Shown here: in pieces, positions 1 through 64,000 of the stretch | How positions within the stretch are numbered: position 1 is the stretch's first letter | Layout of the letters: every line of letters begins with the position of its first letter | From: a virus | Taxonomy: Duplodnaviria; Heunggongvirae; Uroviricota; Caudoviricetes | IMG/VR virus record: IMGVR_UViG_2740892441_000001 | Strand: one strand, 5' to 3' | DNA: 64,000 nucleotides | Notes under the pieces: model-generated | What the model was told of the DNA's origin: nothing | Database searches by the model: none | Seen by the model: the letters and a program-made list of their open reading frames with translations, nothing else | Program-made: the position numbers and the translations under genes

Positions 1-319
1 GAACCTGAATAGCCAACTGGTTGTTGGTGTCGGCCATAGTGGTCGCCAGGAATTTATCAACGTCTACGTCACCAGCCAGAATACGCAGTTTCGCAACGCA
101 TTCTTCGAAGGTTGCTGCACCTTCAGGGATGGTGTCGTTAACGTCGATGAAGGTAGCTTCACTCAGCGTTTTTTCACGGTTGTACAGATATGCCTTTGAA
201 TTAATTTTCATAAAAGGCAGGATGGCAAACAGGTCATCGCGATCGATGATGGTTTCAATCACGCCCTGTTCAAGTTCGTTGTTAGACAGCTTTTCAGCTT
301 CTTCACGCAGTAATGGCAT
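1..319 (-). CDS. Major capsid protein, N-terminal fragment (gene runs off the window start)
   Basis: Minus-strand ATG at 317-319 preceded by AAGGGA RBS; translation MPLLREEAEKLSNNELEQGVIETIIDRDDLFAILPF...; sits directly downstream of scaffold-like gene in terminase-portal-scaffold-capsid order. Plus-strand ORF 21-341 judged antisense artefact. Confidence 0.45.
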   Translation of the reverse strand, partial: MPLLREEAEKLSNNELEQGVIETIIDRDDLFAILPFMKINSKAYLYNREKTLSEATFIDVNDTIPEGAATFEECVAKLRILAGDVDVDKFLATTMADTNNQLAIQV

Positions 320-344
320 CTATCAATTCCCTTTGATTTAGATG

Positions 345-1232
345 TTACTTAAGTCCAATTTTCCCCAGACCGGAGGCCAACTTATCCATAGTCGACTTGT
401 TCTTCGGTTGGGATATTGTGTAGGTCGATTTGGAATGTGAGCCTACACCCTGCTTGGCTTCGCTACGCATCAATGCGTCAGCTTCCGGATCTGCCCGCAC
501 AATGCGTTCAATCGCGGATTCAAACGGCAACGGCTTACCTTCACCGTCAACCAGAACAGCTCGTTCTTTATGACCTGCCGGTTTGTCATAACCCACTACG
601 CTACCGTCTTCACCCACTTCAAAATGAGAACCGTAGATCACGCGGGCTTTTGCCGGAGTCATCAGAACTTTGTCACGTAGGAAGAGAGAGTTACTGAAGG
701 AAGTGCCCACGGTCATCTCGACTAATTGAGATTTCAGTGATGCGTTTTCACTTTCCAGTGCTGTATAACGTTCGTCACGCTGTGCCAGCTCTGCCTGGTG
801 TGCTTCGATCATCTGTTTTTTAACAGCATCGAACTCACCACGACGCTCCAGTTCAGCTTGCTCCGCCTCACGACGTGCATTTTCTGCGGCCTGTTCAGCT
901 TCTAAAAGCTGGCGAGCACGCGCCGGGTCGATATCACCGTACTGAGCAAGCTGATCGGCCAATGTGCGCTCTTTCTCTTTGCGCTTCATGTTCTCTTTCA
1001 GCAGTTCAGCACCAGCTTTCTTGGTTTTGCGAAGTTCGGCCAGTAACTCTTCATGAGTCATGCCAGCGTATTCGTCATCACCCTTCGGCTGCTCTTTTTG
1101 TTCACCCTGTTTGTCAGGATCTTGTGTACTCTGCTCATTATCAGCAGCTACACCGCCAGCGCCTCCACGCTCATGCGCTTCAGCAACATCCATCAGACCA
1201 CGACGGGCCAAAAGCATTTGCCACAGTTTCAT
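345..1232 (-). CDS. Head scaffolding-like protein (charged, coiled-coil rich)
   Basis: 295 aa, highly charged with long E/A/R/Q-rich helical stretch; located between portal-like gene and capsid start. Assignment by position and composition only. Confidence 0.45.
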   Translation of the reverse strand: MKLWQMLLARRGLMDVAEAHERGGAGGVAADNEQSTQDPDKQGEQKEQPKGDDEYAGMTHEELLAELRKTKKAGAELLKENMKRKEKERTLADQLAQYGDIDPARARQLLEAEQAAENARREAEQAELERRGEFDAVKKQMIEAHQAELAQRDERYTALESENASLKSQLVEMTVGTSFSNSLFLRDKVLMTPAKARVIYGSHFEVGEDGSVVGYDKPAGHKERAVLVDGEGKPLPFESAIERIVRADPEADALMRSEAKQGVGSHSKSTYTISQPKNKSTMDKLASGLGKIGLK

Positions 1233-1253
1233 AAAAATTCCCTTTGTTACTTA

Positions 1254-1622
1254 TCACTCGTTCTCTTGAGTAGATGAGTCCCCATTCCCTCGGGGTTGAT
1301 CTTGCCCGCTTTCTTGGGCTGCGTCTTGATCATAAGTAAGTACTGACTTATTTTCAAGGGTATTTAGATCATTTTTTGGCGGAAAATTCAAGAGATCTTT
1401 ATCAAATTCCTTCTTCATCGCCTCAGTGATGTTCGGGAAAATCTTCTCAATCAGCATTTCCATCTGGTGACGACGTACAGAGTCCGGTGCCTGAAGTAAC
1501 GACAGTTTCTCGGCAACAGAAAATTCATCAGTAAGGCCACGAATATCGAAACTTTCTGGATACGCAATTAAAGAGTGGTCTTCGTCCAGATCTACCCCCA
1601 TCCATTTCGCAACCAGTAGCAT
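1254..1622 (-). CDS. Hypothetical acidic head-module protein
   Basis: 122 aa ORF; start overlaps end of upstream portal-like ORF; no recognisable motif. Confidence 0.35.
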   Translation of the reverse strand: MLLVAKWMGVDLDEDHSLIAYPESFDIRGLTDEFSVAEKLSLLQAPDSVRRHQMEMLIEKIFPNITEAMKKEFDKDLLNFPPKNDLNTLENKSVLTYDQDAAQESGQDQPRGNGDSSTQENE

Positions 1623-2827
1623 GATTTGGCGTTCAGCCTTTCCAGACGCTCTGCTTTTGTGACAAGCAAGCTATTTACACGCTGGAAGTCATACATTTTT
1701 GCGGCACCAGATGAGTTATCGATTCCCTGTGCGTTGTCCTGCTTCGTTCGCTCACCAGCTACACCAACTGAATGGTAGATTTCGTTAATCACCGTCTTAA
1801 TCGTAGTGATGATCATCTGAGCTTGTTTCGGGTCTGGTGACAGATAAAACGGCTGGTTTCCACCTTCAGAATCGTAGGTGAAGACTCGCTTTGTGCCCAT
1901 TTCAAGCACTTTAGTGTGGTTTTCATCACCAGGTAAAAGCGACTGTACCGGTATAGCCAACTGGCTAAATGTCTGATCCTGAATAATGGCATCAAGGTTT
2001 GACAGATAGTTTGCAACCGCACGATCAAGATAAGCGATATCATCGATCAACGATGGGCTGAAATACGGTGATTCACTTTCTCCAATACAATCAACAGGAA
2101 ACACAGGAACTACGCCGAGATTATGCTCACCGCTATCCTCTAAAATAACTTTTGCCTGACGGCGACCTGCTCCACCAGCGCCCTTCTTCACTTCCTCACG
2201 GAACAGATACCACTCGTTTTGTGTCCACAGACGATAACGTTGGTATTCCTGACCTGTAGAAGTAAAAGGATCTGCGTCATCACGAGCGACTTCCACAATT
2301 AACGCCCACAACATATTCCCGTCGTCGTCCCATGCCACATCCAGCATTTGCTGAGGTGAAATCCAGTAGGCGTAGGCGCGAGCATCTTTCTTTTTCTCGT
2401 CAGCTACTGACTCAACATCACCACTCATCGTGCTATCGACAACAACCCATATGCGACCGTAAATAGACGACTGCAAATCAATAGCGGCCATAAATGAGTC
2501 AATAGAGGCATTCTGGCGGGTCGCACGTTTCCAGAAATTGCGGATCTGCTCTGGTGCCTCTTCGATATTTCTATGAATGTCTTCTTTAAAGAGATATTTG
2601 TTGATGAGGTTTACCACCTCACGAGTGTGGTTGAAGCGATAAGCACGCTCAACTCGCTCCTTAAACTCCTGATCTCCCTCTTTAAAGTAACGAAAGATAT
2701 TGTCTGTAAACCAACCACGCCCGCCAGCGTAAGTGCTGGCGAGGAAGTCCCAATGTTCTTTTTTCTTTTCGTATTCCGGGTGGCGTCGCGCCACCAGATC
2801 CTTAATTTGTTTGTCGTTCAATTCCAT
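1592..2827 (-). CDS. Putative portal protein
   Basis: 411 aa ORF immediately downstream of large terminase on the same strand; RBS AAGG upstream; assignment by synteny. Confidence 0.5.
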   Translation of the reverse strand: MELNDKQIKDLVARRHPEYEKKKEHWDFLASTYAGGRGWFTDNIFRYFKEGDQEFKERVERAYRFNHTREVVNLINKYLFKEDIHRNIEEAPEQIRNFWKRATRQNASIDSFMAAIDLQSSIYGRIWVVVDSTMSGDVESVADEKKKDARAYAYWISPQQMLDVAWDDDGNMLWALIVEVARDDADPFTSTGQEYQRYRLWTQNEWYLFREEVKKGAGGAGRRQAKVILEDSGEHNLGVVPVFPVDCIGESESPYFSPSLIDDIAYLDRAVANYLSNLDAIIQDQTFSQLAIPVQSLLPGDENHTKVLEMGTKRVFTYDSEGGNQPFYLSPDPKQAQMIITTIKTVINEIYHSVGVAGERTKQDNAQGIDNSSGAAKMYDFQRVNSLLVTKAERLERLNAKSCYWLRNGWG

Positions 2828-2853
2828 TTGAATAACCTTAGATAATTACTTAC

Positions 2854-4110
2854 CTATCGAGAACCACCAAGAATAACACGGTTTTTGACTGGATACCTAC
2901 GATGTACTGGATAGCCCAATGCGTCTGCACTATGCTCAATGCCACCTGTCTTATCCATATCTCGTGTTCCAGGCTTGTAGATGACCTTTTCCAGTGAATC
3001 AATCAAATGCTTGCACTTCGGATCGATATACAGCCGGATATCTCCAGATGCGGTCATCAGCATTCGGTTAACAGCATTAACACGATCCGCAATTGGCGGG
3101 TGCTTTTTCGAATAATCGACACGTAAGAATCCCTTCTCTTTGAATATGTCTACGTCAGACTCCCCGCGAGCATGTTGGCGATAAGCACCTGCCGGATCTG
3201 GAAATACCGTTATCTGTGATTTCCAGCGCCAGAAGCGCCTCTCAAGCTCATCACAAACCTCTGCCGTGTTAGAGGAAAAGAGCACCAATTCATCAATTGC
3301 CCATAGCTCACCATTTGGCTGAGGTTGCAAAATTACGGAAGACATCGGGTCAATGTTGAAGTCCTGTCCTACCCATATAGGCAACCGAGGGTTGAACTGA
3401 AGCGGTTTAACATGCACGTTTCGATCGAACGGGTAGTAAACGCGCCCGGACATATTTTCAAAGCTGGCCAGGTACTCCTGAGCGAACGATTTAGGGTCCA
3501 TATCGTTCTTAGCAGCTTCAATTTCCGCCGTAGGCACAAACGGCGAATCAGCAGTTACAAACTGCCAGCTCTTCCACTGTCCCTTTCTTTGCAGCTCTAC
3601 GTTCTGGCCTATAGTCCACAGTTTGTGAAATTCCGAGAAGCCTTTTGGCGTACCAATGATCAGTGCACCGCCGCGTGTCGATGAAAGAGTAGGTCGTAAC
3701 ACCTTGTACCAGGTGTCAGCCTTCATATCCTGAAATTCATCAAGCACTACAAAATGCAACGCTACGCCGCGCAGAGTGTCAGGTTTATCAGCACCTTTGA
3801 GGGCGATCTCCGAACCGTTCTTCAACACGATTGTCATCGTGGTGTCGTTCTTTTTCCTAACCCACTTACGGGGCAGAACTTCCTGTAGATCGTCCCACAA
3901 AATCTGGCGAGCCATCTGGTAAGTAGGAGCGACATACCAGACCCTTTGCTTTTTTTCCTTTGCCGCCGCACGAATAATAGTGGAGATCGACAACCGGGAT
4001 TTTCCCCAGCGTCGACCAGCACAAACAACTTTAAATCGATGCGGAGACTGGAAGACTTTCATCTGTCCAGAATGCAGTTGCACAAGACTGAGCGAGGACG
4101 GGATTGCCAT
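2854..4110 (-). CDS. terL: Terminase large subunit
   Basis: 418 aa; Walker A-like VVCAGRRWGKS, Walker B-like HFVVLDEFQD, C-terminal nuclease-like region with conserved acidic residues. Confidence 0.9.
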   Translation of the reverse strand: MAIPSSLSLVQLHSGQMKVFQSPHRFKVVCAGRRWGKSRLSISTIIRAAAKEKKQRVWYVAPTYQMARQILWDDLQEVLPRKWVRKKNDTTMTIVLKNGSEIALKGADKPDTLRGVALHFVVLDEFQDMKADTWYKVLRPTLSSTRGGALIIGTPKGFSEFHKLWTIGQNVELQRKGQWKSWQFVTADSPFVPTAEIEAAKNDMDPKSFAQEYLASFENMSGRVYYPFDRNVHVKPLQFNPRLPIWVGQDFNIDPMSSVILQPQPNGELWAIDELVLFSSNTAEVCDELERRFWRWKSQITVFPDPAGAYRQHARGESDVDIFKEKGFLRVDYSKKHPPIADRVNAVNRMLMTASGDIRLYIDPKCKHLIDSLEKVIYKPGTRDMDKTGGIEHSADALGYPVHRRYPVKNRVILGGSR

Positions 4111-4742
4111 TATTCGTCCTCCCCTTCACTTCCATCATCTGTCGCATCAAATTCGCTTAGAGCTTCTTCTTCCAACGTCTCAAGCAATTCGTCATCGATG
4201 ATTTCAGGCTCGTCGTCTTCCTGACGTAATTTCGCCACCTGGGAAGGCGTAAGCTCACCAAATACCAGGTTCGGAATTTCTTCCTCGTCATTTTCCGCAT
4301 GATCCATGCCCAATGCTTTGGACGAAACTTCAAAGCATTTTGCAAGGGTATTACTGGCTCTCTGTAAGCTCTTGAGAGAACCCTCAATCGCCCCTAAAGG
4401 CTTACCCTCACGTTTGGCCGTAGTGACTTCGACCATCACCATCTGCCCCAACGCATACGCCCAGCCGTCATAACGTGTACGACGTTCTTCTATCTTTTCC
4501 GCACGGGCTTTAGCGCGAAGCTCTGCGTCAGATTTAAGAGACTCACGAACCATCTTCCCAACAGAGTCCGCGCCTTTCTCTAATCCTCGCTTTTTGAAAT
4601 GTCTGGAGAGTGTTTCACGACGAATGCCGTACTCTTCCTCCAGCTTTGAGAGTGTATATTCGCCTGACGTCCATTTGGCTTCAGCTTCGGCCCACTCCGC
4701 TGGTGTCAGGCGAGTTTTTACCTCGTCTTTTTCGACAGTCAT
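4110..4742 (-). CDS. Putative terminase small subunit / DNA-binding packaging protein
   Basis: 210 aa immediately upstream of and overlapping terL start; N-terminal HTH-like segment, acidic C-terminus; GAGGGA RBS. Confidence 0.5.
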   Translation of the reverse strand: MTVEKDEVKTRLTPAEWAEAEAKWTSGEYTLSKLEEEYGIRRETLSRHFKKRGLEKGADSVGKMVRESLKSDAELRAKARAEKIEERRTRYDGWAYALGQMVMVEVTTAKREGKPLGAIEGSLKSLQRASNTLAKCFEVSSKALGMDHAENDEEEIPNLVFGELTPSQVAKLRQEDDEPEIIDDELLETLEEEALSEFDATDDGSEGEDE

Positions 4743-4838
4743 AGATCCCTCTAAAACACACAGAGCGCGTCCATGCGCTCTAAAACAACTTGTTTACTGC
4801 ATCTGCTAACCAACTTGTTTTCTGGTGTGTCTAATTAG

Positions 4839-4936
4839 GTCTGGGCATGTCTTACTAAGCCTGCTTCCGTATATATTTAATAAGTTACTTATTATTTATA
4901 TATACGGAAGCAGGTCTTTAAATAACGTCCCAGACC
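4839..4936. repeat. Long near-perfect palindrome (CCTGCTTCCGTATATAT ... ATATATACGGAAGCAGG) with outer GGTCTGGG/CCCAGACC arms
   Basis: Read directly; lies between stop of 4939-5205 gene and the terS promoter region; a second copy of the same arm sequence is at ~35979-36037. Confidence 0.7.
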
Positions 4937-4938
4937 GA

Positions 4939-5205
4939 TTACATCACCAGTAACTTCGCTTTGGCTCGACCTAAAGTGGTTAACCCAAGAGTCCGGCGGT
5001 GATAGCGATTGTCACTGCGTTGGCGCGTATGCCCTTTCTCCACCAGCCCCTTTTTTATCAGAGCGCGAATTGAGAACTGGATACTTTGCTTTGTTGTCTT
5101 GTACGGCAAAACTTCAAGCAATTCGTCCAGATCAAGTAGATGACCTCGCTCATAACCGAGATTGAGCGTTTTGATGATGTCCTTTTGTTTGTCGGTTAAC
5201 GTCAT
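4939..5205 (-). CDS. Small putative DNA-binding protein (winged-helix-like)
   Basis: 88 aa, basic C-terminus; first gene downstream of the 5215-8112 operon. Confidence 0.45.
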   Translation of the reverse strand: MTLTDKQKDIIKTLNLGYERGHLLDLDELLEVLPYKTTKQSIQFSIRALIKKGLVEKGHTRQRSDNRYHRRTLGLTTLGRAKAKLLVM

Positions 5206-5214
5206 GGCAAATCC

Positions 5215-6105
5215 TTATGCCGGTAAAGCAATTTCTAACGGTTTATCCAAAGGTTGTTTGTCGAATGCCAGCAGTGGCAGCGTGTCAGGCAGTCGACGAC
5301 CAAAGTCAGGGTTTCGATACACACCATACAACGGAGACGTAAAGCTCAGGTTGTGAATGTCCTTGAGCAGCTTCACAATGCTGGCCTCGTCCACCAGACT
5401 GTCGGCAATGTCCTGAATCGTCGTGCCACGATTCCGCCCAGCTTTTGCCAGGGAACTGTTCTTGTGGTAGTCCGCCACCAGATCACGCAGTGCACGGCGA
5501 CGACGTGACTCGCTCATTGCGAACAACTCTTTGACGATCGCCTCGTTATCACCCGGGTCGGAGCGGAAATGGCGCTGGAACACACGCAGTGCACTTTCAT
5601 AGCTCTTCGGTCGCTCAGGGCGGATGAACTTGAACCCTGCTTTCATGGCGAAGGGATTGTATTTGCTCATCGAGGATTGGATCTCAATGATTGGCCGGTC
5701 ATGCATCCTGCTAACCAGGTTAATCATTCGATAAGAGACGCCTACGCCACGGTACTGAGTATCCACAACTGAGCGGCTGATCACCGCAAAGTTGTTATTC
5801 ACGTACCGGCCCCAGTACTGGTTAGCCACGGTGGTATTGGTGGTTGGTTTCAACTTAGGAAACATGCGATGGCGAGGTGCCAGCAGAAGTTTCGGGTAAG
5901 CCATAACCACGACGCCCACCAGACGGTCATCCAGTTCGCAGCGATAGTATGTTGGCGCGAAAGGTTTGCCGTCTGTTTTGTAGTGAAGCGACTTAAGAGC
6001 GTGCCAGTCCTCTACAGTTCCCTTTGTGACAGTCATTCGCTCCAGAAAGTCCAGATGACGCGGAAACTCTTCAGGGCGGTAGCGTTTAATGATGATGTCC
6101 GTCAT
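5215..6105 (-). CDS. Hypothetical protein (possible acyltransferase-like fold)
   Basis: 296 aa; stop/start overlap with upstream ATPase gene implies operon; weak GNAT-like segment RCELDDRLVGVVVMAYP. Confidence 0.5.
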   Translation of the reverse strand: MTDIIIKRYRPEEFPRHLDFLERMTVTKGTVEDWHALKSLHYKTDGKPFAPTYYRCELDDRLVGVVVMAYPKLLLAPRHRMFPKLKPTTNTTVANQYWGRYVNNNFAVISRSVVDTQYRGVGVSYRMINLVSRMHDRPIIEIQSSMSKYNPFAMKAGFKFIRPERPKSYESALRVFQRHFRSDPGDNEAIVKELFAMSESRRRRALRDLVADYHKNSSLAKAGRNRGTTIQDIADSLVDEASIVKLLKDIHNLSFTSPLYGVYRNPDFGRRLPDTLPLLAFDKQPLDKPLEIALPA

Positions 6106-6767
6106 GAATGGACCTCATCATAACTACCATTGTGATATTCCACCTTCACGCGTTCTTTGTAGTGCTTGGTGATCTGCATATCCGGGCGCAGCGCGTTCTT
6201 CAGGTCTTCGTGAGTCGTCGCCACCATTACCGTCGCACCAACCTTTCGAGCGGCACGCTGGAGGTTAGATGCCACAACCTGAGCGGTTACACGGTCTAGA
6301 ACAGCACCGAACTCGTCAGCAGCCCACACTTTAGCGCCTGACTCAATCAGTTTGGCAATCTTGAGACGATATTTCTGACCGTCTGACATTTCAGAAGGCT
6401 TGCGAACAAACAGATATGCATCGTTCAGACCTGCCATAGATAACAACCCAAGCGCATCACTGGTAGTTTTGCCCAGTTGGTCAATGACGTTAACCTCATT
6501 ATCGAAGGTAAAGTCATCAATAGAAGCTACAGAAAGCCCTTCATCCTTCATCTGGCGTTGCAACTCGCGCAACACAACGGATTTACCTGAACCGGATTGG
6601 CCGGTGATGTACACCACATCGCCCTGCTTCACTTCCAGCTCCAGATTGTCGTAAAGCGTCCACTCTTTTTCGTCCAGGCCAAGCCCGAACGACTCAGCGA
6701 TTTCCAACGTGCGCGTGGTTTTATTTACGCGTGTCTGAAACGATACGTTGATGATGTATTTGCTCAT
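6102..6767 (-). CDS. ABC-type ATPase domain protein (soluble)
   Basis: Walker A GQSGSGKS, ABC-signature-like MSDGQKYRL, Walker B VWAADEFGAVLD, H-loop-like ATTHED. Confidence 0.65.
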   Translation of the reverse strand: MSKYIINVSFQTRVNKTTRTLEIAESFGLGLDEKEWTLYDNLELEVKQGDVVYITGQSGSGKSVVLRELQRQMKDEGLSVASIDDFTFDNEVNVIDQLGKTTSDALGLLSMAGLNDAYLFVRKPSEMSDGQKYRLKIAKLIESGAKVWAADEFGAVLDRVTAQVVASNLQRAARKVGATVMVATTHEDLKNALRPDMQITKHYKERVKVEYHNGSYDEVHS

Positions 6768-7432
6768 GCAGCCATCTCCCCGGAAGAGATCTTCTCCGCA
6801 TATGCCACAAATGCGTCTACCCCGCTTTCTCCCGTCATTTCTTCCATGTGGGCAAGCAAATCACCAACAACAATGGCAGAGCCAGCAGGGAGCGTTTTAA
6901 AGCCCAATACGTCGATAACACGTACTTCTTCCGCTGCAACTTCACGACTGATCTCGGTGTGTTCATCCTTCTGTCGTTTAGTTTCTTCGCCCAGATCGAT
7001 AACTAGCGAGTCGGTGTCCATTTCTTCTGTCATGCTGCCAACGAGAACATTCAACTCCCGCTCTTCAAAGCCGAAAACCTCGATATCGTCCAGAACAAGC
7101 GACTCAAGTTCTTTCTGTAGCTTAATTGCATCGTAATCAATGCTGGCAAGTCGGTTATCTTCAAGGCGCTTCGCACGAACCTCGTCATCACTGAGATCAT
7201 CGCGAACAATAACCGGTACGCGCTCAAGTCCAGCAAAAATTGCAGCCTCACGGCGGCCGTGGCCAGTAATAATTACGTCGTTCTTATCGACCGTAATTGG
7301 CTGGTCAAATCCGCGCTTTTTAATGGCTGCGGCCAGATCTCGGATCTGCTGTTCATCATGCTTTTTGGCATTCATCTCATAGGGAATAAGATCTGCCGGG
7401 TCGCGATATACGATTTCAAACTTTTTGGTCAT
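6764..7432 (-). CDS. ParB-like nuclease domain protein
   Basis: ParB N-terminal-like motif ITGHGRREAA...VPVIV; start set at MTKKFEIVY (ATG overlapping upstream stop). Confidence 0.6.
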   Translation of the reverse strand: MTKKFEIVYRDPADLIPYEMNAKKHDEQQIRDLAAAIKKRGFDQPITVDKNDVIITGHGRREAAIFAGLERVPVIVRDDLSDDEVRAKRLEDNRLASIDYDAIKLQKELESLVLDDIEVFGFEERELNVLVGSMTEEMDTDSLVIDLGEETKRQKDEHTEISREVAAEEVRVIDVLGFKTLPAGSAIVVGDLLAHMEEMTGESGVDAFVAYAEKISSGEMAA

Positions 7433-8112
7433 TACATACACTCCTTGTAGTAGTCGACCAGCCACACCAGAGCCTCACCAGCGTTCTCCATTTCATTACC
7501 GGTGTTAATAGCCTGCTCTTTGATGATGTTTTTTATGGTTTCTGCAACACGATCTGACGCATCGAAAGTTACTTTGAAGCGCATGGTCTGATGTTCCGCA
7601 CCCACACGTTCGGTTTTCTCTCGTTTGTCGGTATCGACAGGCTCATCACTACCACGAGACAACGCCTCCAGTGCTTCAAGGTCGATTGCCGCCTCTTTTG
7701 CTAAAACCATCGAGATTTCGTCGTCATACGGGGCGATTTCAGACAGTTGATAGTCAAGTTCTGACTGAATTTCTTCAATGAAGCGTTGCAATGCGATTTG
7801 GTCGTCTTCACCGTATCGCTCGTTGTCCACTAGTGACATCTGTTTAGCTACGACATCGCTAATTTTGCCCACAGAAAGCACCGGAACCGTTGAAATTCCT
7901 TGCTCAATAGCAGCACGCCAGCGATGTTCGCCGCCGAGGATTTCAAAAAATCCATCTTCAAGTTCACGAGCCAAAATTGGCTTAAAAAAGCCCAATTTTT
8001 CGATAGAACCTTTCAGTTTTTCAAAATTCTGCGCACCAACCGAATTGGTGTTCCAGGTATTCGGGCGAAGGTTGGCAACATCAACCTGCAAAATCGTGAT
8101 TTTTACATCCAT
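7432..8112 (-). CDS. ParB-like nuclease domain protein
   Basis: ParB/Srx signature FEILGGEHRWRAAIEQGISTVPV; first gene of the operon, divergent from helicase gene. Confidence 0.65.
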   Translation of the reverse strand: MDVKITILQVDVANLRPNTWNTNSVGAQNFEKLKGSIEKLGFFKPILARELEDGFFEILGGEHRWRAAIEQGISTVPVLSVGKISDVVAKQMSLVDNERYGEDDQIALQRFIEEIQSELDYQLSEIAPYDDEISMVLAKEAAIDLEALEALSRGSDEPVDTDKREKTERVGAEHQTMRFKVTFDASDRVAETIKNIIKEQAINTGNEMENAGEALVWLVDYYKECM

Positions 8113-8194
8113 TTTATTGCTACAATCAACTAAGTAATTACTTACTTATTATAATAGCCAAATAACATACAAAAGGCACTAAGGAAAGAGGTTT

Positions 8195-9754
8195 ATGACT
8201 GTTCGGATTGTATCTAACGCAGTAAATGCGCTTATTTCTGGCGCAGATGACAAGGTAAAGCAACTGGTGCAACAGATGTTGAGCTACGAAGTCGAGACTG
8301 GCGACTGGAAAGGCACAAGCACGATGTTCAACTGGAGTAAAAACTCGTTCCCTGCTGGCTTTGCCAAGCCTGTAGCGGCGAACTTGAACAAGGCGGGCAT
8401 CAAATGTGTTCATATCCGCAAAGACAAAGCCCCGGCGCTTGGAAAGCCAAATCCGGCGGTTAACCCATTCCCATACAATCCTGATTATGCGTATCAGGAT
8501 CAGACTGTGGAAACGCTAGTTCGCGAGGGAATGATGATTGCGCAGATCGCTACTGGTGGCGGAAAATCTAATGTTGCCTGCAAAGCAGCTGCACGTATCG
8601 GTCGAATGACATTATTTTTAACAACCCGCTCTGTTCTGATGTTTCAGATGGCCGAAAACTTCCAGAGATCCATCGACTACCGCGCCGAAAATGGCGAACC
8701 GTGGTTAAAAGACCAAAAGGTTGGAGTAATTGGCTCGGGTGAGTTCCAGGTATCGCGACATATCAACGTTGCTACAGTTCAAACTCTTGCAAGTTTCCTC
8801 GAAGAACCACCACGCGATGCAACACCAGATAAGAAAAGCTACCACCTCAAACGTCGGGAGTTGGTGAAACGCTTCCTTTCAAGTGTCTCTCTTCTTATTC
8901 TGGAAGAGGCGCATGAGTCTTCAGGCTCTAATTTCTATGACATTGCCAGATTATGTGCGAACGCAGACTATCGCCTGGCGCTTACGGCAACGCCGTTCAT
9001 GAAGGATTCTACGGAAGCCAACATGCGTCTGATGGCTGTGGCCGGGCGAATTGAAATAAAAGTCACGGAAAAGTACCTGATTGATAAAGGCATTCTGGCA
9101 AAGCCATACTTCCTTTATCATAAAGTTGCCTACAAACCGGACGAGGTCAGAATCAAGGCAGAACTTGCTAACAAACACCTCAATTTTAGAGTAGGTATGA
9201 GCACTGCCTACCAAAAGGCTTATCAGTTGGGGATCGTGTATAATTTGGGACGTAACGAGGCCATTGTGCGCGAAGCATTGCTCTATAAGCAACACTCTCT
9301 CAACTGCATGACTCTGGTTCGTCTTAAACGCCACGGGCAAATCCTGATGGAGATGATGAAGGAGTCCGGTCTTAGAGTTGACTTCATCTATGGGGAATCG
9401 AACCAGGCGACAAGGCAAGCAAAGCTGAACAGTTTAGCGTCTGGTGAAATAGATGTTTTAATAGGCTCGACTATTCTGGATGTCGGTGTTGATGTGCCAA
9501 GCGTTGGTGCGGTCATTCTTGCTGGTGGCGGGAAAGCAGAAGTTGAAATGAGACAACGTGTCGGTCGTGGCTTACGAGCCAAGAAGAATCAGGCAAACGT
9601 GTGTTTTATCACTGATTTCATTGACATTAGCAACAAATACCTGTTGTCTCACTCTTATGAGCGAAAACACATCATCGACACTACACCTGGCTTTGCAGAA
9701 GGTGTATTGCCTATTGATGGCGCATTCGATTTTGGAGTTCTGAAACGAGATTAG
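8195..9754 (+). CDS. Superfamily-2 DEAD/DEAH-box helicase
   Basis: Motif I IATGGGKSN, motif II ILEEAHE, motif III LALTATP, motif VI RQRVGRGLRA; RBS AAGGAAAGAGG. Confidence 0.8.
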   Translation: MTVRIVSNAVNALISGADDKVKQLVQQMLSYEVETGDWKGTSTMFNWSKNSFPAGFAKPVAANLNKAGIKCVHIRKDKAPALGKPNPAVNPFPYNPDYAYQDQTVETLVREGMMIAQIATGGGKSNVACKAAARIGRMTLFLTTRSVLMFQMAENFQRSIDYRAENGEPWLKDQKVGVIGSGEFQVSRHINVATVQTLASFLEEPPRDATPDKKSYHLKRRELVKRFLSSVSLLILEEAHESSGSNFYDIARLCANADYRLALTATPFMKDSTEANMRLMAVAGRIEIKVTEKYLIDKGILAKPYFLYHKVAYKPDEVRIKAELANKHLNFRVGMSTAYQKAYQLGIVYNLGRNEAIVREALLYKQHSLNCMTLVRLKRHGQILMEMMKESGLRVDFIYGESNQATRQAKLNSLASGEIDVLIGSTILDVGVDVPSVGAVILAGGGKAEVEMRQRVGRGLRAKKNQANVCFITDFIDISNKYLLSHSYERKHIIDTTPGFAEGVLPIDGAFDFGVLKRD

Positions 9755-9756
9755 TT

Positions 9757-10035
9757 ATGAGCGAAAAGAAAACAACTTATTGTCAGGTAGCATTGACTGA
9801 TAAGGCCAATGACAAACTGGGAAAATTTCAAATGAAACTAAAAGAAAAAAACATCAAAATGTCCAAGGCTGAAGTTATCAATACCATTCTGGAGACGATG
9901 ACGATGGCTGAATTTGACAAGGTTTCATCTGCCGTTGGCGTCTCTGCTAAGGCTCGTGAAAAAATCATGCGCATCTATGAGAACTCTAATATGACAAAGG
10001 AAGACCTAGAACAAATTCTAAGCAAACTGCCATAA
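9757..10035 (+). CDS. Hypothetical small protein, coupled to helicase
   Basis: 92 aa ORF starting 2 nt after helicase stop. Confidence 0.5.
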   Translation: MSEKKTTYCQVALTDKANDKLGKFQMKLKEKNIKMSKAEVINTILETMTMAEFDKVSSAVGVSAKAREKIMRIYENSNMTKEDLEQILSKLP

Positions 10036-10177
10036 CATTTCACATTCCCTCCATCCGCCAATTCCAAGATGTGCTTACTTGTAAAAGGAGCACATCAATT
10101 GATGTGGCAGAGAATGAATTTAATCAAGACAAACATTGAATGATTAATAGACTACGATAGTGTCCAACAGGGCATTC

Positions 10178-10200
10178 TCATGTGACATTTGTCACATTTT
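10178..10200 (+). terminator. Rho-independent terminator-like hairpin (CATGTGACA..TGTCACATTTTT)
   Basis: Perfect inverted repeat followed by T-run, downstream of 9757-10035. Confidence 0.5.
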
Positions 10201-10287
10201 TAACCGCATAAGTCTCCGGCTGAAAAAAGTTCTTGATTGGCTGAATGATATTTGTAGGCTTATCAATGTTTAGAGCCGGAGGTGTGA

Positions 10288-10830
10288 ATGGGTGTACTTG
10301 ACATTGATAGTAATTACTTAAGTGCAAGGCGAATAAAGGAATGTGTTCATATCTATTGTAAATCAAAGCAGTCTTGTTTAGAAAAGCAGGCGTACCTAAC
10401 ATCTTCTCAAAAAGGAGAGCACAAACTCATCAAATATAAACTAAAGGCTTCGCGCAAAGATCGTTATGAGCACTATATATATGTAAAGGATATTGAAGGC
10501 ACCAAGACAAATTGCGGTATTATCTTTTATCCCTATGATATATCAAGACTGTTCTCCATTATGAAATCCTGTGTCGGCGTAGCTCCAGGTAAATTAGAGT
10601 TGCATTCAAACTTATACGATTACCCAAATGCTCAAAAACAGATAAACGATAGCACTTCGCCCTATGGATTTTCGTTTCTCTTTAAGAATCATCTCGCATT
10701 GAAAGATTTCATCGAAAAATACAATGAAGGAATAATATCAGGCGAATTAAATTTCAACAAAATCTGCGGAGATATAAAAAGGGACGACCTCTTAATAGAT
10801 ATTTACAATAGAATCCAAGTTAACGTGTAA
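10288..10830 (+). CDS. Hypothetical protein (low-GC accessory gene)
   Basis: 180 aa ORF, AT-rich codon usage distinct from neighbours. Confidence 0.5.
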   Translation: MGVLDIDSNYLSARRIKECVHIYCKSKQSCLEKQAYLTSSQKGEHKLIKYKLKASRKDRYEHYIYVKDIEGTKTNCGIIFYPYDISRLFSIMKSCVGVAPGKLELHSNLYDYPNAQKQINDSTSPYGFSFLFKNHLALKDFIEKYNEGIISGELNFNKICGDIKRDDLLIDIYNRIQVNV

Positions 10831-10857
10831 CCATCCATTAATCATAGCCAGACAAAT

Positions 10858-11277
10858 ATGAAAGTAACAAACCTAATTATTCTGACACTAGCCACATCAC
10901 TAATTGGGTGTTCATCTTCATCTATATCTGTTTCAAAGGCAAAGTATGCGCCTCAAAGCAGAATATTTAAATATCAAACACCACATGAGTCTAGTCTAAC
11001 AATAGTTAGAGACAAAGGGCTGGTTGGTTCTGGATGTAACGCTTCCATATTCATCAATGGAGAAACGGCAGCAAAATTGGAACCTGGTGAAAAAGCAACT
11101 TTCTATCTTAATGAAGGAGATTGGATCGTTGGGACATCAATTGAAAGTTCAGGTCTTTGCGCATTTAACCCCTCTAGGATGGAGCGAGAAATAAAACTAA
11201 AGCAAGGCGACGCGAAAACATATCGGGTTTTCACTACCTGGGATGGTACAATGGATATATTGCCAACCACTTTATAA
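10858..11277 (+). CDS. Putative lipoprotein
   Basis: N-terminal signal peptide MKVTNLIILTLATSLIGCSSS with lipobox LIGC. Confidence 0.6.
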   Translation: MKVTNLIILTLATSLIGCSSSSISVSKAKYAPQSRIFKYQTPHESSLTIVRDKGLVGSGCNASIFINGETAAKLEPGEKATFYLNEGDWIVGTSIESSGLCAFNPSRMEREIKLKQGDAKTYRVFTTWDGTMDILPTTL

Positions 11278-11806
11278 TGATATGACGACGAAAGACATCA
11301 CCTACGGTGTGCCAGCAGAAGTCTGGCCTCGAGATTACACTAACGTTGAAAAACTACTGATGTTCTGGCGCAGAGAACAAATTCCTGTAAGGGCCACTCT
11401 AGAAGATGGCCAGGCGTTTTGCATGTACGTTTATGGCCTCATGCCATCTCGTAACAAAGTTGACCTTTGCCCAGCCCCTTTTGACAAAGAAAATCGTATA
11501 AGGCTCCCACTTGAACGCATTAGTACAATTGAATCAGGTGTGGTTGACAGTATCGCTCACGATTTCAAAGGTCGATTAACAGTTCACCCTGATTATGTCG
11601 ATAATCGGCCATCACGCCGCGATTTTTTTGCTATTTGCAACCAAGCCTATAAAGCAAACAAATCTATAAGGGTGTACATGGCGGATGGCCGTGAAATTGA
11701 GGGGGTGTCAGCAGGCGCAGATGCTTGTCAGGTTACACTACGTGTCGAGAACGGTAGAAAAATAGTTATTTTGTTCGATTGGGTTGAACGAATTTTGCCT
11801 TTTTGA
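11243..11806 (+). CDS. Hypothetical protein
   Basis: 187 aa ORF; true start may be the internal Met at ~11281. Confidence 0.45.
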   Translation: MVQWIYCQPLYNDMTTKDITYGVPAEVWPRDYTNVEKLLMFWRREQIPVRATLEDGQAFCMYVYGLMPSRNKVDLCPAPFDKENRIRLPLERISTIESGVVDSIAHDFKGRLTVHPDYVDNRPSRRDFFAICNQAYKANKSIRVYMADGREIEGVSAGADACQVTLRVENGRKIVILFDWVERILPF

Positions 11807-11809
11807 GTT

Positions 11810-12118
11810 ATGAAATCGATATTGTTACCACCATTATTTTTACTTTGCTCAGTTGCAGCAAATGCAATGGACTATAAGCCTGTCATTCAGTCGCTGATGA
11901 ATGACGTGTGCTCAACGTCTCAGAATGTATCAGTTTGCATGTATCAATTTTCGGCAGCCGTAAAAGCAGGAAAAGCGATAGGTGAGAATGTGGAACTGTG
12001 TAAGAAAGTGGCAAATGAAGAACGAGCAATGTTGGATTGCGAATCTAGCGAGTCATCGGCACAGTTCGTTGATGCGCTATTTGACACCAATCGTAAGGCT
12101 GTAGAGTCTGTCCAATAA
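11810..12118 (+). CDS. Small secreted protein
   Basis: Signal peptide MKSILLPPLFLLCSVAANA; 102 aa. Confidence 0.55.
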   Translation: MKSILLPPLFLLCSVAANAMDYKPVIQSLMNDVCSTSQNVSVCMYQFSAAVKAGKAIGENVELCKKVANEERAMLDCESSESSAQFVDALFDTNRKAVESVQ

Positions 12119-12337
12119 ATCTATAAGGTTAATAACCGGCTAAGTCCGGTTATTATTTTTCACATCACTTCTTTATATCTATAAATCAAACAACCTAAAT
12201 ATATAAGGTCGAAAGCCGGAATCGATTATTTATTTAGGGAACACCTTCGACGATCTCGCTTTTATTTCTAGGACTTTCATCCCTGCAAAAAAATTTAAAA
12301 AAACACTTGCAATCTTTTTTCGCGTATCGATAATTGA

Positions 12338-12399
12338 ACTCGTCGAAAGCGAAGATGCTAACGACAATAAATTTTAAATTTACATAAGGAAAAATTATC
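12338..12399 (+). promoter_or_regulatory. Sigma70-like promoter (TTGCAA - 17 nt - GATAAT) for 12400-13050
   Basis: Hexamers read directly upstream of RBS AAGGAAAAA. Confidence 0.5.
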
Positions 12400-13050
12400 A
12401 TGGCTAACATTATCATTTCTAAAAAATCCATCATTGAAGCTGCTTCCATTGTATCCGACGAGCTGCGCGAAAAAGCAGATCTGGCAACTCAAACATATAA
12501 CGAACATTATAAAAATGGTACGCACACTAAAGCAGACAAAGCAAATATGCAAGCTGCGACCACTAAACTTGCTTACTTCATCAACAACGTTGTAAACGCT
12601 GTTGAAGACGAAAAATTATGCTCTGTTTTCTACTATGCGATTAAAGCAAGCAAACAAGCGCCAGAAGTATTTTTCCGTGATGCAATGACTAATAGTTATT
12701 CACTGGAAAAACTGGTTTATCTGGTTAAATCTATTAAAGCTGGTAAATGCGTTTATTCCGTCGCTGATATGTCAGGATCTCGTGTATTCGCTTTAATCGA
12801 TATGATTAACGACGAGATCGACACGTTCACCAATGGCGCTGTTTTCGATTTAATGAATGAAGCTAAAAAAGCGTGTGAGATTAAATTGGACGCTGGCTAT
12901 ACTCAAGCCAACCAGTTGATCAATCTTTGCGAACGTCTCGGACTTGTTGAAAAAGTCAAAGGAGCTGGGAGCGCAAAAGCTGGTACTCAGCAATATCGCT
13001 TTATCAAGAATGATTTCTACAATTATCTAGCTGATGCTTTCAAAGCGTAA
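12400..13050 (+). CDS. Hypothetical protein
   Basis: 216 aa ORF with good RBS and own promoter; hairpin GCGCCCACTATGGGCGC at 13064-13080 downstream. Confidence 0.6.
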   Translation: MANIIISKKSIIEAASIVSDELREKADLATQTYNEHYKNGTHTKADKANMQAATTKLAYFINNVVNAVEDEKLCSVFYYAIKASKQAPEVFFRDAMTNSYSLEKLVYLVKSIKAGKCVYSVADMSGSRVFALIDMINDEIDTFTNGAVFDLMNEAKKACEIKLDAGYTQANQLINLCERLGLVEKVKGAGSAKAGTQQYRFIKNDFYNYLADAFKA

Positions 13051-13097
13051 TTAATGGAATCAAGCGCCCACTATGGGCGCTTTAAAGGAGCTTTAAA

Positions 13098-13301
13098 ATG
13101 GTCAGCTATGACAAGATCCGCGCGGAATATCGCGCAAAGTATCGCGCTTACAAACTGGAATTAATCGATGATTTGATCGCGCAACGCGACCAATTAAATT
13201 TTACGTTTTCTGATTTGCTTAACAGCAAGCGAGATTGCAAGCGCAAACGTGAATATTTACGTTTAAGCGCATTAATCGGAAAACTTCAAAATTCTATTTA
13301 A
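13098..13301 (+). CDS. Hypothetical small protein
   Basis: 67 aa, RBS AAAGGAG upstream. Confidence 0.5.
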   Translation: MVSYDKIRAEYRAKYRAYKLELIDDLIAQRDQLNFTFSDLLNSKRDCKRKREYLRLSALIGKLQNSI

Positions 13302-13321
13302 TTTTTTTAAGGAGCTTAATC

Positions 13322-13549
13322 ATGTTTGTTCTTATCGCTGGCGTTAACGTCCACAATGAATATTGTGTTAATGATATTGCTGGGATCGCTGGTTACGCTG
13401 GATCTGTTGAGCTTATAGATGAAACGACGCGCAAAATTGACTTATTGAGCGACCAGGAGCGAAAAAAAGCAGACGTGAACGACGCTGATATATTTTTAAT
13501 GTTAAAAGCGTTTGTAGAAATGGGATTTGAAATCAGTTTACATAAATAA
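13322..13549 (+). CDS. Hypothetical small protein
   Basis: 75 aa, RBS AAGGAG upstream. Confidence 0.5.
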   Translation: MFVLIAGVNVHNEYCVNDIAGIAGYAGSVELIDETTRKIDLLSDQERKKADVNDADIFLMLKAFVEMGFEISLHK

Positions 13550-13553
13550 AATC

Positions 13554-13578
13554 GAGCGCCCACTATGGGCGCTTTTTT
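13554..13578 (+). terminator. Rho-independent terminator (GAGCGCCCACTATGGGCGC + TTTTTT)
   Basis: GC-rich hairpin followed by T6; same stem as hairpin at 13064-13080. Confidence 0.8.
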
Positions 13579-13601
13579 CGTTTCCAATACTCCCACCATA
13601 A

Positions 13602-13628
13602 CGCGCCATCATTGGCGCGTTTTTTATT
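13602..13628 (+). terminator. Second tandem rho-independent terminator (CGCGCCATCATTGGCGCG + TTTTTTATT)
   Basis: Hairpin plus T-run read directly. Confidence 0.75.
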
Positions 13629-14029
13629 GTCTTTAACTCACTCCAACAACATAAAAATAAGCGCCAAAATAACGCCATAGACGCGATTTTATATCCTCGC
13701 CAGTACATACCCATTACTTAACACATTAACGCGCTTAAAACGCGTTATATTGCGCTATAGAGTATGGTTAATCGTTGGCTTTTAGTCTTGCTTTATGATC
13801 CGCGTTTATTTGTCGGCGCGGATCGGCATTTTGTTTTGTTCCGTATCCGCTCGCGTATTATGTGCGCGTGATTTTTCACATAATCACACCACTTAATCAC
13901 GTATGTGATTATGCTACGAAAGAAATCTGGATGTCTCAGGCGACGAAAGTCATCATAATTTTCCCCGCTCACCTGTCCGACAACCGCTGGTTGGATTCAA
14001 CCAGCTTCCCGATGTTTTTTCTATATAAA

Positions 14030-14160
14030 GGCGAATGCAGCCGTTTCCCGAAAAAATCCTGGCCGTTTCCCGTCGGCTCATGAATGCGTTCCTCGCCGTT
14101 TCTGAAAATTTCCCTGCGGCAGCTGGTGGCTATAGAGAAAGGGCCGTTTCTGGCCCTCTT
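14030..14160. repeat. Array of about 4 direct repeats of (G)CCGTTTCC(C/T)GAAAA-type units
   Basis: GCCGTTTCCCGAAAA, GGCCGTTTCCCGTC, GCCGTTTCTGAAAA, GGCCGTTTCTGGCC read directly; same repeat family recurs at 17640-17800. Confidence 0.65.
14131..14156 (-). terminator. Terminator-like hairpin (GGGCC..GGCCC + T-rich) after gene 14166-14648
   Basis: Minus-strand hairpin followed by TTTCTCTAT. Confidence 0.45.
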
Positions 14161-14165
14161 CTCAG

Positions 14166-14648
14166 TTACACGCCATCAAGGATGTGGATGCGGTTGCTTG
14201 CGTATACATTCAGCATAAAGTTAGCGCAAAACAGTTTCCATGTATCAACGCCAGCGGTATACGTAATGTTTTTGCATTTAATCGCATTGTTGGCGATCCG
14301 CATCCCCTGCGATACTGCTTCATCGTCGGAAAATTTGAACGACGATTGAGTTTTAATCCAGACAGAAATCTGCGTAGCGAACTCAATCAGCTTGGACTGG
14401 CAGAATCGCCCGGAGCGCACCGGAAAGACGAACGTTCCGAATCCAGAATTTACCACATACGCTTTCTCAAATACCCGCGAGTAACGACGATTGCCAATGA
14501 TGTCGCGTGCAATAATGCATTTTTCTTGTGCTGACAGTTCTACCGTCTCATTGTCGCGCCATGCACCAAGTACTCGTTTTTCAATGTCAGAGAACGTTAC
14601 AGCGATATTGCCATGTGCGGGTGCGTTTACAGTAGCGATAAAATTCAT
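14166..14648 (-). CDS. Hypothetical protein
   Basis: 160 aa; preceded by conserved promoter/leader element and RBS AAGGAAA. Confidence 0.55.
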   Translation of the reverse strand: MNFIATVNAPAHGNIAVTFSDIEKRVLGAWRDNETVELSAQEKCIIARDIIGNRRYSRVFEKAYVVNSGFGTFVFPVRSGRFCQSKLIEFATQISVWIKTQSSFKFSDDEAVSQGMRIANNAIKCKNITYTAGVDTWKLFCANFMLNVYASNRIHILDGV

Positions 14649-14725
14649 GATTATTTCCTTATCGTAAATAACAAATTGTTTTCTTGTTGGTGTTAATTAT
14701 CGTTGTACGAATAAGGCGTCAAAGT
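14649..14725 (-). promoter_or_regulatory. Conserved promoter/leader element (TTGACG ... GATAAT ... AACACCAACAAGAAAACAATTTGTT)
   Basis: -35/-10-like hexamers plus the conserved leader motif shared by more than 10 genes in the window. Confidence 0.5.
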
Positions 14726-14823
14726 GGAAAGTTGCGGTAGCCGGACGGGAACAGGTGGGTTTTTCGGTTGCCTGGAGGTAAGAGGTTGGTGTTTTTAGCC
14801 TGCGGGAAACAGGATGGTCATTT

Positions 14824-14847
14824 AAGGCCACCAATGCTGGTGGCCTT
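14824..14847. terminator. Conserved hairpin AAGGCCACCAATGCTGGTGGCCTT (terminator or processing site)
   Basis: Perfect stem-loop; near-identical copy at 15294-15320 and related copy at 16945-16963. Confidence 0.4.
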
Positions 14848-14852
14848 AGTCT

Positions 14853-15134
14853 TTAGTGGAGCAGACCGATGTCGATGGTATCCCCTGAATCCCCCACACG
14901 GATCATCAGCATGGCGAAGGCGTTTAGTGGATAACTGGCGTGCCATTCAGGGAAGCGGTCATCTCGCATGAAGTCGGCAATGTCGTAAACGCAGCCCTCA
15001 AAGTGGAAGAATCGCGTGCTTACCTGCTCGTCATATTCCACATGATCCATTTCTTGCTGTTCTGTTTCCGGCAAGTCCAGCCATGATTCAAGGAATACAT
15101 TTTGTGCTTTAGGGGTAATGGTGAAATCAGTCAT
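14853..15134 (-). CDS. Hypothetical small acidic protein
   Basis: Start reassigned to internal Met (MTDFTITPK...) because the conserved promoter element lies inside the longer ORF; RBS GAGGATA. Confidence 0.5.
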   Translation of the reverse strand: MTDFTITPKAQNVFLESWLDLPETEQQEMDHVEYDEQVSTRFFHFEGCVYDIADFMRDDRFPEWHASYPLNAFAMLMIRVGDSGDTIDIGLLH

Positions 15135-15469
15135 GAGCATATCCTCACTGCGTAAACATATTGTTTTCTTGTTGGTGTAATTATCGCAGTGTAGATAAGG
15201 CATAAAAGAAGTTAATACAGGCTGAATACACAAGAAAGGTTCTGGAAGTTGATAGCCAGGTTTCAAACTAACCTTCGGTTATTAAAAGTCATTTAAGACC
15301 ACCAATGCTGGTGGCCTTAATAATTATCGCCCGATTACGCTAAGGATCTTTTCCTCAACTGATTTGTTGTTGCGACTAAACTGCCTTGCGTATCTGATGA
15401 CAGAAGAGGCGTTTTGCTTTCTGACCATCTCGGCTCTTTCCTTCAGGCGTTTCTTGAAATCGCCCATAT

Positions 15470-15862
15470 TTACCACCAGGCGCAGAACGTCAGTCTGTTA
15501 TTGTGAAAGTCGTAATTATTAATCAGCTCTTCTACAAGTGCTTTCAACTCCCCCACGTCACGCCAGTAATCTTCGTCATAATCCATGCTGCCAAAGTAAA
15601 AACCTCCAGTCGGCTCGAACTCATCCTGAGTAGGCAGAAGGGCTTCGCAATTACTCTCGTTGAGACGAATCAGAGTAGCCTTTAGAGCGCAAAGATCATT
15701 CTTTGTAATTTCTAAAAATTTAAAACTATCAACTTTGCCTACGTTCCGATTCACCCACCCAACAAGCGCATTAAACTTATAAAAATAGCCTACTTCCTTT
15801 CTGGCTGCTTCGTTATTCAGATCGTTTTTTGGCTGCGTCTCGATATAGATATCAAGTCCCAT
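15470..15862 (-). CDS. Hypothetical protein
   Basis: 130 aa; RBS AAGGAAACC; upstream GGCAGAAAACAAATT element. Confidence 0.5.
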   Translation of the reverse strand: MGLDIYIETQPKNDLNNEAARKEVGYFYKFNALVGWVNRNVGKVDSFKFLEITKNDLCALKATLIRLNESNCEALLPTQDEFEPTGGFYFGSMDYDEDYWRDVGELKALVEELINNYDFHNNRLTFCAWW

Positions 15863-15986
15863 GATGGTTTCCTTATTAAGTATTAAGTTGCTTCAGTGAA
15901 AGCATTTTCACAAATCAGATAAGGCAGAAAACAAATTATTATCGGGCATAAGAAAATGGCGCGGTTTACGCGCCATTTAAAGAGGA

Positions 15987-16382
15987 TTAAGCGAATACGC
16001 TTTCAGGGATTAAGGTATCAGCAGGAATGCCGGATGTAATACGCAGACCGTACTGGCCAATCCAGGTGGTGCTGGTGTTCAGGCTGGAGGCGAATACGGA
16101 ATTAACCATATTCATCATGGTTTCAAACACCTCTTCATCAACCTGGCGGAAGTAGTTCTCGATTTTCAGCAGCAGCGGGTCAGTTGCATCGAGAATGGAC
16201 TGGTATTGAGTCGCGTACTCGCCGCCGGAGGCATCACCTTTACGCACGATCGTACTGGCCTGTACTTCGGCACCAGTTTCGGTGTTGTACGTAACAACGG
16301 TGATTTTTGCCACATTCTTACCTTCGGCGGTTTCAGAGGCATAGTAAACATCAACTGTCAGTTTTTCGCGTTTAACGGTCAT
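15987..16382 (-). CDS. Hypothetical protein
   Basis: Start set at MTVKREK; RBS GGAGAGTGAA; upstream palindrome GTAAGTACATACTTAC. Confidence 0.5.
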   Translation of the reverse strand: MTVKREKLTVDVYYASETAEGKNVAKITVVTYNTETGAEVQASTIVRKGDASGGEYATQYQSILDATDPLLLKIENYFRQVDEEVFETMMNMVNSVFASSLNTSTTWIGQYGLRITSGIPADTLIPESVFA

Positions 16383-16508
16383 TTCACTCTCCGTAGTGTA
16401 TTGGTTATTTTTATATTCTATGATCGTAAGTATGTACTTACAAAACAAAAAAGCCCCGTAAGGATGGCGGGGCTGTCGTACTGTCGACTAATTACCACTT
16501 GCACATTA

Positions 16509-16820
16509 TCAGGCTATTGCCATCACTGATGCTCTCTGAATCTCTTGCTGGGCCACGCGGTTAACTTCCATCAAAGCCAGTTCGAGCTGATGTTCCGGCC
16601 ACATTCTTTGAAACGCCATCCAGCCTTTTCCACGCTGGCGGCGAACATTCATTACATAACGAGTAAAGGTGTTTTTATCGAAAGACACCGCTGTTTCACG
16701 GAACAGACGAATAGAGGTTCCATTGGCAACGATGTCCAGCAAAGTTAATTGAGCAACCAGCGCAGGCTTCTCTTTTCTCTTCTGGTCTTTGTCCAGACCA
16801 AGAACCAATGATTTTTTCAT
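16509..16820 (-). CDS. Hypothetical protein
   Basis: Start set at MKKSLVLG (RBS GGAG) downstream of conserved promoter element at 16833-16865. Confidence 0.5.
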   Translation of the reverse strand: MKKSLVLGLDKDQKRKEKPALVAQLTLLDIVANGTSIRLFRETAVSFDKNTFTRYVMNVRRQRGKGWMAFQRMWPEHQLELALMEVNRVAQQEIQRASVMAIA

Positions 16821-16973
16821 CACAACTCCGTAAACAACTTGTTTTCTCAATGGCGTAAATAATACCAGTAAGAAAACGGCTACAAAGCATATTGATCAGG
16901 TGCATGAGCGATATGCAGGTTCTTCCCTGCGGCTATAGAGAAATTAAGCCAGCAATGCTGGCTTTGGTTGGGG

Positions 16974-17303
16974 TTACTCGAATACTTCAAGAAACTCCTG
17001 AACGTCCCAATGCTGGACGAGGTGAAGATAGACCTTAGAAATCACGTCATTTTCGCTATCGCATGTGAAGTAGTACTTCTGGCTGCGGTTGTATGTGTCC
17101 ACACAAAATTCGCTCATATCCATAAAGTCAGCATCTTCACCCATGTCGCAAATCATCAAAGCAGGTGCGTCATCACGAGTCATCAGCTCAAGCACCCACC
17201 GCGAATTGATCAGAGTGGAAGACCAACCTTCTAACTCATAAAACTGATCAAACTCTTTTTGAGTTAATTTCTTGATTTGGTTGATGTCGATATTTGCAAA
17301 CAT
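16974..17303 (-). CDS. Hypothetical acidic protein
   Basis: 109 aa; conserved promoter element at 17318-17350 immediately upstream. Confidence 0.5.
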   Translation of the reverse strand: MFANIDINQIKKLTQKEFDQFYELEGWSSTLINSRWVLELMTRDDAPALMICDMGEDADFMDMSEFCVDTYNRSQKYYFTCDSENDVISKVYLHLVQHWDVQEFLEVFE

Positions 17304-17639
17304 AAATCAATCCTTAAACAACATGTTTTCTTATTGGTGTTATTATCGCAATAACGCATAGGCGAAAAAGGATTTTATTCCGGTGAATGTGGTTTTGGCA
17401 GTGAGTTTTCAGGTTCAGTACCGAGTACACTTTTTACATTATTCTGATTTAGTAGCCGAAGGTGGCTGGTGGGCAGAATAATCATCTCCCCGAAAACCTA
17501 CTGAAATCGATTGTGACCCGCTGACTGTCTGGCACAATTACGCTGTAGTTGGGCATTCAGAGGGAATCCAGCGGTAAGTAAGTTCGCCTGCACGTGAGCG
17601 CCTCTCTTCTTCCCGCACATTACAGGTGGATAGCCGCAA

Positions 17640-17800
17640 CTCTCCCTCTCGCTATACCGGTACGCCGCCGTTCCTGAACCGGCATCGAGCCTTTTCCCGA
17701 AATCCACACAGGCAACTCGACCGTTTCCCTGAAAACCTCCAGCCGTTCCCCGAAGGCAACCCAGCCGTTTCTGTAGCGGGATGCAGCCTTTTCCCTGTAT
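17640..17800. repeat. Array of about 6 direct repeats of the CCGTT(T/C)CC(C/T)GAA family
   Basis: CGCCGTTCCTGAAC, AGCCTTTTCCCGAAA, GACCGTTTCCCTGAAAA, AGCCGTTCCCCGAAGG, AGCCGTTTCTGTAG, AGCCTTTTCCCTGTAT at ~22-30 bp spacing; contains DnaA-box-like AAATCCACACA. Confidence 0.65.
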
Positions 17801-17949
17801 GGACCGAAGGCTGACCGTAGGGGTGTTACGGGGGATAAAATCAGTAGTTGAATAAATACGAAAAAGGAGGCGACACCCCTCCTTCCCTCCCCACTTATAC
17901 ATACCTGGCTTCTTCGCTATGCATGTTGTGTTTTCTTCGTGTTTTATCT

Positions 17950-18500
17950 GTTTCAACCTCTCTATAGGCGTTAATGCTCACTCCTTCCAGAACGTTCTAT
18001 ACGGCAACTATTTCTGTTGGTGAATTGGGTGTGTTGTTTTCTCTGTCGGTGTATGTGGTTTCGTTCGTTTTGCGGTGGTTCTTCTATAGGGTGTTCTCGT
18101 CGTTTTGGTGATTGTTCTTCTCCGTCTATGGAGTAATGGCAGGTGGGCGATTCCTTTCGTTATTGTGTTTGAGTTGTTTGTCTGGAGTGCGTGAAGGGCT
18201 TTTGTAGTTATTCGTGTATTGGGTAATGGCGTTTCCCGTGATTGTTCTGTTTCGTGTCTTTTGGGATTGAAGAATCCTTGCGGTAACAGGCTTCGTTGGG
18301 GTTTCAGTGATTCTGGTGTTTCTTCGCTGTTTGGGTAATGGCGTGTCGTGGGTATCGCGCGTATGAATGTTTTCGGATTGCCTGTGAAAGTTAGGTTGGT
18401 TGTCCGGTAGCCTGGGAAGAAGAGGTGGGTCTTTTCGGTAGCCTGCCATAAAGAGGTTGGTTGTTTTTGGGAATGGCATATGCGTTATTTAGTTGTTTTG
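17950..18500. repeat. Strongly GT-skewed non-coding region built from degenerate tandem repeats
   Basis: Plus strand almost entirely G/T; repeated TTGGGTAATGGCGT units (~18135, ~18220, ~18335) and GGTAGCCTG units; overlapping ORFs have implausible T/P/Q/N-rich composition. Confidence 0.6.
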
Positions 18501-18866
18501 TTATGCCTGAAAATAAGTTGTTTATATGGTTATGTAACGCAACGGGAACGATTTTGAGCGTGTGTTTTTGTTGGTAGTGTGTTGGGTCGTCTGTGGTGAA
18601 AATTGGACGCTGTGGCGCTGTCTGCTGCGTAGGATTGCGGGTATAAGAAGTAATGTGTGAAAACGTCAATTTTTTAGACCAAATCGGGTGAAAGCGTTGA
18701 CGTTTCGTTGATCTGTTATTCAGTTGTTTTCTTGTTTGTATAAACAACTATAACCTATTGATATTTAAGGGTGTGATTGCAGGTATGGAAGGGGAGTAGT
18801 GGCGATCAACGGATTCTTATAGAAAAGAATCAAATTGTGACCGCCATTATCAATAAGTTGCAACCG

Positions 18867-19436
18867 TTAGTTGTTCAGATAAACATTTGGAACACGGACG
18901 TAGAAGTTCCTGTCACCGGTAAGTTCCAGAGTAATGTTAATGTCATTACCATTGTCTAGTGTAGCCGTTGCTCTATAGAACTTATCCGTCACCTTGTCCT
19001 CTATTGTCACCTTCATACATTTTGGTGCAGTCGAACCGTTATTCTCTTTCAGAATAGTTGTCACGAGAGGGCAGGCTGCTTCTTCAAGAGCAACCTCGTC
19101 CTTGTGTGGGATGCCGATGAAGATAATCCAAGCCAGCGACGCAACGATTATGATAAATGGCACTCTGCTGCCTTTTGTAATAGTCGCGCGCTTCCAGAGA
19201 TAGACAGGCAGGAGGAATACCCCCCATAGAATTGAAGGTGGTTCACAGCCAGACTCCGATAGAGCCATTCTGTCAGCTACTAACAAACCGATGGTAGTTA
19301 CACCCCCAATTATAATAGCGTAATTGGTATACTCTTCCGGCAATACTCCAAAGAAGAAAGGCATGAACGCTAGAATCCACGCATAAATGTTATTCAGAGG
19401 TTTTGTTTGTTGGTTCTGGGTTTCCATCACATCCAT
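18867..19436 (-). CDS. Putative membrane protein
   Basis: 189 aa with several hydrophobic helices (e.g. IYAWILAFMPFFFGVL, FIIIVASLAWIIFIGI). Confidence 0.5.
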   Translation of the reverse strand: MDVMETQNQQTKPLNNIYAWILAFMPFFFGVLPEEYTNYAIIIGGVTTIGLLVADRMALSESGCEPPSILWGVFLLPVYLWKRATITKGSRVPFIIIVASLAWIIFIGIPHKDEVALEEAACPLVTTILKENNGSTAPKCMKVTIEDKVTDKFYRATATLDNGNDINITLELTGDRNFYVRVPNVYLNN

Positions 19437-19588
19437 TCCATCACATAAAAATCGCTTTTATATATTATCAATTTTCTCACTTGTATAACCTAAATACGCA
19501 TCCGTTTATCAATCCACCTTCCACAAACATCAGCTTTGGCTATGAAAAATGACAATCTCAAAGTGAAACCATTATCATAGGATAACGA

Positions 19589-19774
19589 TTAGATGAGATG
19601 GTCTAATTCATCATCTATCATCGCTTTAACACTTGAGTCATTAACCCCGTATTGATTTATGAGCCGTTTCAGCTCCGGTGAAAACTGAAGGTAGATATCG
19701 TGGGCGTTTTTCACTGTAGGTTCAACGCCACGCATTTCAAGCGCCTTTAGTAGATATGAGTCTTCTTTAAGCAT
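19589..19774 (-). CDS. Hypothetical small protein
   Basis: 61 aa ORF in operon with 19811-20119. Confidence 0.4.
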   Translation of the reverse strand: MLKEDSYLLKALEMRGVEPTVKNAHDIYLQFSPELKRLINQYGVNDSSVKAMIDDELDHLI

Positions 19775-19810
19775 AAATTCTCCGTTATCTAGTATGAAGC
19801 GATTGCCGGA

Positions 19811-20119
19811 TTACCATTGCCAGCACTCAAGCCCTTCAACGACCGGTGCGCCACAATCAAAATGTACAGAGTCAAAGCCTACATCAAGTACTTTCTGAAT
19901 GTTCGCAATCGCGCCCTCGGATATACCATATCGACGCAACTCATCTTTCCAGTCATCGTCCTGTAACCCGGCGTGGACAATGCAACCGTACTCAATTTGT
20001 GAAACCCAATCCAGCTCATTGCTTGCGATCATGAATCGGCGAGCATCTTCCTCTGATGTATGAGATGAGCTGATCAATGCCACCTGGTAGGCTTGGGTAA
20101 TGTTCAACATTTCAACCAC
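19811..20119 (-). CDS. Hypothetical protein
   Basis: 102 aa; tandem conserved promoter elements at 20120-20195 upstream. Confidence 0.5.
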   Translation of the reverse strand: MVEMLNITQAYQVALISSSHTSEEDARRFMIASNELDWVSQIEYGCIVHAGLQDDDWKDELRRYGISEGAIANIQKVLDVGFDSVHFDCGAPVVEGLECWQW

Positions 20120-20271
20120 TCCGAAACAATTTGTTTTCTTATGTGGCTTATTATCTCAATCAACAAAAGGCAGAAAACAAATTGTTTTAGGGTTTGTTAA
20201 AGTCAGAAGGGATTGTGTCTATATGAAAATGCCCAGCGTATTGCCGGGCATTGTGAAGAATGGTTGCTTAA

Positions 20272-22305
20272 TTACTTAACCTGGTGGCCAGGTTTAGCAC
20301 CAGCATCCGGGCTTAACAGGAAGATGTCTTTCCCGCCGGGGCCAGCAGCCATCACCATGCCTTCGGAGATACCGAAACGCATTTTACGCGGAGCCAGGTT
20401 AGCCACCATAATGGTGTGACGGCCAATCAGTGCCTGTGGGTCTGGATAAGCGGAACGGATGCCTGAGAAGACATTGCGTTTTTCACCGCCGAGATCCAGC
20501 GTCAGGCGCAGCAGTTTGTCAGAACCTTCAACAAAGTCTGCGTTTTCGATCAGCGCCACGCGCAGGTCAACTTTGGCAAAGTCGTCAAAGGTGATGGTTT
20601 CCTGAATCGGGTCGTCTGCCAGCGGGCCAGTAACTGGCGCGGCAGTAGCTTTCACTTCTTCTTTAGACGCTTCCACCAATGCTTCCACCTGTTTCATGTC
20701 GATACGGTTATACAGTGCTTTGAACGGATTCACTTTATGGCCCAGCAGCGGTTGCTGGATACCATCCCAGGTCAGTTCTGTATTCAGGAATGCTTCTGCA
20801 CGTTCAGTCAGTTTCGGCAGTACCGGCTTCAGGTACGTCATCAGCACGCGGAACAGGTTAATGCCCATAGAGCAAATCGCCTGCAGATCGGCATCGCGTC
20901 CTTCCTGCTTCGCCACCACCCACGGAGCCTGTTCATCGACATAGCGGTTAGCCAGGTCAGCCAATGCCATGATTTCACGGATAGCTTTACCAAATTCGCG
21001 GCTTTCCCATGCTTCGCCAATCACTTCAGCGGCATCAGTAAAGGTTTTGTACAGTTGCGAGTCAGCCAGTTCGCTTGCCAGCACGCCGTCAAAACGCTTG
21101 TTGATAAAGCCTGCATTACGGGAGGCCAGGTTAACCACTTTGTTCACGATATCGGCATTCACGCGCTGAACGAAATCCTCCAGGTTGAGATCGATATCAT
21201 CAATGCGCGAAGAGAGTTTCGCAGTGTAGTAGTAACGCAGGCTGTCGGCGTCAAAATGATTCATCCAGGTGCTGGCTTTAATAAAGGTGCCGCGAGACTT
21301 GGACATCTTCGCGCCGTTCACCGTCACATAGCCGTGAACAAACAGGTTGGTCGGCTTGCGGAAGTTGCTGCCTTCCAGCATGGCAGGCCAGAACAGGCTG
21401 TGGAAGTAAACGATATCTTTACCGATGAAGTGGTACAGCTCGGCGGTGGAGTCTTTCTTCCAGTATTCATCGAAGCTGGTAGTGTCGCCGCGCTTGTCGC
21501 ACAGATTCTTGAAGGAACCCATGTAGCCAATCGGTGCGTCCAGCCAGACGTAGAAATATTTACCCGGCGCGTTCGGAATTTCAAAACCGAAGTAAGGTGC
21601 GTCGCGGGAGATATCCCACTGTTGCAGACCAGATTCAAACCACTCCTGCATTTTGTTTGCCACCTGCTCCTGCAACGCACCGCTGCGGGTCCATGCCTGC
21701 AACATTTCGCTGAAAGAGGGCAGATCAAAGAAGAAGTGTTCAGAATCACGCATTACCGGCGTAGCGCCAGAAACTACCGATTTCGGCTCAATCAGTTCAG
21801 TCGGGCTGTAGGTCGCGCCGCAAACTTCACAGTTATCGCCGTATTGATCTGGCGCTTTACATTTCGGACAGGTGCCTTTCACAAAACGATCCGGCAGGAA
21901 CATGCCTTTTTCCGGGTCGTACAACTGAGAGATAGTGCGGTTTTTAATAAAACCGTTCTCTTTCAGGCGAGTATAGATAAGCTCAGACAGCTGGCGGTTC
22001 TCTTCGCTGTGCGTCGAGTGATAGTTGTCATAGCTGATGTTAAAGCCTGCGAAATCAGTCTGGTGTTCCTGGCTCATTTCGCCAATCATCTGTTCCGGTG
22101 TGATACCAAGCTGCTGTGCTTTCAGCATGATCGGCGTACCGTGGGCATCGTCGGCGCAGATGAAGTTGACCTCGTGGCCGCGCATTCGCTGGTAACGGAC
22201 CCAGACATCAGCCTGGATGTGCTCCAGCATATGGCCGAGGTGGATTGAGCCGTTAGCGTACGGCAGCGCGCACGTCACCAGAATTTTCTTCGCGACTTGG
22301 GTCAT
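20272..22305 (-). CDS. metG: Methionine--tRNA ligase (methionyl-tRNA synthetase), enterobacterial type
   Basis: 677 aa from [26 protein letters not shown]... with HIGH (HLGH) and KMSKS motifs; recalled as near-identical to E. coli MetG; start reassigned to 22305. Confidence 0.97.
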
Positions 22306-22462
22306 AGTAGGCATTACTTCTTTGTAGTGAAAAGGGGCTTGATAGTAACAAAATGGCCTTATGTCTGCCATGTGATAACAGCATTTCTCATAAATGATTA
22401 AATGTCGTAGCTGGAGTACACTACAAGGCGACAATTGCGCAAATTAAAATAAAGGAGACGGG

Positions 22463-23563
22463 ATGAGCGAGTCCAAATCGCCGGATGCCCTGAGAGCAAT
22501 GGTAGCCGGTACGCTGGCTAATTTTCAGCACCCAACCCTGAAGCACAACCTGACTACGCTTAAAGCGTTACACCATGTTGCGTTGATGGATGACACACTG
22601 CATGTCGAACTAATCATGCCTTTCGTGTGGAATAAGCCTTTTGAAGACCTGAAAGAGCAATGTAGTGGTGATCTGCTCCGTATCACTGGCGCAAAGGCTA
22701 TCGACTGGAAGCTGTCGTACAACATTGCCACGCTTAAGCGCGTCAAAAACCAACCAGGCATTAATGGCGTTAAGAACATCATCGCCGTCAGCTCAGGCAA
22801 GGGCGGTGTAGGCAAATCGTCCACAGCAGTAAACTTGGCACTGGCGTTGGCTGCTGAAGGTGCGAAAGTTGGTATTTTGGATGCCGATATCTACGGTCCA
22901 TCAATTCCAACCATGCTGGGTGCGGAAAACCAACGTCCAACCTCACCGGACGGTACTCACATGGCACCTATCATGTCTCATGGCCTGGCAACCAACTCTA
23001 TTGGTTATCTGGTCACCGACGACAATGCAATGGTGTGGCGTGGACCGATGGCCAGCAAGGCGTTAATGCAGATGTTGCAGGAAACTCTATGGCCTGATCT
23101 GGACTATCTCGTTCTCGATATGCCGCCGGGCACTGGTGATATTCAATTGACGCTGGCGCAGAACATTCCTGTAACTGGTGCTGTTGTGGTAACTACGCCG
23201 CAAGATATCGCGCTGATCGATGCGAAGAAAGGCATTGTGATGTTCGAAAAAGTCGAAGTGCCGGTACTGGGTATCGTCGAAAACATGAGTGTGCATATTT
23301 GCAGTAACTGCGGTCATCACGAGCCAATTTTTGGCACCGGTGGCGCACAGAAGCTGGCCGAGAAATACAACACGCAGTTGTTAGGCCAAATGCCACTTCA
23401 TATCTCTCTTCGTGAAGATCTGGATAACGGAACACCAACCGTTATTAGTCGTCCAGATAGCGAATTTACGGCTATTTATCGTGACCTCGCAGATCGCGTT
23501 GCTGCCCAAATGTATTGGCAAGGTGAAGTAATACCTGGCGAAATCGCATTCCGCGCAGTGTGA
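22463..23563 (+). CDS. apbC: Iron-sulfur cluster carrier protein ApbC/Mrp (P-loop ATPase)
   Basis: 366 aa; deviant Walker A SGKGGVGKSS and CxxC motif (CSNCGH); divergent from metG with enterobacterial-type intergenic region. Confidence 0.95.
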   Translation: MSESKSPDALRAMVAGTLANFQHPTLKHNLTTLKALHHVALMDDTLHVELIMPFVWNKPFEDLKEQCSGDLLRITGAKAIDWKLSYNIATLKRVKNQPGINGVKNIIAVSSGKGGVGKSSTAVNLALALAAEGAKVGILDADIYGPSIPTMLGAENQRPTSPDGTHMAPIMSHGLATNSIGYLVTDDNAMVWRGPMASKALMQMLQETLWPDLDYLVLDMPPGTGDIQLTLAQNIPVTGAVVVTTPQDIALIDAKKGIVMFEKVEVPVLGIVENMSVHICSNCGHHEPIFGTGGAQKLAEKYNTQLLGQMPLHISLREDLDNGTPTVISRPDSEFTAIYRDLADRVAAQMYWQGEVIPGEIAFRAV

Positions 23564-23565
23564 TA

Positions 23566-23590
23566 AAAAGGTGGTGCAATGCACCACCTA
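23566..23590 (+). terminator. Hairpin GGTGGTGCAATGCACCACC after apbC
   Basis: Perfect inverted repeat immediately after apbC stop. Confidence 0.5.
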
Positions 23591-23600
23591 AACAGTTCTC

Positions 23601-23990
23601 CTACATCACAGGACAATCATCAAACTCGCCACTTCTTGCGTCGTTGATAATGTGAGTGATCACACCAAACACGGCATTGCTGCCCGTGCATCCATCATCA
23701 TCCTTTGGCAATGCTTCCTTCTTACCAGTTCTTAAATCCTCCAGATGCTGACGTGGATACTTCCGGTATCTTTTTACGCGATATTCCCCATCCAGAGCAC
23801 ATACAAGAAGAGATCCATCAACAGGAGTGAGTGAGGAATCGACCACCAGCAATGCACCCTGCAATATTCCCTCACGATGATGACTATCAGCCGCCCTCAT
23901 GAAGTAGGTCGCTGAAGGATGTCTAATTATCTGCTGATCAAGAGAAATACGGCTCTCTGCATAATCCGCCGCAGGAGATGGGAAGCCCAT
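23601..23990 (-). CDS. UmuD'-like S24 peptidase-fold protein (HumD-like, lacks UmuD N-terminal arm)
   Basis: 129 aa starting MGFPSPAADYAESR, matching E. coli UmuD from Gly25 onward; conserved Ser and Lys positions present; LexA box upstream. Confidence 0.85.
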   Translation of the reverse strand: MGFPSPAADYAESRISLDQQIIRHPSATYFMRAADSHHREGILQGALLVVDSSLTPVDGSLLVCALDGEYRVKRYRKYPRQHLEDLRTGKKEALPKDDDGCTGSNAVFGVITHIINDARSGEFDDCPVM

Positions 23991-24008
23991 AGCGTTTTCA
24001 CCTCAAAA

Positions 24009-24028
24009 TACTGTTTATATATACAGTA
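24009..24028. promoter_or_regulatory. LexA (SOS) box TACTGTTTATATATACAGTA
   Basis: Perfect CTGT-N8-ACAG palindrome 19-38 nt upstream of the UmuD'-like start, overlapping a TATACT -10-like hexamer. Confidence 0.8.
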
Positions 24029-24120
24029 TACATGAAAGAAACCCACTTAGTGCAACCGATCGAGACTCTTCACCAAACAAAAATATTTTTCTCAAATAAG
24101 AAAAGGCAGAAAACAAATTG

Positions 24121-24150
24121 TTTAAGGCCACTAGTTGTGGCCTTAATGGG
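24121..24150. terminator. Hairpin AAGGCCACTAGTTGTGGCCTT (terminator-like) after gene 24161-24685
   Basis: Stem-loop read directly; same family as 28300-28325. Confidence 0.4.
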
Positions 24151-24160
24151 GGAGGGGTGC

Positions 24161-24685
24161 TTATTGGCTATGGCTAAAAATCAAATGAGACACTTCATGT
24201 GGTTGTAGCTCGTCAAGATCCGGGGCCACAAAACCTTTTCCGAAAGACTTCACAAGTGATTCACCAGCCGCATCATTGTCACCTATTACGCGAAAGTCAT
24301 ACGGCAGCATTGCCAGTTGACGACGTAATCCTGCTGAGAAAGTCGAACCTAACAGCGCCCACGAATTTCCGCCCGCGTTGTGCACTGCTGCACTTTTAAA
24401 AATCGACTCAGTTATCCATATCGGTCCATCTTTTAAAGGAAGATAGGTTCCCCATAGTAGCTGTCTGCCGTGCGCTCGTGTGAAATACCGGGCCATCTTC
24501 GGATTGCTATGCTGCTTAGGAGCGCCTGGTCTGTATGTCTGATACCCGGCCAACATCCCATCAAACCTGTATAGAGGGAACGTAACAACTCCTTCGCTTT
24601 CATCGATCCACTGTCTATATGGATGCACATCATGGCGGTAGTTGCGAGTTAGCAAATGAGCTTCCAGCTTTCCAAATTTGGTCAT
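24161..24685 (-). CDS. TOPRIM-domain protein (primase-like fold)
   Basis: Start set at MTKFGKLEAH; segments ITESIFKSAAVHNAGGNSWALLG and VIGDNDAAGE resemble TOPRIM E...DxD motifs. Confidence 0.45.
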   Translation of the reverse strand: MTKFGKLEAHLLTRNYRHDVHPYRQWIDESEGVVTFPLYRFDGMLAGYQTYRPGAPKQHSNPKMARYFTRAHGRQLLWGTYLPLKDGPIWITESIFKSAAVHNAGGNSWALLGSTFSAGLRRQLAMLPYDFRVIGDNDAAGESLVKSFGKGFVAPDLDELQPHEVSHLIFSHSQ

Positions 24686-24698
24686 AACTTCGCATCCC

Positions 24699-25553
24699 TC
24701 ATAACACTTCCCATTTATCACCATATTTCTCCATAGCTCTTAGCCAGTAAACATGGCCACTAGGCATAGTGATGTGAGGCTCGCCAAACTCTTCTCCATG
24801 CACATCAAAGATGTCCCCAACAGAGAATTGGGGGATTTCTACGCCGTTTTCACCTATATGCGTAATTCGTATACGTTTCGGTTGAAATTGTCCACCTTTG
24901 AGCGAGTTGTTCACTGCTCTGGCAATTTTCTCCCGCAATTGCTGCGTTACGTGGTACTGAACCGCAATATCCCGCAACTCGTTCACCAGTTCTCTAATCT
25001 GGTGATCTTTAAGCTCATTATTTGGGTGATGGGCAACAACTCTGGTTAATTCACCCTTGTCTTTTGCTCTTACGTATGCAGCTCTTGTGCATTCGACCCA
25101 TGTATTACCGCCTACATTAACTTCGTAGATTAGGCTGGACTTATCTGTCAATTCGGAACAAATACGGGCCGTGGTCTGGCAACTAGAGCATTCGCAGTTA
25201 TCGCGGAAACCGTGGTCTACTGGCTGCGGTTTCACATCATCAACTTTTTCTACCCTATTGGAATTTAAATACTTCGAAGCCTTGCTATGCCAATCGCTGG
25301 TTTTAGGATCTTGTCCATCCATCAAACGCCAGGCTTCAGCGATTAACTCATAACTAGTGACTGTAGCTTCCTGCGCATCACCAATAAGTCGTGTAATCTC
25401 TCTTTCAAGCCGACCGCCTAGCTCTGTTTTAGTGCAATGTTCTGACCAATCGCCAGCCTCAAGCAGCGCGAGAATGCTTAAAATATCGTCCAATAGAACG
25501 GTAGTATTATCGACTTCCTTCTGAAACTCACCGGCTACTGATTTATGCATCAT
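24699..25553 (-). CDS. Hypothetical protein
   Basis: 284 aa ORF in operon with the TOPRIM gene; cysteine cluster CECSSC. Confidence 0.5.
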   Translation of the reverse strand: MMHKSVAGEFQKEVDNTTVLLDDILSILALLEAGDWSEHCTKTELGGRLEREITRLIGDAQEATVTSYELIAEAWRLMDGQDPKTSDWHSKASKYLNSNRVEKVDDVKPQPVDHGFRDNCECSSCQTTARICSELTDKSSLIYEVNVGGNTWVECTRAAYVRAKDKGELTRVVAHHPNNELKDHQIRELVNELRDIAVQYHVTQQLREKIARAVNNSLKGGQFQPKRIRITHIGENGVEIPQFSVGDIFDVHGEEFGEPHITMPSGHVYWLRAMEKYGDKWEVL

Positions 25554-25852
25554 TCGTCATCCTCATCCGAGTCATCCTCATCACAGGATGAGAGTAGTGG
25601 GTTAGTCATTCGCCCTACTTGAGTGGCGTAGCCACGCCGACAGAGATTGCGCAGCACACTGTATATTTCGAACATCTCGGTTCGTTCATCGCCAACATCA
25701 AGCTCAGATGCTATAGCGTGGCATTCAGTCGCGAGAGCCGATATTTTCTGAAATAACTCTGCTTTATTCACTCTTAGACTCCTGCGGAGGTTCTGGTAGC
25801 GGCATCCAGTGAGTTGCTTGCTCAATACCATTACCCGGCTTAATCGTTGCAT
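25550..25852 (-). CDS. Hypothetical protein with acidic C-terminal tail
   Basis: 100 aa ending CDEDDSDEDDE; start uncertain. Confidence 0.35.
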   Translation of the reverse strand: MQRLSRVMVLSKQLTGCRYQNLRRSLRVNKAELFQKISALATECHAIASELDVGDERTEMFEIYSVLRNLCRRGYATQVGRMTNPLLSSCDEDDSDEDDE

Positions 25853-26498
25853 CTCCGCGCCGAAAGGTGCTTCCGGTATAGCGTGCGGAGCATATTAGCG
25901 GTTCAACCAGAGAGCTATCGAAATTCACCGAAATAAGCACGTTCTGGCCCTTTTCAGGCATTCGCTCACTACAGCTTATCCAACCATCCGGAGTTACCGG
26001 ATTGTTGCCAGCCTCATACGCGACCCTTATCCAGTGCATAAGCATTTCAGTACTTACACATCCACAATCAACATCAATTTTGTCATGCTGCTGTTCCAGC
26101 CATTGCTCAAAAGTTAACTTGTAAGTTTGGCTTACAGGTTTGGCTTCCAGTTCTGCTATGTGATTTTTGGCTGATTCCAACTCAATCGACAATTTTTCCA
26201 ACTGCTCTTTATGATTTTTATATTCCTGATATGCGTGCCAAGACTGACCTTTGCGCACACTATCAGTGATATCAGCAACCTGCTCTGGTGTTAGCGTGGT
26301 CAGTGGCTGTGCTGGAAAAATCATCACTTGCCCGGCATCCCAATCAAAACCCGCCTGAATTGACTGAACCTCAACTGATGGTGTTGAACCGATGCGACCA
26401 GGCGAATGAACAACGATCGTTACATCCATATCGCGACGATGGCTGTGGTTGTTGGACAAAATACGATTCACCGACTCAGAAAATTTGGAAAATTTCAT
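25764..26498 (-). CDS. Hypothetical phage protein (DUF551-like C-terminus)
   Basis: Start set at MKFSKF; C-terminal WMPLPEPP segment typical of a common phage domain of unknown function. Confidence 0.5.
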
Positions 26499-26821
26499 GC
26501 TGACCCCTCTTTCTCTCCCCGGATAATTCTGTTGCACACATCCACACACTCGTCGCAGATGAAAACGGCGTCCCCAGCAATTAACTTTTTGACGGCGTAC
26601 TGGGATTTGTTGCAGAAGCTGCAACAAAGTGTTCGCCTGGCTGATAAGGATGGAGCGCCAGATGTCAGCCGCTCCATATCGTTCTTGCGACGCAATATCA
26701 CACGGCTGAACTCAACCAGTTTCTCCGGGGATATCTCCTCCTCCTCCGTAGCGAGCGTCTCTAGTCGTTCGAGTATGTGGAAGGCTTTTTCCTGGGTAAT
26801 TGCAGAATGCGATGTGGTCAT
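26495..26821 (-). CDS. Small protein with ClpX-type C4 zinc finger
   Basis: C-terminal [31 protein letters not shown] closely matches the ClpX N-terminal zinc-binding domain. Confidence 0.55.
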
Positions 26822-26822
26822 C

Positions 26823-27434
26823 TCACTCTCCTTTGATGCGAATGCCAGGGGCGCGTGGCACATTAACTTCCACGATGCGCACTGTTGGTTTGTACATCTC
26901 AATCGCTGTCAGCCAGTCAGCTCCTGTCATGCGCTTTTCCGCATCGCCATTAGTCCACTGAACCGGTACACCAATAGCCTTCATCGCGATTTCTATTTCC
27001 CCGGCAATGGCGCTTTTTCCGCAACCAGTAAAACCAGATACAACGACCAGAACTTCACCTTTGGCTGGTTTTATTTCCCGTGCTTCCAGTTCTGCAATGC
27101 GCTTACTTCCATCCGAGATAACGCCCTCGTAATACTCACGCTGCTCGTTGAGTTTTGATTTTGCCAACTCCAGTTGTTTTGTTAGTTCTGCAATACGACA
27201 AACATCGTTGATACGCGTTTCCTCTAATGCGTTGCTCTCATCCAGTAGCGCCAGCACGGTTTCTGGTCCGGCCAGAAATTTGAAGGCGTTGAGGGCATCA
27301 ATATCAACACCGCTATCTTTAAGTTCCTGTTCGCTTATCAGATCATCATCAACTGGCAACATTAACAGGCGTTCCATTGCCGGAATTGCACGCTCTGCCG
27401 CCTCACGCAGTGCCTGATAGTCAATCTTGCTCAC
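26823..27434 (-). CDS. Hypothetical protein (Ead/Ea22-like coiled-coil protein)
   Basis: 203 aa; coiled-coil N-terminus, resembles lambdoid ea22-type early proteins by composition. Confidence 0.45.
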
Positions 27435-27874
27435 TGGATGACTCCTTTACGAAGCAGTTCAGCAATACTTACGCATATCTCTGCGCCTCTAATCAGCCCC
27501 GGAACGTTCTTGTTTGGCCCAACTTCACCATCAACAAAATCAATCATCGCGTTACGAGCCATATCCACGCCCTGCGCACGTACTTCAGCCAGAAAAGCAT
27601 CGGTAGCTGGAGTTTCGCTGTGGTGCAGGGCATCGTTGATAATCATTGCAGCAACTCCGGCCTGCCCTGCATCCGTGACCGACACATGCTCAAGAGTTAC
27701 GGCCATTGCGTGTTTCAGCCCAGCGTTCTCTGCCACCAGCGCAGCGAGATTAGTCTCAAGCTCTGAAATTCGGCACGTGGCATCAATATTTGTGTCCTCC
27801 AGCCGCTTAATTTCATCCAGTAGTGCCAGCACATCCTGCGGATGCTCTTCGACCTCTTCAAATTCTTCTTCCAT
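27431..27874 (-). CDS. Hypothetical protein (Ead/Ea22-like)
   Basis: 147 aa acidic coiled-coil N-terminus; start overlaps upstream stop. Confidence 0.45.
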   Translation of the reverse strand: MEEEFEEVEEHPQDVLALLDEIKRLEDTNIDATCRISELETNLAALVAENAGLKHAMAVTLEHVSVTDAGQAGVAAMIINDALHHSETPATDAFLAEVRAQGVDMARNAMIDFVDGEVGPNKNVPGLIRGAEICVSIAELLRKGVIQ

Positions 27875-27908
27875 ATATCACCTCAAATAAGTGGTTTGCT
27901 GCCTGAGC

Positions 27909-28238
27909 TTATTTTGCTTTGAGCAACTTCATCGCTTCGTCAATGCGTGATTGTGTCCCTGCGTTTGGCTCCACTACCTGAAGGCGGCGGGCATCTTCAA
28001 GAAGTTTCGCAATCATTTCTTTAAGTACTTCGTTATCGTTATTCATGAGCGTGCTCCTGTCAGTTAGCTTTGAGTAACGCGCCGCGATTTGCATCTCCAC
28101 GGTTCCGTCATGCAATGCAACAATCTCTCGGACAGCAACCGGGTGGTTGATGTAGTCTTCGCCGGTATATTTTCTTTTCTGACCAACGCCACCATGAGCG
28201 CCAGCGGCGAACATATGAGCTTCGGAAATACTAGACAT
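27909..28238 (-). CDS. HD-domain protein resembling the RelA/SpoT (p)ppGpp-hydrolase N-terminal region
   Basis: AHMFAAGAHGGVGQKRKYTGEDYINHPVAV...ALHDG matches the SpoT/Mesh1 hydrolase motif including the HD dyad; only 109 aa so possibly truncated. Confidence 0.5.
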   Translation of the reverse strand: MSSISEAHMFAAGAHGGVGQKRKYTGEDYINHPVAVREIVALHDGTVEMQIAARYSKLTDRSTLMNNDNEVLKEMIAKLLEDARRLQVVEPNAGTQSRIDEAMKLLKAK

Positions 28239-28357
28239 TCTTAACTCCGTTGTTTTCTAGTTGTGGTTATTTTCACAAATAAGAAAAGGCAGAAAACAAT
28301 TTATTCAAGGCCACAACTTATGGCCTTTATTTATTCATGCCGAAGGATTTGTAGCGT

Positions 28358-28738
28358 CTAATTGCCGGATAAAATGGGGTGAGGTGCTTGCCAGTAGGCC
28401 CCACCGTTCCATGTGAACCCCATGCGAATAAGAGTGTTTATTGCGGCTTTGGTAGACTCCGATTCGACACTGGCTTTTCGAAACTCTTGAACCTCTTTCG
28501 CCAACTTGTATGTAATTGTGCAGGGGACGATTGCAGCCCAGCCTTTCTCATGACTGTTAATGACCATCTGGATGTGACCATCCAGAATAGGTTGATCAGG
28601 CATGTTATTGAAAACGTCTGCCTGTTTTTGAATGTGAAGAAAAAGCCTTGCCAGCTCCATTTGCTCACTACGAGACAAGGGATTATCAAGAGGGCTTTTT
28701 GCAAAAGCGGCTATACGCTGTGCGTCAATGCCAAACAT
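28358..28738 (-). CDS. Hypothetical protein
   Basis: 126 aa ORF. Confidence 0.5.
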   Translation of the reverse strand: MFGIDAQRIAAFAKSPLDNPLSRSEQMELARLFLHIQKQADVFNNMPDQPILDGHIQMVINSHEKGWAAIVPCTITYKLAKEVQEFRKASVESESTKAAINTLIRMGFTWNGGAYWQAPHPILSGN

Positions 28739-29442
28739 CAGCGCACCTCACCATCTTTATGGCTGGAGTTAACTTCCGCCATTAAATGTCTGACGTAATC
28801 GACAAGAGAGCCACCTGGTGGAATCTGGCATTCCTCAACTAACTGGAAGTAGATATCAGCAGCATTACGTGTATTGCTACCCGCGCATATTCTTTCTTCC
28901 CGAAGTGCATGAAGCTCGTTGATCAAACGGTCACACTCTCCGTTACGCTGATCCACAACAGCCTCAAGTTCTGCGACGCGTTCACCTGGCGTCTTACCTT
29001 CTTTGCGTTGGATGGTAACGACGAAATCGCCCATTTCAGGGACGTTGTAATCCAGCTCAAGGTAGTTTTTGGCACCGCTGCGGACGAACTCACCCGCGAA
29101 CATGGTGGCGAACATCGCAGAGGCCATTGTGCCGTTGAAAAGTGACTCCAGATCTAACGGAGTCCCGGCAGCCAGAGCCTCTTTTGCTGTATCCATTGCA
29201 TCCATGAACCGATCAAACTCATTGGCGCGCTTTTCCAGGTCTTTCCATTGCTCGCTCCAACGTTTGGCAACGAAGTCTATGAATGTTTTCGCGGATTCAT
29301 CAAAATCCCCCTCAAACTTAACGATGCCTTTATCAATAATGATCTGGCCTACCGCATCCTCTGCATAACCTTTCAATGTAAACTTGAAAGGAAAATCGGA
29401 ATGGCCTGTGACGTTAAAATGCTCTAACTGGAGGTTGCTCAT
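28738..29442 (-). CDS. Hypothetical protein
   Basis: 234 aa ORF, start overlaps downstream gene. Confidence 0.5.
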   Translation of the reverse strand: MSNLQLEHFNVTGHSDFPFKFTLKGYAEDAVGQIIIDKGIVKFEGDFDESAKTFIDFVAKRWSEQWKDLEKRANEFDRFMDAMDTAKEALAAGTPLDLESLFNGTMASAMFATMFAGEFVRSGAKNYLELDYNVPEMGDFVVTIQRKEGKTPGERVAELEAVVDQRNGECDRLINELHALREERICAGSNTRNAADIYFQLVEECQIPPGGSLVDYVRHLMAEVNSSHKDGEVR

Positions 29443-29503
29443 GTGTTTTTCTCTTATCGTTTAGTTACTACATTCTTACACAAATTAAGTAAGTATTTAC
29501 CTA

Positions 29504-31189
29504 TTATTTAACGCGTTTGAAAACGTATACGCTGACTGTGATCCCGGTATCTTCAAACTCGTTGGTAAACGACTTCCCTTTGGCATAAACGTAATTATCC
29601 ATCGTCATCCAGCTCAGGATTGGCGCAGTGCCCGGCAATACTGCTACAAGACGCCCGCCGACTTTCAGATGCCCCAGCGCAGCCAGCGTGTGCTCTCTAT
29701 GACGACCAAGCGAGTACGGCGGGTTCATAACGATTTTGTCGAACTGATAACCTGCGTTGTCCTCAGACCACTTTATGAAGTCACAGCAAATCGTGTTCGT
29801 ATACCCTTTTCCACGCAGGATATCAGCGAAGAGAGGTGCGATTTCTATGCAGGTAACATCTTCCAGATCGGCGTTAATATAGGCCAGAAGATCCCCACGT
29901 CCGGCTTGAGGCTCCAGCAGCTTCTCACCAGGCTTCAATTCAGTGGCTCTGGCAACGTACTCAGCAATCAAGCGTGGGGTAGGGTAGAACTGGTGTGATT
30001 TTGTATCCGGTATTAAACCGGTAGCCACAATCGTATTTAGCGTATGGCCGATGTCATACGGGAACTGCCAGTGCTTTTTCTCCTGCACGCCGCCAATGAA
30101 GCTCAGTGTGCGCTCAAGCTCTTCCACCTGCGACTTCTGGAGAGCTGAATCAGAGAAGTACCATACGCCTTTGTCTTTGCTCAATCGCCCGTCACGAAGC
30201 GCAGTGCGAACCGGCACGGAGATCGTCTTCTGGATTAAACCGAACTGCTTTGGTGCCCGTGTTTTTGGCGCAGTTCGGCATGGCGAGGGGATTGCAGCAG
30301 GCATACTGTAAGCCAGCACCTCATTCAACTTCCAGGCCACGTCAGGATGTATTTCAAAGTGAACGTTGCCGTTCTTGAACATCTTCACGCGCATCAGATT
30401 TCCATCGACGTTCATCCAGTCACCGGTCTGGCAGTCGTTTGCCCTATACGCAGCTGATAGCACCTCAGCAGTGCGGTTGATGGTAATAAATTCTTTGTGC
30501 GCGAAGAAATGAAGCAAGACACGCAGATCGTCGATGTAGTCCTCTTTGCGATAGTTCACGCTAACGCTGTCCCGCCAGAAATCAGAAATGCAGTCAGCGA
30601 TTATCAGACGCTCGCTGAAACCGTTTGTCTTATTTGTCTTGTGCGCAGGACTCAGCGCCTTAAACAAGCCATACACGCGCTCAGAGAGATATTTGTGCCT
30701 GTCATTCAGCAAATTAAGCATCGTGGGTATGACCGTTTCTGCTTTGAACTCCGGTACACCAACGAACTCTTTAACCTTCATCTGGTAGCCGGTTCTGTCG
30801 GTTTTGATGACTTCCTGTTTGCCCTCTATAAACTGCTCGCGCCACTCATCTCGACGGGAAGCTGGCATGATCAGCAAAACGTTAGTCATGTCCGTGACCT
30901 TCCTCCAGTACTCGGCCCAAATATTCTGTTTCACCCATTCCAGATCGACTTTATCCAGCCAAGCTCGATTCAAACGTGAGCGTTCTTCATCTGGTCGGTG
31001 GTTCAGTTGCAGCAGGCGATTAATCATGTTGTGGCGTTCGTCGCCATAAACGAAGTCGTGAACCTGGTACATGAAAGCGATCTCTTTCTCGCACTCGGCC
31101 ACAATTTCGTGGATGACGTTCATTTCCTGCCGATAGTCGATAGCAGTGTTTGAGTTGGCATCGTCGATGATGGAAAGGGCTGTATTCAT
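29504..31189 (-). CDS. DNA N6-adenine methyltransferase (gamma-class C-terminal domain) with large N-terminal domain of unknown function
   Basis: C-terminal motifs in order X-I-IV: YPTP, LEPQAGRGDL, IVMNPPYS; N-terminal ~390 aa unassigned. Confidence 0.8.
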   Translation of the reverse strand: MNTALSIIDDANSNTAIDYRQEMNVIHEIVAECEKEIAFMYQVHDFVYGDERHNMINRLLQLNHRPDEERSRLNRAWLDKVDLEWVKQNIWAEYWRKVTDMTNVLLIMPASRRDEWREQFIEGKQEVIKTDRTGYQMKVKEFVGVPEFKAETVIPTMLNLLNDRHKYLSERVYGLFKALSPAHKTNKTNGFSERLIIADCISDFWRDSVSVNYRKEDYIDDLRVLLHFFAHKEFITINRTAEVLSAAYRANDCQTGDWMNVDGNLMRVKMFKNGNVHFEIHPDVAWKLNEVLAYSMPAAIPSPCRTAPKTRAPKQFGLIQKTISVPVRTALRDGRLSKDKGVWYFSDSALQKSQVEELERTLSFIGGVQEKKHWQFPYDIGHTLNTIVATGLIPDTKSHQFYPTPRLIAEYVARATELKPGEKLLEPQAGRGDLLAYINADLEDVTCIEIAPLFADILRGKGYTNTICCDFIKWSEDNAGYQFDKIVMNPPYSLGRHREHTLAALGHLKVGGRLVAVLPGTAPILSWMTMDNYVYAKGKSFTNEFEDTGITVSVYVFKRVK

Positions 31190-31292
31190 AATTGCACCAT
31201 TAAGAAGTGATTTGTTTAATGGTGCAATTATTTCAAAAATGAAAAGGTACTAAATAGAAATAAACAGGCAATCCTTCAAATAAAGGCATTGG

Positions 31293-32191
31293 CTAATCAT
31301 ACTTGGAGGTATTTATCACCAGAATTTTGTTTGTATAAATCTTCTTAATATCCCATGTGACATTACCGGAATACCATTGACCGTTATATACTTGGTTTCC
31401 AGTTGCACCTGTCATTGTTACATAGACAGGTCTGTCGTAATCGGTTCGTCTATAGTTATATACCCCAACCATAGCAGGCATTACCGCACATGGATACCCC
31501 ATATCTATTGTAAATTGAGGGTCAGAAATAGTGATAAGTTTCGCATCAAGGGGCATCATCTCACCGTGATACACCATTGCGCCTGCGCTGTTATACATGG
31601 CAATGCCATAGCCAGAATGTGGTAACACCATATCAGAAAAAGCATAAACTGTTATTGTTCCGGGGCTACCATTTACCTGATGCAATCTGAGAGCATTGTA
31701 TCCGTTACTATGCTCATGAATAAACATCATGTTCGCCTTATTACTGCTTTTTATGAAAAAAAAACATGATTTGTTTGATGGGATTGATGTTTGAAAAACA
31801 GAACCTTTAGATGTAGACATTGTCCCTTTATTAATCAGATTTTGCGGAGTAAATTCTGGACTCATCCACAAACTTCCATCTGATTGAGTAATTGACATCC
31901 CGAACATAATTATCCCCAGTATGTGTATATGTAAGAACCAAGCCCTGTATATAAATTTGACCAACTAACCGTATTTCCATTAATTGTCACTGTTGGAATA
32001 GGTAAATCGATATAGTTGTCGTTGTTAAGAGGCATCAGTGACCATACAGCATGTAGCGATTTACCCGGTGGTGGATTGGAGTACGTCTTAGAGCCTGATG
32101 ACGCCGTAAATCGATCAAGAAAAAAAATAGGTGTAAGGAAGCCTGTAACGTTAATTCCTTTATTGTTGTAAATCCCTGTACCGTATGCCAT
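31293..32191 (-). CDS. Hypothetical protein(s); two overlapping ORFs (31910-32191 and 31293-31964) possibly one frameshifted gene
   Basis: Low-GC region; ORFs overlap by ~55 nt in different frames. Confidence 0.35.
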
Positions 32192-32245
32192 TTTTCATCC
32201 TTGTTTTTATCAACATAATATGGCCGATCATGCGGCCATATCAGA

Positions 32246-32815
32246 TCAATTAGAGCTTTGAAAGGCTTTGTGTGGCTGTGTTGCGAGGTTATGTCGATGA
32301 CTTAACTCACGCATCATGTCTTCAAGGCGACTCTTTGTGTCGTCGAGTTGATCAGCCATTGCTCCCAAAAGCTGACGAACGGCCATCGGATCGTCGCTGT
32401 TTAGTGATGGCATTTTATAACCCGCCTGAGAAGACATCAGATTGAACGCAGACATCAACATCGTTAGAGAGGATTTAAGCCCGGCAATTTCACGATCTTT
32501 GCTGGCAATAATCGTCTCACTTTTGTTACCGTCATGAGTTCCTTGAGTCTCGCTCACCATATCCAAAGTCGCTTGCAACTTATCAGCTCTCTCTTTTTCA
32601 GCAAGGTAATGAACACCGAAATGATGTGCTAAAGCTACAACCTGAGTTGGTTCTTCAAAGGTGGAATTAAAATTAAGTACTGTAAACAGTCTCTCAAATA
32701 TGGAAACGTCTTCTGTTCCCCGAACAATGCCTAACATTTTGACAAGTTCATTAGCATCCATTTCTTCGAATAGGGCGTTTTGTTCATCAGCTATTGCTTT
32801 GCATTTCTCGCACAT
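32246..32815 (-). CDS. Hypothetical protein
   Basis: 189 aa; conserved promoter element at 32828-32860 upstream. Confidence 0.5.
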   Translation of the reverse strand: MCEKCKAIADEQNALFEEMDANELVKMLGIVRGTEDVSIFERLFTVLNFNSTFEEPTQVVALAHHFGVHYLAEKERADKLQATLDMVSETQGTHDGNKSETIIASKDREIAGLKSSLTMLMSAFNLMSSQAGYKMPSLNSDDPMAVRQLLGAMADQLDDTKSRLEDMMRELSHRHNLATQPHKAFQSSN

Positions 32816-32954
32816 GTGTTTTCCTTAATGCTTAAACAAGTTGTTTTCTTATTGGCTTTATTGTGATGTGACATAAAAGGGGAGCAAGCTAAACGTAAAG
32901 GTGCAAACTCTCTATTTCGGTCAACGAAACACAAGGGCCAAATGGCCCTTGTCA

Positions 32955-33113
32955 TTAACACGTTGCTTTACGGACTAGCGGATAAGCGAAGTAGATCGCC
33001 AGACCAATGAGGACGCCATCAGAAATGACAGACATCATCTTTCCCGTAAAATCCACCAACACCGCCATCACCAGAAGAGCAATGACGGTCACAAGCCGGA
33101 ATCTCTCAAGCAT
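32955..33113 (-). CDS. Small hydrophobic protein (52 aa), translationally coupled to the TerB-like gene
   Basis: Hand-translated MLERFRLVTVIALLVMAVLVDFTGKMMSVISDGVLIGLAIYFAYPLVRKATC; ATG overlaps upstream stop; below the 60 aa ORF cutoff. Confidence 0.3.
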   Translation of the reverse strand: MLERFRLVTVIALLVMAVLVDFTGKMMSVISDGVLIGLAIYFAYPLVRKATC

Positions 33114-33538
33114 TAGAGATAAGCATCCAGTGACAACTGAAGCGCCTGGGCGATCTTTTTCAGCGCCAGCTCTTCTGGTTCATCAATGCCGTCTTGGTCG
33201 GCAATATCAAGGCACAGACACAGTACATCTACTGCATCATCAGTCCCGGCCACATCCGCCAGCTCACGTAAAGCCTGGGCATTAGCACGGCGCGGTGAGG
33301 CTTCGTATTGAGCGCGGATATTGGCGCTCATCTGGGCAATCTCACCAGCAAAAGGAGAAAATGCAGGCAGAGCTGCAATTGTTTTCTCAAGAATGGAAAT
33401 TTCTTTTGCGTCACATGTACCGTTGGCATAGGAGATCATGTACCCGCCCCACACGGTGGCTTCAACCGCATCACGGTTCTCCATTTTTTTGACTTCGATA
33501 ACTGCTTTACGAGTTTTCTTTTTGAAGAAACCTAACAT
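33113..33538 (-). CDS. TerB-like domain protein
   Basis: 141 aa; C-terminal DIADQDGIDEPEELALKKIAQAL resembles TerB-type repeats. Confidence 0.45.
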   Translation of the reverse strand: MLGFFKKKTRKAVIEVKKMENRDAVEATVWGGYMISYANGTCDAKEISILEKTIAALPAFSPFAGEIAQMSANIRAQYEASPRRANAQALRELADVAGTDDAVDVLCLCLDIADQDGIDEPEELALKKIAQALQLSLDAYL

Positions 33539-33631
33539 GTGTTTTCCTTTTGTTATTTGTCAAAACAAGTTGTTTTCTAGTTAAATAAATTGCTTACGCA
33601 AAGACGGTCAATGCATAGGCACTAACAGCCG

Positions 33632-33823
33632 TCAGAAATAACCAAGTACCGAACCAACTGGAAAAACAAAAATCCCAACTACACGAGCCAAGGTCATGCC
33701 AGCCTGAAACTGGAGATCACCAGAGCAAACAAGTTTTATAATGTTCGATACCCAACCGGCGGCCATGAGGCCAGAATTGCCAGCCAAATTTTTCCAAAGT
33801 GATTTGAAAACCAGTTCATACAA
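33632..33823 (-). CDS. Small putative membrane protein
   Basis: 63 aa, hydrophobic. Confidence 0.35.
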   Translation of the reverse strand: MYELVFKSLWKNLAGNSGLMAAGWVSNIIKLVCSGDLQFQAGMTLARVVGIFVFPVGSVLGYF

Positions 33824-33828
33824 CCGCC

Positions 33829-34323
33829 TTAGTCACAGCATGATCCTGAGTAACTGGATGAACTTGAGGTATCGCATCCACCGCCATCCCATCCAGAGTG
33901 ACAGGACGCTCCACTGGAGTGGTGGTAATTGTCGTCGACGAAGGTGTGGTGATGGATGAATCCGGCATCAAAAGGCTCTGACCGGCTGGAACGGCTACCG
34001 TCGCCAGTGAAACTATAATGAGAACGTAGGCCATTGGTTTCAGCCTCTTTCTTTGAAAATTTTCCATCCGAACGGTCCTTGTTATTTTTCTCCTTCACTA
34101 AAGGCCGTGCATTTTTCGCTTCACATGAAGAACTGGAGGTTACAATCGCCCCCACGTTCGCAACAACTGACGCTTGCTTATCTAAACGTGCCTTCAGCAC
34201 CAGAACGGTAGTTTCCAATTCATCAAGACGTGACAGAAGGCGACCGCTAAATAATTCGGCCAAAATTTGACGTAAAGAACGAGGGCGTTTAGTTGCAGGA
34301 GTTAAAAAAAATTGACGTGCCAT
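33829..34323 (-). CDS. Hypothetical protein (C-terminal part doubtful; alternative embedded ORF 33816-34067 has a signal-peptide-like N-terminus)
   Basis: N-terminal 80 aa coiled-coil-like; C-terminal Ser/Gly/Cys-rich tail looks non-native. Confidence 0.3.
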   Translation of the reverse strand: MARQFFLTPATKRPRSLRQILAELFSGRLLSRLDELETTVLVLKARLDKQASVVANVGAIVTSSSSCEAKNARPLVKEKNNKDRSDGKFSKKEAETNGLRSHYSFTGDGSRSSRSEPFDAGFIHHHTFVDDNYHHSSGASCHSGWDGGGCDTSSSSSYSGSCCD

Positions 34324-34468
34324 ATGGACTCCATCCAGTGTCAGAAAGAGTTGCGGCTGGCGATTGCCAGCCGCCTTTCTCGTTCCATCCTGGAACTGTG
34401 TCTTACCGACACATTGTCATCCTGACGCCGATAAGATACATGATTTAAAATGATAGGTAAACACTTAC

Positions 34469-35062
34469 TTACTGCTTGTTATAAACAAAACCAATATCTT
34501 TCTTGTGAGGCATATCTGCTGCGGAAAAAGCTGCGATCTTCGCGAGTCGATCACATATTTCATTTTCACGATGCCCGGCGTGACCTTTAACCCACTTCCA
34601 GCGAACATTATGTCGACTTGCGGCCTCATCCAGACGCTTCCACAGATCAACATTCTTTACCGGTTTTTTGTCAGAAGTCATCCATCCATTGCGTTTCCAG
34701 AATTTCATCCACTGTGTCATGCCGTTTTTCAGATACTGGCTATCAGAGTGCATAATAACGTTGCATGGATATTTCAAACGCTCCAGCCCGATAAGTGCCC
34801 CCATCATCTCCATGCGGTTATTGGTGGTGCTATGAAAACCATCTGAGAACTCGCGTTCCTCACCACGATACTGGAGAACTATACCGTAACCGCCCGGGCC
34901 ACCCGGATTTTTAAGGCAAGAGCCATCACTGAAGATTTTCACGGTTTTAAGCTGGGGATTGAACTCTACGACAGGCGTTGTGGGATTGGTGCGGGGAGAA
35001 TTTTTGTTTTTGTCTTTTTTGCGAGTTTTTGCTTGCGACCGGGCTGGTGTCTTCGACGTCAT
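34469..35062 (-). CDS. rnhA: Ribonuclease HI with basic N-terminal extension
   Basis: Core [18 protein letters not shown]...[11 protein letters not shown]...DSQY...[15 protein letters not shown] closely parallels E. coli RNase HI; start set at MTSKTPARS (RBS GGAG). Confidence 0.9.
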
Positions 35063-35119
35063 ATAAACTCCTGAATCAAGCGCCGCGCCGTTTTTTCCTC
35101 GCGCGTGCGCACACACGTG

Positions 35120-35640
35120 CGTGTAATAATTATTAAAATAAACAAATTACTTCCCAGTACAGGTTTTTATAAACCTGAACTGAACGAACGAAGTGAGTGA
35201 AGTTCACCTCGAACGAAGTGAGAGGTTGTCTTTTCAGGTAATACTCTCCCAGGGAGGTGAGTATAAAATTCCTCACCAACCTGGTCGTTTCATAACCTGA
35301 AAAGCTATGGTCTAAGTCTACTGCCAGCTTAGACTTGGGAAGTTATGGATGACAGCACCCCAGAACCGAGATCTTCCCACACTTTATGAAGGGGAGTACT
35401 GGATTCAACCTCTCGAAACACCCCAGACTCGACAATCATAAAGTGACCCTTGTCTCCGCTCACTTTGGTTCCCCCTTCCCCGACACCTAAACGGCACCGG
35501 TTCTACGCTGGTAGTGAGCTTTTTTAAACCTGACGCCAGTGACGCTTACCCCCACCCATCAGGTCGAGTCTCCAGTCTACGACTGGAAACTATCAGATCT
35601 TAGCACTTACAATTCATCTTATGAATAGTTTGTACTTATC
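35120..35640. other. ~520 bp ORF-free region with multiple hairpins and a 12 bp direct repeat (GAACGAAGTGAG x2)
   Basis: No ORF of 60 aa or more on either strand; hairpins CAGGTTTttataAAACCTG, GGTGAG..CTCACC, GTCTAAG..CTTAGAC; AGTGAGC + TTTTTT at ~35511-35526. Confidence 0.5.
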
Positions 35641-35642
35641 TA

Positions 35643-35897
35643 TCATTTCGATTGATTATTTTCTCGACCATGTAGTTGAACATTCAAGGCAAACACCTCG
35701 TTAATCAACTCACCTAAAAGCTGTTCAACAAGTTCGCGATGCTCCCCAAGATGCAAGCACTTAATTGCCCATTCGTACAAGTTGAAAGCCTGCTCGCGAT
35801 CTTTCATCATTTCACGGGCCTGGGCCAGAAAATCGCTCTCTACGAGCGCAACGACATTAGTCGGGTATGACATGTTAGTTTCCTTAAAGTGATTCAT
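35643..35897 (-). CDS. Hypothetical small protein
   Basis: 84 aa; start may be the internal MSYPTNVV. Confidence 0.4.
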   Translation of the reverse strand: MNHFKETNMSYPTNVVALVESDFLAQAREMMKDREQAFNLYEWAIKCLHLGEHRELVEQLLGELINEVFALNVQLHGRENNQSK

Positions 35898-35953
35898 AAA
35901 ATCGATTTTAAAGCGTCTGGGAAGGGGTTCTAGTGGATTCTGTAGTGATGTTC

Positions 35954-36045
35954 AGGTCTGGAGTCTCTGATACAAAACAGCCTGCTTCCGTATATTAATA
36001 ATTAATATGTAGTTATTTATATATACAGAAGCAGGCTAATTACAG
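35954..36045. repeat. Second copy of the long palindrome (AGCCTGCTTCCGTATAT...ATATATACAGAAGCAGGCT)
   Basis: Shares the CCTGCTTCCGTATAT arm with the 4839-4936 palindrome. Confidence 0.7.
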
Positions 36046-36058
36046 ACGCCAGAACAAA

Positions 36059-36652
36059 CTAAGCAGCCTTCTTTGATGGTCTTTTTTTCCTGATCACATT
36101 CGCAGGATCATACCCTCCCAGACTTTTCATGACGTCCAAAGGGATCTTGCTTATAGAGTGCCCAGCGTCCTGACAGAATCCTCGAAAAACAACGAGCATA
36201 CTGCCACCTGGGTTGATGTTTACTTCTACCTGACCCAGATTGACGTCAGGCTCGACAAACGCTACGCGGCCACCAGACAGAATAATCGTCTCATTCGCAC
36301 ACTCTGTTGCACGCTCATACCACTTTGTATCTAGGGATTGAGGAATTAGCATCACTGTTGTAACTCCGCGAGCCTGCTCACGTATAGCCGCATCAATCCA
36401 GGGGGAGATTTTGGAGTAGGGTGGATTGAGGAAGGCAATTGTACCTGGCTGTCCCCATTCAGATTTCAAAGCATCACGCTCAACGCCTATGAAATTAGGC
36501 AGCTTTGCATTGTCCTTGTTGCAGGCAACGTCAACATCAAATGTCACTCCAAGATAACGTTGAATGGCAGAAAACAGCCAGTCAGGTGTTCTCCAGAGGT
36601 CACGAAGAGAGTTGTCGCGCTTTCGCTGTTTGATTTTTTCGGCTGCAATCAT
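36059..36652 (-). CDS. Phage Dam-type DNA N6-adenine methyltransferase
   Basis: DLWRTPDWLF and AFLNPPYS motifs characteristic of the phage Dam family. Confidence 0.8.
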   Translation of the reverse strand: MIAAEKIKQRKRDNSLRDLWRTPDWLFSAIQRYLGVTFDVDVACNKDNAKLPNFIGVERDALKSEWGQPGTIAFLNPPYSKISPWIDAAIREQARGVTTVMLIPQSLDTKWYERATECANETIILSGGRVAFVEPDVNLGQVEVNINPGGSMLVVFRGFCQDAGHSISKIPLDVMKSLGGYDPANVIRKKRPSKKAA

Positions 36653-36835
36653 CTTCTTTCTCGATAGGTAAGTAAATACCTATTTTTGCATTTGATTTTA
36701 TGTCTGGCAATCAAATAAAACGCGCCAGAAATGCAAACGAGAAGCTCTCTGGCGCGTTTTTGTGGTGCTGGGTATGTGATTGGCTTACCCAGCACTATAA
36801 AGCTCTCTATGGGCTTTATTTTCAGTAGGGGAACG

Positions 36836-37645
36836 TCATCCAATAGTGTACTCCGCGACAAACTTCTTAACGATCGGTGATTCTTCGTTCAATGTTAGAT
36901 TTCCACCGCCTCTAACGGCAATTCCTGTCGCTGGAAATACAGCCATCATTTGCCCAGCCTGAGTTGACGCAGTGTTAAGCGGATACGGTTTTTCTGGATT
37001 GCTCATTAAAGCAATCTTAATACTATTACTTGTAGCCTTCTTTTCTGTGAGAAGGTGTCTCATGGAAATTACCGTGTAAACACTAATATCTGGACCTCCG
37101 CTAAACCAATTAAGAAGGTTTAATATCTTATCCTTTGCTTTGACAGGCGCGTTATCGTAAGCGTCTAAGAAAATATCTTTTTCTAAGCCCGCTTTATTGA
37201 AAAACGAATCATCTTTATCACTTAAAGTAAAACGAGGACCTCTTGCAGTACGAGCTTTTTTATTTGTATTGCTATCATTTGACTGTTGAACTTTTAATTC
37301 ATCATTAACCTCAACACACTCTTCAACCTCAATAAATCCCAATTGTTCTGGCTCGTTTTCGGCAGCTTCAACACTTTCAGCGTTAATTACGTTTATAGGC
37401 TCATGCGCTAACTCCAACTCATTTAAAGCAGAGCTGAAATCACCTGCTTTTTCTTCATTGAACAGTTCTTCGGCAACATCATCAGAACTCATGGCTACGC
37501 CAGCATCTAGGCCGAGCAGCAGATCGTCAATATCATCAGTATTTTCAACCTGTGCAGCTTTTTTTACTGGTTCATCAAGTGATTGCAACATGGCTGTCAG
37601 CTCGTCCAGATCATCATTTGTCATTACATTTTCAACCGAACTCAT
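36836..37645 (-). CDS. Hypothetical protein with highly acidic N-terminal half
   Basis: 269 aa; N-terminal ~110 aa extremely D/E-rich; terminator hairpin at ~36720-36755 downstream. Confidence 0.5.
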   Translation of the reverse strand: MSSVENVMTNDDLDELTAMLQSLDEPVKKAAQVENTDDIDDLLLGLDAGVAMSSDDVAEELFNEEKAGDFSSALNELELAHEPINVINAESVEAAENEPEQLGFIEVEECVEVNDELKVQQSNDSNTNKKARTARGPRFTLSDKDDSFFNKAGLEKDIFLDAYDNAPVKAKDKILNLLNWFSGGPDISVYTVISMRHLLTEKKATSNSIKIALMSNPEKPYPLNTASTQAGQMMAVFPATGIAVRGGGNLTLNEESPIVKKFVAEYTIG

Positions 37646-37803
37646 GTAAGTCTCCTTCTGTTTGGTTACATTTGCGTTTCGATGGCTACATTTTGACTAA
37701 ACCTATCAGGCGGAAAAGTATTAAATACAGGCAGGAAATGATTGAAAGGCGACTGTTCTTTAAAAGAAAGCCTACTTTAAACTTTTTAAAGTAGGCTTTT
37801 GTT

Positions 37804-38352
37804 TTACACAATTTCAGAGGGTAATTTAAAAAATCCGTACTTATTACGTGCCTTAAAGAAGCATTGCATCATTAAGTTTGTGTCATATAAGGCACTATGT
37901 GCTTTGGCATGATCGTATATAAAGCCAAGAGAGAAGGCCAACTCTTCAAGGCGGGGACGTTTACCGTCTTCTGTGGCCCACAGGGAAAATAGAGTGTCAA
38001 TCAATGGGATGTCTGGAAGCGAAAAACCGTAACTTTTCAGCTCATGCCTAATAAACGGAATATCGAACGCTTCGCCGTTGTGGGCTATCCAAATATCGGA
38101 AGAAGAGAGATACGAAGCGACAGATGAAGCGTGATCGGCTAGTAACGGCTCGGCGGCTAAATCTTCAAGACTGATGCCGTGTACCGCTTGCGCTTTCGGA
38201 TCGATACTGCGACGCGGGTTGAACCGCATTGCAAAACTATCAACCATTGTCTGTGTCTCAATTTCGTACTTCACCATTGCGATTTCAATGATTTTATGGC
38301 CTGAGAGGAAATCAAGACCTGTTGATTCGATGTCCACCCCTGTAGCAATCAC
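37804..38352 (-). CDS. DnaQ-like (DEDD) 3'-5' exonuclease
   Basis: Exo I VDIESTGL, Exo II IAHNGEAFDIPF, Exo III HSALYDT motifs. Confidence 0.8.
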   Translation of the reverse strand: MIATGVDIESTGLDFLSGHKIIEIAMVKYEIETQTMVDSFAMRFNPRRSIDPKAQAVHGISLEDLAAEPLLADHASSVASYLSSSDIWIAHNGEAFDIPFIRHELKSYGFSLPDIPLIDTLFSLWATEDGKRPRLEELAFSLGFIYDHAKAHSALYDTNLMMQCFFKARNKYGFFKLPSEIV

Positions 38353-39143
38353 TTTTTATCTCCTTTTACTGGTCGTTTGGACGGTGTGAAGATGGCAGCT
38401 TCAACATCCCACCCCCTCAAAATTCGCTGCGAGATAATGGTCGCAGTCAAGCCAACCTCTCTAGCCCATTCGGTAATTCGCTGAGTTCTGCCGCGACACT
38501 CGATCAGACGCTTACTATCTCGGTTGGCATACGTGTCGACGCTGGCGTTAAGCGCGCGATCTAATGGCCACCCTTTCTTGATTCGATAGTGAAGAGTTGA
38601 TGTCTGAATCCCGGCTCTTTTAGCCCATTGTGAGAGAGTCAGCTTTTCCCCCTTATGCTCCAAAATTAAGTTTGAACGCGTGTTATTGGCCTGTTCTTCA
38701 AAAGTCGCCCATCTGCAATTTTCAGGTTCGTAGTCACCATTCACATCTTTGCGATCAAGAGACATCCCCTCTGGTCGCTCTCCCATGTCAGCATAAAAGT
38801 TTTCAAATATTTGCCACCGCTCGCAGACTTTGATACCTCGGCCGCCATACCACTTATAGGCGTGATGGGTTGGTTTTTCACATCGTTCCCGCATACCCAG
38901 CCATATACGATAAATTGGCGTTTTACTCATACCATGAGGCTTTACGCTACGGCGATGTGCGTTGTAGACACAGCCACACGATATTGTCGCCCCGTGATTT
39001 AGCTTCCCGTAACTAACCAGGCAGGTGTTGCCGCAATCGCAGATGCAATCCCAAAGTCGCCCTTGTTTGTTTGAAATACCGGAATATTTAAGTGCAACCA
39101 ACTTTCCAAAACGTTTACCTGTTATGTCTACCGGTTGTCCCAT
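38349..39143 (-). CDS. HNH/AP2-type homing-endonuclease-like protein
   Basis: Cys cluster CICDCGN...CGC plus IYRIWLGMRERC...YGGRGIKVCERW...F.NFYADMG typical of phage free-standing HNH endonucleases. Confidence 0.65.
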   Translation of the reverse strand: MGQPVDITGKRFGKLVALKYSGISNKQGRLWDCICDCGNTCLVSYGKLNHGATISCGCVYNAHRRSVKPHGMSKTPIYRIWLGMRERCEKPTHHAYKWYGGRGIKVCERWQIFENFYADMGERPEGMSLDRKDVNGDYEPENCRWATFEEQANNTRSNLILEHKGEKLTLSQWAKRAGIQTSTLHYRIKKGWPLDRALNASVDTYANRDSKRLIECRGRTQRITEWAREVGLTATIISQRILRGWDVEAAIFTPSKRPVKGDKK

Positions 39144-39152
39144 TACTACTCC

Positions 39153-39571
39153 TTACAACTTCTTAGCGCCCTTAAGTAGTGCGCTACGTACAAATTGAGC
39201 CGCTTTTTTCAAAGTTTCTTCACTGGTTTCACAGACAACCGGATCTTTCCACTTACCTGACGCCGTGTTGAGAATGTTGATTTGGTTGCTATCCAGACAA
39301 ACAGAGACGTAAAGCACCGTGCCACCAGCCAGCATCAAATGCATAGGAAACAGAGGCTTTTTACTGCCTTCACTGAACTGAGACATGGCGATGTTAATGC
39401 TTCACCTACTTGTGCGCCAACAAGCCCTTGCGCAATTTCGAATACGGTACGAATAGCCAGACGAGCCTCTCGATCGCTCATAAGCGACCGGGAATGTTCG
39501 TCCGCTACACGAATCAAAGCCTCTGTTGTTTTCCGATCCAGTTCATCTTCAAGTAACATTTCACTAAACAT
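39153..39571 (-). CDS. Hypothetical protein; two overlapping ORFs (39335-39571 and 39153-39386), possible frameshift
   Basis: ORFs overlap in different frames; no motif recognised. Confidence 0.3.
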
Positions 39572-39632
39572 TTTTTATCCTTAACCCATTTTGAGAGTTT
39601 TATTGTCGCAATGTCGAAGAGGCGAACAATTT

Positions 39633-40277
39633 CTAATGAACGGTCACTCGGCCACAGAACCGGTTTTCTATCTTTTCTACAGCGTTATCTAGCATTCTCA
39701 TCACTGATCTGGCTCTTGCTTCAACCGTGCGATATCGGTTGGAAACGACGAAGGTTTGCAGATCCCCCCTTTGCGGATGCAGGTGAATTTTTGTCAGTTC
39801 CCCGCACATCAACGCATCAATACGAGCGACATACAGACGGTCTAATGATGCTCGTTGTGATCGCAAGTAATCTCGCTCTGAGAGAGCGACTCCCGGGCGT
39901 AAGCCAGCAATGGCGTTAAAGTTTGAAATAGCAGTTTTGTGGCAAAACTTTTCGATATCGAGGGCTAACTCAATACATCGATCTTCATTGGTATGGCCGA
40001 CCAAATCCAACGTGTAGGCCATAACATCAGCAGGTGTGCGATCGATAACAAAGCCTTCAACACCACGCGTAAGTAGCTCTATATGCTTTGCTATTTCCAT
40101 TTGAATCTGAAGCCGCTCATATAGAGGCATAGACTCACCTACTCGAACACCGAGTCGGCTCATCAAACTTCCGACACCAGCATCCACGTAAGGGATTCCG
40201 TAATGTTTGTCGATATATTTTGCCAGGGTTGTTTTCCCACTGCCCTGAGCACCAGTGATCCCAATCCGGTAATCCAT
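39633..40277 (-). CDS. P-loop NTPase, probable (deoxy)nucleotide kinase
   Basis: Walker A GITGAQGSGKTT at N-terminus; small size and position within the nucleotide-metabolism cluster. Confidence 0.55.
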   Translation of the reverse strand: MDYRIGITGAQGSGKTTLAKYIDKHYGIPYVDAGVGSLMSRLGVRVGESMPLYERLQIQMEIAKHIELLTRGVEGFVIDRTPADVMAYTLDLVGHTNEDRCIELALDIEKFCHKTAISNFNAIAGLRPGVALSERDYLRSQRASLDRLYVARIDALMCGELTKIHLHPQRGDLQTFVVSNRYRTVEARARSVMRMLDNAVEKIENRFCGRVTVH

Positions 40278-40752
40278 TACGACCTTCTGTATACGATCTG
40301 CGAAAAGCCAGGCTCTTCCTCGCTGGCTCGTTGGGTATAAGCTGTTTCAACAGGCACAAAGCCTAAGTTACGCATCATGCTTGCCGGGAAGAATGCATCG
40401 GCGTTTGGTACATCAACGCCGATGTGGGAGAGCCAAATCTCTTCAACATGCGGCATGAATAGCGAGTAAATTTGTTCCCCGCCAATCACCCACACAGGCT
40501 CTGGTAATCGCAACACATCATCCACACCAGCAGGTAGAATCCATTTGGTACAAAGCCATGAGAGCGCGTCAAAACGAGGTTATGACGCTCTGGAAGAGGG
40601 CGTTTGAGACTTTCCATCGTTTTACGCCCCATAACGACAGTGGCGTTTTTGGTGAGTCTCTTAAATAGCTTCAGATCGGTAGAACAACGCCAGGGGAGTT
40701 CATTCGCTATGCCGATCTCATAGTTACGGCCAACAGCAGCGATCATCTTCAT
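40277..40752 (-). pseudogene. Dihydrofolate reductase, interrupted by a frameshift (or sequencing error)
   Basis: N-terminal [25 protein letters not shown]...[11 protein letters not shown] and C-terminal ORF ...[10 protein letters not shown]... are DHFR halves in different frames; junction ~40525-40565. Confidence 0.75.
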
Positions 40753-41162
40753 TTGCTCACCTCATAGATGACCGGTCGATGGTGAGAGTCGGCTAAAGCG
40801 GCACGGAGTCGAGGATCGTGCACCAGCGCAGCGATAAGCAGATCGCCTTTATGCTCCGCTAATGTGCGCTTAATATGCTTCTCATAACTGGTGCCATTCG
40901 GTACGAGATGAAGCCAGTCATAATCAACGCCAAAATCTTTCAGCCATCGTTTAGTTGGCGCTTCAAGAGTTTCAGAGCGGCTACTGATAAGCACCACTTC
41001 AGCCCCTGAGCGAGCAAAACCACGCAACATACGGCTGGTGGGGAAAATGAGTTCATCACCGGCAATGAGCTGGCCTGCATCCGCGTCAGATACTGATTTA
41101 CGATGGCTGGCATTTGCCAGCACACCTTCAATTTCGCATAAGACATACATACCTCTTGCCAT
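40749..41162 (-). CDS. Hypothetical protein (possible degenerate HAD-like nucleotidase)
   Basis: Start set at [17 protein letters not shown]; weak resemblance to HAD motif I. Confidence 0.35.
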
Positions 41163-41163
41163 A

Positions 41164-42267
41164 TCACACCGCCACTGGAACCTTGATCCACGGTAGAGGG
41201 TCATAGCCAAGAATTAAAACCTCGTCCCATTTGAAATCATCCAACTCTGACCATTCATGAGGGAAAATAACGACCGGATCTGAATGCTCTGGAGCCTGTC
41301 GTTTCATTAGCTCACACACACCTTCCATGTGGTTGTTGTACAAATGCACGTCAAAGCCAAAATGCACAAATGCACCGGCCATGTGACCCGTAATCTTCGC
41401 GAGAAAATGAGTGAGAATGCCATAGCCAGCAATATTGAATGGCATACCAACAAAAGTGTCTACGCTACGCTGTACGAGGCAGGAGTTGAGGATGCGTTTG
41501 GGGATTCCAAGTTCATCCAGTTCAGCTTCAGTAACACTGCCGTCCATCTCCAGATCGTATAGCATCTTGGTGTAGATAGACTCGTAACCGAGGCGACTGT
41601 GTTGAAGACCAATGTCAGTTGCCATCGTTAAACGGGTTTCAAAATCCAGCTCACGACTCCACAAAGAGAAGACAAAGTGGCAAGGTGGCAGTTTCATATC
41701 CTCAAGCTCGCCTACGTTCCATGCGTTAAGCATGATGCGACGATCGGTGGGGTTCGTGCGCAGTGTATCGACAATACGCTGTAGCTGATCGATTTCACGG
41801 GACAGCACTACGCGATCTTCACTGATACCCAGGTATCCCTCGACTTTGTACCCGCGTTCACGGAAAGTATCGATCTTGCTCAGATATTCACTATGGCTCA
41901 CGATGCGGGTATCTTCCCATCGACGCCACTGCTTACCGTAAACCGGCCCCAAATCGCCATTCTCATCGGCCCATGCATCCCAAATCTTAACGCCGTTATC
42001 CTTGAGAAATTGGATGTTGCCCGTGCCTTTCAGATACCACTCAAGTTCGACAAGTAGTGGCTTAAGATTTACCGCCTTTCCAGAAATAAGCGGCACAGTC
42101 CCACCAGTAAGCATGTAGTAAGAGGGAACATAGCAGGTGCTTAAAGTACCAGTGCCTGTGCGATCATCAGCCTGCACGCCGCTTTTAAGCACCGTCTCAA
42201 TAACTTTTGCATACGATGCGTTTGTTACCTGACCGTTCGTATGCTCTCGATTCAAAAGGAGTGACAC
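41164..42267 (-). CDS. thyA: Thymidylate synthase (ThyA family, with insertions)
   Basis: DRTGTGTLS, WDAWADENGDLGPVYGKQWRRW, NAWNVGELEDMKLPPCH (catalytic Cys), GMPFNIAGY, GYDPLPWIKVPVAV parallel E. coli ThyA; 367 aa versus ~264 aa. Confidence 0.88.
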   Translation of the reverse strand: MSLLLNREHTNGQVTNASYAKVIETVLKSGVQADDRTGTGTLSTCYVPSYYMLTGGTVPLISGKAVNLKPLLVELEWYLKGTGNIQFLKDNGVKIWDAWADENGDLGPVYGKQWRRWEDTRIVSHSEYLSKIDTFRERGYKVEGYLGISEDRVVLSREIDQLQRIVDTLRTNPTDRRIMLNAWNVGELEDMKLPPCHFVFSLWSRELDFETRLTMATDIGLQHSRLGYESIYTKMLYDLEMDGSVTEAELDELGIPKRILNSCLVQRSVDTFVGMPFNIAGYGILTHFLAKITGHMAGAFVHFGFDVHLYNNHMEGVCELMKRQAPEHSDPVVIFPHEWSELDDFKWDEVLILGYDPLPWIKVPVAV

Positions 42268-42437
42268 AAAAACCTCACAAAGATAAGTAATTACTTATTC
42301 ATCGTGTGAGTTTACATTCATTGAGAGAACAAGACCAGACAGATAAAAAAATGGTGGCCATAGGCCACCAAAACGAATAGTCATTCCAGAGTTTTATTAC
42401 GCATGTTAAATATACACAGATAGATAACTACCTACAA

Positions 42438-43307
42438 TTATTTTTTGATCATTCCGTACATTGCTGAGGCTTTAGCTTGCTCAACAAAGGAGGATAAATC
42501 GACATCACTATAGGTTGGAGACTTCAGAATCTTTCCATCGGAAATTCGAAAACCGATCATCTTATCGGTGCCATCAGCATGGCGGAATCCCAGATCTGAA
42601 GAGTCGTATTTGCAGTTGGCCACAGCCTGGCGACGTTCCTCAACATCAGCAGGCCATAATTTTGTCATGTTAGACCGATGAATTTCGCCAACCAGCTCGA
42701 CGACATTGATACCGAGGAAATCAGCCAGTCGATAAGTCATCATGCACGCCACATAGATTTTGTTCATTACACGGCGCAGTTCCTGAATCAGCTCAGAATC
42801 CTTAACAGTCTTCTTCTCAAGTTTATCTGCCAGCTCTTCGAGCATACATGACGCCTCACGAGCTTCCTGAAATGGCATTGCCATATCATCGAAAACAGTG
42901 TTACCGGGCACAAAAATTGTCTGCATAAAGCGATCAATGCTCTGTTCCTGCGTGTAATAGGTCATGCCGGTAGAAATACCACCTTTGATGGAGACCATCG
43001 TACCAACACCAACGTATAAAAAGTCGGCCATTGCATCCAGCAGTTGCTCAATATCCCCATTCATTGCGGCTGGAATACCTTCCACTACAGCTTCTTCATG
43101 AATCAGGCTTGCACGGAGACGAAGCAGCTCTGGTGTCGGCATAACGCGTCTCGGATGCTGGAAGAGTTCATGAAACTGATCGACCATCTTGTAAATACTT
43201 TCAGTGGCTACACCATGGCCTTCATGCAACTCATATGGTTCTGGCTTAAATCCAATGAGTCGATCGGTGGCAAGTTTCAGGTGGTCAGTCAGTTTGGTAA
43301 AGTTCAT
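42438..43307 (-). CDS. Hypothetical protein, possibly MazG-like all-alpha nucleotide pyrophosphohydrolase
   Basis: Start set at MNFTKLTDHL; segment LIHEEAVVEGI...DIEQLLDAMADFLYV resembles the MazG/HisE EExxE motif region. Confidence 0.4.
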   Translation of the reverse strand: MNFTKLTDHLKLATDRLIGFKPEPYELHEGHGVATESIYKMVDQFHELFQHPRRVMPTPELLRLRASLIHEEAVVEGIPAAMNGDIEQLLDAMADFLYVGVGTMVSIKGGISTGMTYYTQEQSIDRFMQTIFVPGNTVFDDMAMPFQEAREASCMLEELADKLEKKTVKDSELIQELRRVMNKIYVACMMTYRLADFLGINVVELVGEIHRSNMTKLWPADVEERRQAVANCKYDSSDLGFRHADGTDKMIGFRISDGKILKSPTYSDVDLSSFVEQAKASAMYGMIKK

Positions 43308-43384
43308 GCTAGTTTTGTTCCTTCTTAATTCTTGTGATCCATTGTGGCCCAGCGTTGCCAGGCCACATAATGCTTTGTATCGGT

Positions 43385-44527
43385 TTACAGGTCTGCAAAC
43401 TGGCTTAGAGAAGCCTTGTCCACGGTAGAATCGATCTGACCTACCAGATATGTGCTTTGCTCTGCCTCTTGTGGTGCAATTTGCAGTGTGTCGGTTAACA
43501 ACCACTTGTTCATCCAGACCAGCGGATCTGTGGTAACTTCTGGAAATAAAGCCTTCAGGCCAAGACGATTCATAGCCAGATTGGTGCGGTATTTTACATA
43601 GGTCTTCAGAATATCCGCGTTTAAACCAATCATCGAACCGTCTTTGAAGAGATAGTCTGCCCAGTTCATTTCTTGTTCGGCGACTGATTTCATGGTGTCG
43701 TAAATGACGTTTTCTTCATCAGCAGCAATCTCTTTCCACAATAAACCTTCGCGACCGGTACGCATGAAGCGGATCATGCGTTCAGTTCCTTCGCAATGCA
43801 GAGCTTCATCACGGGCAATAAAGCGCATAATTTTGGTGTTACCCTCAAGCAACTTCCGTTCGCCAAAGGCAAACGTACATGCAAAACTTACATAGAAACG
43901 GATCGCCTCAAGCGCATTAATGGACACCAACGTGCGGAAAAGCTGACGGTGCAAAGGGTATGGCTCCCAGCCATATTCATTTACGTACAGACGTTCAAAC
44001 TCTTTCTCACCTAACGACTGGCGCTCGCAGGTCATCCCATAAAGCCTGTCATATTCAGCAGAGATACTGATCGCTCGGTTGATGATTTCTTCATCCGTAA
44101 CAATACCGTCAAAAACAATACTCGGATCGTCCACCATGCCACGAATAATGTGGGTGTAGCTGCGGCTATGGATAGTCTCAGAGAAAGACCACGTTTCAAC
44201 CCACGTTTCCAGTTCAGGAATAGAGATAAGCGGCAGCAGAGTTGCGTTTGGGCTACGTCCCTGAACTGAATCGAGCAACGTTTGATAACGGAGATTACTC
44301 AGGAAAATGTGGCGTTCGTGGTCCCGCAGCTTCGTATTGAAGTCGATGCGATCGCTCGAAATATCAACTTCTTCCGGCCGCCAGAAGAAAGACAATTGAC
44401 GTTCAATCAACTTTTCAAAATCACGGTATTTTTGTTGATCGTAACGAGCCACGTTGACAGATTGTCCGAGGAACATAGGCTCTTTGGTTGCATCATTAGC
44501 ACCCAAACGGAACGTTGAATATGACAT
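43385..44527 (-). CDS. nrdB: Ribonucleotide reductase class Ia beta subunit
   Basis: 380 aa closely paralleling E. coli NrdB ([43 protein letters not shown]). Confidence 0.95.
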
Positions 44528-44627
44528 GTGTTTTTCCTTTTTTGATGTGTTTAAACAAGTTGTTATCTTATGTGTTTAAACAAGGCTTACAAATCAAAGA
44601 TAAGGTGGGGATATACCCCACCATATG

Positions 44628-46942
44628 TCAGATTTTGCAGGCTCCGTCGCACTCATCTTCTGGCTCGACGGCTACAGCTTGCGTAAGTGGATTCTGCGCT
44701 TCGTCGTCATCACGCTTTCCTGCACCATCTCTGGTGTTGTGGTAGTAAAGCGTTTTAACTCCCATCTTGTAGGCGAGAAGCAAATCTGACAGTAGCGTCA
44801 TCATTGGGACTTTATCGCCTTCAAAGCGAGAAGGGTCATAGTTGGTATTGGCTGAAATAGCCTGGTCAAAGAACTTCTGGATGATCGCCACCTTTGTCAG
44901 ATAGCCGCGGTTGTCCGGCATATCCCACAGGTATTCATACTGTTCCTTCAGTTTTTCAAACTCAGGCACGACCATCTTGACGATGCCGTCCTTAGAAGAT
45001 TTCACTGACACCGGGCCACGAGGCGGTTCGATGCCGTTGGTGGAATTAGTGATCTGGCTGGAAGTCTCGCATGGCATTTGTGCCGTCAGTGTGGAGTTGC
45101 GAAGGCCGTATTTTGCAATACGTTCACGCAGTTCTTCCCACGGCATCTTTAACTCAAAGTTGGTTTCGCCGCTTTCGTCTAATGAAGAACGGTAATGGTC
45201 GATCGGCAACTGACCAATTGCGTATTTGGTCTGCTCAAACCAGTCACACTCACCTTTTGCTTCAGCAAGTCGGCAGCTGGCGTCAAGAAGGTAATACTGG
45301 ATAGCTTCGAACGTTTCATGCACCAGTTTATTGCCAGCGGTATCAGAATAACGAACGCCATTCTTTGCCAGGTAATAAGCAAAGTTGGTTACACCAATTC
45401 CCAGGCTACGACGAGCTTTGGCAGGCACTTCGGCTGCCTCCATCGGATAGTCTTGATAATCCAGTAACGAATCCAGTGCAGCAACGGCATAGAACGCCAC
45501 CTCTTTAAGAGACTCCAGTGAACGGATGGCTCCGAGGTTAAAAGCGGATAAAGTGCATAGCGCGATCTCACCGTTCGGGTCGTCGGTAAATGCCAGTGGA
45601 CGGGTGGGTAGAGTGATCTCCATGCACAGGTTTGACTGGCGAACAGGTGCAAGAGCAGGAATGAAAGCGCCATGCTCGTTAATATGATCGACGTTCGCAA
45701 TATAAATTCGGCCCGTGGACGCTCGTTCCTGCATCAGAGATGAGAACAGCTCAATGGCAGGTACTGACTTCTTGCGAATTGAATCATCGGCTTCGTATTT
45801 ATGGTACAGCTTTTCAAACAGATCCTGGTCTGTGAAGAAGGCTTCGTACATATCAGGCACATCATGCGGCTGAACAGAGTGATGTTCTCGCTTCTGACGA
45901 GTCGACGGTACATTAGACGGTTACTCATGACGCCGTAATCAAGATGGCGAACGCGGTTTTCATCAATACCACGGTTATTTTTCACCACCAGCAGACTTTC
46001 AACCTCAAGATGCCAAATCGGGTAAAACGCTGTTGCTGCGCCACCACGAACACCACCTTGCGAACAAGATTTAACAGCCGTCTGGAAATGCTTCAGGAAT
46101 GGAATAACTCCGGTATGGGTGGCTTCACCATTGCGGATCTCACTGCCCAGCGCACGGATACGGCCAAAACCAATACCAATTCCAGCACGACGTGAAACGT
46201 AGTCGATAATTGCGGCTGAAGCTGCACTAATCCCTTTCAGACTATCGCCAGACTCAATCAGCACACAACTGGAGAACTGACGGGTTGGAGTACGGACGCC
46301 GGCCATGATTGGTGTGGGCAGAGACAGCTTGAACGTACTTGTAACGTCATAGAAACCTTTGACCATCTCCATACGTGTTTTGCCCGCGCAGTCGTCTTCC
46401 CAATTCTGGAACAGACACATGCCCACCAGCATATAGATATGTTGCGGGCCTTCGTGAATCTCACCAGTAACACGGTTTTGAACGAGGTATTTGCTTTGCA
46501 ACTGCACCGTAGCTGCATAGCCAAAAAGATCGTCACGTTTCGGCTTAATGTAATTGCCGAGTTCTTCGATCTCTTCAAATGAATAATGTGTCAGCAAATC
46601 CTTGTCATAAACGCCCTTGTTAACGTTCTTGACAATGTGTTGGTAGAAGTTCGGATAGTCGTAACGACCGAAGGCATCTTTGCGGATTTTAAAAATGTTC
46701 AGGCGGGCAGCCACCTGCGAGTAATTTGGTGCATCTGGTGAGATCAAATCAGCGGCAGATTTAACCAAAGCCTCATGCAACTGGCTGGTGGTAATCCCAT
46801 CAAAAATGCTGGTCGCAGCTCCCATTGCTACAGCGGATGCGCTTACACCACGAATGCCTTCTACGCCATACATTACGACGCGGTTGTATTTTTCTTCGGA
46901 TAACGGCTCTGTTTGGCCGTTACGTTTTACGATGCTTATCAT
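44628..46942 (-). pseudogene. nrdA: Ribonucleotide reductase class Ia alpha subunit, split by a frameshift near 45860-45900
   Basis: N-terminal ORF 45734-46942 and C-terminal ORF 44628-45860 (ending ...ECDGACKI) together are about the length of E. coli NrdA but in different frames. Confidence 0.88.
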
Positions 46943-47015
46943 GTATCACCAAATAAAGAGGGCCACTATATTTAGTGGCCCATGTTAATAGATAAGCACT
47001 CACCTATCAATGAGA

Positions 47016-47585
47016 TCAAATGAGAGACTTGAGAACATCGCGCACCTGGCGAAACTGATCTGTTTGCATACCGGTATGGATGGCAGCCACCGCATCAGCC
47101 AAATGTTCGTTTTTGTTCACGAGAACATCCTGTCCAGATTGCTTACGACGCAGCCACGGTGCTTTAGGGTGTTTTTTCGTAGCCCACTGGATAATCTCTT
47201 CTTTCGATGTTGTAAGTTTATTGCCGACAAAATGTTTAATTTCGTTTGGAGTAACCTGGATCAATGGCTTATCTACGCACGCAAGTACACCGATGCAAAT
47301 ACCGTAAGACGTCTGCGAACGAGAGTTTTGGCTCCCAACCGGTAGCTCACAAAAAACCATATTTGCCTTATCAATGATTGGCTTCGCAACACGCCATATT
47401 TCACTGGCACGGCGCAGATCGTCACTGTTCACACGAACGGTCTTTTTGTTACTCCCCGCTTTAGTCTCAACAAGAGTAAGGCCGTGAATCTCAAGTTCGT
47501 CCGTTTCAAGGTCTAAAGTGCCCACAGCAAGCCCAAAGTTGCTCATAGAGGGATCAACACCAACTACGCTGATTTTTTTACTCAT
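47016..47585 (-). CDS. RuvC-like Holliday junction resolvase
   Basis: 189 aa; ISVVGVDPS (Asp), FCELP (Glu), HLADAVAA motifs of the RuvC/RNase H-like fold. Confidence 0.55.
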   Translation of the reverse strand: MSKKISVVGVDPSMSNFGLAVGTLDLETDELEIHGLTLVETKAGSNKKTVRVNSDDLRRASEIWRVAKPIIDKANMVFCELPVGSQNSRSQTSYGICIGVLACVDKPLIQVTPNEIKHFVGNKLTTSKEEIIQWATKKHPKAPWLRRKQSGQDVLVNKNEHLADAVAAIHTGMQTDQFRQVRDVLKSLI

Positions 47586-47594
47586 ATAGTCTCC

Positions 47595-48337
47595 TTACCA
47601 TGTTCCCCATAGAGGGTTTTCCAATAATCTCGCCTCCAACGAATTGGCTACTATTGCCGTTTGCAACGTTGGTTGGGGATAGTTTGCAAAGTCTGAATAC
47701 TCATTTTCCTGCGTGACACGTTTATCTACGGCATGTTTAACGCCACTTGCTATGAAATGACGCATGATACCCAACAGCCTCCGACTGTCTGCACTATCGT
47801 TTGCTAAAACATGAGGGAGCTGAAGTTCGATTTCTACCATTTCTCCATACTTACCAACAAACTGTAGTTTGTCCGCACTGTACTTTTTATCCCTCCTTTG
47901 GATAAGGAAACCAGTAAAAGCATCACCTGGCGATGCCAAACTATCCACCCGCTTATTGGCAAGTCGAATAAGGTTCGTGAAAGCCATACAGTGATGCGCC
48001 CCCATTCCCCCAAAGAATCCTTCGCTATTAATGTTAAGATCTTCAGTTTCATGGGATGCAATAAACCCAGGCCCGACGTTGGGAGATATCCCCCCTCAAC
48101 AAAAGGATTAATCAGGATCGGCGCAATACATCCAGGTGGTAGTGATTTCAAACTTTGCATCAATGGTGTCTCGGATATTAGACCAAGCAACGCGGCGAAT
48201 TGTACTCCGTCAATATTGTTGCTGCCCCACAGAATACGTGGAGCCGCACCATTGGAAGTATGCCCATTGATCAGTTTTATCGACTGCATCACTGCAAATA
48301 CCTGCAAAAACTGCGAGCGGCTTAATTTAAACGACAT
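47595..48337 (-). CDS. Hypothetical protein, apparently split into two overlapping frames (47834-48337 and 47595-48005)
   Basis: Two ORFs overlap by ~170 nt in different frames between recombination genes. Confidence 0.35.
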
Positions 48338-50243
48338 AGCTGCGCCCCTCTTTAACTTCCAGCGTAATAGTTTCCCGGAACCATGACTTCATCTCTTTAT
48401 GGGAGATAATCAGCACAGTACCTCGCTCGCGAGCTTTGGACTCCAGAATACCCATGAGGCGTTCAAGACCGGCTGTATCGAGTGCATCGTCAATTTCGTC
48501 GCCGATAAACAAATCGATGTTTTTACTCGCCCGGTTACTAACCAGATCCTGCAATGCCAAAGAACACGCAATGCGAACCTTCCGCTTCTCACCACCAGAG
48601 AGGGTTTGGAACGACTTACTTGAACCTTTCTTCTGCACACTAATGTTGAATTTGTCGCGATACTCACCTTTTTTAGTGACATCCATCGTCGACCACTCAG
48701 CAGTAATGTTCCCGTCAGACAACGTATTGAGATATTCTGCTGTGCGTGTATTCAGGAAAGGCGTAACAGACGTCAAAATATGAGAACGCACCCCGGCAGG
48801 AGAGTAGACCTGACGAGCTTTTTCCAATAGCAACGTTTGTTCCTGAATAGCCTTCAACTCATCTTTTAAGGACTTGAAGGTAGACTTACTGGATACCAGG
48901 TTATCTTCGTGTCTGGCGATAAGAGCAATAAACGGATTAATCTCTTTTGATATACGATCGACCTCAGTACGAGCACGAGTCACAAGAGACTCAATAGCAA
49001 CAACCTCCTTCTCACGATGACGCAAAGATGAGAGTTGTTTCGTAAGCTCTTCAATCCGGGCAATGATAGCCGTTACATCAGGTGTCGTTTTAACAAGGGC
49101 AGACTCAATGCTTAACGCTTTCTCAAGATTCGTTTTGTGTTTAGCCATTGCCTCTGCAAGTGTCTTCGCCTGACCAATTTCCTGACGTGCTTGTTCAATG
49201 AAATTCTCCTTCACCGTTGATAGATCTTCTTCGCAGTAGGCTTTGCCACAAGTAGGGCATGGTGATCCCACTTTAGTACCAACCTCTTCTGCTTTGGTCT
49301 TAAAATTACGCGCACGGTTCATTGCATCAGCCTGACTATTTTCTGTAGCTTTGATGCTTGCCCGAATATCAGTTATCGCACCACGAACTTTGAGCAACTT
49401 GGCGTCATGTTCTTCTTTTGAGGCTAACTTTTTGCGCTCACTTTCGATTGCCTTCTCGGTATCACGTATCTGTTCGGGAAGAGTGCGGATCTCAAGTTCA
49501 ACTTCCGTTAACTCAACTTCGGCACTGGCCAGCCCAGCCAGGGCATCGTCATAACGTTTAGAACGCTCTTGCTCCCATGATTCAGAGGAGGCTTTCGCTG
49601 ACTCAATTTCTGACTGTGTTGCCTCAATGGTCGAGATTGTCGACTCCAATTTGGTTTTAACCACATCCATACGTGCGGCAGCTGCATTAGCTCGCTCACG
49701 AGCAATAGCGTAGGCGCGTGTCAGTCTGTCAACGCCAGCGGCTTCTTCTACGATGGTTTTGAGGTTTTTGTCGGACATTCCAGGTAAATCTGGCATAGCT
49801 TCTTGGCTCGCATAGATGGAAGCCATGAAAACCTCTTTAGATGCACCAATCAGGCGTTCAACGAACTCCTGCGTCAGCGTGTCCTTGCCTTTGGTCATGT
49901 CACCGTCTTCACCGCGGACGATCAGCCGGTTCTTGAACTCTTTGTGTTTACGGTGACGAATGATCGCGTATCTCTTGCCTTCATCCTCAACAGTCACCAT
50001 TACACGACAGTTTTTCTCGTAGCCTGTAGACAGCACGTCGTCACCTTTGACTCCATGCGCAGTTTCGCCATACAGACACCACATCAGGCTGTTCATCAAA
50101 GTAGATTTACCAGCGCCATTACTTGATGCGGAACTATCATCACTATTAACACCCTGAATGAGCACTAAACCACGCTGATCTAACTCGACCTCCGCGCTGG
50201 CGATAGCCATAAAATTCTCAACCTGGAGCTTTAAAAACTTCAT
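48327..50243 (-). CDS. SbcC/Rad50-like recombination ATPase
   Basis: N-terminal Walker A GVNSDDSSASSNGAGKST, long central coiled coil with CPTCGK zinc hook, C-terminal signature/Walker B (LSGGEKRKV, DLFIGDEIDD). Confidence 0.88.
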   Translation of the reverse strand: MKFLKLQVENFMAIASAEVELDQRGLVLIQGVNSDDSSASSNGAGKSTLMNSLMWCLYGETAHGVKGDDVLSTGYEKNCRVMVTVEDEGKRYAIIRHRKHKEFKNRLIVRGEDGDMTKGKDTLTQEFVERLIGASKEVFMASIYASQEAMPDLPGMSDKNLKTIVEEAAGVDRLTRAYAIARERANAAAARMDVVKTKLESTISTIEATQSEIESAKASSESWEQERSKRYDDALAGLASAEVELTEVELEIRTLPEQIRDTEKAIESERKKLASKEEHDAKLLKVRGAITDIRASIKATENSQADAMNRARNFKTKAEEVGTKVGSPCPTCGKAYCEEDLSTVKENFIEQARQEIGQAKTLAEAMAKHKTNLEKALSIESALVKTTPDVTAIIARIEELTKQLSSLRHREKEVVAIESLVTRARTEVDRISKEINPFIALIARHEDNLVSSKSTFKSLKDELKAIQEQTLLLEKARQVYSPAGVRSHILTSVTPFLNTRTAEYLNTLSDGNITAEWSTMDVTKKGEYRDKFNISVQKKGSSKSFQTLSGGEKRKVRIACSLALQDLVSNRASKNIDLFIGDEIDDALDTAGLERLMGILESKARERGTVLIISHKEMKSWFRETITLEVKEGRSYVV

Positions 50244-50518
50244 ATAACACCTCTGATATCGTGTGTTAGCTTTTGGCCTTCTTTCAATCTGAACTCCGTA
50301 TGCGCCGGGAAGGATCTGCGCCTCAATACGCCTTTTCTTGTTAACCTTCCAAGATAAAACGCTACGGGATTTCCTTGTGGCGGGTAGGGCTTGTGAAACA
50401 TCACCGTCTGGCCTCGTTCAAGTCTTTTCATCGTGATGGCAAAGTCTCGAAAGCTCCCATAACGACTTTGCTTCACACAGCCTCCGAACTCTCCGCTTCG
50501 GTGAGGATTTCCTGACAC
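50240..50518 (-). CDS. Hypothetical small protein
   Basis: 92 aa between SbcD-like and SbcC-like genes; overlaps both ends. Confidence 0.3.
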   Translation of the reverse strand: MSGNPHRSGEFGGCVKQSRYGSFRDFAITMKRLERGQTVMFHKPYPPQGNPVAFYLGRLTRKGVLRRRSFPAHTEFRLKEGQKLTHDIRGVI

Positions 50519-51558
50519 AAAATATCCAATTTGCTCAGATCAAATCCGCCGTCAGTATCGTGGACAATCTTGCAATAAGCAGATACCGACTCTCCCAGGC
50601 TATCGATTTTGCTGGTTTCAGTTGTGCTGGCTGTCCCTTCCATCATTGATGACTTACGGATGAAGTTGCACACGACACCTTTTGCACCCATTGTTTTGAG
50701 GATGTTCTGGTACTTAATGCCTTCTTCATCGTTCTCAATTACGGCGCGGAAACGCACGTAGTTGCCGCGAATTTGGTCATCAGCAACATCATCTTCCAGG
50801 TTAATGAATTTAGGCGCACTGGTTTCGTAGTGACTGAAACTGCCGTCCGGGTTTACGATCATGTAGCCAGCCAGAGATCCAACATCTCCCCAATTTTGAT
50901 GAGTCAGTGCACCGACACTGATAACTCCAGGAATGACCTCTTTGTGGTTGTGGTAATGCCCACTAAGCACGAGACGAAAGCCGATATCCTTTAACTCCTG
51001 CGCATCGATACCGACGTCAGGCATTGTTGGAATGGCTTTGTTAATGGATGTATGGATAACAACGTCATGATTATCACCTTCTACGCTCTTACGTAATGCT
51101 TTCAGATCGCTGATAAGCTCCGCATGATTGTTACGCCAGCTAATCAGGTGGACAGTGACATCACCAATTTTTATTGAGTGTGGGCGTTTTCCACATACGA
51201 TTACCACGCCGATAGAACTCAGCGATGCTGCTGCGTTGGCGCTATATACTGAATCGTTGGTTTCAAGATCGTGATTACCGGCCAGCATTACTACTGTCAG
51301 ATCAAGCTCGTTGATAATCCACTTGTACGTTTCAGTTACGTAATGCAGAACAGAAGGGGACACAGTTCCTCGGACGTGAAATGTATCACCGGCAACCAAC
51401 ATGTACTTACAACCAGCCTTCTTCATGGCGATGGCGGCTTCTTTCGTTGCTTCCAACTGTATTTCAAGTCTGGAGTTAAGCCCCTCAGCGTTCGTCGTGG
51501 AGAACGCATCCCATTTGTGGTAGTGGCAGTCAGAAATGACGCCGTATGGCAAAGTCAT
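50473..51558 (-). CDS. SbcD/Mre11-like nuclease
   Basis: Start set at MTLPYGV; calcineurin-like phosphoesterase motifs (VAGDTFH, LAGNHD, GHYH). Confidence 0.85.
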   Translation of the reverse strand: MTLPYGVISDCHYHKWDAFSTTNAEGLNSRLEIQLEATKEAAIAMKKAGCKYMLVAGDTFHVRGTVSPSVLHYVTETYKWIINELDLTVVMLAGNHDLETNDSVYSANAAASLSSIGVVIVCGKRPHSIKIGDVTVHLISWRNNHAELISDLKALRKSVEGDNHDVVIHTSINKAIPTMPDVGIDAQELKDIGFRLVLSGHYHNHKEVIPGVISVGALTHQNWGDVGSLAGYMIVNPDGSFSHYETSAPKFINLEDDVADDQIRGNYVRFRAVIENDEEGIKYQNILKTMGAKGVVCNFIRKSSMMEGTASTTETSKIDSLGESVSAYCKIVHDTDGGFDLSKLDILCQEILTEAESSEAV

Positions 51559-51784
51559 GTGTTTTTCCTTTGTGGTTATTTTGATACAGATATTAAGTGT
51601 GTTTGAGAGGCGAACAATCCAGATAACACGGCCATTAAGAATGTTCACAGACACATGATTATGGCAAATTCATAGGTAAGTGAATACCTATTTTTATGGG
51701 CAACAAAGATTTCTAGATGTTACAAGCCACTCTATAATCGCAGTCACTTAATGATGACAACCAAACGAAAAAGGAGAACTGACG

Positions 51785-52288
51785 GTGAAACGCGTAATTA
51801 TAGGGACGATGGCCATTGCTCTGATCGGATGCGTACCAAAACCACCTCAAGATGAAAAGTCAGCTGGCGGGTACGTTGATATTTACTCCACTTCAAGCGT
51901 AGCAATTGCCCAAGACAGAGCCGACAAATTGTGTGGAAGCCATGCCTATTATGTCTCTAACGACAATGATTTAACCAAAGTCATGGGTAGATACGCGCCT
52001 TCATTCCCAAAAATCAGGTTCAACTGTGATCTTGAAATGGCCGCTTATCTGGGCAGCAAAGAGGCAAAGGAGATCAAAATGAAACGCATAGAGGAAGCCT
52101 ACAAGGAGATGTACAAGGCCCAATATGAGCTGAAAGAAGTGCGCCGTAAGAACGCTGATCCGAAGAAGCTGGAGTCTTACACAGAACGCGATCCGGACGG
52201 TACTATTCGCAGCTACAGCTTCTTGAATGGCAAGTCGTGCGAATCAATCGTGTACCCAGACGGCACGGGCAAAACGACTTGTGATTAA
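51785..52288 (+). CDS. Putative lipoprotein
   Basis: Signal peptide MKRVIIGTMAIALIGC with lipobox; RBS AAGGAGAA; terminator downstream. Confidence 0.6.
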   Translation: MKRVIIGTMAIALIGCVPKPPQDEKSAGGYVDIYSTSSVAIAQDRADKLCGSHAYYVSNDNDLTKVMGRYAPSFPKIRFNCDLEMAAYLGSKEAKEIKMKRIEEAYKEMYKAQYELKEVRRKNADPKKLESYTERDPDGTIRSYSFLNGKSCESIVYPDGTGKTTCD

Positions 52289-52290
52289 TT

Positions 52291-52325
52291 CTTCAGGAGC
52301 ACCTCGTATGGGGTGCTTTTTATTT
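52291..52325 (+). terminator. Rho-independent terminator (GCACCTCGTATGGGGTGC + TTTTTATTTT)
   Basis: Hairpin and T-run read directly. Confidence 0.7.
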
Positions 52326-52760
52326 TGGGTCGCGAAACAGCATGTCGGCCATTTGCGAGGATTTGACGTAGCACTTTGCCATCATCGGCTGACTAGGGTT
52401 TGATGCGATCATGTCGGACACCAGCATTGACCCATAGCCTTTTCCGCGAAGCTCTTTGACAATACTGACGGCACGGAGTTCAAGTCAAGGTGCGCCAGTC
52501 GGATCGAGTGCGGCACAGAACCAGATTAGTCCTACTTTTTGTCATCAGAACGATGCAGCAGGATGTAGATAAAATGCCCGGAGTATTGGCCCCGCTCGTT
52601 CGTCTTGATTGCCAGTCTGGTCTGCTGCTCAAAGGTTTTACCCCCCCTTTGATGTGAGGATCTCTTCGTAGAAGTGACCTTTGCGTGCGCCGTCCTCGAA
52701 CTCAGCCATGATAAAAGGCATGTCTGTCACAGTTGCTGCCCTTGAATAAAATTCACTCAT
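52326..52760 (-). pseudogene. GNAT-family acetyltransferase remnant with multiple frameshifts (one at a C9/G9 homopolymer)
   Basis: Hand translation gives MSEFYSRAATVTDMPFIMAEFEDG..., then in other frames ...VSIVKELRGKGYGSMLVSDMIASNPSQPMMAKCYVK... (GNAT motif A); homopolymer at ~52644-52652. Confidence 0.5.
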
Positions 52761-52816
52761 GTATTAATCCTAAAAGCCCTCAGTGTCTTTCTAATGCACC
52801 ATATTTTATGCCTCGG

Positions 52817-53479
52817 TTAAACCCTGAGATTACGTTTAAAACGTCTCAGTGGCTTTTTACGCGCTGCGTTTATGCTTATGACGCCAGCTTTTGGACGTGG
52901 GTCAACAAGGTTAAGCTCTTCTTCGCTGTGGTATTCGAGGTCGAACTCACGTTTTACATGTCTGATGTAGATTGCGGTGAGCAGGCTATCTTTGGTCAGA
53001 AAGTGTCCGTAGGATTTGCGGATCACTTCTTCTACCTTCTCGATTTTCTCACCACCCATACAGAGATGATTAAACCGGCTGTGTTTCCGCAACATTTCGT
53101 CTACTGGGCCTGAGTAAACCTTGTCTACTTTCCCAAAACGGATGATTTTCCCTGTGTCTGCGGATACGAGGCAAATCAGCTTGTCTGGTGATAAACGATC
53201 TCGCCACGTCACACCTGAACGGAGTGTGTTGAAGTAGGGCGCATCCAATCCGATGATCGGTTTACGAAATGCGAGCAATGGAACGTACCTGATACAACTA
53301 TTCAAATGAAAGTTCACACCAGCCTTATCAAGTTTAATTCTGGTTTCGTAGATCGGGCACTTCGCCGCTATACCGCAGATATCACAAAGTAACTTCTGCT
53401 TATTCAGGTTGGAATTTGATTCGATAGTGTAGGAGCCGTCCTCAAGACGACGAACCCAGCGCGTGCGTTTTAGATCCAT
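52817..53479 (-). CDS. Hypothetical protein
   Basis: 220 aa ORF with Cys pair CDICG; no family recognised. Confidence 0.5.
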   Translation of the reverse strand: MDLKRTRWVRRLEDGSYTIESNSNLNKQKLLCDICGIAAKCPIYETRIKLDKAGVNFHLNSCIRYVPLLAFRKPIIGLDAPYFNTLRSGVTWRDRLSPDKLICLVSADTGKIIRFGKVDKVYSGPVDEMLRKHSRFNHLCMGGEKIEKVEEVIRKSYGHFLTKDSLLTAIYIRHVKREFDLEYHSEEELNLVDPRPKAGVISINAARKKPLRRFKRNLRV

Positions 53480-53539
53480 AATCGTTTTTTCAGTAGTTAT
53501 TGGCCGATGCTACGATAACTCATTAGGCATACCTTAATC

Positions 53540-54220
53540 TGCATTTGCCTGTTTTACTTATCCCAGTTATCCACTGGATAGATCCAAATAAGAGATCCCA
53601 AGTAAGATCAAATAGAAGATCCAAAGAGATCCCCGATCGCCTCTAGCCGTTGCGGTTACTGGTCTGAAAGGGTGTTGCCATCCACTATGGAGAGCAAAGA
53701 AACCTCTGTAGAGAGCTGAATAACCGCTATGAAGAGTAAAACAACCACTCTGGAGAGCTGTATATATCCACTGTAGAGAGTAGAGCACATTGTCTTTTAT
53801 GGATAACTTAATGACTTAATTCTTCATTAACATACTGATATACATAGATATATTTTAAACTCTACTCTTAGTCATGATTCTTATGTCCTTAAATATCCAC
53901 AGAAGAGTAGAGTTACCTGTTCTTGAAATCCTCTGATTTTTATCCACAGGCCCGATCCAGTAATTCAGATCACAAAGAGAACCAAAGAGACCCATAAAGA
54001 CCCAATAAGATCCCCGCCCACCTCAAACCGTTGTGCCATCTGCCTTCAGACATGATCGATATCCACTATAGAGAGCGAATAATCCACTATAGGGAGCAAA
54101 GCAACCACTATAGAGAGGAGAAAAACCACTATAGACGGTAGGATAACCGCTGTGATGAGTGCTACTATCCACTGTAATCAGCAAAGGCCACCAAAGCCGT
54201 CGAATAACAAGAGACATTTG
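53540..54220. promoter_or_regulatory. Plasmid-type replication origin region: two arrays of 22 bp-spaced iterons, DnaA boxes, GATC clusters and an AT-rich segment
   Basis: Iterons (A/T)TCCACTATAGAGAGC-like at ~53681-53780 (5 copies) and 54061-54182 (6 copies); perfect DnaA box TTATCCACA at 53940-53948 plus near-matches at 53566-53574 and 53893-53901; 6 GATC in 53570-53640, 4 in 53960-54060. Confidence 0.75.
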
Positions 54221-54222
54221 GA

Positions 54223-55278
54223 ATGAGCGAAAACGGCAATAAAAACATAGCGATCGTTGAAGCATTTTCAGAAACAGATAAAAAGACAGGCGAAGTTGTT
54301 ACGTTGGTTCCTAACACTAATAACACTGTTCAGCCTGTTGCTTTGATGCGTCTGGGCCTCTTCGTTCCGACGCTGAAATCGACATCCAGAGGAAGAAAGG
54401 GGCAAATGGTCTCTATGGATGCCTCTGCTGAACTCAAACAGCTGTCTCTGGCAAAAGCCGAAGGGTACGAAGACATAAGGATCTCTGGCCTTCGGCTTGA
54501 TATGGATAACGACTTTAAAACGTGGGTGGGAATAATCCACGCGTTTGCCAAACACAAGGTCGTTGGCGATACTGTCACGTTGCCGTTCGTTGAGTTTGTA
54601 AGGCTGTGTGGCATTCCGACCGCCAGGTCATCAGCGAAGTTACGCAAACGCCTGGACAGTTCGCTAAGCCGTATTGCCACAAATACCATCTCGTTCCGTA
54701 GCAAAGGCTCTGATGAGTTTTACGTAACGCATCTTGTGCAAACGGCAAAATATAGTGTCAAGCACGATACGGTCGAACTGAAAGCAGATCCCAAGATTTT
54801 CGAACTCTACCAGTTCGACAAAAAGGTTCTTCTGCAACTCCGGGCTATAAACGAACTCTCAAGAAAAGAATCCGCTCAGGCGCTTTATACTTTTATTGAA
54901 AGTTTGCCGCCTGATCCGGCACCAATATCACTAGCCCGTTTACGCGCCAGACTTAATCTGACAAGTCGCACTATTACTCAGAATGCGACGGTAAGAAAGG
55001 CTATGGAACAGCTGCGAGAGATAGGATATCTCGATTACACGGAAGTTAAGCGCGGAAACTCGGTCTACTTCGTCATCCACTATAGGCGGCCAAAGTTACG
55101 CCAGGCACAAATATCAACAAAAATCGATAATGATGAGACGGAATATAGCCTCCCAGATGAGAATCAAGATGACATTATCGACGTTGTGCCTGACGAAAAA
55201 GAAGGCAAAATGGTCATGTTGAGTAAAGAAGAACTGGCGCTTCTCGAAGAGTTGCGCAAGGCAAAGACTCGCAAATAG
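54223..55278 (+). CDS. Putative iteron-binding replication initiator (RepA-like)
   Basis: 351 aa gene flanked upstream and downstream by iteron arrays; assignment rests on context, not a recognised sequence match. Confidence 0.65.
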
Positions 55279-55282
55279 CCCA

Positions 55283-55762
55283 ACCACTGTAGTTAGTAGT
55301 AAGGCTCACTATCCACTGTAGTGAGCCTTACTTATATCTGTAATTCGCTATCCACTATAGTGAGTATCGTTATCTGTTGATAACCACTGTAGGCAGTAGA
55401 ATGCAAATACTGAATCAAATGTTAGTGATCACTAACACTGATGAAACAAGGGCTGCGAGGTTAGTGGTCACTGGGTATCTTGGAAAATTTACTGTCTATA
55501 GTGGTTGTTGTCGCCCTCATCTTTGAGCGTATCCACTGTGGCGAGTGGATATCCACTGAAAACAGCAAAGGCTTACTCACCATAGTGGATACCCGCTGGA
55601 CATCTCACTCCAATACTCACCATAGTGGTTGTTTGATGCGAATGAAAGGCTGTCTACTCGCTACAGTGGTTAGCAGATATGTAGGAAGAGAGGACTGCAG
55701 ACCACAGTGGATAATGAGCTGATACGAATGCGGTGAGCTGGCTACTCACCGCAGTGGTTGGT
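55283..55762. repeat. Downstream iteron array in both orientations (incA-like control locus)
   Basis: ACCACTGTAG, ATCCACTGTAGTGAGC, ATCCACTATAGTGAGT, then inverted copies (CACCATAGTGGAT, CTACAGTGGTT, CACCGCAGTGGTT). Confidence 0.7.
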
Positions 55763-55766
55763 GCTA

Positions 55767-55979
55767 TTAGTGTATTTTCTTCAACAGGCCCCAAAGTGTT
55801 CCGGCTTTTGTAGTCAGTTTTCCTGTTTCTGGATCGTACATACGCCATTCACGCCGCTGGTGGACGATATACCCATCTTCACGTTCCAGACGCTCAAGAA
55901 TGCCAGGCTGCTTGAAACCCTTAGCACGCCAGTATCCGCTTGTTTTCTCGATTTCCAGACCTGCCAGTGTTAATGCCAT
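55767..55979 (-). CDS. Hypothetical small protein
   Basis: 70 aa ORF overlapping the next gene's stop. Confidence 0.4.
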   Translation of the reverse strand: MALTLAGLEIEKTSGYWRAKGFKQPGILERLEREDGYIVHQRREWRMYDPETGKLTTKAGTLWGLLKKIH

Positions 55980-56314
55980 TATCCAACCTCCTTGCAGTCA
56001 TCGAAAAGGTAGCTTTGCTGAGAAGCGTGCACGCCATAGAAGCCCTTGTATTTGTTGTATACGAAGTGGTCTTCTCCGACGCCGGTTAATTTGCCATTAC
56101 GGTTTGTGAGATATGGGGATGACAATACTCGATCGTCACGCACAACATAGAACTGGTCGCCGCTGTCTACGACCATCGCTCCATATGGTGCTTTTATGAC
56201 GTCGGTAAGAGCGCCATTCTTAACGTCGGCTACAGACATTTCACACTGATAAACAGTGGTGTCGGCCACAACGATCGAGGAAAGGAACAACAGAGCGAAT
56301 GGGATGGCCTTCAT
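55979..56314 (-). CDS. Small secreted protein
   Basis: Signal peptide MKAIPFALLFLSSIVVA. Confidence 0.5.
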   Translation of the reverse strand: MKAIPFALLFLSSIVVADTTVYQCEMSVADVKNGALTDVIKAPYGAMVVDSGDQFYVVRDDRVLSSPYLTNRNGKLTGVGEDHFVYNKYKGFYGVHASQQSYLFDDCKEVG

Positions 56315-56490
56315 GCTGCCACCTCTTTGATTACATCAAATGCTGAATTAAATACGAGCACGATAGCCAAAGCGTTTATGACTACATCGTTCACCGGGGA
56401 AAAGACTTTACGAATGACACCAGTGAAAATGCAGTCGATGACAAAAGCTATTGACACGATGAGTAACAAGTATTCAATAAAAATCTTCAT
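56314..56490 (-). CDS. Small membrane protein (58 aa), translationally coupled
   Basis: Hand-translated MKIFIEYLLLIVSIAFVIDCIFTGVIRKVF...; stop overlaps start of 55979-56314. Confidence 0.3.
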
Positions 56491-56529
56491 GATAGGTAGA
56501 TACTAACTTATATAAATTTTACTGTAAAC

Positions 56530-56805
56530 TCACTCAAAAGTGCTGATGCTTAAAATACGCTCAAGATGTGCGGCATCTTCATCACTGATTTGTTGAGTCT
56601 CTTCTACGTACCAACAGTTGCCGTTATGCCAACAAACACCATCATCATCAACCATCACTGAATCAGCGTCATAACCTGTATATCCAACGAGAATACGCTG
56701 GATCAGCGCGTCAGTTTCTTCGTCGTTAAGGCCATCGGCTTTGACCATAAAAAGCGGAAACACGTCATAGACAGTGCTGGTAACGATTCGAACTAAAACT
56801 CTCAT
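56530..56805 (-). CDS. Hypothetical small acidic protein
   Basis: 91 aa ORF. Confidence 0.45.
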   Translation of the reverse strand: MRVLVRIVTSTVYDVFPLFMVKADGLNDEETDALIQRILVGYTGYDADSVMVDDDGVCWHNGNCWYVEETQQISDEDAAHLERILSISTFE

Positions 56806-56860
56806 GTGTTTTTCCTTTTGTGGTTAGTGTTTACTTATTTTGTTAGTTATGAATAGGCGA

Positions 56861-57286
56861 TCAATCTTCTTGTTTAGGGAAAAACTGTTCAATAACTCTG
56901 TCAACGGCTGTGTCTATATGGAGTAGATGCCACACAACCATATCTTTGCTTCCCATGCCTTGTGTGAATATCACGTCATACTTACGCCATGCGCAGTGGA
57001 ACCAATATGCTGAGTCATCAATTGGTAAATCCTCTCCCGCCTCTTTGAAGTATTTCAGCAGCATTGCTTGCTCTGCCGTTGGCGTTGGGCCTATTTCCTG
57101 AGCGTACATACGGATAAATCGCTGCCAGTCTGTCTCGTCGGGGGTTGGATCTGGTGGGGTCATTTCTGCGATAGCGTTTCGTAGCTGATGTGCCCAATCA
57201 GGTTCAGGAAAGCCTTTTGATACTTCATCATCAATAACATCCAGAGCCACGTTTGCGGCATCGTAGAGTTTCTTAATAGCTGTCAT
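56861..57286 (-). CDS. Hypothetical protein
   Basis: 141 aa; conserved promoter element at 57302-57335 upstream. Confidence 0.5.
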   Translation of the reverse strand: MTAIKKLYDAANVALDVIDDEVSKGFPEPDWAHQLRNAIAEMTPPDPTPDETDWQRFIRMYAQEIGPTPTAEQAMLLKYFKEAGEDLPIDDSAYWFHCAWRKYDVIFTQGMGSKDMVVWHLLHIDTAVDRVIEQFFPKQED

Positions 57287-57333
57287 GTTTTCTTATCCTT
57301 TTAAACAAATTGTTTTCTTAATAAGATAATTGC

Positions 57334-57361
57334 GATAAAAAAGGCGTCCAACTGGACGCCT
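57334..57361 (-). terminator. Rho-independent terminator (AGGCGTCCAGTTGGACGCCT + TTTTTT)
   Basis: Hairpin plus T-run on minus strand after SPFH gene; same stem family at 58481-58500 and 62081-62098. Confidence 0.75.
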
Positions 57362-57377
57362 GAACTTTTTAGGGGAG

Positions 57378-58208
57378 TTATTTCACTGTAATGAAAGGAG
57401 TGTTAGCCCCTTGAGTCATGTACTGCGGTAACTGGCCATTCCATTTATTGATGGCTTCCAGTTCCATAACGTTCGGGTTTTGACGCAGAGCTTCACCGCG
57501 CAGACGAATGGCGTCTGCTTCTGCTTGCGCACGAGCACGGATAGCATCAGCTTCACCATTAGCCTGTTCACGTAGCATATTCGCCTCAGCTTTACGTTGT
57601 TCAACTTCCTGCTGACGTTGCAGAGTACGCTGGTTAGCCGTTACTTTGGCGTTAATAGATTCAATGACAGTTTTTGGGTAATCAGGCTTTCCAACCCATG
57701 ACAGGCTCAGTACCTCAATACCAACCGGAGACATCTCTTTCTGAATATCTTTCAGTGCGTTGTCCAGCAATTGTGCCTTACCACCGTCGATAAATGAGTC
57801 AGTGGTCATACGGCTGGCCAAACGGTTTAGAGAGTCGGCAATTTTCTGACGCAGATCTGATTCGGTGATATCGTCTACGCCTTTGCGATAGGTCTGGAAC
57901 ACCGTAGTTACCTTGTCACGATTAACCAGATACGCAACGCCAATTTTGTGACCAATAGCAGTACCGTCACTCATCTGGAATGTGAACGGCTCGTCGTAGG
58001 TCTTCATTTGTTTGAAGGTCGGGAATACGTAAAGTTCGGTGTTAAGACCTGTCCATTGGCGACCAACGCCAACCACTTCACCAATCCCTTTGTCTTCACC
58101 TAATTTGTTTACTTTGATGCCAACGTATCCAGGCTCAACGCGATCGCAGCCAGTAAGACCCATTGTGCAAATAGCCGCCAGAGCAACTGCAAGTAAACCT
58201 TTCTTCAT
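57378..58208 (-). CDS. SPFH/band-7 (stomatin/prohibitin-like) lipoprotein
   Basis: Lipobox LTGC after signal peptide; SPFH-like core and C-terminal Ala/Arg/Glu/Gln-rich coiled coil. Confidence 0.75.
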   Translation of the reverse strand: MKKGLLAVALAAICTMGLTGCDRVEPGYVGIKVNKLGEDKGIGEVVGVGRQWTGLNTELYVFPTFKQMKTYDEPFTFQMSDGTAIGHKIGVAYLVNRDKVTTVFQTYRKGVDDITESDLRQKIADSLNRLASRMTTDSFIDGGKAQLLDNALKDIQKEMSPVGIEVLSLSWVGKPDYPKTVIESINAKVTANQRTLQRQQEVEQRKAEANMLREQANGEADAIRARAQAEADAIRLRGEALRQNPNVMELEAINKWNGQLPQYMTQGANTPFITVK

Positions 58209-58211
58209 TAC

Positions 58212-58412
58212 TTACTTCTCCTTCGAATTGATGAGTGACTTTAGAAACTTACGACCTGCAATAAACCCGATCACAGGAGCACCAAAAGCAACGATGATTC
58301 CAAGCATTACGGCAATGTCGCTTTTAGCAGAGATCAGCGACGGAACCAGCAAACAGTAGATGAAAACTACAGATAGACCTGTAACTACTGCCATAAGATA
58401 GAGTTTGATCAT
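58212..58412 (-). CDS. Small two-helix membrane protein upstream of the SPFH gene
   Basis: 66 aa hydrophobic; 4 nt upstream of the SPFH gene. Confidence 0.5.
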   Translation of the reverse strand: MIKLYLMAVVTGLSVVFIYCLLVPSLISAKSDIAVMLGIIVAFGAPVIGFIAGRKFLKSLINSKEK

Positions 58413-58471
58413 GTGTTTTCCTATGTGGTTATTGTGTGCTAATGATAAGTAAGTACTTATACATTTTCAAC

Positions 58472-58500
58472 ATACAATAAAGGCGTCCGTTTGGACGCCT
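58472..58500 (-). terminator. Rho-independent terminator (AGGCGTCCAAACGGACGCCT + TTTATTGTAT)
   Basis: Hairpin plus T-rich tail after recombinase gene. Confidence 0.7.
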
Positions 58501-58505
58501 GATAA

Positions 58506-60845
58506 TTAATCTTCTAGTTCTTCTGTTGGTGATGTCTTCTCTCGTCGGTCATCTATCGCCTGTAACGCAGCAATGATTTCAGCCAGTGGCTTCTCCCGAT
58601 ACATCTCGACGATCTGCGATTTGGTGTATTTCTTGTCACCAATTTCAACTCTCCCGCTGGCGTTCTTTGGCAGGTATCCTTCTTCCAGCATGTACTCGAC
58701 GAGCGATTCGATAACGTCGAGGCCACGAGTAGGATCGAAGTAGAATTTCCAGGTGCATTTGCCATACGGTGGTGCAACTTTGTTTTTGATGCACTCTGCG
58801 CCTACGTCCTGACCGATCTTCTCTTTCCCATCCTTCATCACCGATGCACCGAGACGGATGCGCACAGAAGCGTAAAACTTCGGTGAATCGCCGCCTGGAG
58901 ACGTAGTAGGGTCGCCAAACATTACACCGATTTTTGTGCGAACCTGATTCAAGAAGATGATGCAGGCGTTGTATTTGCGTGCCCACAAAGCCAGAGTAGG
59001 GAAGTTCGCACTCGTCGCACGCGCCAGTGCCGTATTGTCGTTCATGTTTAGCTGATCTTTGTCTTTGGCTGTGCCTTCAGCCATCTTTTCGAACTTCTCG
59101 GCTTTGGAGTTCGGAACCATAGACGCAAGAGAGTCAGCCACGATACAGATAGGTGCTGATTCGGGGATAAGCTCTTCATCACGAACCAATTTAAGTATTG
59201 TGCCGATCAACTCTACAGAGTCTTCGAAGGTATCTGGCTGCTTGTATACCCACTGACCGTCATCCTCATCTGCATTCAAACCATTGGCTACAGCCAGGCC
59301 AACGTCAAAACTGTTTTCATGATCGAGGAATACCGCCAGACCATCTTGTTTTTGAGCGGAGATCATCGCTGCTGTTGCAAGGAATGTGTTGTGGCTGATA
59401 ATCCCGTTAGACCAGAAAGAGTGTGTTTCCGGCATCGCTACGTCGAACGTTGGTGCTTCACCTTCCTCAATAGCCACGACTTCGTCGTAGAACAAGTTAG
59501 AGCCAATTACCGCTGCCAGTTGTGCAAACAGATGCTCGTTAAAACGATTCTTTCTGCCAATGAAGGAGACATAGATTTCTCGCAGTTTGTCTATTCCGAC
59601 ACGATCGCCGCGGCCAATAACGTGGTCTACCAGAGCGTAGTCTTCACGGGTGGTCTTGGTGAGCGACTCGTAGAGTGATTTCACTAAGCCGCTGATGTGC
59701 GGAACATAGCCTGAGTAAGTGCGGTCAAAACCAATGTCCCGTTTGGTTGCCACTGATAAACGTGCCGGAGATTCGAAACCAATCGTTGACAGAAAAAGGT
59801 CGTAATTAGAGCCACTGAATGACAGCCGGTAATATGTATTTTCATAACCCGCGACGTGTTTTTCAGAGATAGTTGACGTAATCCCCAGATTCAGGAGCAT
59901 GAGGCGAATTTGCTGTAGCAGCAGCCCACTCGCGCTCACAACCTCAATGCAGCGACCATCATTGACGTGGCATTCCAGCTCAAAGTAGCCGCGAAGGAAT
60001 GCAATTTGAGCCTCGCTATTGGCGCGACGCACACTCAACGGAACCTGCTTGCCAGCAGCTTTCTCATACTCCAGACCATATTCTTTAAAAAGCAGCGAAC
60101 GCACCTCTTTGCTAAACAGCACATGGTCTTCCGAGCCGTTATGTTTTCTCGTAACTGGCATCTTGTCTGATACCAGCGAAATGAGGCGGTAGTACTCATC
60201 CTTGATGAAAGGATCTGTGTTAGAAAAATTCACTGAATTTTCAGAGGCCACGTATCCGTCAGCAATTAAATAGCCCATCAGTTTTGCGATATTGGCATCC
60301 AGGTGCTGATCGCCGAATTGATGTGTGCCAACCATTGAAGGAATCGTGTCGCCTACACTGATTTTTTCAGCATGTCGCCAGACGACATTACCTAAGTCGT
60401 CAACCACACGGATTGGGTGACGGAACGTAGCCTCGATATAACCGCCTGATGCCAGCTTAATACGCTTGAATTTGCGACGGTTGTTCCATGTCAGGTGTGA
60501 GGTCTTCTCTATCACGCCATTTTCATTGATGAGTCCAACGTTATGCTCTACATCGCGAGTAGTGCATGTCGCTTTGTACCCTTCAATCTCAAACAACTCT
60601 TTCACTGTTACCATTCCACGCTCCGTCAGCAGCATGGTGTCTGCGGTAACACATTTCCCCGCACTTGGAGGACCGAATACTTCGACGATACGACCACATG
60701 GGAAACCGCCATCGTAACGACCGGAAATCGCTTTGTTTAACGGAGGAAAGCCTGTGTCAATCCAATGAGTTACTTTCTGAATTTCGTCGTTGCTACCGAT
60801 TTTCTTTTTCAGAGCAAGTGCCAGTGCGGATTTTCCTTTTGCCAT
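58506..60845 (-). CDS. RecA/UvsX-like recombinase containing an intein in the Walker A P-loop
   Basis: 779 aa; extein reads FGPPSAGK | C...(422 aa)...SHN | TFLATAAM; removing residues 65-486 leaves ~357 aa, RecA-sized. Confidence 0.88.
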   Translation of the reverse strand: MAKGKSALALALKKKIGSNDEIQKVTHWIDTGFPPLNKAISGRYDGGFPCGRIVEVFGPPSAGKCVTADTMLLTERGMVTVKELFEIEGYKATCTTRDVEHNVGLINENGVIEKTSHLTWNNRRKFKRIKLASGGYIEATFRHPIRVVDDLGNVVWRHAEKISVGDTIPSMVGTHQFGDQHLDANIAKLMGYLIADGYVASENSVNFSNTDPFIKDEYYRLISLVSDKMPVTRKHNGSEDHVLFSKEVRSLLFKEYGLEYEKAAGKQVPLSVRRANSEAQIAFLRGYFELECHVNDGRCIEVVSASGLLLQQIRLMLLNLGITSTISEKHVAGYENTYYRLSFSGSNYDLFLSTIGFESPARLSVATKRDIGFDRTYSGYVPHISGLVKSLYESLTKTTREDYALVDHVIGRGDRVGIDKLREIYVSFIGRKNRFNEHLFAQLAAVIGSNLFYDEVVAIEEGEAPTFDVAMPETHSFWSNGIISHNTFLATAAMISAQKQDGLAVFLDHENSFDVGLAVANGLNADEDDGQWVYKQPDTFEDSVELIGTILKLVRDEELIPESAPICIVADSLASMVPNSKAEKFEKMAEGTAKDKDQLNMNDNTALARATSANFPTLALWARKYNACIIFLNQVRTKIGVMFGDPTTSPGGDSPKFYASVRIRLGASVMKDGKEKIGQDVGAECIKNKVAPPYGKCTWKFYFDPTRGLDVIESLVEYMLEEGYLPKNASGRVEIGDKKYTKSQIVEMYREKPLAEIIAALQAIDDRREKTSPTEELED
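59388..60653 (-). mobile_element. Intein (422 aa) with LAGLIDADG homing-endonuclease domain inside the recombinase gene
   Basis: N-terminal Cys after GPPSAGK, C-terminal His-Asn followed by Thr; LAGLIDADG-type motifs LMGYLIADGYV and IAFLRGYFELE. Confidence 0.8.
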
Positions 60846-60847
60846 GA

Positions 60848-61120
60848 TCAGGCTCCTTTTGTTTCGTTGATTCGTTTTAAAGCGGCGGATTCGTCGAATA
60901 CAATCGCATCGTGGTTAAGGAGTCTGGATACACGAGCGAGGATTTTTACGACCTGCTCGCTGACTAATCCAAACTCGCGATCTGTCGCTTTCATTCCGGC
61001 AGCGCCTAGAATTGACGGCAGTGCGATGACAGCGTACTCACCGTGATAAAAGACAATCTCTTTTGCCAGTTGGGCAGGGGTGGTTGTAGCGCCATTAATA
61101 ATCGATTTAAGCATTAGCAA
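60848..61120 (-). CDS. Hypothetical small protein
   Basis: 90 aa ORF between flap endonuclease and recombinase. Confidence 0.4.
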   Translation of the reverse strand: MLMLKSIINGATTTPAQLAKEIVFYHGEYAVIALPSILGAAGMKATDREFGLVSEQVVKILARVSRLLNHDAIVFDESAALKRINETKGA

Positions 61121-62108
61121 TACCTTTCGAATGGAAGAACAAACACTTCAAGGTCTTCAAGGAACGAACGGAAATTCAGCTCGTAGCACAGTTGCTCGAA
61201 TGCTTTCACGTCACGATTGCCTTTGATTGTTTCGATTTCGGTAGGCGGAAACTTCGTCTCAATCAGGTTCATTAGCGTGATGTTTCTCTTGAACGCTTCG
61301 AGCATTCGACAGCCTGTTTTCTCGTTGAAGGCATTCTTCGCTAGTTTGTTGAAGGCGGTCTTATGGCGTCCTTTGTCAACCACGATTGAGCCGTCGTTGA
61401 TGCCGCGTACCATCGTTGCGACACTTCCCCATTCATGCAGCAGCTCTTTCGCACCGCCAGCACCAATGCCACCAACACCGCTAATGTTGTCCGATTTATC
61501 GCCTTGTAATGCTTTTGCTTCCAAAAATGCGCGAGGAGTAGCGAATCCTGTCAGCTCCGCAAATTGCTCAAAATTAACCTGCTTGTTTTTGGCGTCTTCG
61601 CGCAGGCTTACCCAGCTTACGTTTTCGCGAACTAACTGAAGCCAGTCGCTATCGCCTGTTAACAGATAGATGTGTTCAACGGTTGGCTGCGCTGCCATGC
61701 GGGATACCAGCAGCCCGGCCAGATCATCCGCTTCTGCATCTTTTGCAATGAGTTGGGTAACTCCAAGCGCGGTCATCATTTTGAGGATGTATGGCTTCTG
61801 GATAGCAAAGCCTTCCTTCATCTTTTTCATATCAGGATCGTCGTCGCGATTTGCTTTGTAGTCCGGGTAAAAGTCGCGACGCTTGTCACTAAATCCATCC
61901 CAAAGAATCATAGGTCGGGCATGGAGGATGGAGGCATAACGACGGACGTTCTTAACAAAGCCGAAAGCAGCCTGTACTTCCATTTCGCCGTTGTGCAATT
62001 TGTCAGATTGTTGGTGGTAATAACCCAGCTATTGCCATCTACGAAGAGATAATTCACCGGTACATTCCTTCCAAAAAGTAAGGCGTCCGTAGACGCCTTA
62101 CTGGTCAC
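61114..62108 (-). pseudogene. 5'-3' exonuclease / flap endonuclease (FEN), N-terminus in a different frame (frameshift near 61990-62000)
   Basis: ORF 61908-62108 encodes ...YLFVDGNSWVI (FEN N-terminal motif); ORF 61114-61998 carries KDAEADDLAG and GDKSDNISGVGGIG (helix-hairpin-helix). Confidence 0.75.
62072..62098 (-). terminator. Rho-independent terminator (AGGCGTCTACGGACGCCT + TACTTTTT)
   Basis: Hairpin plus T-run after SSB gene. Confidence 0.7.
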
Positions 62109-62117
62109 GTAATGGGA

Positions 62118-63146
62118 TTACAGAGAGTCCAGCTCTCTCAGTAGGTCATCCAGACCTTCATCTTCCGTCGCAGATGCGGCTGCTACAGATGTCGCTGCGA
62201 CTGCTTCAGACTCTTTGACTGATACTGCAACGGCAGCGGAACTTGCTTCTGGTTTAAATTCAGTTTCAACGGCACGGAGGATTTCTTCATCAACCAGACT
62301 GGTTGGTTCAGAAGCCGGTGTGTGCGCGGTTGCTACAGCCGTCGCTCCTTCTGTATGACCAGTGACAGAGCCAAATCCAGGTAGTGCCGCAGCCGATGTT
62401 TTCGCGGTTGAGGAAATTGCTGGTGCAGATGCTGCGGCAGTTGGTGCAGCGATGCCAATCAGACGACCCATAGTGCGAACTGTCGACAGAAGACGAGTTT
62501 CATCAGCCTGATTTGCGTATGCGATCAGATCATGCTGGGTGTTCCAGAATTTATCTTCGATATCGCCTTTGTAGACTTTACGCTTAGGCGAGACGTCATA
62601 TTTGGTATCGCGACCAGAGCCAGTACGTTTAATCAGGAATGCGTAGCCTTCCTCTTTGCTCAGTGGATTGCCGATATCATCAGCGATGTCTTCGGTGATT
62701 GCTTTGCAGATATCATCGAATACAGTAGACGGCAGCTCGATTAACTGGCATTTCTCAGCATCTGCGAAATCCTCACGAGCAGAAAGAATGCCGTTGACCA
62801 GGTAGCGAGGAGTGGCACGCATTTGACCGATGCGTTCTTCCATTGCTTTGTTACCCTTGTGACGAGCGCGACCTTCCATCACCATTTCGCATAGCTGACA
62901 AGCGCGACCGTGAGTATGTTGCTCACAAATATAAGCGTTGGTTGCTTCTTTACCTTCCTCGTTCTGATACTTAACGTAGTGCATACCGAAAGTCTGGAAG
63001 AACTTACCGTTTGGGTCGTCTTTATTCGGGAAGATGCGGATATAGTTGACGCCGTCTTTTAAGCGAGTCAGATCAACGTTGTTGCCACGTTTGGCGGCAA
63101 TGTCTTCACGAGTTTTGTTAAGCAAATCAAGTAATGTCTTAGACAT
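62118..63146 (-). CDS. Single-stranded DNA-binding protein, T4 gp32-like
   Basis: His/Cys cluster YICEQHTHGRACQLCE consistent with gp32 zinc site; Ala/Ser-rich linker; acidic C-terminal tail EDEGLDDLLRELDSL. Confidence 0.65.
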   Translation of the reverse strand: MSKTLLDLLNKTREDIAAKRGNNVDLTRLKDGVNYIRIFPNKDDPNGKFFQTFGMHYVKYQNEEGKEATNAYICEQHTHGRACQLCEMVMEGRARHKGNKAMEERIGQMRATPRYLVNGILSAREDFADAEKCQLIELPSTVFDDICKAITEDIADDIGNPLSKEEGYAFLIKRTGSGRDTKYDVSPKRKVYKGDIEDKFWNTQHDLIAYANQADETRLLSTVRTMGRLIGIAAPTAAASAPAISSTAKTSAAALPGFGSVTGHTEGATAVATAHTPASEPTSLVDEEILRAVETEFKPEASSAAVAVSVKESEAVAATSVAAASATEDEGLDDLLRELDSL

Positions 63147-63263
63147 GTGTTTCTCCTTGTTGTGATTTGGCCGATGGCGCTATGCGCGTTGGGCTTTCGT
63201 TCATTCGTGGCTCTTTCGAGCTGTTAAATGATAGATCAGTACTTACTTATTATCTATCAAAAA

Positions 63264-63695
63264 TCAACGGGGAGTAATAAAGCGTTCAGAGCCTAATCGC
63301 TCTAATTCAACGATGGCCATCTTTGACGCCTGAACGATCATGTCTCGGCGATGCGAAAAGGCGGCGACAGCATGTTTGTATATGTCTGCGATGTGCCGTG
63401 CTTCATCCAACTTCTGCCGTTTAGACAGATACTGTGGGTTTGTTTTAACCTTAGCGTCCAGTACAGACTCGTTGAACTTAATGCCGTTCATACTCAAGTT
63501 CTTACGCTCTGTGTCGTATAGCTTTGCTTCAACAGCTTCAAGGTTAAGTTTTGCCTCTGCGACATCTCGATCTGCCTGCGCTAGTTTTGACCCATACTCC
63601 ATTAAAAGCCGTGGCTGTTTACGCCATACTTCCTCAAGGTTGTCGCGGTCGAACTCCAGATCGGCCATGATTTTAGAAAAAATATCAGTGTTCAC
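63264..63695 (-). CDS. Hypothetical protein
   Basis: 143 aa coiled-coil-like ORF. Confidence 0.5.
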   Translation of the reverse strand: MNTDIFSKIMADLEFDRDNLEEVWRKQPRLLMEYGSKLAQADRDVAEAKLNLEAVEAKLYDTERKNLSMNGIKFNESVLDAKVKTNPQYLSKRQKLDEARHIADIYKHAVAAFSHRRDMIVQASKMAIVELERLGSERFITPR

Positions 63696-64000
63696 TCTAA
63701 TAGGTTCCTACTTATAAAATCTGTATCAATTATATCAAACAGAGAACGGGTTTATGGCGTCATGTCAACTTTGTTCAGGGGAAGATATTGAGATCACCGA
63801 AGATAATTAGTTGTCTTATTTTGGTAAGCTGTGCTGACCATCTTTAGGTCACATACATGAGATGGATGGGGGTGTGGCATGAACGGATGAAATTCAGTCG
63901 CCGTTGACAGATGTCAACACTGTGAATAGAATACTATTATCGGAGGCGAATGAAGCAACATCCGAATAAGCATATTCAAGCAGCCATTGACTATGCATTA

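Follow-up and report, generated by a model that had tools for sequence, protein, structure and literature searches.

A 109-codon open reading frame in an Escherichia coli SSU5-like phage-plasmid as a very probable recombination scar joining a small alarmone hydrolase gene fragment to a lambdoid small gene

Can a phage reading frame of only 109 codons that scores as a RelA/SpoT-type HD protein still hydrolyse alarmones? The question is raised by positions 27909-28238 of the window (the whole 64,000-nucleotide stretch of viral DNA analysed here), where the first-pass annotation had placed an open reading frame (ORF) of 109 aa. That ORF was confirmed exactly: it lies on the minus strand (27909..28238), runs from ATG to TAA, and is preceded by a GGAG Shine-Dalgarno (SD) sequence at 28245-28248, 6 nt 5' of the start codon. 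GenBank labels the product as a hypothetical protein (AAW06_20340). Automated pipelines call the ORF an HD protein because, taken whole, it passes the gathering threshold of Pfam HD_4 (PF13328, RelA/SpoT-type HD domain), with 30.7 bits (E 3e-7) against a cut-off of 27.2 bits. The first sign of a chimera was a two-way split of the protein among PHROGs families, residues 4-55 matching 'phosphohydrolase' families (~1e-9) and residues 68-107 matching phrog_32391 (7.7e-27). On the evidence set out below, the ORF is very probably a scar left by recombination among the accessory genes of an E. coli SSU5-like phage-plasmid, made up of a small alarmone hydrolase (SAH) gene remnant, the read-through of a lambda-type N-gene leader and a lambdoid small gene.

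The hydrolase gene remnant and its surroundings

The window comes from an E. coli phage-plasmid of the SSU5-like type, and the DNA on either side of the ORF matches Escherichia phages CMS-2020a and Cyrano and Salmonella phage SSU5. All genes neighbouring the ORF are on the minus strand. Upstream are a DUF4942 gene (561 aa) and ORFs of 234 aa and 126 aa, the latter Eaa-like; the downstream side has two ORFs of Ead/Ea22-like type together with one ORF each for a ClpX zinc-finger and a DUF551 protein. The stand-alone ClpX C4 zinc-finger ORF (~107 aa; 26495-26821, minus) and the DUF551 ORF (25764-26498, minus) also occur in SSU5-like plasmids and in lambdoid prophages. A 61-bp terminator-like hairpin element (AAGGCCAUAAGUUGUGGCCUU followed by a U-rich tail; 28270..28330, minus) is located 32-92 nt upstream of the ORF start. 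It has the stem AAGGCCA...TGGCCTT and an RNA fold of -21.1 kcal/mol (z -3.46), recurs with 87% identity at 24087-24147 (minus), and is conserved upstream of the SSU5 HD gene and at the equivalent spot in Cyrano. Since homology to Cyrano and PhiR41_1 resumes at 28264, the hairpin element marks a module boundary in the accessory region. Scanning for promoters revealed no sigma-70-like site on the minus strand in the interval from the hairpin to the ORF.

The equivalent locus of SSU5 is SSU5_099 (YP_006906731.1), a 213-aa 'metal-dependent phosphohydrolase' with the GenBank name 'putative guanosine polyphosphate pyrophosphohydrolase/synthetase'. In E. coli plasmids belonging to this family the gene is also full-length, its 213-aa product being annotated 'HD domain-containing protein' (e.g. 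WP_021533175.1). A BLASTP comparison of the window ORF with SSU5_099 (213 aa) gave 49 identical residues out of 53 (92%; E 2e-34) across residues 1-53, and no similarity past residue 53. At the nucleotide level, the DNA from 28079 rightwards is 100% identical to the HD gene of E. coli plasmid CP024271; 171 of 171 plasmid matches start at 28079 (query base 230), as do the E. coli plasmid matches listed. By these two measures, codons 1-53 (28079..28238, minus) are the remnant of an HD_4, PaSpo-type SAH gene, of which 53 of 213 codons are retained. The remnant shares its start codon and SD sequence with the full-length SSU5 and E. coli phage-plasmid genes, as well as its genomic position, downstream of an Eaa-like gene and the conserved hairpin element. 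Descent of the 5' part from an SSU5-like SAH gene is thus confirmed, and the resemblance to SpoT/Mesh1-type hydrolases that had been noted for the first ~60 residues is real, but extends over 53; the earlier suspicion that the protein may be truncated was borne out.

The lambdoid segment and the junction

Immediately 3' of the remnant, residues 54-64 are an in-frame read-through of the 3' end of a lambda-type N-gene leader (…CGTTACTCAAAGCTAACTGACAGGAG…; 28047..28078, minus), a stretch which we take to resemble the ribosome-binding region of lambda N. The interval 28054-28114 matches the DNA immediately 5' of N in phage SfI (L003 2093-2154) and related lambdoid phages, and 27823-27902 matches DNA 3' of N; in an E. 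coli E94 prophage (L007) the same leader is found just 5' of a small ORF. An AGGAG SD sequence is present in the leader at 28054-28058, 7 nt before an internal ATG (28044-28058 for the whole span, minus). An Rfam scan of the whole window gave 0 matches, the N-leader fragment being too short for nutL.

The internal ATG opens a complete 45-aa small gene of the lambdoid pL-operon type (MNNDNEVLKEMIAKLLEDARRLQVVEPNAGTQSRIDEAMKLLKAK; 27909..28046, minus), equivalent to residues 65-109. These residues are a full-length match to phrog_32391 (profile positions 2-41 of 43), a family of 43-45 aa proteins from lambdoid prophage pL operons. The closest comparison is with an annotated 45-aa CDS of an E. 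coli EC12 prophage, at 95% nucleotide identity and with 43 of the 45 residues identical. Identity to a 43-aa CDS of the E94 prophage is 85% at the nucleotide level, with 8 codons differing synonymously and 5 non-synonymously; the numbers are small, and they are consistent with a real small gene. The gene has its own SD sequence and ATG, and the leader is that of the E94 copy and of SfI N. DNA of the small-gene region is matched by about 1,150 of 5,426 complete E. coli genomes. In EC12 the small CDS (L006 2538-2675) is directly downstream of N, and in E94 (L007 2501-2632) it is directly upstream of N, where it relies on the N leader and SD sequence. Because the gene lies on different sides of N in these two prophages, we suggest that phrog_32391 genes are mobile mini-cassettes inside pL operons. 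The window copy resembles the lambdoid members in its full length and in keeping the N-type leader SD sequence, but differs from them in its setting: it is in the ead/Ea22-type accessory region of an SSU5-like phage-plasmid, has no N gene beside it, and is fused in frame to the upstream gene fragment. The 45-aa small protein is plausibly the only functional coding unit left in the ORF, and could be made on its own or as the C-terminal end of the fusion.

The two parts meet at 28079..28084 in the hexamer GCGCCG, a microhomology common to both parents. Pairwise alignments against the HD parent type (L005) and the lambdoid parent type (L003/L007) indicate that the window follows lambdoid sequence left of 28079 and the HD gene from 28085. 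The hexamer forms the left end of a 36-bp patch (28079-28114) over which the HD gene (codons 42-53) and the N leader are ~78% alike, and which holds a 12-nt exact run, ATCTCCACGGTT. This patch may be either a chance similarity exploited by recombination or a vestige of older sequence common to both. In other SSU5-like plasmids the window DNA is present up to about 27616, leaving only ~27617-28078 specific to the window lineage. In the relative NZ_CP027369.1 the gene order is Eaa-like, HD (213 aa), three hypothetical genes, Ea22-like, ClpX zinc-finger and DUF551, which is likely to be the ancestral arrangement.

These comparisons suggest the following course of events. The ancestor would have had an intact 213-codon SAH gene followed by three hypothetical genes, as in NZ_CP027369.1, and a lambdoid pL-operon segment, consisting of the end of the N leader, the 45-codon gene and the start of an ead/Ea22-like gene, would have replaced everything past HD codon 53. 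The right-hand crossover would have been illegitimate, guided by the 6-nt GCGCCG microhomology within the 36-bp patch, and the left-hand crossover would probably have occurred in ead/Ea22-like sequence, which is common to both element types. By this exchange the window lineage would have lost HD codons 54-213 and the three genes, and gained about 460 bp of lambdoid DNA. In E. coli genomes, no uninterrupted stretch was found that could have donated the 25.8-28.1 kb block as a whole; the DUF551, ClpX zinc-finger and Ea22 part of that block is common to other SSU5-like plasmids. Since the leader, in its native context too (P0008), is open in the fusion frame, the joined pieces form a single ORF of 109 codons, and a 1-in-3 coincidence was all that the in-frame join needed. 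The event is of a known kind, affecting a known and experimentally characterised gene family, and what it left is an ordinary gene remnant. Its interest lies in resolving cleanly, to the base, a mosaic exchange between lambdoid prophages and SSU5-like phage-plasmids whose microhomology junction falls within a gene.

Possible roles of the fusion product

At least 12 contigs, drawn from six independent samples (ENA, NCBI and Logan), carry the exact 109-aa protein with the same neighbours each time, and 7.6 kb of the window are 100% identical to NCBI contig JUDX01000018.1 (108,886 bp). The chimera is a genuine allele of one lineage. The junction was found in none of the complete phage, plasmid and E. 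coli genome records searched. Given a good SD sequence, an intact frame and identity across several isolates, the fusion polypeptide is probably made. AlphaFold2 modelling of the 109-aa protein, from a shallow chimeric alignment of 14 sequences, gave a mean pLDDT of 55.5 and a pTM of 0.32, with 0 residues at or above 70 and isolated helices only; this absence of a confident fold is weak evidence taken singly, but it agrees with the sequence comparisons below.

A product that is made might have acquired a new, non-catalytic role, acting as a nucleotide- or partner-binding decoy or as an N-terminally extended lambdoid protein with altered activity or stability. We regard this as very unlikely. 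Maintenance of the open frame and its good SD sequence, the identical protein on so many contigs and the retained substrate-loop motif RK..G..Y..H all point in that direction, but the identity between contigs is what a recent clonal lineage would be expected to produce and carries no selection signal, and reading in frame across the join is accounted for by the coincidence described above. Moreover, the architecture occurs in none of the complete phage, plasmid and E. coli genome records searched, the shallow alignment yields no confidently predicted fold, and the existence of several other truncation alleles with unrelated tails argues for recurrent decay. The more specific proposal, that the chimera is expressed and kept because its SAH fragment, with the nucleotide-contacting RK..G..Y..H loop, confers such a function, we consider very improbable as well; binding or titrating an alarmone-related host factor would be one possibility, and altering the activity of the lambdoid small protein another. 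Were it true, the non-catalytic fusion would represent gene birth by phage mosaicism.

The scar reading also has to be weighed against the one with which we began, namely that the ORF encodes a functional, unusually small phage alarmone hydrolase with the HD at residues 43-44 as its catalytic dyad. Comparison with the full-length relatives leaves this reading almost no credibility. For SSU5_099 and its E. coli orthologue the HD_4 match spans profile positions 2-133 (about 68 bits), and both align over ~130 residues with Rel/SpoT hydrolase domains, Lmo0812 and human MESH1 (3NR1, 5VXA), and also with a (p)ppApp hydrolase (7SMG) and a small alarmone hydrolase (6Z3O). Their HD dyad occupies residues 56-57, the ED pair residues 60-61 and the KLAD..N motif residues 118-125; in the alignments LLHDVVEDT pairs with LLHDTVEDT of MESH1, and KLADLLDN (118-125) with KLADKLYN. 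Rel and MESH1 structures assign metal binding to the first His, the HD dyad and the distal Asp, and catalysis to the ED pair. We take H32, the HD dyad and the distal Asp of the phage-plasmid family to have the corresponding tetrad roles.

Measured against these proteins, the window ORF belongs to the SAH/RSH hydrolase family by homology of residues 1-53 only. It keeps H32 (the first metal-binding histidine), the conserved GQKRKYTGEDYINHP motif and the GQKRK..G..Y substrate-loop motif, which together with the HD_4 score and the HD dipeptide are what make a small hydrolase conceivable, but homology ends after A53, two codons short of the family HD dyad. From there the ORF continues RYSKLTDRSTLMNNDNE where its relatives have LLHDVVEDTHVTIEMV, and the position of LLHDVVEDT (about residues 54-63) reads RYSKLTDRS. 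One of the four ligands of the metal tetrad H...HD...D (H32, H56, D57 and D121 in SSU5_099 numbering) is left. The ED pair (HDxxED), present in all full-length relatives aligned, is missing, and the distal KLAD..N motif and ~100 residues of the helical core are also gone. The likeness to MESH1/HDDC3 (3NR1, 5VXA) and to the long RSH proteins (Rel, SpoT; 1VJ7, 5XNX, 6S2T) is confined to the N-terminal helix and the substrate loop (A)H.GQ.RK..G.PYI.HP, and solved SpoT/Rel hydrolase domains align with the ORF at residues 3-41 only. Whereas the full-length plasmid protein aligns with MESH1 through all catalytic motifs, the window ORF does so for only ~40-50 residues, ending before them. A complete HD_4 domain of ~130-150 residues of helical core is therefore absent: 53 of ~135 core residues remain, the other 45 residues of recognisable ancestry belong to an unrelated family, and the smallest solved relative found has 149 aa (7smg). 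Tested alone, the 53-aa fragment reaches 19.6 bits, under the HD_4 cut-off, with profile positions 1-44 of 156 matched. With these parts gone (HD dyad, ED pair, distal Asp/Asn and ~100 core residues), the 109-aa product is presumably not a (p)ppGpp or (p)ppApp hydrolase.

The HD dipeptide itself (L42-H43-D44, in ALHDGT) aligns with HG (WHG) in SSU5 and with HEA in human MESH1, in a non-catalytic loop; in the full-length E. coli orthologue this LHD also occurs, and the real dyad lies 12 residues beyond it. It is thus an incidental dipeptide in an inter-helix segment and not a metal ligand; as the true dyad it was ruled out by alignments to SSU5_099, the E. coli orthologue, MESH1 and Rel. A second HD_4 copy was not detected by tblastn in the window, which omits about 45 kb of the ~109-kb element. 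The first-pass annotation had included the HD dyad in the matching signature, which does not hold, and had named an incomplete HD fold lacking metal-binding residues as evidence against its own proposal; apart from H32, that is the situation found here.

An assembly or sequencing artefact, either a chimeric contig or a frameshifted intact HD gene, was considered after the junction proved absent from all finished genomes searched, and was dropped as having a negligible chance of being correct, because the exact protein recurs with its neighbourhood where different samples were assembled independently (ENA, NCBI and Logan), because L009 and the window agree at 100% along a 7.6-kb stretch, and because tblastn found no HD-homologous DNA downstream of the junction in any frame, which excludes a frameshift.

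Exchange at the hydrolase locus

The SAH of Salmonella phage SSU5, from the PaSpo subfamily of RelA-SpoT homologues, neutralised all five toxSAS toxins tested (Jimmy et al. 2020; PMC7229694). The tested protein was almost certainly SSU5_099, as SSU5 has a single HD_4 locus. The window copy, which differs from that gene and its orthologues in having no codons 54-213 (HD dyad, ED pair, KLAD..N and C-terminal extension), presumably cannot share this neutralising activity, and the suggestion that it encodes an alarmone hydrolase countering the host stringent response or alarmone-based defence is unsupported for this copy. The case calls for caution: the ORF scores above the Pfam HD_4 threshold and databases list it as an HD_4 protein, although H32 is the sole catalytic-motif residue kept; to tally it among phage anti-alarmone or anti-toxSAS genes would be a mistake. 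For alarmone biology the 109-aa ORF raises no new question.

Other truncated SSU5-type SAH alleles (P0003, P0004, P0005, P0011) have tails unlike one another, with lengths of 59 aa (8 contigs), 64 aa (32 contigs), 118 aa and 139 aa (139 contigs), and phage Cyrano is without an SAH gene altogether. Based on the present scar and these further truncations, the locus appears to be a hotspot of module exchange at which the SAH is often lost, suggesting that the gene is dispensable in the SSU5-like plasmid family. Where it is full-length, the SAH gene has a 4-nt overlap (ATGA) with a conserved gene of ~180 aa (SSU5_100, L001 1471-2022; L005 1980-2522; L014 2831-3373), an arrangement that suggests translational coupling and a possible functional partner. 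The ~180-aa gene is deleted in the window lineage, and tblastn found no homologue of it in the window. The 139-aa SAH allele keeps all catalytic motifs and might still be active.

Follow-up and report, generated by a model that had tools for sequence, protein, structure and literature searches.

EcoKI/TaqI-like N6-adenine methyltransferases, which include M.TaqI, M.BseCI, CamA, and HsdM, have either a C-terminal target-recognition domain or HsdS, and a TP motif has been described as one of their features (PMC5512222). Type IIG/IIL MmeI-like enzymes have an N-terminal PD-(D/E)XK nuclease together with a C-terminal target-recognition domain. DarB-like polyvalent antirestriction proteins of phages and conjugative elements are very large, virion- or transfer-associated proteins with an SF2/SNF2 helicase and LPD36; their methyltransferase domain is of the gamma-class adenine type with TP and NPP(Y/F) motifs (Iyer et al. 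2017, PMC5512222). Mad2, which is accompanied by the mad1-mad8 operon of the MADS defense system, is an N6-adenine DNA methyltransferase that modifies TCAGNNNNTCC (bioRxiv 10.1101/2023.03.30.534895). M.EcoGIX and M.BceJIII are orphan, single-strand-specific plasmid methyltransferases of the beta class with a DPPY motif (PMC7736820) and provide anti-restriction upon entry of the mobile elements that encode them. Enzymes of the phage Dam family, e.g., VT2-Sakai dam and T1-like Dam enzymes, are small, contain NPPY, and have no partner gene.

Here, we analyze two adenine methyltransferase genes, ORF A and ORF B, in a 64,000-nt stretch of DNA (the whole stretch is called the window below). The window represents an SSU5-like phage-plasmid of E. 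coli and is ~97% identical to phage Cyrano of E. coli LF82. In Enterobacteriaceae, resistance genes often travel on SSU5-like phage-plasmids and IncHI2 plasmids, and methylation imposed by such elements affects both the hosts that can be entered and the appearance of the DNA in methylome-based binning. The DUF4942-methyltransferase family, to which ORF A belongs, is very widespread and has no characterized member; one methylome would annotate thousands of genes. The literature on DUF4942, PF05869, SSU5/Cyrano methylation, and phage-plasmid methylomes yielded no functional data. The methyltransferase pair is otherwise an ordinary, expected feature of a known element.

Two adenine methyltransferase genes in one early gene array

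Both ORFs were found exactly where a first-pass annotation of the window had placed them (Table 1), in a long run of minus-strand genes with early, replication, and nucleotide-metabolism functions. Many public records contain annotated proteins that have the same length as ORF A or ORF B and are 99 to 100% identical to them.

ORF B was described in the first-pass annotation as a phage Dam-type methyltransferase, and it scores above the cutoffs of both relevant profiles: PF05869 Dam (E = 2.5e-38, 131.8 bits versus a cutoff of 28.1) and TIGR01712 phage_N6A_met (113.9 bits versus 97.05). Like other members of the phage Dam family, it is small, carries NPPY, and has no partner gene. Over residues 17 to 159, it shares 39% identity with VT2-Sakai Dam. 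Although ~2000 phage records are related to ORF B, its identity to any member outside SSU5-like elements is only 27 to 41%. Characterized phage Dam-family members are specific for GATC, and GATC or a close variant is the probable target of ORF B. The observed/expected ratio of GATC in the window is 0.82, i.e., there is no avoidance, which is compatible with a GATC-specific ORF B but is not diagnostic. In contrast, the avoidance of 6-bp palindromes by the element is marked (12 of the 64 palindromic hexamers are missing from the window versus 0.01 expected), a passive form of evasion in the DNA that carries both genes. No RNA family was identified in the window by Rfam.

Table 1. Positions of the genes, protein segments, motifs, and putative signals in the window.
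Feature	Position	Strand	Description
ORF A	29504..31189	(-)	561 aa, ATG; DUF4942 + N6-adenine methyltransferase fusion; phrog_6263
ORF A residues 1-120	30830..31189	(-)	Long-helix N-terminal region (AF2 models)
ORF A residues 121-300	30290..30829	(-)	DUF4942 core, alpha/beta
ORF A residues 301-324	30218..30289	(-)	Basic linker, pI 11, conserved IP..R..PK..PK.F
ORF A residues 325-394	30008..30217	(-)	Small alpha/beta domain
ORF A residues 395-561	29507..30007	(-)	Minimal gamma-order EcoKI/TaqI-like N6-adenine methyltransferase core
ORF A FYPTP, residues 401-405	29975..29989	(-)	TP motif, helix ahead of core (motif X)
ORF A EPQAGRGD, residues 426-433	29891..29914	(-)	AdoMet-binding motif I
ORF A NPPY, residues 489-492	29714..29725	(-)	Catalytic motif IV
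ORF A start hairpin	31188..31231	(-)	Perfect 16-bp stem; dG -20.6 kcal/mol, z -6.4
ORF B	36059..36652	(-)	197 aa, ATG start; phage Dam-family N6-adenine methyltransferase
ORF B WRTP	36584-36595	(-)	Motif
ORF B FDVDVAC	36521-36541	(-)	Motif
ORF B NPPY	36416-36427	(-)	Motif
Candidate ORF B promoter	36682..36710	(-)	Sigma-70-like, TTGCCA-17-AAAAAT + extended TG; consensus match only
Putative intrinsic terminator	36717..36760	(-)	Strong hairpin then T-run; ViennaRNA dG -26.2 kcal/mol
HNH endonuclease gene	38349-39143		Sole endonuclease gene nearby

ORF A combines a minimal methyltransferase core with an N-terminal module

The assignment of the C-terminal third of ORF A to the gamma-order N6-adenine methyltransferases is borne out by its motifs, profile matches, and fold. 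The motifs follow the order X - I - IV without an intervening domain, which defines the gamma class. The TP motif, motif I, and NPPY are intact and 90 to 100% conserved in 151 diverse relatives (91 to 99% for FYPTP). The core has the class I Rossmann methyltransferase fold and matches the structures of M.TaqI, M.BseCI, and CamA, although at the sequence level it is only marginally similar to M.TaqI (E = 0.16). Full-length ORF A aligns with its PHROG family at E = 3.8e-299, and a short 265-aa relative passes the PF02384 N6_Mtase cutoff. DNA-methyltransferase models match ORF A at E = 1e-15 (mad2) and 2e-10 (MTase_II), and rRNA-methyltransferase models at about 1e-3. Unlike M.TaqI-like enzymes, ORF A has no C-terminal target-recognition domain, as the 69 aa from NPPY to the end complete the core; no hsdS-like gene is annotated near it in Cyrano and a close relative. 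Instead, ORF A has 394 extra N-terminal residues that resemble no solved domain.

The ~390-aa N-terminal part was described as an unassigned domain in the first-pass annotation, which is nearly but not wholly correct. Pfam PF13708 (DUF4942) matches residues 140 to 295 (E = 1.6e-20, 74 bits versus a gathering cutoff of 25), and residues 129 to 301 match the stand-alone family phrog_38825 (299 aa). It remains correct that no solved fold or function matches: comparison with solved structures revealed no analogue of the N-terminal module (~394 residues) and no nuclease fold in it. In addition, residues ~325 to 394 in fact travel with the methyltransferase core: short relatives and also giant phage proteins contain both, with matches beginning at ~328 to 358. 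A 265-aa Lacrimispora relative consists of the core and this small domain and lacks the N-terminal module. Across 151 sequences, the small domain is the most variable structured segment of ORF A.

Residues 1 to 120 have no Pfam match, and the first ~17 residues are of low confidence in AF2 models; positions W95, T102, M108, and W116 mark a conserved stretch at residues 81 to 120. A hypervariable hairpin (residues 121 to 140) follows. In the DUF4942 core, LSxxHxTN (179 to 186), D221-L-R223, W258, D262-G263, H277, and N289 are near-invariant among 151 sequences. P0044 and P0045 are E. coli-like upstream of the linker and Klebsiella-like beyond it, suggesting that lineages have recombined at this joint.

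Large phage proteins with the annotations DarB-like, PLxRFG-domain, or virion protein contain segments that share 33 to 37% identity with the ORF A core, which also matches PHROG families whose profiles have 1259 to 3925 positions. The likeness to DarB-like proteins is limited to the methyltransferase core, since ORF A is a 561-aa protein that bears DUF4942 instead of LPD36 and has no helicase. Type IIG/IIL MmeI-like enzymes differ from ORF A on both flanks of the core. The best PADLOC match of ORF A is mad2 (E = 1.2e-15), and it is confined to the catalytic core (profile positions 265 to 400 of 492). ORF A is not located in a defense operon, and no other mad genes were detected by PADLOC except for a weak 28-residue mad1 match on the HNH protein; we therefore rejected a MADS-like system. 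A link to M.EcoGIX and M.BceJIII, to which the plasmid context and the database name "YdiA" had pointed, was also rejected, since those beta-class DPPY enzymes belong to another family and have no sequence relationship to ORF A, with its gamma-order NPPY, or to ORF B. They are a functional analogy for both.

Neither gene has a restriction partner

The first-pass annotation noted no endonuclease partner, and a broader survey agrees. The annotations of Cyrano and of a close relative over 100 kb contain no restriction endonuclease, and none was found in the segments specific to the window. When all ORFs within ±8 kb of 47 genomic loci homologous to ORF A were clustered, no conserved adjoining gene was revealed; the top neighbor "clusters" were alternative-frame ORFs within the gene itself. 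The HNH gene is present in 112 plasmid records versus 710 with the methyltransferase region and is absent from Cyrano and most relatives. It was therefore rejected as a cognate nuclease and represents a sporadic, mobile homing endonuclease. Neither methyltransferase has the adjoining cognate endonuclease gene expected of a Type II restriction-modification system, and ORF A and ORF B are independent, partnerless (orphan) methyltransferases. Two such stand-alone genes are ordinary for elements of this kind.

The DUF4942-methyltransferase family is found in more than 2300 plasmid records and forms 365 clusters at 50% identity. In IncHI2 plasmid R478, the ORF A homologue is located 1.8 kb from a Dam-family gene. 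Distant homologues are present in temperate Aeromonas and Pseudomonas phages and in early-right operons of lambdoid prophages, where they adjoin other methyltransferases. The best 120 matches to the N-terminal profile all come from SSU5-like elements or near relatives, and the complete entries among them are full-length methyltransferase fusions. Stand-alone DUF4942-like proteins of phages are represented by phrog_38825 and two BFVD matches of 247 and 271 aa; such proteins are also encoded in E. coli/Shigella islands, next to genes for KlcA, RadC, and toxin-antitoxin pairs (PMC6980539).

Probable self-protective methylation and alternative functions

We estimate a probability of about 65% that ORF A and ORF B are two orphan N6-adenine DNA methyltransferases responsible for self-protective or epigenetic m6A methylation of the element. 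The genes, their domains, motifs, and folds, the lack of a partner, and the distribution are results of the analysis; we infer that DNA is the substrate, which sequences are targeted, when the genes are expressed, and that they counter restriction. The genomic context makes self-protection plausible. Both enzymes would methylate the DNA of the replicating element, and progeny virions and plasmid copies would then, on reaching a new host, already be protected from restriction systems whose sites overlap with those methylated, complementing the palindrome avoidance. Within ORF A, the core and the variable small domain (~325 to 561) are joined by the basic linker to a conserved ~300-aa module composed of the helical region and DUF4942. 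Contacts with the target sequence would come from the small domain and variable loops; the invariant DUF4942 module may instead serve all members of the family alike, e.g., by binding DNA in general or its backbone or by positioning the core, and not provide variable sequence specificity. The module is more conserved than a classical specificity domain would be, and no solved structure resembles it; any role assigned to it is therefore a guess. One point counts against anti-restriction: E. coli hosts own Dam, and a GATC-specific ORF B would therefore be redundant for protection.

It is possible, though doubtful, that the DUF4942 module has an autonomous second function (an anti-defense effector, replisome/partner binding, or a second enzyme), which would make ORF A a two-activity protein. 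Its polar residues are as conserved as the catalytic motifs, unlike in typical specificity domains: S180, H183, T185, N186, D221, R223, D262, H277, and N289 are 97 to 100% invariant in 151 relatives that share 33 to 46% identity. The stand-alone DUF4942-like proteins of phages and islands, the occurrence of the core and small domain without the module, and lineage recombination at the linker are also in line with a separate activity. However, the constant fusion with the methyltransferase core among the best 120 N-terminal-profile matches argues for coupling to methylation, the module matches no enzyme or effector fold, and a target sequence conserved throughout the family would account for the invariance equally well. 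Each of the Dam and CcrM families has one conserved target family-wide. A more novel but similarly doubtful possibility is that DUF4942-methyltransferases form a distinct mobile-element class, in which the core lacks a recognition domain and is guided by an N-terminal module with a new fold and an invariant polar site; the module would be involved in DNA reading or base handling, with one conserved target across phages, phage-plasmids, and IncHI2 plasmids, or, alternatively, would provide a second anti-defense activity alongside low-specificity methylation.

Rather unlikely is the explanation that the methyltransferases serve the biology of the element itself (replication, packaging, lysis-lysogeny, or mismatch-repair avoidance) and not protection from restriction. 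The phage P1 pac site requires Dam methylation, both genes sit among replication and nucleotide-metabolism genes, GATC is not depleted, and a GATC-specific ORF B duplicating host Dam suggests a need for full methylation in rapid replication. Yet, ORF A homologues occupy typical anti-restriction positions, in early operons of prophages with multiple methyltransferases and inside DarB-like proteins, and the genome bears the mark of strong selection by restriction enzymes; one role does not preclude the other. We consider it very unlikely that ORF A modifies rRNA or tRNA rather than DNA: its weak NCBIfam matches to Erm and KsgA and the lack of a classical DNA target-recognition domain are outweighed by DNA-methyltransferase profiles that score better by many orders of magnitude, the TP...NPPY arrangement typical of EcoKI/TaqI-like DNA enzymes (PMC5512222), the DNA methyltransferases adjoining its homologues in prophages, and the core shared with DarB-like proteins. 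Most improbable is that ORF A or ORF B supplies the modification activity of an unrecognized MADS-like or Type IIG-like restriction/defense system whose nuclease was missed. The mad2 match, the HNH gene 1.7 kb from ORF B, and several neighbor genes without known function could be read this way, but the mad2 similarity does not extend beyond the core or to a mad operon, the HNH gene is a sporadic insertion, and neither a conserved neighbor of ORF A in 47 loci nor a nuclease fold in the N-terminal module was found.

Putative expression signals

The candidate ORF B promoter is followed by the ribosome-binding site GAAAGAAG. The hairpin preceding this promoter looks like a terminator of the upstream gene (36836-37645), and ORF B would therefore be a separate transcription unit. 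At the start of ORF A, the 5′ arm of the hairpin is not kept in Kluyvera or Morganella. The 3′ arm spans both the AU of the start codon and the weak ribosome-binding site GGTG, and according to the folding model, this structure may keep ORF A translation low.

Two methyltransferases on an SSU5-like phage-plasmid

The first-pass annotation had placed two orphan adenine methyltransferases in the window. Both ORFs were borne out on the minus strand: ORF A, encoding a DUF4942–N6-adenine methyltransferase fusion, and ORF B, encoding a phage Dam-family methyltransferase. Identity of the surrounding 8-kb region is 97-98% to ~110-kb non-mobilizable Escherichia plasmids, 97.3% to Escherichia phage Cyrano, and 83%, across 63% of the region's length, to Salmonella phage SSU5. 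Because of this near-identity and the likeness to SSU5, we assign the window to an SSU5-like phage-plasmid on sequence grounds. In E. coli LF82, Cyrano is a siphovirus that persists as the phage-plasmid pLF82, at ~5.5 copies per cell (PMC9928086). Public databases already hold 99-100% identical proteins, named "DUF4942 domain-containing protein" (ORF A) and "phage N-6-adenine-methyltransferase" (ORF B). Orphan methyltransferases of phage-plasmids are ordinary, and these two are already annotated; what stands out is the DUF4942 module, which is conserved, matches no known structure, and belongs to a family that is spread very widely.

Features of the window and of ORF A (nucleotide positions unless residues are indicated)
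Feature	Position	Strand	Description
Host-like housekeeping genes	~19800-24000		
ORF A	29504-31189	-	561 aa
ORF A, long helices	residues 1-120		structure models
ORF A, alpha/beta DUF4942 core	residues ~121-300		structure models
ORF A, basic linker	residues 301-324		structure models; pI 11
ORF A, small alpha/beta domain	residues 325-394		structure models
Mosaic joint of ORF A homologues	~30215-30290		residues ~300-325
Hairpin at ORF A start	31188-31231	-	perfect, 16 bp; dG -20.6 kcal/mol, z -6.4
RNase HI gene	34469-35116	-	215 aa
ORF B	36059-36652	-	197 aa
Strong hairpin and T-run upstream of ORF B	36717-36760		dG -26.2 kcal/mol
HNH endonuclease gene	38349-39143	-	264 aa; phrog_374, E 2e-79
Split CYRAN_76 homologue	39153-39571	-	overlapping ORFs 39335-39571 and 39153-39386
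RecA-like gene with intein	58506-60845	-	779 aa
Intein insert	59391-60653		~1.26 kb

Catalytic domains

The C-terminal third of ORF A had been called a gamma-class N6-adenine methyltransferase, and its motifs come in the order of that class. The core (residues 395-561) carries FYPTP (401-405), EPQAGRGD (426-433), E449, D470-F471, and NPPY (489-492), which are 90-100% conserved across 151 relatives, each only 33-46% identical to ORF A. Gamma-class enzymes usually have a C-terminal target-recognition domain, whereas ORF A lacks one, since the protein stops 69 residues past NPPY. The core also occurs, at 33-37% identity, within large phage proteins annotated as "DarB-like antirestriction," "PLxRFG domain," or "virion structural," and it matches PHROG families with profiles 1259-3925 positions long. 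The methyltransferase of such polyvalent proteins has been described as EcoKI/TaqI-like, with an N-terminal helix whose TP cap faces the asparagine of NPP(Y/F) (Iyer et al., PMC5512222), a description that suits the ORF A core. Kinship with M.EcoGIX/M.BceJIII was rejected, as those are beta-class DPPY enzymes, and so was identification with MADS, the likeness being limited to the catalytic core.

The assignment of ORF B to the phage Dam type was likewise upheld, by Pfam PF05869 (E 2.5e-38) and the NCBIfam equivalog TIGR01712 (113.9 bits; cutoff, 97); phrog_111 is also matched, and the motifs WRTP, FDVDVAC, and NPPY are present. Characterized phage Dam-family members are specific for GATC. A tblastn search related ORF B to ~1980 phage records; identity is 39% for the gene annotated as dam in VT2-Sakai and other Stx phages, and 27-35% for enzymes of T1-like coliphages and Klebsiella phages. 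No solved structure was matched in sequence searches. Because a hairpin with a T-run lies upstream, followed by a promoter-like TTGCCA-17-AAAAAT and then a GAAAGAAG ribosome-binding site, ORF B looks like a separate transcription unit.

The N-terminal region of ORF A

The N-terminal ~390 residues had been reported as an unassigned domain. This holds insofar as DUF4942 is uncharacterized and structurally unmatched, but DUF4942 is cataloged by Pfam at residues 140-295 (E 1.6e-20), and the last ~70 residues go with the methyltransferase module; apart from these two refinements, the earlier interpretation was essentially right. Structure models divide residues 1-394 into four parts, of which the small domain forms a unit with the catalytic core. 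In Firmicutes genomes and several phages, matches start at residues 328-358, and a 265-aa Lacrimispora relative, which clears the PF02384 (N6_Mtase) threshold, consists of the small domain and core alone.

Among the 151 relatives, LSxxHxTN (179-186), D221-x-R223, W258, D262-G, H277, and N289 of DUF4942 are 97-100% invariant, on a par with the catalytic motifs, whereas residues 121-140, 201-220, 241-260, and 321-360 are variable. Specificity domains of the classical type tend to vary more than any other part of a methyltransferase; we therefore infer that sequence reading falls more likely to the small domain and the variable loops, and that the role of the DUF4942 core is common to all members.

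Two homologues, P0044 and P0045, are mosaic, being E. coli–like (81-83% identity) before the basic linker and Klebsiella-like beyond it, which suggests that recombination may exchange the DUF4942 and methyltransferase modules. The hairpin at the start of ORF A covers the start codon together with a weak ribosome-binding site and may reduce translation; it is unchanged in Cyrano, and its 5′ arm is not kept in Kluyvera and Morganella relatives.

Distribution of the family

Full-length proteins (~510-580 aa; E <= 1e-30) form 365 clusters at 50% identity, spread over many Proteobacteria. Full-length copies occur in 38 phage records, temperate Aeromonas and Pseudomonas phages among them, and the DUF4942 core occurs in 2319 plasmid records, including 1363 conjugative and 823 non-mobilizable ones. 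In lambdoid prophages, two distant homologues follow the repressor and replication genes and adjoin other orphan methyltransferases (N6_N4_Mtase and C5). A full-length homologue of 563 aa (30% identity, E 9e-87) is carried by the IncHI2 plasmid R478 (NC_005211.1), and in the Shigella SRL island a stand-alone DUF4942 protein adjoins KlcA-like, RadC-like, and toxin-antitoxin genes (PMC6980539). Since it is found in prophages, phages, plasmids including R478, and the SRL island, the family is a general trait of mobile elements and is not confined to this phage-plasmid. At 3560-7844 of R478, the DUF4942-methyltransferase gene lies 1.8 kb from a Dam-family gene annotated under another family name, a pairing that resembles ORF A/ORF B.

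Absence of a nuclease partner and likely function

The claim that neither gene has an endonuclease partner stood. No restriction endonuclease is annotated across 32 kb of Cyrano or 100 kb of a plasmid with 98% identity, none is encoded in the window segments that differ from these, and a fold search found no nuclease fold in the N-terminal module of ORF A. The HNH gene, located between a 3′-5′ exonuclease gene and the next gene, was rejected as a partner: it is missing from Cyrano and from the majority of E. coli relatives, and its occurrence is sporadic, in 112 plasmid records (7 Escherichia; mostly Klebsiella) versus 710 (218 Escherichia) for the methyltransferase region. It is a free-standing homing endonuclease gene and a mobile insertion, and we class both ORF A and ORF B as orphans. 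A hidden defense system around either gene is unlikely; when all ORFs within 8 kb were clustered at 47 homologous loci, ORF A homologues had no conserved neighbor.

The window lacks 12 of the 64 palindromic hexamers (AAGCTT, AGCGCT, AGGCCT, CCTAGG, GAATTC, GAGCTC, GCATGC, GCTAGC, GGATCC, GGCGCC, GGGCCC, and GGTACC), including the sites of EcoRI, HindIII, BamHI, KpnI, SacI, SphI, NheI, and ApaI. Eighteen of the 64 are seen no more than twice, whereas all but 18 of the 4032 non-palindromic hexamers occur. In all, the window has 648 palindromic hexamers, compared to 1057 ± 35 in first-order Markov simulations, where the mean number of missing palindromes was 0.01. The relative NZ_CP072690 shows the same avoidance over 100 kb. 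GATC is not avoided in the window (274 sites, O/E 0.82). The composition shows strong passive evasion of restriction and, given such heavy pressure, the element plausibly methylates the sites it is unable to avoid.

Self-protective methylation is the best-supported role of both enzymes, because of this pressure, the early-operon position of the prophage homologues, and the DarB-like affinities of the core; we give the whole statement a probability of about 0.65. A serious alternative for ORF B is a part in replicating or packaging the element itself, favored by the fact that the host already provides Dam. Action of ORF A on RNA is unlikely, since rRNA-methyltransferase models match it marginally (E ~1e-3), compared to E 1.2e-15 for mad2 and E 2e-10 for MTase_II among the PADLOC DNA-methyltransferase models. 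We found no experimental work in the literature on DUF4942 proteins or on methylation of SSU5-like elements.

Other features of the element

An intein carrying a LAGLIDADG homing endonuclease splits the RecA-like protein (Pfam Intein_splicing, LAGLIDADG_3, and RecA); the insert is absent in an E. marmotae relative, where the gene encodes ~357 aa. The homologue of Cyrano CYRAN_76 (139 aa) is seemingly frameshifted, its second ORF matching positions 63-139 of phrog_5373; it may be a pseudogene, or the frameshift may be a sequencing artifact. In RNase HI, the RNase_H domain begins only at residue 58, after a basic ~57-aa extension that relies on a GTG start; annotated products are 198 aa in Cyrano and 215 aa in an E. 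marmotae plasmid. The host-like housekeeping genes, also present in relatives (L001, 4096-7387; L086, 26739-31761), are annotated there as methionyl-tRNA synthetase and an ApbC/MinD-like ATPase, with GTPase Der in one relative, an unusual cargo for a phage-plasmid.

Follow-up and report, generated by a model that had tools for sequence, protein, structure and literature searches.

What occupies the gap next to the RNase HI gene in the replication block of SSU5-like phage-plasmids, and on which strand does it operate? We approached this question in a stretch of 64,000 nucleotides (IMGVR_UViG_2740892441_000001; hereafter, the window) that derives from an Escherichia coli SSU5-like phage-plasmid. 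The 2.3 kb around the locus are 98% identical to Escherichia phages CMS-2020a, Cyrano, and PhiR41_1; across the same 2.3 kb, coding flanks included, identity is 79% to Salmonella phage SSU5 and 77% to Klebsiella SSU5-like phage-plasmids. The surrounding minus-strand block consists of replication and nucleotide-metabolism genes, with those for a TerB-like protein, a DnaQ-like exonuclease, NrdAB, ThyA, and DHFR located further along; the phage-plasmid also encodes DnaE, a primase, a DnaB-like helicase, and a ligase. The immediate neighborhood is arranged as follows:

34469-35062, minus strand: RNase HI gene (rnhA); Pfam RNase_H, E 2.6e-44, residues 40-178, after a basic N-terminal extension
35063-35642: the gap, between the RNase HI gene and the gene for an 84-aa protein
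35643-35897, minus strand: 84-aa protein, function unknown (phrog_5343)
36059-36652, minus strand: Dam methyltransferase

The RNase HI protein matches only the RNase_H domain (PF00075), and the label 'Reverse Transcriptase 3' in the Cyrano record presumably reflects Pfam RVT_3. No reverse transcriptase domain, as expected beside a retron ncRNA (msr-msd), was found among the neighbors (RNase_H, the 84-aa protein, and Dam), and defense-system models (PADLOC) run on these neighbors gave only orphan-methyltransferase matches, with none for RNase HI. The 84-aa protein matches no Pfam family; a role as a Rop-like RNA binder was considered and dropped, its single-sequence AF2 model (pLDDT 73) being a generic helical bundle that has no PDB match at E<2.

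Our answer, to which we assign a probability of about 0.85, is that the gap holds a free-standing minus-strand gene for a structured non-coding RNA of ~445-460 nt, which we denote type A. A sequence-only reading had described an ORF-free, hairpin-rich interval beside RNase H, and this description is accurate: there is no ORF longer than 48 aa over 35063-35642, and the minimum free energy z-scores are -4.1 (plus strand) and -3.7 (minus strand), with none of 100 shuffles folding as well. Of the two interpretations offered there, a cis-acting site is the less likely one; the other, a structured ncRNA, is borne out by conservation, covariation, and a published transcript signal, albeit on the minus rather than the plus strand. 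A transcript is on record and the hairpins recur in relatives, contrary to what that reading had named as signs against such an RNA.

The decisive feature of the locus is an island of conservation, in which the element evolves slower than the adjoining protein genes. Taken by itself, the gap shows 93.8% identity to SSU5 and 90% to Klebsiella phages, and its conserved core (35146-35572) is 90-100% identical to Salmonella and Klebsiella relatives. In 60-nt windows compared with SSU5, the stretch 35184-35542 shows 92-100% identity, and the genes for RNase H, the 84-aa protein, and Dam show 63-87%. The element occurs in 687 PLSDB plasmid records from Klebsiella, Escherichia, Enterobacter, Salmonella, Citrobacter, Cronobacter, and Shigella; most of the records listed are 105-120 kb long, and 677 records are typed as non-mobilizable. 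It is also present in 232 of 5,426 complete E. coli genomes (4.3%), the site being annotated in none of the records listed, and in all SSU5-like IMG/VR contigs with an RNase H at least 75% identical. Wherever it was observed, type A adjoins rnhA, with the sole exception of a truncated chromosomal remnant (a truncated copy resides in the Buttiauxella gaviniae chromosome). Conversely, the element is absent at more distant phage RNase H genes (38-49% identity, and L063/L067), all but one of which also lack an upstream gap; the gap at this one (L081) is 363 nt long and shows no match to the element. Specificity of the element for SSU5-like phage-plasmids of Enterobacteriaceae is strongly supported.

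Read 5' to 3' on the minus strand, the predicted RNA gene has the following parts:

35597-35625, minus strand: candidate sigma-70 promoter, with -35 TTCATA (35625-35620), a 17-nt spacer, and extended -10 TGcTAAGAT (35605-35597)
35567-35591, minus strand: 5'-terminal hairpin, fold kept, sequence not
35146-35572, minus strand: conserved ncRNA core of 427 nt with ~17 helices
35527-35565, minus strand: helix P2, a long hairpin rich in G-U pairs; of all helices, the one with the best support
35520-35526, minus strand: unpaired A-rich linker (AAAAAA in RNA sense) between P2 and P3
35458-35519, minus strand: domain closed by P3 (35519-13/35464-58)
35500-35480, minus strand: hairpin P4, inside the P3 domain, which also holds the G-rich GGGGAAGGGGGAACC
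35329-35463, minus strand: spurious 44-aa ORF, a homologue of CYRAN_81, inside the RNA
35310-35334, minus strand: hairpin P13, with a GGCA loop
35185-35227, minus strand: longest invariant run, 43 nt, holding hairpin P16
35154-35183, minus strand: 3' hairpin P17, with a variable loop
35156-35146, minus strand: invariant CUGGGAAGUAA, 3' of P17; conservation ends at 35146
35128-35145, minus strand: U-rich tail after the core, candidate 3' end region

The -10 hexamer of the candidate promoter lies at 35602-35597, which predicts a start at ~35591-35589. Read from the sequence, the promoter of the window reaches a score of 8/12, which is too low for the scan to report it. In SSU5, the scan finds a single promoter-like site, the homologue of this one, which reads TTTAAA-17-TAAAAT with TG and is likewise minus-strand. 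The -10 box TAnnAT is kept in all clades, and the hairpin begins ~7 nt downstream. Eight clades with differing sequences all fold a hairpin at this point, just before an invariant CUCGA, and this retention of shape without conservation of sequence fits a protective 5' stem.

At the other end of the molecule, the 43-nt run is invariant in the 27 representative and 57 unique sequences that were aligned, and twin repeats, CUCACUUCGUUCG at 35222-35210 and 35197-35185, flank hairpin P16. On the plus strand, these correspond to the direct repeat that the sequence-only reading had given as 12 bp; the repeat does exist, and its length is 13 nt (CGAACGAAGTGAG at 35185-35197 and 35210-35222). The two copies are not in tandem, and TRF detected no tandem repeats. 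Most clades have the U-rich tail, but in the Klebsiella clade it is weak. A canonical minus-strand terminator at the 3' end was not reported by the terminator scan, so the RNA could represent the stable 5' portion of a transcript that extends further and is attenuated. The RNA contains 126 G and 93 C, with an RNA-sense GC skew of +0.28 to +0.44 over 35350-35500 and G-rich runs that include GGGUGGGGG and GGGGAAGGGGG. Four copies of the motif CUCAC(U) lie within the RNA, along with two copies of its complement, GUGAG; both are also used by the consensus fold. GGAACC (35471-35466) and GGUUCU (35366-35361) could possibly form a pseudoknot.

The evidence for folding on the minus strand comes from an alignment of 57 unique sequences (27 representatives at <99% identity; mean column identity, 93%). 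The minus-strand consensus fold comprises 132 pairs in 17 helices (-149 kcal/mol). Among the 27 representatives, nine pairs change on both sides, compared with 4.1±1.2 in shuffles (0/500) and 0-4 in slid controls, and the covariation score of 0.064 exceeds those of the shuffles (0.047) and the slid controls (0.011-0.021), although, because the sequences are close kin, the shuffle controls exaggerate the significance. When these helices are read on the plus strand, they contain 447 mismatched cells, compared with 28 on the minus strand. When each strand is allowed its own best consensus fold, the minus strand reaches -149 kcal/mol with 11 both-side pairs and 7 pairs that show at least three types, and the plus strand -114 kcal/mol with 7 and 2, respectively. 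Examples of variable pairs, with pair types counted in 56 unique sequences, are these:

35558/35534 (P2): UG 43, UA 13
35517/35460 (P3): UA 33, UG 8, CG 15
35498/35482 (P4): GC 20, GU 25, AU 11
35497/35483 (P4): GU 45, GC 8, AU 3
35334/35310 (P13): GC 20, GU 31, AU 5

The GC/GU/AU series would amount to C·A mismatches on the plus strand and are therefore compatible only with a folded minus strand. The sequence-only reading had placed the RNA on the plus strand, against its neighbors; the G-U and covariation pattern assigns it to the minus strand, co-directional with the genes. Compensatory changes are found in at least five helices, with full compensation at 35564/35528, 35563/35529, 35559/35533, 35443/35382, 35333/35311, 35332/35312, and 35173/35164. 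In P2, 35564/35528 and 35559/35533 both change from AU to GC, and 35563/35529 from CG to UA via a UG intermediate; in P13, 35333/35311 appears as UA, UG, and CG, and 35332/35312 as CG and UA; in P17, two pairs are compensated, 35173/35164 (UA to GC) and 35172/35165. The 3' half of the element (35185-35380) is invariant, which places its helices beyond the reach of covariation, as predictions only.

Transcription of this locus has been recorded in E. coli LF82, the host of phage-plasmid Cyrano, for which RNA-seq is available (PMC9928086). The Cyrano element is 96.6% identical to that of the window, and a 44-aa ORF annotated in Cyrano (OV696614), CYRAN_81, falls inside it. CYRAN_81 was listed as a prophage 'moron' expressed 12-fold over the prophage background (PMC9928086 Table 1). 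In LB, its normalized count is 117, compared with 9.5 for the upstream gene and 8.4 for RNase H (PMC9928086 S1 Table), that is, ~12-14 times both neighbors, and the ratio is larger in other conditions; the library was strand-resolved, although these per-gene counts may not be strand-specific. Over five conditions, log2 fpkm of CYRAN_81 is 6.8-6.9 (LB, stationary), 9.0-9.3, 6.9, 8.2-9.0, and ~10.3, the last value being the peak, in macrophages at 6 h (maximum, 10.35), and that of RNase H stays at 2.6-5.0 (PMC9928086). The contrast in expression with the neighbors strongly supports transcription of the element in lysogens from a promoter that belongs to it. The signal drops ~14-fold or more before rnhA, and the same contrast strongly supports that most transcripts stop or are processed ahead of this gene. 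It is strongly supported that the RNA accumulates in lysogens, with both neighboring genes near background.

The annotated ORF itself is not coding, since in relatives it is interrupted by indels of 1, 2, and 3 nt (35419-35421); the 48-aa ORF of the gap likewise shows a 1-nt deletion in relatives. The sequence-only reading had proposed an Infernal/Rfam scan, which identified no family: Rfam 15 at gathering thresholds gave 0 matches over the whole window, the families covered including C4, RNAI, tmRNA, RNase P, group I/II introns, GOLLD, ROOL, and riboswitches, and a permissive scan of 34900-36100 returned only sub-threshold miRNA-like noise. ARAGORN found no tRNA or tmRNA genes in the window. 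The locus displays the general attributes of a structured ncRNA gene, namely, conservation above that of the flanks, compensatory changes, a candidate promoter of its own, and a detectable transcript. Public records show either nothing annotated or a hypothetical protein at this place, and the literature searched on SSU5, pHCM2, PhiR41, and phage-plasmid ncRNA contains no description of the RNA. We regard it as a new family within a broadly familiar category, that of lysogeny-expressed prophage ncRNAs or large orphan structured RNAs; its unusual features are its size, its conservation, and the existence of a paired second type.

This second type was found in more distant Klebsiella phage-plasmids, in which the flanking proteins are ~50% identical to those of the window and the gene order is kept: Dam, a small gene, a ~600-bp gap, RNase H, and TerB. 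The gap RNA of these elements, type B, is carried by 30 Klebsiella plasmids. We detected no homology between the two types with nhmmer, even with --max, and they share only four 8-mers; type B has no match in Rfam either. The type B gap is 86% identical between plasmids whose RNase H proteins match that of the window at 51% and 37%. Its best fold is that of the gene-sense strand, for which five sequences yield 17 covarying pairs that change on both sides, and it has a promoter-like site at the equivalent place. Three type B plasmids have an opposite-strand gene in place of RNase H and keep the RNA, which suggests, by analogy, that the RNA of this slot is not simply an rnhA leader. By the same analogy, the slot would appear to select for a structured RNA of either type. 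The presence of two unrelated RNA types in one slot suggests a type-specific function, such as control of the prophage state (immunity or maintenance).

What such an RNA does can be weighed against known systems; the features of P4 CI, P1/P7 c4, and ColE1 RNA II used here are general background. Mature immunity RNAs (P4 CI, P1/P7 c4) are ~70-80 nt long, and their logic is immunity by premature termination, as in P4 (CI RNA) and P1 (c4). An equivalent role here, which we consider unlikely, would make the RNA a cis-acting leader or attenuator of rnhA and the downstream early genes, with a constitutive promoter, premature ending in lysogens, and read-through only in lytic growth. The RNA does lie directly upstream of rnhA, in the same direction and with no strong promoter between, and is ~12-14 times as abundant as the rnhA transcript in LB and more so in other conditions; the absence of a canonical terminator would suggest regulated termination, and the four CUCAC(U) and two GUGAG motifs permit alternative pairings. 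The two types, each strictly conserved within itself, resemble heteroimmunity determinants. Like the P4 CI and P1/P7 c4 RNAs, the element belongs to a plasmid-prophage, has a lysogeny-active promoter, heads a block of silent early or replication genes, contains internal repeated and complementary motifs, and comes in type-specific sequence variants. However, the RNA is far more conserved than rnhA, and type B persists where a convergent gene replaces rnhA, that is, without any co-directional downstream gene. A terminator/antiterminator pair is not evident, and neither C4 nor any other Rfam family matches. Moreover, unlike the immunity RNAs, the element is ~450 nt long with ~17 helices, which makes it much larger, shows no sequence or structure match to them, and has no complementary target found in the genome.

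A type III toxin-antitoxin system of the ToxI kind presents some of the same features, including a promoter, an abundant RNA, a partial stop, a downstream nuclease gene, and a large excess of RNA over nuclease mRNA. Unlike ToxIN, the locus lacks a tandem array (~34-40-nt repeats), its downstream gene encodes an ordinary RNase HI, and the analogous type B RNA is kept when the nuclease gene is absent.

An improbable alternative is a primer for a ColE1-like R-loop origin, in which the G-rich transcript would remain hybridized to its template and be processed into a primer by RNase H of host or phage origin near the AT-rich, alternating purine/pyrimidine tract at 35100-35150. As with ColE1 RNA II, we are dealing with a highly folded, G-rich plasmid transcript of several hundred nucleotides beside an RNase H function, and unrelated sequence types occur in related replicons. 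The positive skew over 35350-35500, the location of the RNase HI gene immediately downstream and within a replication and nucleotide-metabolism module, the AT-rich stretch and 26-bp alternating purine/pyrimidine tract 3' of the RNA, and expression in the plasmid state would all suit such a primer. Yet the locus shows no GC-skew inflection, and, in contrast to ColE1, there is no identified origin and no RNA I-like antisense partner: Rfam RNAI has no match, the scan detected no plus-strand promoter/terminator pair suited to an antisense transcript over 35480-35590, and the only plus-strand site that it places nearby (35584-35613) is directed away from the RNA. In MOB-suite, typing of these plasmids rests on separate rep clusters, and they carry a distinct, rep-typed replicon; some type B plasmids keep the RNA without rnhA, so that RNase H is dispensable for keeping the analogous RNA, and a primer leaves the invariant 3' half unexplained.

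Very improbable is a site that acts as DNA, such as an operator cluster, iterons, a packaging or partition site, or a single-strand DNA structure. The two invariant 13-bp repeats, 25 bp apart and accompanied by a third related copy, and the extreme conservation of primary sequence over 35185-35380 are compatible with such a site, and G·T pairs are tolerated in folded single-stranded DNA too. But the strand-asymmetric GC/GU/AU series and the compensation seen in five or more helices argue for a single strand that folds, the abundant transcript on record is confined to the element, the promoter is conserved in position, and there are no tandem repeats.

Hardly credible is a plus-strand ncRNA, antisense to the direction of the neighboring genes and ending at the hairpin plus T6 (35511-35526) that the sequence-only reading had emphasized. 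The plus strand does fold better than shuffles (z -4.1), a weak -35/-10-like pair can be read from the sequence near 35147-35175, and one pair of the 3' hairpin, 35161/35176, reads in the Klebsiella clade as G·U on the plus strand but as A·C on the minus strand. Nevertheless, the mismatch counts given above favor the minus strand, and the best fold of the plus strand is 35 kcal/mol weaker, with fewer covarying pairs. The T6 run itself is real (35520-35525). It corresponds to the A-rich linker, which is unpaired in the consensus fold and varies in length from 5 to 8 across relatives (T5 to T8 on the plus strand), as expected of such a linker. Its proposed stem is only 4 bp long (35503-06/35511-14), is disrupted in the Klebsiella clade by A35505G and A35513T, and was not reported by the terminator scan; a Rho-independent terminator, for which a conserved G+C-rich stem of at least 5 bp followed by a T-run is the norm, is thus unsupported.

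That the 44-aa CYRAN_81 gene accounts for the expression and conservation is next to negligible as an explanation: although OV696614 annotates it as a CDS and it was counted among expressed 'morons', its start codon is GTG, its relatives contain frame-breaking 1- and 2-nt indels, the conservation reaches ~300 nt past the ORF, and the nucleotide identity exceeds that of real coding genes.

With regard to the function of the minus-strand RNA, our working view, held tentatively, is that it may be a trans-acting folded RNA of the prophage state, a scaffold, sponge, or regulator, possibly type-specific. A stable folded RNA would act in trans during the plasmid or prophage state, and its invariant unpaired or repeated segments, for example, the twin CUCACUUCGUUCG, would be recognized by a protein or by a short RNA seed. 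Invariant positions make up 72% of the unpaired and 80% of the paired positions of the core, and this near-equal invariance, together with the 43-nt run, suggests recognition by a protein, tertiary structure, or a short seed. Under this mechanism, long antisense pairing would not be the mode of action, and the RNA would not be an obligatory RNase H leader. A blastn-short search with the RNA as query covered the remainder of the window and the 45 kb that a plasmid with a 100%-identical element adds to it, roughly a 109-kb genome in total, and produced only chance-level matches. The best antisense candidate, 16 nt long and including one G·U, would pair with the tail-J mRNA (L162 32566-32581); this duplex is neither conserved nor co-varying in SSU5 or Klebsiella, and we take it to be a chance match.

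GOLLD, ROOL, and OLE-type RNAs are large orphan structured ncRNAs that are frequent in phages and prophages and constitute Rfam families. The element resembles them in its length of >400 nt, many conserved helices, conserved unpaired nucleotides, and carriage by mobile elements, and also in that its biochemical function cannot be read from the sequence. It differs from them in showing no similarity, in its restriction to Enterobacteriaceae phage-plasmids, and in the direct evidence of expression in lysogens. Somewhat speculatively, types A and B could be the founders of a new class of large structured RNAs expressed in phage-plasmid dormancy. It is no less doubtful, if conceivable, that members of such a class would work as an RNA machine or RNP (a sequestering scaffold, a ribozyme, or a type-specific determinant of maintenance or immunity), unlike antisense immunity RNAs.

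SSU5-like phage-plasmids, which carry resistance genes, are frequently found in clinical E. coli, Klebsiella, Enterobacter, and Salmonella, and the element is the slowest-evolving stretch near their replication genes. The annotation of this locus, published as a protein 'moron', is hereby corrected to that of an RNA that is on during lysogeny and is up ~ten-fold inside macrophages, a strong induction that may link this class of RNA to host physiology. The findings add a large structured RNA family, along with an unrelated second one in the same slot, to the few bacterial RNAs of this size, and the RNA gene provides a testable handle on the control of dormancy, copy number, or host interaction in these phage-plasmids.

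The hypothetical protein CYRAN_81 of phage Cyrano (OV696614.1, 78657-78791) has been published as an expressed prophage moron (PMC9928086). The corresponding interval of the Cyrano record is the homologue of window 35329-35463 on the minus strand. On sequence grounds, CYRAN_81 is a mis-called ORF within the ncRNA, because relatives carry frame-breaking indels.

The slot defined by Dam, a small gene, an RNA and rnhA also accommodates a second structured RNA of about 500 nt (type B), which is unrelated to the type A RNA of the window. Type B is carried by 30 Klebsiella phage-plasmids, and is retained also in plasmids with an opposite-strand gene substituted for rnhA. Five type B sequences yielded 17 covarying pairs, folding favours the gene-sense strand, and the Rfam search with this RNA returned no matches.

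L160:1848-2400, L161:1928-2470 and L163-L166, type B RNA in Klebsiella plasmids (NZ_CP055187.1, NZ_CP011594.1, NZ_CP084809.1, NZ_CP138770.1, NZ_CP103584.1)

The chromosome of Buttiauxella gaviniae ATCC 51604 (NZ_LXEP01000001.1; L157:4835-5163) harbors a remnant in which the type A ncRNA is reduced to its 3' 330 nt and fused to an unrelated 387-aa gene; RNase H is absent. A gene from the family of this 387-aa gene also begins close to the RNase H of L063, a relative that lacks the ncRNA.

Among the neighbouring genes, the window RNase HI is characterized by a Lys/Arg-rich, low-complexity N-terminal extension (residues 1-39) preceding the Pfam RNase_H domain, and the RNase H of type B plasmids has an analogous basic extension. 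An HNH endonuclease-like gene, which may encode a homing endonuclease, lies inside the replication module, adjoining a DnaQ-like exonuclease.

34946-35062, minus strand, first 39 codons of rnhA (N-terminal extension)
38349-39143, HNH endonuclease-like gene (phrog_374)

Between the ncRNA and the ribosome-binding site of rnhA, there is a perfect alternating pyrimidine-purine tract of 26 bp (35100-35125, CGCGCGTGCGCACACACGTGCGTGTA), predicted to be Z-DNA-prone; at this place most relatives compared also have an alternating tract, of differing sequence. On the promoter side, an inverted repeat (35602-35636; 16-nt arms, 75% complementary, core TTCATAAGATGAA), present in the E. coli clade only, overlaps with the -35 element and spacer of the candidate ncRNA promoter. 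A long, AT-rich, near-perfect inverted repeat (35952-36058, AGCCTGCTTC...GAAGCAGGCT), the sole source of weak miRNA-like noise in Rfam, directly follows the Dam stop codon, and is probably the Dam terminator because GUUUUGUAU comes after it on the minus strand.

The TAAGTA-NN-TACTTA palindrome occurs in 23 copies (at most 2 mismatches) in the window vs 1.8 expected, several of these in intergenic gaps ahead of minus-strand genes. It may serve as an operator or as a promoter element specific to the phage.

8131-8144, 16427-16440, 42284-42297, 58446-58459, perfect copies
34454-34471, 36006-36019, 36669-36682 and others, near copies

At the ncRNA promoter, the palindrome is present only as a degenerate half-copy (35628-35640), which may be why the ncRNA alone is on in lysogens.

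Follow-up and report, generated by a model that had tools for sequence, protein, structure and literature searches.

The dihydrofolate reductase (DHFR) gene dfrA51 was named in 2025, from SSU5 (PMC12217456). The cloned SSU5 gene gave trimethoprim MICs of 256-512 mg/L, compared with 2-4 mg/L for the empty vector, and dfrA51 was described as a backbone gene of phage-plasmids that has no flanking mobile element (PMC12217456). It encodes a trimethoprim-insensitive DHFR and belongs to the thyA / HAD-like / dfr / AAA cluster that SSU5-like phage-plasmids of Enterobacteriaceae carry. Intact homologues, which bear the RefSeq name 'trimethoprim-resistant dihydrofolate reductase DfrA51', are found in complete E. 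coli genomes, on about 200 of their plasmids. The enzyme has its fold family (PF00186) in common with E. coli FolA and phage T4 Frd, to which it is only distantly related in sequence.

We analysed a stretch of 64,000 nucleotides, referred to here as the window, which belongs to an SSU5-like IncFIB phage-plasmid and shares 98-99% identity with many E. coli plasmids that are about 110 kb in size. Its DHFR locus is the dfrA51 gene, already described, and the copy written in the window is disrupted by a frameshift. We conclude with considerable confidence that this frameshift is a base-calling artefact of the Ion Torrent PGM in an ordinary dfrA51 gene and that it is most likely absent from the DNA of the organism.

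The dfrA51 locus and its reading frames

The dfr gene lies on the minus strand at 40277-40752, with its ATG at 40752-40750 and its TAA at 40279-40277, exactly the ends at which an earlier note on this DNA had placed a DHFR gene. It is part of a co-oriented minus-strand cluster of nrdA, nrdB, a MazG-like gene, thyA, a 137-aa HAD-like gene, dfr and an AAA_28 ATPase gene. The order nrdB, MazG-like gene, thyA, 137-aa gene, dfr and AAA ATPase gene is the same in SSU5, Cyrano, PhiR41_1 and pW170_1, and the context of dfr in the window is an SSU5-like phage-plasmid backbone with no flanking mobile element. The genes around dfr are intact: thymidylate synthase (41164-42267, minus strand, 367 aa), a 137-aa protein that resembles HAD hydrolases or the phosphatase domain of polynucleotide kinase (40749-41162, minus strand) and, downstream of dfr, the 214-aa AAA_28 ATPase (39633-40277, minus strand), whose nucleotide sequence is 100% identical to that of pW170_1. 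The dfr gene overlaps both neighbours, as its ATG shares bases with the stop codon of the upstream gene (ATGA) and its stop codon with the start codon of the AAA_28 gene that follows (TAATG).

As the earlier note had recognised, the two halves of the DHFR are written in different frames. The N-terminal ORF (40486-40752, minus strand) encodes 88 aa, which comprise 73 native and 15 out-of-frame residues and are followed by TGA. The C-terminal ORF (40277-40525, minus strand), listed from a GTG at 40525, encodes 82 aa that represent the native residues 77-158, including the VIGG motif. Alignment of the region to the annotated phages Escherichia phage Cyrano, PhiR41_1 and Salmonella phage SSU5 revealed one base as the sole length difference within the gene, which measures 476 nt in the window and 477 nt in every relative. 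At 40533-40534 the plus strand reads GG, where the relatives have GGG; on the minus strand, codon 74 (Pro, CCT) lacks one C, and the window reads TAC-CT-GCT instead of TAC-CCT-GCT. The frame break is thus due to the loss of one base from the CCC of codon Pro74, and it falls within the junction of about 40525-40565 that had been proposed before. The earlier estimate that about 25 residues of the core are missing between the halves is wrong: the fragments correspond to positions 1-73 and 77-158 of the DfrA51 profile, the native residues 74-76 (P-A-G) are also encoded, just 5' of the GTG in the C-terminal frame, and the gene is short by one nucleotide only. The apparent gap may, at a guess, have arisen because this short phage-plasmid enzyme was compared with FolA or T4 Frd, which are longer.

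Addition of one C gives a protein of 158 aa that is 100% identical to the E. coli variant WP_000781810.1, without a single difference, and no nucleotide substitution distinguishes the dfr gene of the window from that of pW170_1. A continuous ORF after error correction, which the earlier note had named as the observation that would speak against a split gene, is therefore obtained by restoring a single base. In comparison to the type protein, DfrA51 of SSU5 (AFL47010.1), 144 of 159 aligned positions match (about 91%, with the stop counted along with the 158 residues). On the NCBIfam model NF047324.1 (DfrA51), the repaired product reaches 338.2 bits over profile positions 1-158, above the cut-off of 322, and the fragments as written reach 153.5 bits (N-terminal) and 162.8 bits (C-terminal), both below this cut-off. 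On the Pfam model DHFR_1 (PF00186; gathering threshold 25), the repaired protein scores 119.3 bits (profile positions 3-157 of 159, E = 1.6e-34), the N-terminal fragment 85.8 bits and the C-terminal fragment 32.8 bits. The type 3 DHFR model gives 87.8 bits for the repaired protein, which is below its cut-off of 168. All four of the residues that were reported to matter for resistance, A6, I13, D26 and S48 (PMC12217456), are located in the N-terminal fragment. The written gene differs from DfrA51 by the one C lost in codon 74, and the native frame ends with residue 73.

A real deletion would end translation after the 73 native and 15 foreign residues, the VIGG motif and the C-terminal half would not be reached, and the DHFR enzyme would be inactive. 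Translation of the ATPase gene that follows, which is coupled through the overlap, would presumably also be disrupted by the early stop. One might imagine that the split is a functional arrangement, in which programmed -1 ribosomal frameshifting joins the two frames or a two-piece DHFR is assembled from the fragments, and a -1 slip after TAC would in fact read CCT and give the native protein exactly. We regard such an arrangement as extremely improbable. All homologues have one continuous ORF of 477 nt, and the frameshift is not conserved; the TTC-TAC-CTG at this site is not a slippery heptamer of the form X-XXY-YYZ; no Shine-Dalgarno-like sequence was seen on inspection ahead of the GTG of the C-terminal ORF; and neither fragment reaches the DfrA51 cut-off. 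To our knowledge, a productive association of DHFR fragments requires their fusion to dimerising partners.

Further single-base deletions in the window

We found six further conserved genes that carry a private 1-bp deletion in a run of 2-4 bases, so that, together with dfr, seven such genes are present in the window. All of them are encoded on the minus strand. The portal gene (1254-2827) has its deletion at about 1638 (CCC to CC on the plus strand, GGGCT to GGCT on the minus strand), and a 139-aa gene with no assigned function (39153-39571) has lost one base at 39398-39399 (GGCT to GCT). In nrdA (44628-46942), the deletion at 45868-45869 (GGGCT to GGCT) breaks the product of 771 aa into pieces of 402 and 368 aa. 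A 247-aa gene with no assigned function (47595-48337) carries a deletion at 48080-48084, for which the alignment is ambiguous between GGGG to GGG and AA to A. In a gene whose product has 214 aa in relatives and 220 aa here (52817-53479), the deletion lies near the 3' end (52850-52853, GGGCT to GGCT), and in the gene for a 5'-3' exonuclease or flap endonuclease (FEN; 61114-62057) it is found 31 nt into the gene (62027-62028, GGCT to GCT). The disruptions of nrdA and FEN, which had been pointed out before, are real features of the written sequence and consist of 1-bp deletions in G/C runs. Since the portal gene and three genes without assigned function are affected as well, the defects are not specific to nucleotide metabolism.

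Six of the seven private coding deletions are located in G/C runs of 2-3 bases, and the seventh (48083) is ambiguous. Between 39148 and 62500, a comparison with four related plasmids revealed six private indels in the window, each of them a 1-bp deletion in coding sequence; in the same interval, the four related plasmids have no private coding frameshifts, and their private 1-bp indels are intergenic only. In the remainder of the window, which was compared with two references, we found the portal deletion at 1638 and a few intergenic events. The frameshifts that are left after the assembly and its partial correction amount to about one per 6-9 kb. Relative to pW170_1, frame-disrupting indels occur in nine genes, namely the seven described above and those with differences at about 33769 and about 35091, for which pW170_1 was the only reference and which we read as natural or annotation differences.

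These lesions could reflect a genuine pseudogenisation, with real 1-bp deletions in dfrA51, nrdA, FEN, portal and other genes of a decaying prophage-plasmid that is kept as a plasmid and whose host folA and nrdAB would cover the lost functions. The affected functions are not needed for plasmid maintenance in a host with folA and nrdAB, and this dispensability speaks in favour of decay. RCE03, the E. coli strain from which the sequence comes, was reported to be susceptible to all antibiotics tested (PMC5517970), which is compatible with an inactive dfrA51 but uninformative, because resistance through dfrA51 has been demonstrated with cloned genes only. Despite these points, we consider a genuine decay of the plasmid unlikely. 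Compared with pW170_1, none of 66 conserved genes contains a nonsense codon, and pooled dN/dS is 0.097 for the nine genes with frame-disrupting indels and 0.113 for the other 57. Neither larger disabling changes nor relaxed constraint were found among the 66 conserved genes, where dN/dS is normal, and the repaired DHFR has no amino-acid changes. The absence of nonsense codons, the normal dN/dS and the involvement of the portal and other genes also argue against a decay of the nucleotide-metabolism module, one of two explanations offered in the earlier note.

The sequence context of the lesions points in the same direction. We counted ten deletions for this analysis, seven of them in the window, two private to the assembly of run SRR1596056 and one in CBWH010000055.1. 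In seven of these ten, the lost base is a G of a GG or GGG run with CT directly after it, compared with a background of 10.2% among the G-runs of 2-4 bases in the window (binomial P ~1e-5, for a motif that was picked post hoc). Long runs (A7-A9, C6-C7) are not represented among the private coding-sequence deletions of the window. Replication slippage, by comparison, is expected to concentrate in long runs. A single, mechanical type of lesion that is biased in its context, affects short G/C runs and spares the long ones is difficult to reconcile with pseudogenisation.

Two other candidate causes were considered and rejected. Slippage in a mismatch-repair-deficient host was dismissed, as no private coding deletion lies in a long run, and Dcm (CCWGG) methylation was dismissed as an error context, as only the site at 62028 appears to sit in CCAGG.

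Distribution of the deletion allele

The deletion allele of dfr was found in none of the 203 matching records from complete E. coli genomes, all of which align at 98.6% with one gap and none of which aligns at 100%. In the six phage records and in all of the 60 plasmid records listed, the matching stretch has 850-852 bases and is one base longer than the query (849-851 bases). In 20 further assemblies, which were located via the neighbouring proteins, a DHFR of 158 aa is encoded in every case. The ten of these that cover nrdA and the 247-aa gene all encode a 771-aa NrdA and an intact 247-aa protein, and in the first ten of the 20, which were aligned to the window, neither the base at 40533 nor that at 39399 is lost. 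Scans for the exact pattern in IMG/VR, GTDB species genomes and JGI metagenomes revealed no related contig with the deletion allele, and a 27-mer across the deletion had no matches in GTDB species genomes and JGI metagenomes. A lone IMG/VR match to a 21-mer of the deletion allele was dismissed as chance, since the matching sequence has otherwise no similarity to the window. The fact that the deletion is present in no other assembly among more than 200 speaks against a genuine loss of the gene.

The exact 88-aa product is on record only in the Logan assemblies of two SRA runs, SRR1596056 and SRR1599274. The first of these represents the plasmid of the window, with no substitutions in 17,982 aligned bases and three homopolymer-length differences. 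The deletion at 39399 occurs in the window only and is not seen in the SRR1596056 assembly; a GGCT to GCT deletion at 48851, which splits a 638-aa ATPase, occurs only in the Logan contig of SRR1596056; and position 39764 has G5 in this contig and G6 in the window. The two assemblies of the RCE03 plasmid, the MIRA assembly of the submitters and the Logan assembly of SRR1596056, agree on the dfr deletion. Its presence in two assemblies of one plasmid counts against an artefact and in favour of pseudogenisation, whereas the disagreement of the same two assemblies at other homopolymer sites counts against pseudogenisation.

SRR1599274 contains a different plasmid variant, which is about 98% identical to the window and has no HNH gene. 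In spite of this divergence of about 2%, it carries the same dfr, nrdA and 247-aa-gene deletions as the window. In the 600 bp to each side of the dfr site, the window agrees completely with pW170_1, which is intact, and the SRR1599274 plasmid differs by two substitutions from phage Cyrano, which is likewise intact. Around the nrdA site, no pair is more divergent than the two carriers of the deletion, which differ by 23 substitutions in 1.2 kb. Inheritance of the dfr lesion within a clade is not supported, as its carriers are two unrelated haplotypes whose nearest relatives are intact. This comparison of the flanking regions shows an independent recurrence of the dfr, nrdA and 247-aa-gene deletions on different backgrounds. 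Identical lesions on a second, divergent haplotype with an intact nearest relative stand against decay of the plasmid, and because identical losses are seen at three sites, on unrelated backgrounds and in only these read sets, a systematic technical error is the best explanation.

Two observations on the extent of this recurrence were counted against an artefact. Over the 11.6 kb that the three assemblies have in common, three of the six sites carry the deletion in each of them. Furthermore, CBWH010000055.1, which comes from another project (GCA_000529975.1), has the portal deletion in common with the window, next to a GGCT deletion of its own in the terminase gene.

Recurrence of this kind could also be produced by a real mutational hot spot, at which one G is lost from GG(G)CT in a sequence-specific manner, at the same sites and in independent lineages. 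The predominance of G-runs followed by CT among the deletions (seven of ten), the three sites in common on two haplotypes and the occurrence of the portal site in a third assembly would all fit such a process. However, the recurrences are confined to SRR1596056, SRR1599274, CBWH010000055.1 and the window, with none in the 203 complete-genome records and none in the 20 other assemblies, and the window contains 514 G-runs of 2-4 bases followed by CT on both strands, only a handful of which are affected. We know of no biological mechanism for a repeated loss of G at GG(G)CT sites. Motif-associated recurrence is, on the other hand, described for PGM errors (PMC3623719). A hot spot therefore seems very unlikely to us, and it is just as doubtful that an undescribed -1 mutational process inactivates dfrA51, nrdA, FEN and portal together in SSU5-like phage-plasmids.

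Source of the sequence and consequences of the frameshift

The window corresponds to positions 32001-96000 of JUDX01000018.1 (GCA_001630835.1, 108,886 bp), so that record coordinates exceed those of the window by 32,000. Over 20,663 bp (42817-63479 of the window), both sequences are 100.000% identical, and JUDX01000018.1 also contains the 220-aa product that the frameshifted gene at 52817-53479 encodes. The dfr site is located 2.3 kb outside the compared stretch, and the identity with JUDX01000018.1 at 40533 is extrapolated from 42817-63479. JUDX00000000 is the genome of E. coli RCE03, which was obtained from a patient with Crohn's disease (PMC5517970). The strain was sequenced on the Ion Torrent PGM with a 318 chip and the 200-bp kit v2, and the reads were assembled with MIRA 4.0 (PMC5517970). 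Its authors stated that homopolymer errors cause artificial frameshifts, some of which are residual, and the HomoHomo correction lowers the number of artificial indels by a factor of only about 2.5 (PMC5517970). In the same study, plLF82-like plasmids were found in isolates of several patients (PMC5517970), which may explain why a second variant appears in a run with a nearby accession number. Based on sequence identity and their nearby accession numbers, SRR1596056 and SRR1599274 appear to be PGM runs of the same project.

The source platform is known for errors of exactly this type, which is a further point against pseudogenisation. Bragg et al. 2013 described 'high-frequency indels' of the PGM, which occur about once per 1-2 kb of reference (PMC3623719). 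The strand-asymmetric indels of this class lie to 82% in runs of 2-3 bases and are mostly C/G deletions; the sites of high-frequency indels are common to different runs more often than expected by chance, with motif-associated recurrence, and these indels produce frameshifts in assemblies (PMC3623719). The dfr lesion resembles them, as it is the loss of a single C/G base from a run of 2-3 bases, recurs between runs and gives a frameshift in the assembly. A difference lies in the extent of recurrence, since the majority of high-frequency indels were specific to one run in the study of Bragg et al. (PMC3623719), whereas three of six sites are found in all three assemblies here.

We therefore favour a sequencing artefact as the origin of the dfr frameshift. 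Five lines of evidence lead to this reading: the repair by one base is exact, the window is identical to a contig derived from PGM reads over the 20.7 kb that were compared, the allele is absent from all of the examined assemblies of other platforms, the same deletions recur on a second haplotype, and other signs of decay are lacking. The plasmid of the organism would accordingly carry an intact dfrA51 that encodes a DHFR of 158 aa. The PGM would under-call the CCC of codon 74 in most reads, so that the reads would be systematically wrong at this site, as we infer. This error would then outlast both the MIRA assembly and the partial homopolymer correction by the authors, and remain in the RCE03 draft (JUDX01000018.1), where at least six more genes of the window would carry the same artefact. 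Systematic sequencing errors, the other explanation offered in the earlier note, thereby gain support from the single type of lesion, from the recurrence on a second haplotype and from the PGM origin of the assembly.

These results have consequences for the use of this and similar records. JUDX01000018.1 carries roughly one artificial frameshift per 6-9 kb, and the whole JUDV-JUDY / JWJZ-JWKB / LAW-LAX set of PGM assemblies probably carries frameshifts at a like density. The apparent pseudogenes, split genes and 'decaying modules' of the window, such as nrdA, FEN and portal, should be discounted in the same way. Screens for resistance genes would wrongly call the dfrA51 of RCE03 truncated. The frameshift is most likely not a biological feature of this phage-plasmid, but a sequencing artefact in a known gene.

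Single-base deletions in related assemblies

Single-base deletions in homopolymer runs were also found in other assemblies. The Logan assembly of SRR1596056 represents the same plasmid as the window and showed no substitutions against it over 18 kb, but it has two homopolymer deletions of its own: its gene for a 638-aa ATPase has a GGCT to GCT deletion at window position 48851, and its AAA_28 gene has G5 in place of G6 at 39764, neither of which is present in the window. These deletions show that the length of homopolymers is not stable within these read sets. A third plasmid variant from another project (CBWH010000055.1, GCA_000529975.1), which corresponds to window positions 1-4367 with 98.9% identity, shares the 1-bp deletion in the portal gene at 1638 and carries a GGCT to GCT deletion of its own in the terminase gene, at the equivalent of window position 3720.

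In seven of the ten deletion events the lost base was a G from a GG or GGG run followed by CT, against a background of 10.2%, a motif that we picked after the data had been seen. These events lie at 1638, 39399, 45869, 52850 and 62028 in the window, at 48851 in the SRR1596056 assembly and at 3720 in CBWH010000055.1. The bias may reflect a motif preference of the PGM sequencing error.

Private length differences of 1 bp also occur between genes, at 4845, 32203-32208, 35124, 35268-35272 and 37783-37785, and include one G insertion and one shortening of T6 to T5, among others. Two of them fall in a hairpin loop at about 37770-37800. These intergenic differences may be either errors or natural variation.

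Intact host-like and intein-bearing genes

The phage-plasmid carries host-like copies of metG, encoding methionyl-tRNA synthetase, and apbC (20272-23563), both of them intact. Nearly all differences of the two genes from the related plasmid pW170_1 are synonymous, with 60 synonymous and 3 non-synonymous changes in metG. Separately, the source genome is labelled 'E. coli' (PMC5517970), a name that may mask a different or cryptic Escherichia lineage.

A RecA-like gene of 779 aa (58506-60845, minus strand; Pfam Intein_splicing, LAGLIDADG_3 and RecA_N) harbours an intein that includes a homing endonuclease domain of the LAGLIDADG type, and is intact in the window.

An HNH endonuclease insert beside a diverged exonuclease gene

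A free-standing HNH endonuclease gene of 264 aa (38349-39143, minus strand; PHROG 374, E = 2e-79) is flanked by a 139-aa gene and by the adjoining 3'-5' exonuclease gene (37804-38350). ESBL242 and many other assemblies carry the insert; pW170_1, pE16EC0562-7 and Cyrano lack it. The exonuclease gene of the window is only about 75% identical to its copy in plasmids without the insert. This combination of an HNH insert and a diverged neighbouring exonuclease gene would be compatible with co-conversion driven by a homing endonuclease.

Follow-up and report, generated by a model that had tools for sequence, protein, structure and literature searches.

The 64,000-nucleotide stretch of viral DNA analysed here, referred to below as the window, is, judging from its gene order and nucleotide identity, part of an Escherichia phage-plasmid of the SSU5-like group (PMC7969092). 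The genes around its ribonucleotide reductase (RNR) locus are arranged in the order SbcC-like, hypothetical, RuvC-like, nrdA, nrdB, MazG-like, thyA and dihydrofolate reductase (DHFR), the same order as in SSU5, Cyrano/pLF82, CMS-2020a and the E. marmotae YF8 plasmid. Identity in the nrdA region reaches 98-98.4% with phages Cyrano and CMS-2020a and 99.6% with E. marmotae plasmids, and throughout these Escherichia SSU5-like members (98-99.6% identity to the window) nrdA is uninterrupted and 2316 nt long.

In the window, nrdA occupies positions 46942..44628 on the minus strand and measures 2315 nt, compared to 2316 nt in the relatives. The gene is present as the two overlapping minus-strand ORFs that the earlier note had described, an upstream ORF at 45734..46942 (402 aa) and a downstream ORF at 44628..45860 (410 aa, counted from its first start codon). 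The downstream frame is already open at 45920, and both frames are open between 45920 and 45736, over 184 nt. The junction had been put at about 45860-45900, which is correct; the earlier note had proposed aligning both halves to NrdA, and with the repaired protein aligned to E. coli R1 the frame change fell after Ser358, at approximately R1 S357/P358, and alignment with relatives fixed the lesion at 45868..45869, where the plus strand reads GG and all intact relatives read GGG. On the coding strand this corresponds to CC instead of CCC within the Ser-Pro codons AGC CCG, so that TTC AGC CCG CAT becomes TTCAGCCGCAT in the window. This C lost from CCC was the sole indel found within nrdA, both in the alignment with six relatives and later in that with about 30. 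The same look at relatives revealed an uninterrupted 2316-nt nrdA in all of the approximately 30 close relatives aligned and in SSU5/Klebsiella relatives. A single continuous reading frame is thus not found in the window, the frame being broken at 45868-45869, and the open frame is reduced by the deletion from 772 to 430 codons.

Putting one C back generated a 771-aa protein that aligned end to end with E. coli R1 (residues 4-771 against R1 residues 7-761; 1059 bits). The 5' part in the true frame (45869..46942, minus strand; Met1 to Ser358) contains the ATP-cone, the all-alpha domain, the first ~135 barrel positions and the equivalent of Cys225, and the 3' part in the true frame (44628..45868, minus strand; Pro359 to the stop codon) contains the remaining barrel, the N437/C439/E441 loop, C462, Y730/Y731 and the C-terminal Cys pair, all of them conserved. 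Pfam domains PF03477, PF00317 and PF02867 were detected on the two pieces. The first carries the ATP-cone and all-alpha domains as well as barrel positions 1-135, the second matches barrel positions 128-523, and between them the pieces span positions 1-523 of the barrel. Comparison of the repaired protein with 2R1R showed that E. coli residues C225, N437, C439, E441, C462, Y730, Y731, C754 and C759 are all kept, and the conserved motifs FSSCVLIE, SNLCMEI, IALCTLS, LYYHNTR and CDGACKI are present. The repaired NrdA therefore has the same domains and catalytic residues as the E. coli class Ia NrdA/R1 (PDB 2R1R, 1RLR), whereas the frame as assembled breaks after Ser358; because this break falls inside the barrel, neither piece alone could be active. 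The adjacent nrdB partner (43385..44527, minus strand) is intact, as had been claimed, encoding a complete PF00268 protein of 380 aa with 9 synonymous and 1 nonsynonymous differences from that of plasmid YF8. The nrdA of the window is most likely an unremarkable gene of the functional type for a class Ia RNR alpha subunit, in an nrdAB operon that is well known from phage-plasmids.

The rest of the window was compared with the closest finished plasmid, that of E. marmotae YF8 (99.5% identity in nrdA), and at least eight one-base deletions in conserved coding sequences were found over the 64 kb, at positions 1637, 33770, 39399, 40533, 45868, 48081, 52851 and 62028, with no clean one-base insertion found in conserved coding sequences in the same comparison. 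The portal gene (1254..2827, minus strand) carries the deletion at 1637 (plus strand GTTCAG[C]CC), which shortens its open frame from 530 to 417 codons and is of the same type and in the same 9-mer context as the nrdA lesion. The DHFR gene (40277..40752, minus strand) is reduced from 161 to 100 codons by the loss of a G at 40533 (GCA[G]GG), and the gene for a 247-aa hypothetical protein (47595..48337, minus strand), located two genes upstream of nrdA, past the RuvC-like gene, is reduced from 264 to 184 codons by the deletion at 48081 (GTT[G]GGG). The remaining deletions affect the 5'-3' exonuclease gene (62028), a 62-aa ORF (33770), a 139-aa ORF (39399) and a 214-aa ORF (52851), and in addition a 2-nt deletion was found at 35091, at the 5' end of rnhA.

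A census of about 42 kb of coding sequence against YF8 yielded 687 synonymous, 250 nonsynonymous and 0 nonsense substitutions, together with 9 frameshifting indels in genes of at least 94% identity. Within nrdA itself the 10 differences from YF8 are all synonymous (0 nonsynonymous, 0 nonsense), and private substitutions in nrdA were found neither in the window nor in L016, the corresponding locus of the second carrier described below. Across the 12.4 kb of a core alignment comprising 24 sequences, four coding deletions are private to the window, and the other sequences have 0-2 indels each, which by position lie outside the large genes.

Most of the deletions occur in the context AGCC(C)/(G)GGCT, the exceptions being those at 40533 and 48081. 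When sites were oriented so that the lost base was a C, five of the seven C-run deletions were preceded by AG, compared to a background of 9.8% among 4868 runs (P = 1.6e-4, for an AGCC motif recognised post hoc). The 9-mer GTTCAGCCC has two copies in the intact reference, one in nrdA and the other in the portal gene, and both have lost a C in the window. The affected runs are short (2-4), consist of G or C only and show deletions only, with longer runs untouched. Two recognised motifs were considered as explanations of the context, namely the phosphorothioate motif (GAAC/GTTC) and the Dcm motif (CCWGG), and both were discarded, as each fits only a minority of the sites.

A 70-nt query spanning the nrdA junction detected no deletion allele among the matches listed from 172 plasmid and 200 complete E. 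coli records, all of which span 71 nt with a gap; strictly, this absence holds for alleles with identical flanks, since a deletion plus one SNP scores the same 98.6% as the intact sequence. The nrdA deletion allele was also sought by exact pattern in genome_contigs and metagenome_contigs, with no matches, and the portal deletion allele was absent from 179 plasmid records. A metagenome contig matching the portal allele 20-mer (L091) proved to be unrelated DNA and was set aside as a chance match.

The nrdA deletion was found in one other sequence, the IMG/VR contig UViG_2617271087_000005 (loci L007/L016), and a 19-mer scan of viral contigs returned this contig again and no other. It differs from the window by 76 mismatches over 8.3 kb and by 22 in nrdA, and so is not the record from which the window came. 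In the nrdA tree the two carriers do not group together: each forms its own tip and has an intact sequence as its nearer neighbour, the window lying 10 differences from YF8 and L016 lying 4 differences from L075. Because each carrier is nearer to an intact relative, the deletion is homoplastic, and a single origin was ruled out.

The portal deletion is likewise present in UViG_2617271087_000005 (L092) and also in UViG_2740892439_000007 (L093), in portal backgrounds with 99.7% and 98.3% identity, respectively, to the YF8 portal gene. These two contigs have in common a further deletion, GAAG[G]CTGAC, that the window does not have. L016 carries a private deletion, GTAG[C]CATG, unique among 28 loci, and L093 carries two, TAGC[C]TCC and CGGC[C]TTG. 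Sets of deletions that overlap without being identical, share one sequence context and lack phylogenetic coherence are what a systematic base-calling or consensus error produces, and these IMG/VR draft contigs probably contain false pseudogenes. The lesions lie at positions 648 and 2729 of L092, at 222, 2853, 5656 and 7738 of L093, and at 18675 of L016. A T-run difference at 14576 of L016 was rejected as an error signature, as it lies in a naturally variable intergenic tract.

Programmed frameshifting was one of the three causes offered in the earlier note for the split. Full-length NrdA would in that case be produced by programmed -1 ribosomal frameshifting or by transcriptional slippage, and a -1 shift right after AGC (45871-45869) would in fact restore the exact wild-type Ser-Pro-His-Asp. 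However, the overlap at 45920-45736 contains neither an X_XXY_YYZ heptamer nor a homopolymer longer than four (the longest being AAAA), and the RNA downstream is less stable than shuffled controls (MFE -12.3 kcal/mol; shuffle mean -16.0; z = +1.28). A single ORF is found in all aligned relatives except one draft contig, and with every intact relative encoding NrdA in one ORF, no recoding signal is conserved. Moreover, nrdA has the hot motif on its coding strand and the portal gene has it on the template strand, and this opposite orientation with respect to the coding strand points to a cause at the level of DNA and not of mRNA, leaving recoding with virtually no chance of being the explanation. 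We consider it extremely improbable, too, that the gene specifies an RNR in pieces, in which two polypeptides are made separately and then assemble, as with NrdA-a/NrdA-b of Aeromonas phage Aeh1, to our knowledge the only functional split class Ia NrdA. The Aeh1 enzyme provides the precedent for an active split class Ia NrdA: its nrdA is split between C439 and C462 by the homing-endonuclease gene mobE, and the two pieces are translated independently and have acquired tails that are essential for activity (PMC3045599). The window gene resembles nrdA-a/nrdA-b in being a class Ia nrdA present as two ORFs with the active-site residues partitioned between them, and its catalytic residues are all intact across the two pieces. 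In contrast to Aeh1, it has no mobE insertion or other inserted element, one base being the only difference from intact genes, and its break is located at E. coli S357/P358 and not between C439 and C462. Neither GTG 45860 nor ATG 45851 is preceded by a Shine-Dalgarno sequence, and the second piece has no plausible independent start. The last 44 residues of the first piece are out of frame, a tail that shows no sign of selection. Independent translation signals and activity-essential tails of the Aeh1 type are both missing; the arrangement is conserved in no relative.

As the same context-specific loss of one base breaks several other conserved genes, the nrdA lesion is probably a sequencing error, which among the causes offered earlier is the one strongly favoured, programmed frameshifting being unsupported and recent inactivation possible although less likely. 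Taken with the recurrence independent of phylogeny and the lack of any evolutionary decay in the nrdA 'pseudogene', the abundance of same-type lesions elsewhere in the assembly and their context bias make it very probable that the split is a sequencing or consensus (base-calling) artefact and not a property of the DNA, and that the cause of the missing base is most likely technical. In short G/C runs the assembly would have called one base too few, with a preference for AGCC(C)/(G)GGCT and at a rate of about one event per 7 kb, and nrdA would be one of at least eight genes affected by this systematic under-calling. We know of no documented case of a platform-specific GGCT deletion bias. The window resembles error-prone assemblies, for instance long-read-only ones, in its many single-base indels in short homopolymers that break genes showing no decay, and differs from them in that the runs are of 2-4 nt, of G/C only, with deletions only and in a marked AGCC/GGCT context. 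False pseudogenes caused by indel errors, and tools for their correction, have been described (PMC12007338, PMC9262707). Were the one-base deletion genuine, nrdA and the other affected genes would truly be pseudogenes, of very recent date, in a phage-plasmid undergoing decay, and the deletions might originate at a true mutational hot spot, TCAGCC(C)/GGCT, and for that reason recur across lineages. Consistent with such an origin, the two assemblies with the allele differ at 22 nrdA sites (~1%), so that it could be real and either recurrent or recombined; an RNR is also supplied by the host, which makes nrdA dispensable in the plasmid state, and the finished relative pRM9131-1 has an nrdA truncated by an IS91-family element. 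Nevertheless, we regard a genuine deletion as unlikely: nrdA shows 0 nonsense and 0 private substitutions and only synonymous differences, in three assemblies the essential portal gene is struck at the same 9-mer, none of the approximately 370 finished records screened showed the allele, the lesions are confined to deletions in short G/C runs and spare longer ones, and the allele occurs in just those assemblies that have other lesions of this kind. It is very unlikely that the recurrent loss of one base at TCAGCC(C)/(G)GGCTGA sites, seen across several independent assemblies, reflects a real property of the DNA, be it a modification that derails base calling or a slippage hot spot; for the former, an enzyme encoded by the element might modify bases in a sequence-specific manner, and for the latter, the DnaE-type replicase of the element might slip, repeatedly knocking out nrdA and the portal gene.

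The value of the artefact reading is mainly one of quality control. The window would be unfit for inferring pseudogenisation, recoding or a defective prophage, and nrdA, the portal gene, the DHFR gene, the 5'-3' exonuclease gene and the others would need a one-base correction before annotation. The AGCC/GGCT signature, and especially GTTCAGCCC, could be used to flag the artefact in other drafts of SSU5-like phage-plasmids, those in IMG/VR included. If, on the other hand, the deletions were true, the element would be a phage-plasmid in decay that is not inducible and has a peculiar hot spot, a picture for which the deletions themselves are the sole support.

Other variation was observed in and around nrdA within this plasmid family. 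In pRM9131-1 (NZ_CP028430.1; L094, positions 1-2679), nrdA is truncated at its 5' end beside a transposase of the IS91 family, and the annotation lists it as a pseudogene without the N-terminus. This is a genuine loss of nrdA in the Escherichia SSU5-like plasmid family, comparable to the window in that nrdA is inactivated, but caused by a structural lesion in a finished record and not by a single-base change. In CP059946.1 (L095), a T inserted in a TTTT run at nt 778 puts nrdA out of frame, and only 87 proteins are annotated in 110 kb; this record, too, is probably an error-prone assembly, with errors of another kind. The A-rich spacer between nrdA and nrdB, at about 44543, differs by 5-6 nt between sub-lineages (AAAAAAG(A/C)AAAAGG versus AAAAAAGG), also between the window and Cyrano-type relatives, which represents natural variation, as the short form is common to the closest intact plasmids.

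Elsewhere in the window, positions 20272-23563 contain host-like metG (methionyl-tRNA synthetase) and apbC/mrp genes that are ~94-96% identical to the copies in the YF8 plasmid, the differences being mostly synonymous (108 synonymous and 7 nonsynonymous in metG); the YF8 plasmid additionally carries der, cspG and dnaE. ARAGORN detected no tRNA genes in the whole window. Nucleotide similarity to YF8 is absent or weak at 10100-12100, 23800-28000, 37980-39150, 53700-55770 and 59400-60650, stretches that probably represent variable cargo or mosaic parts of the element.
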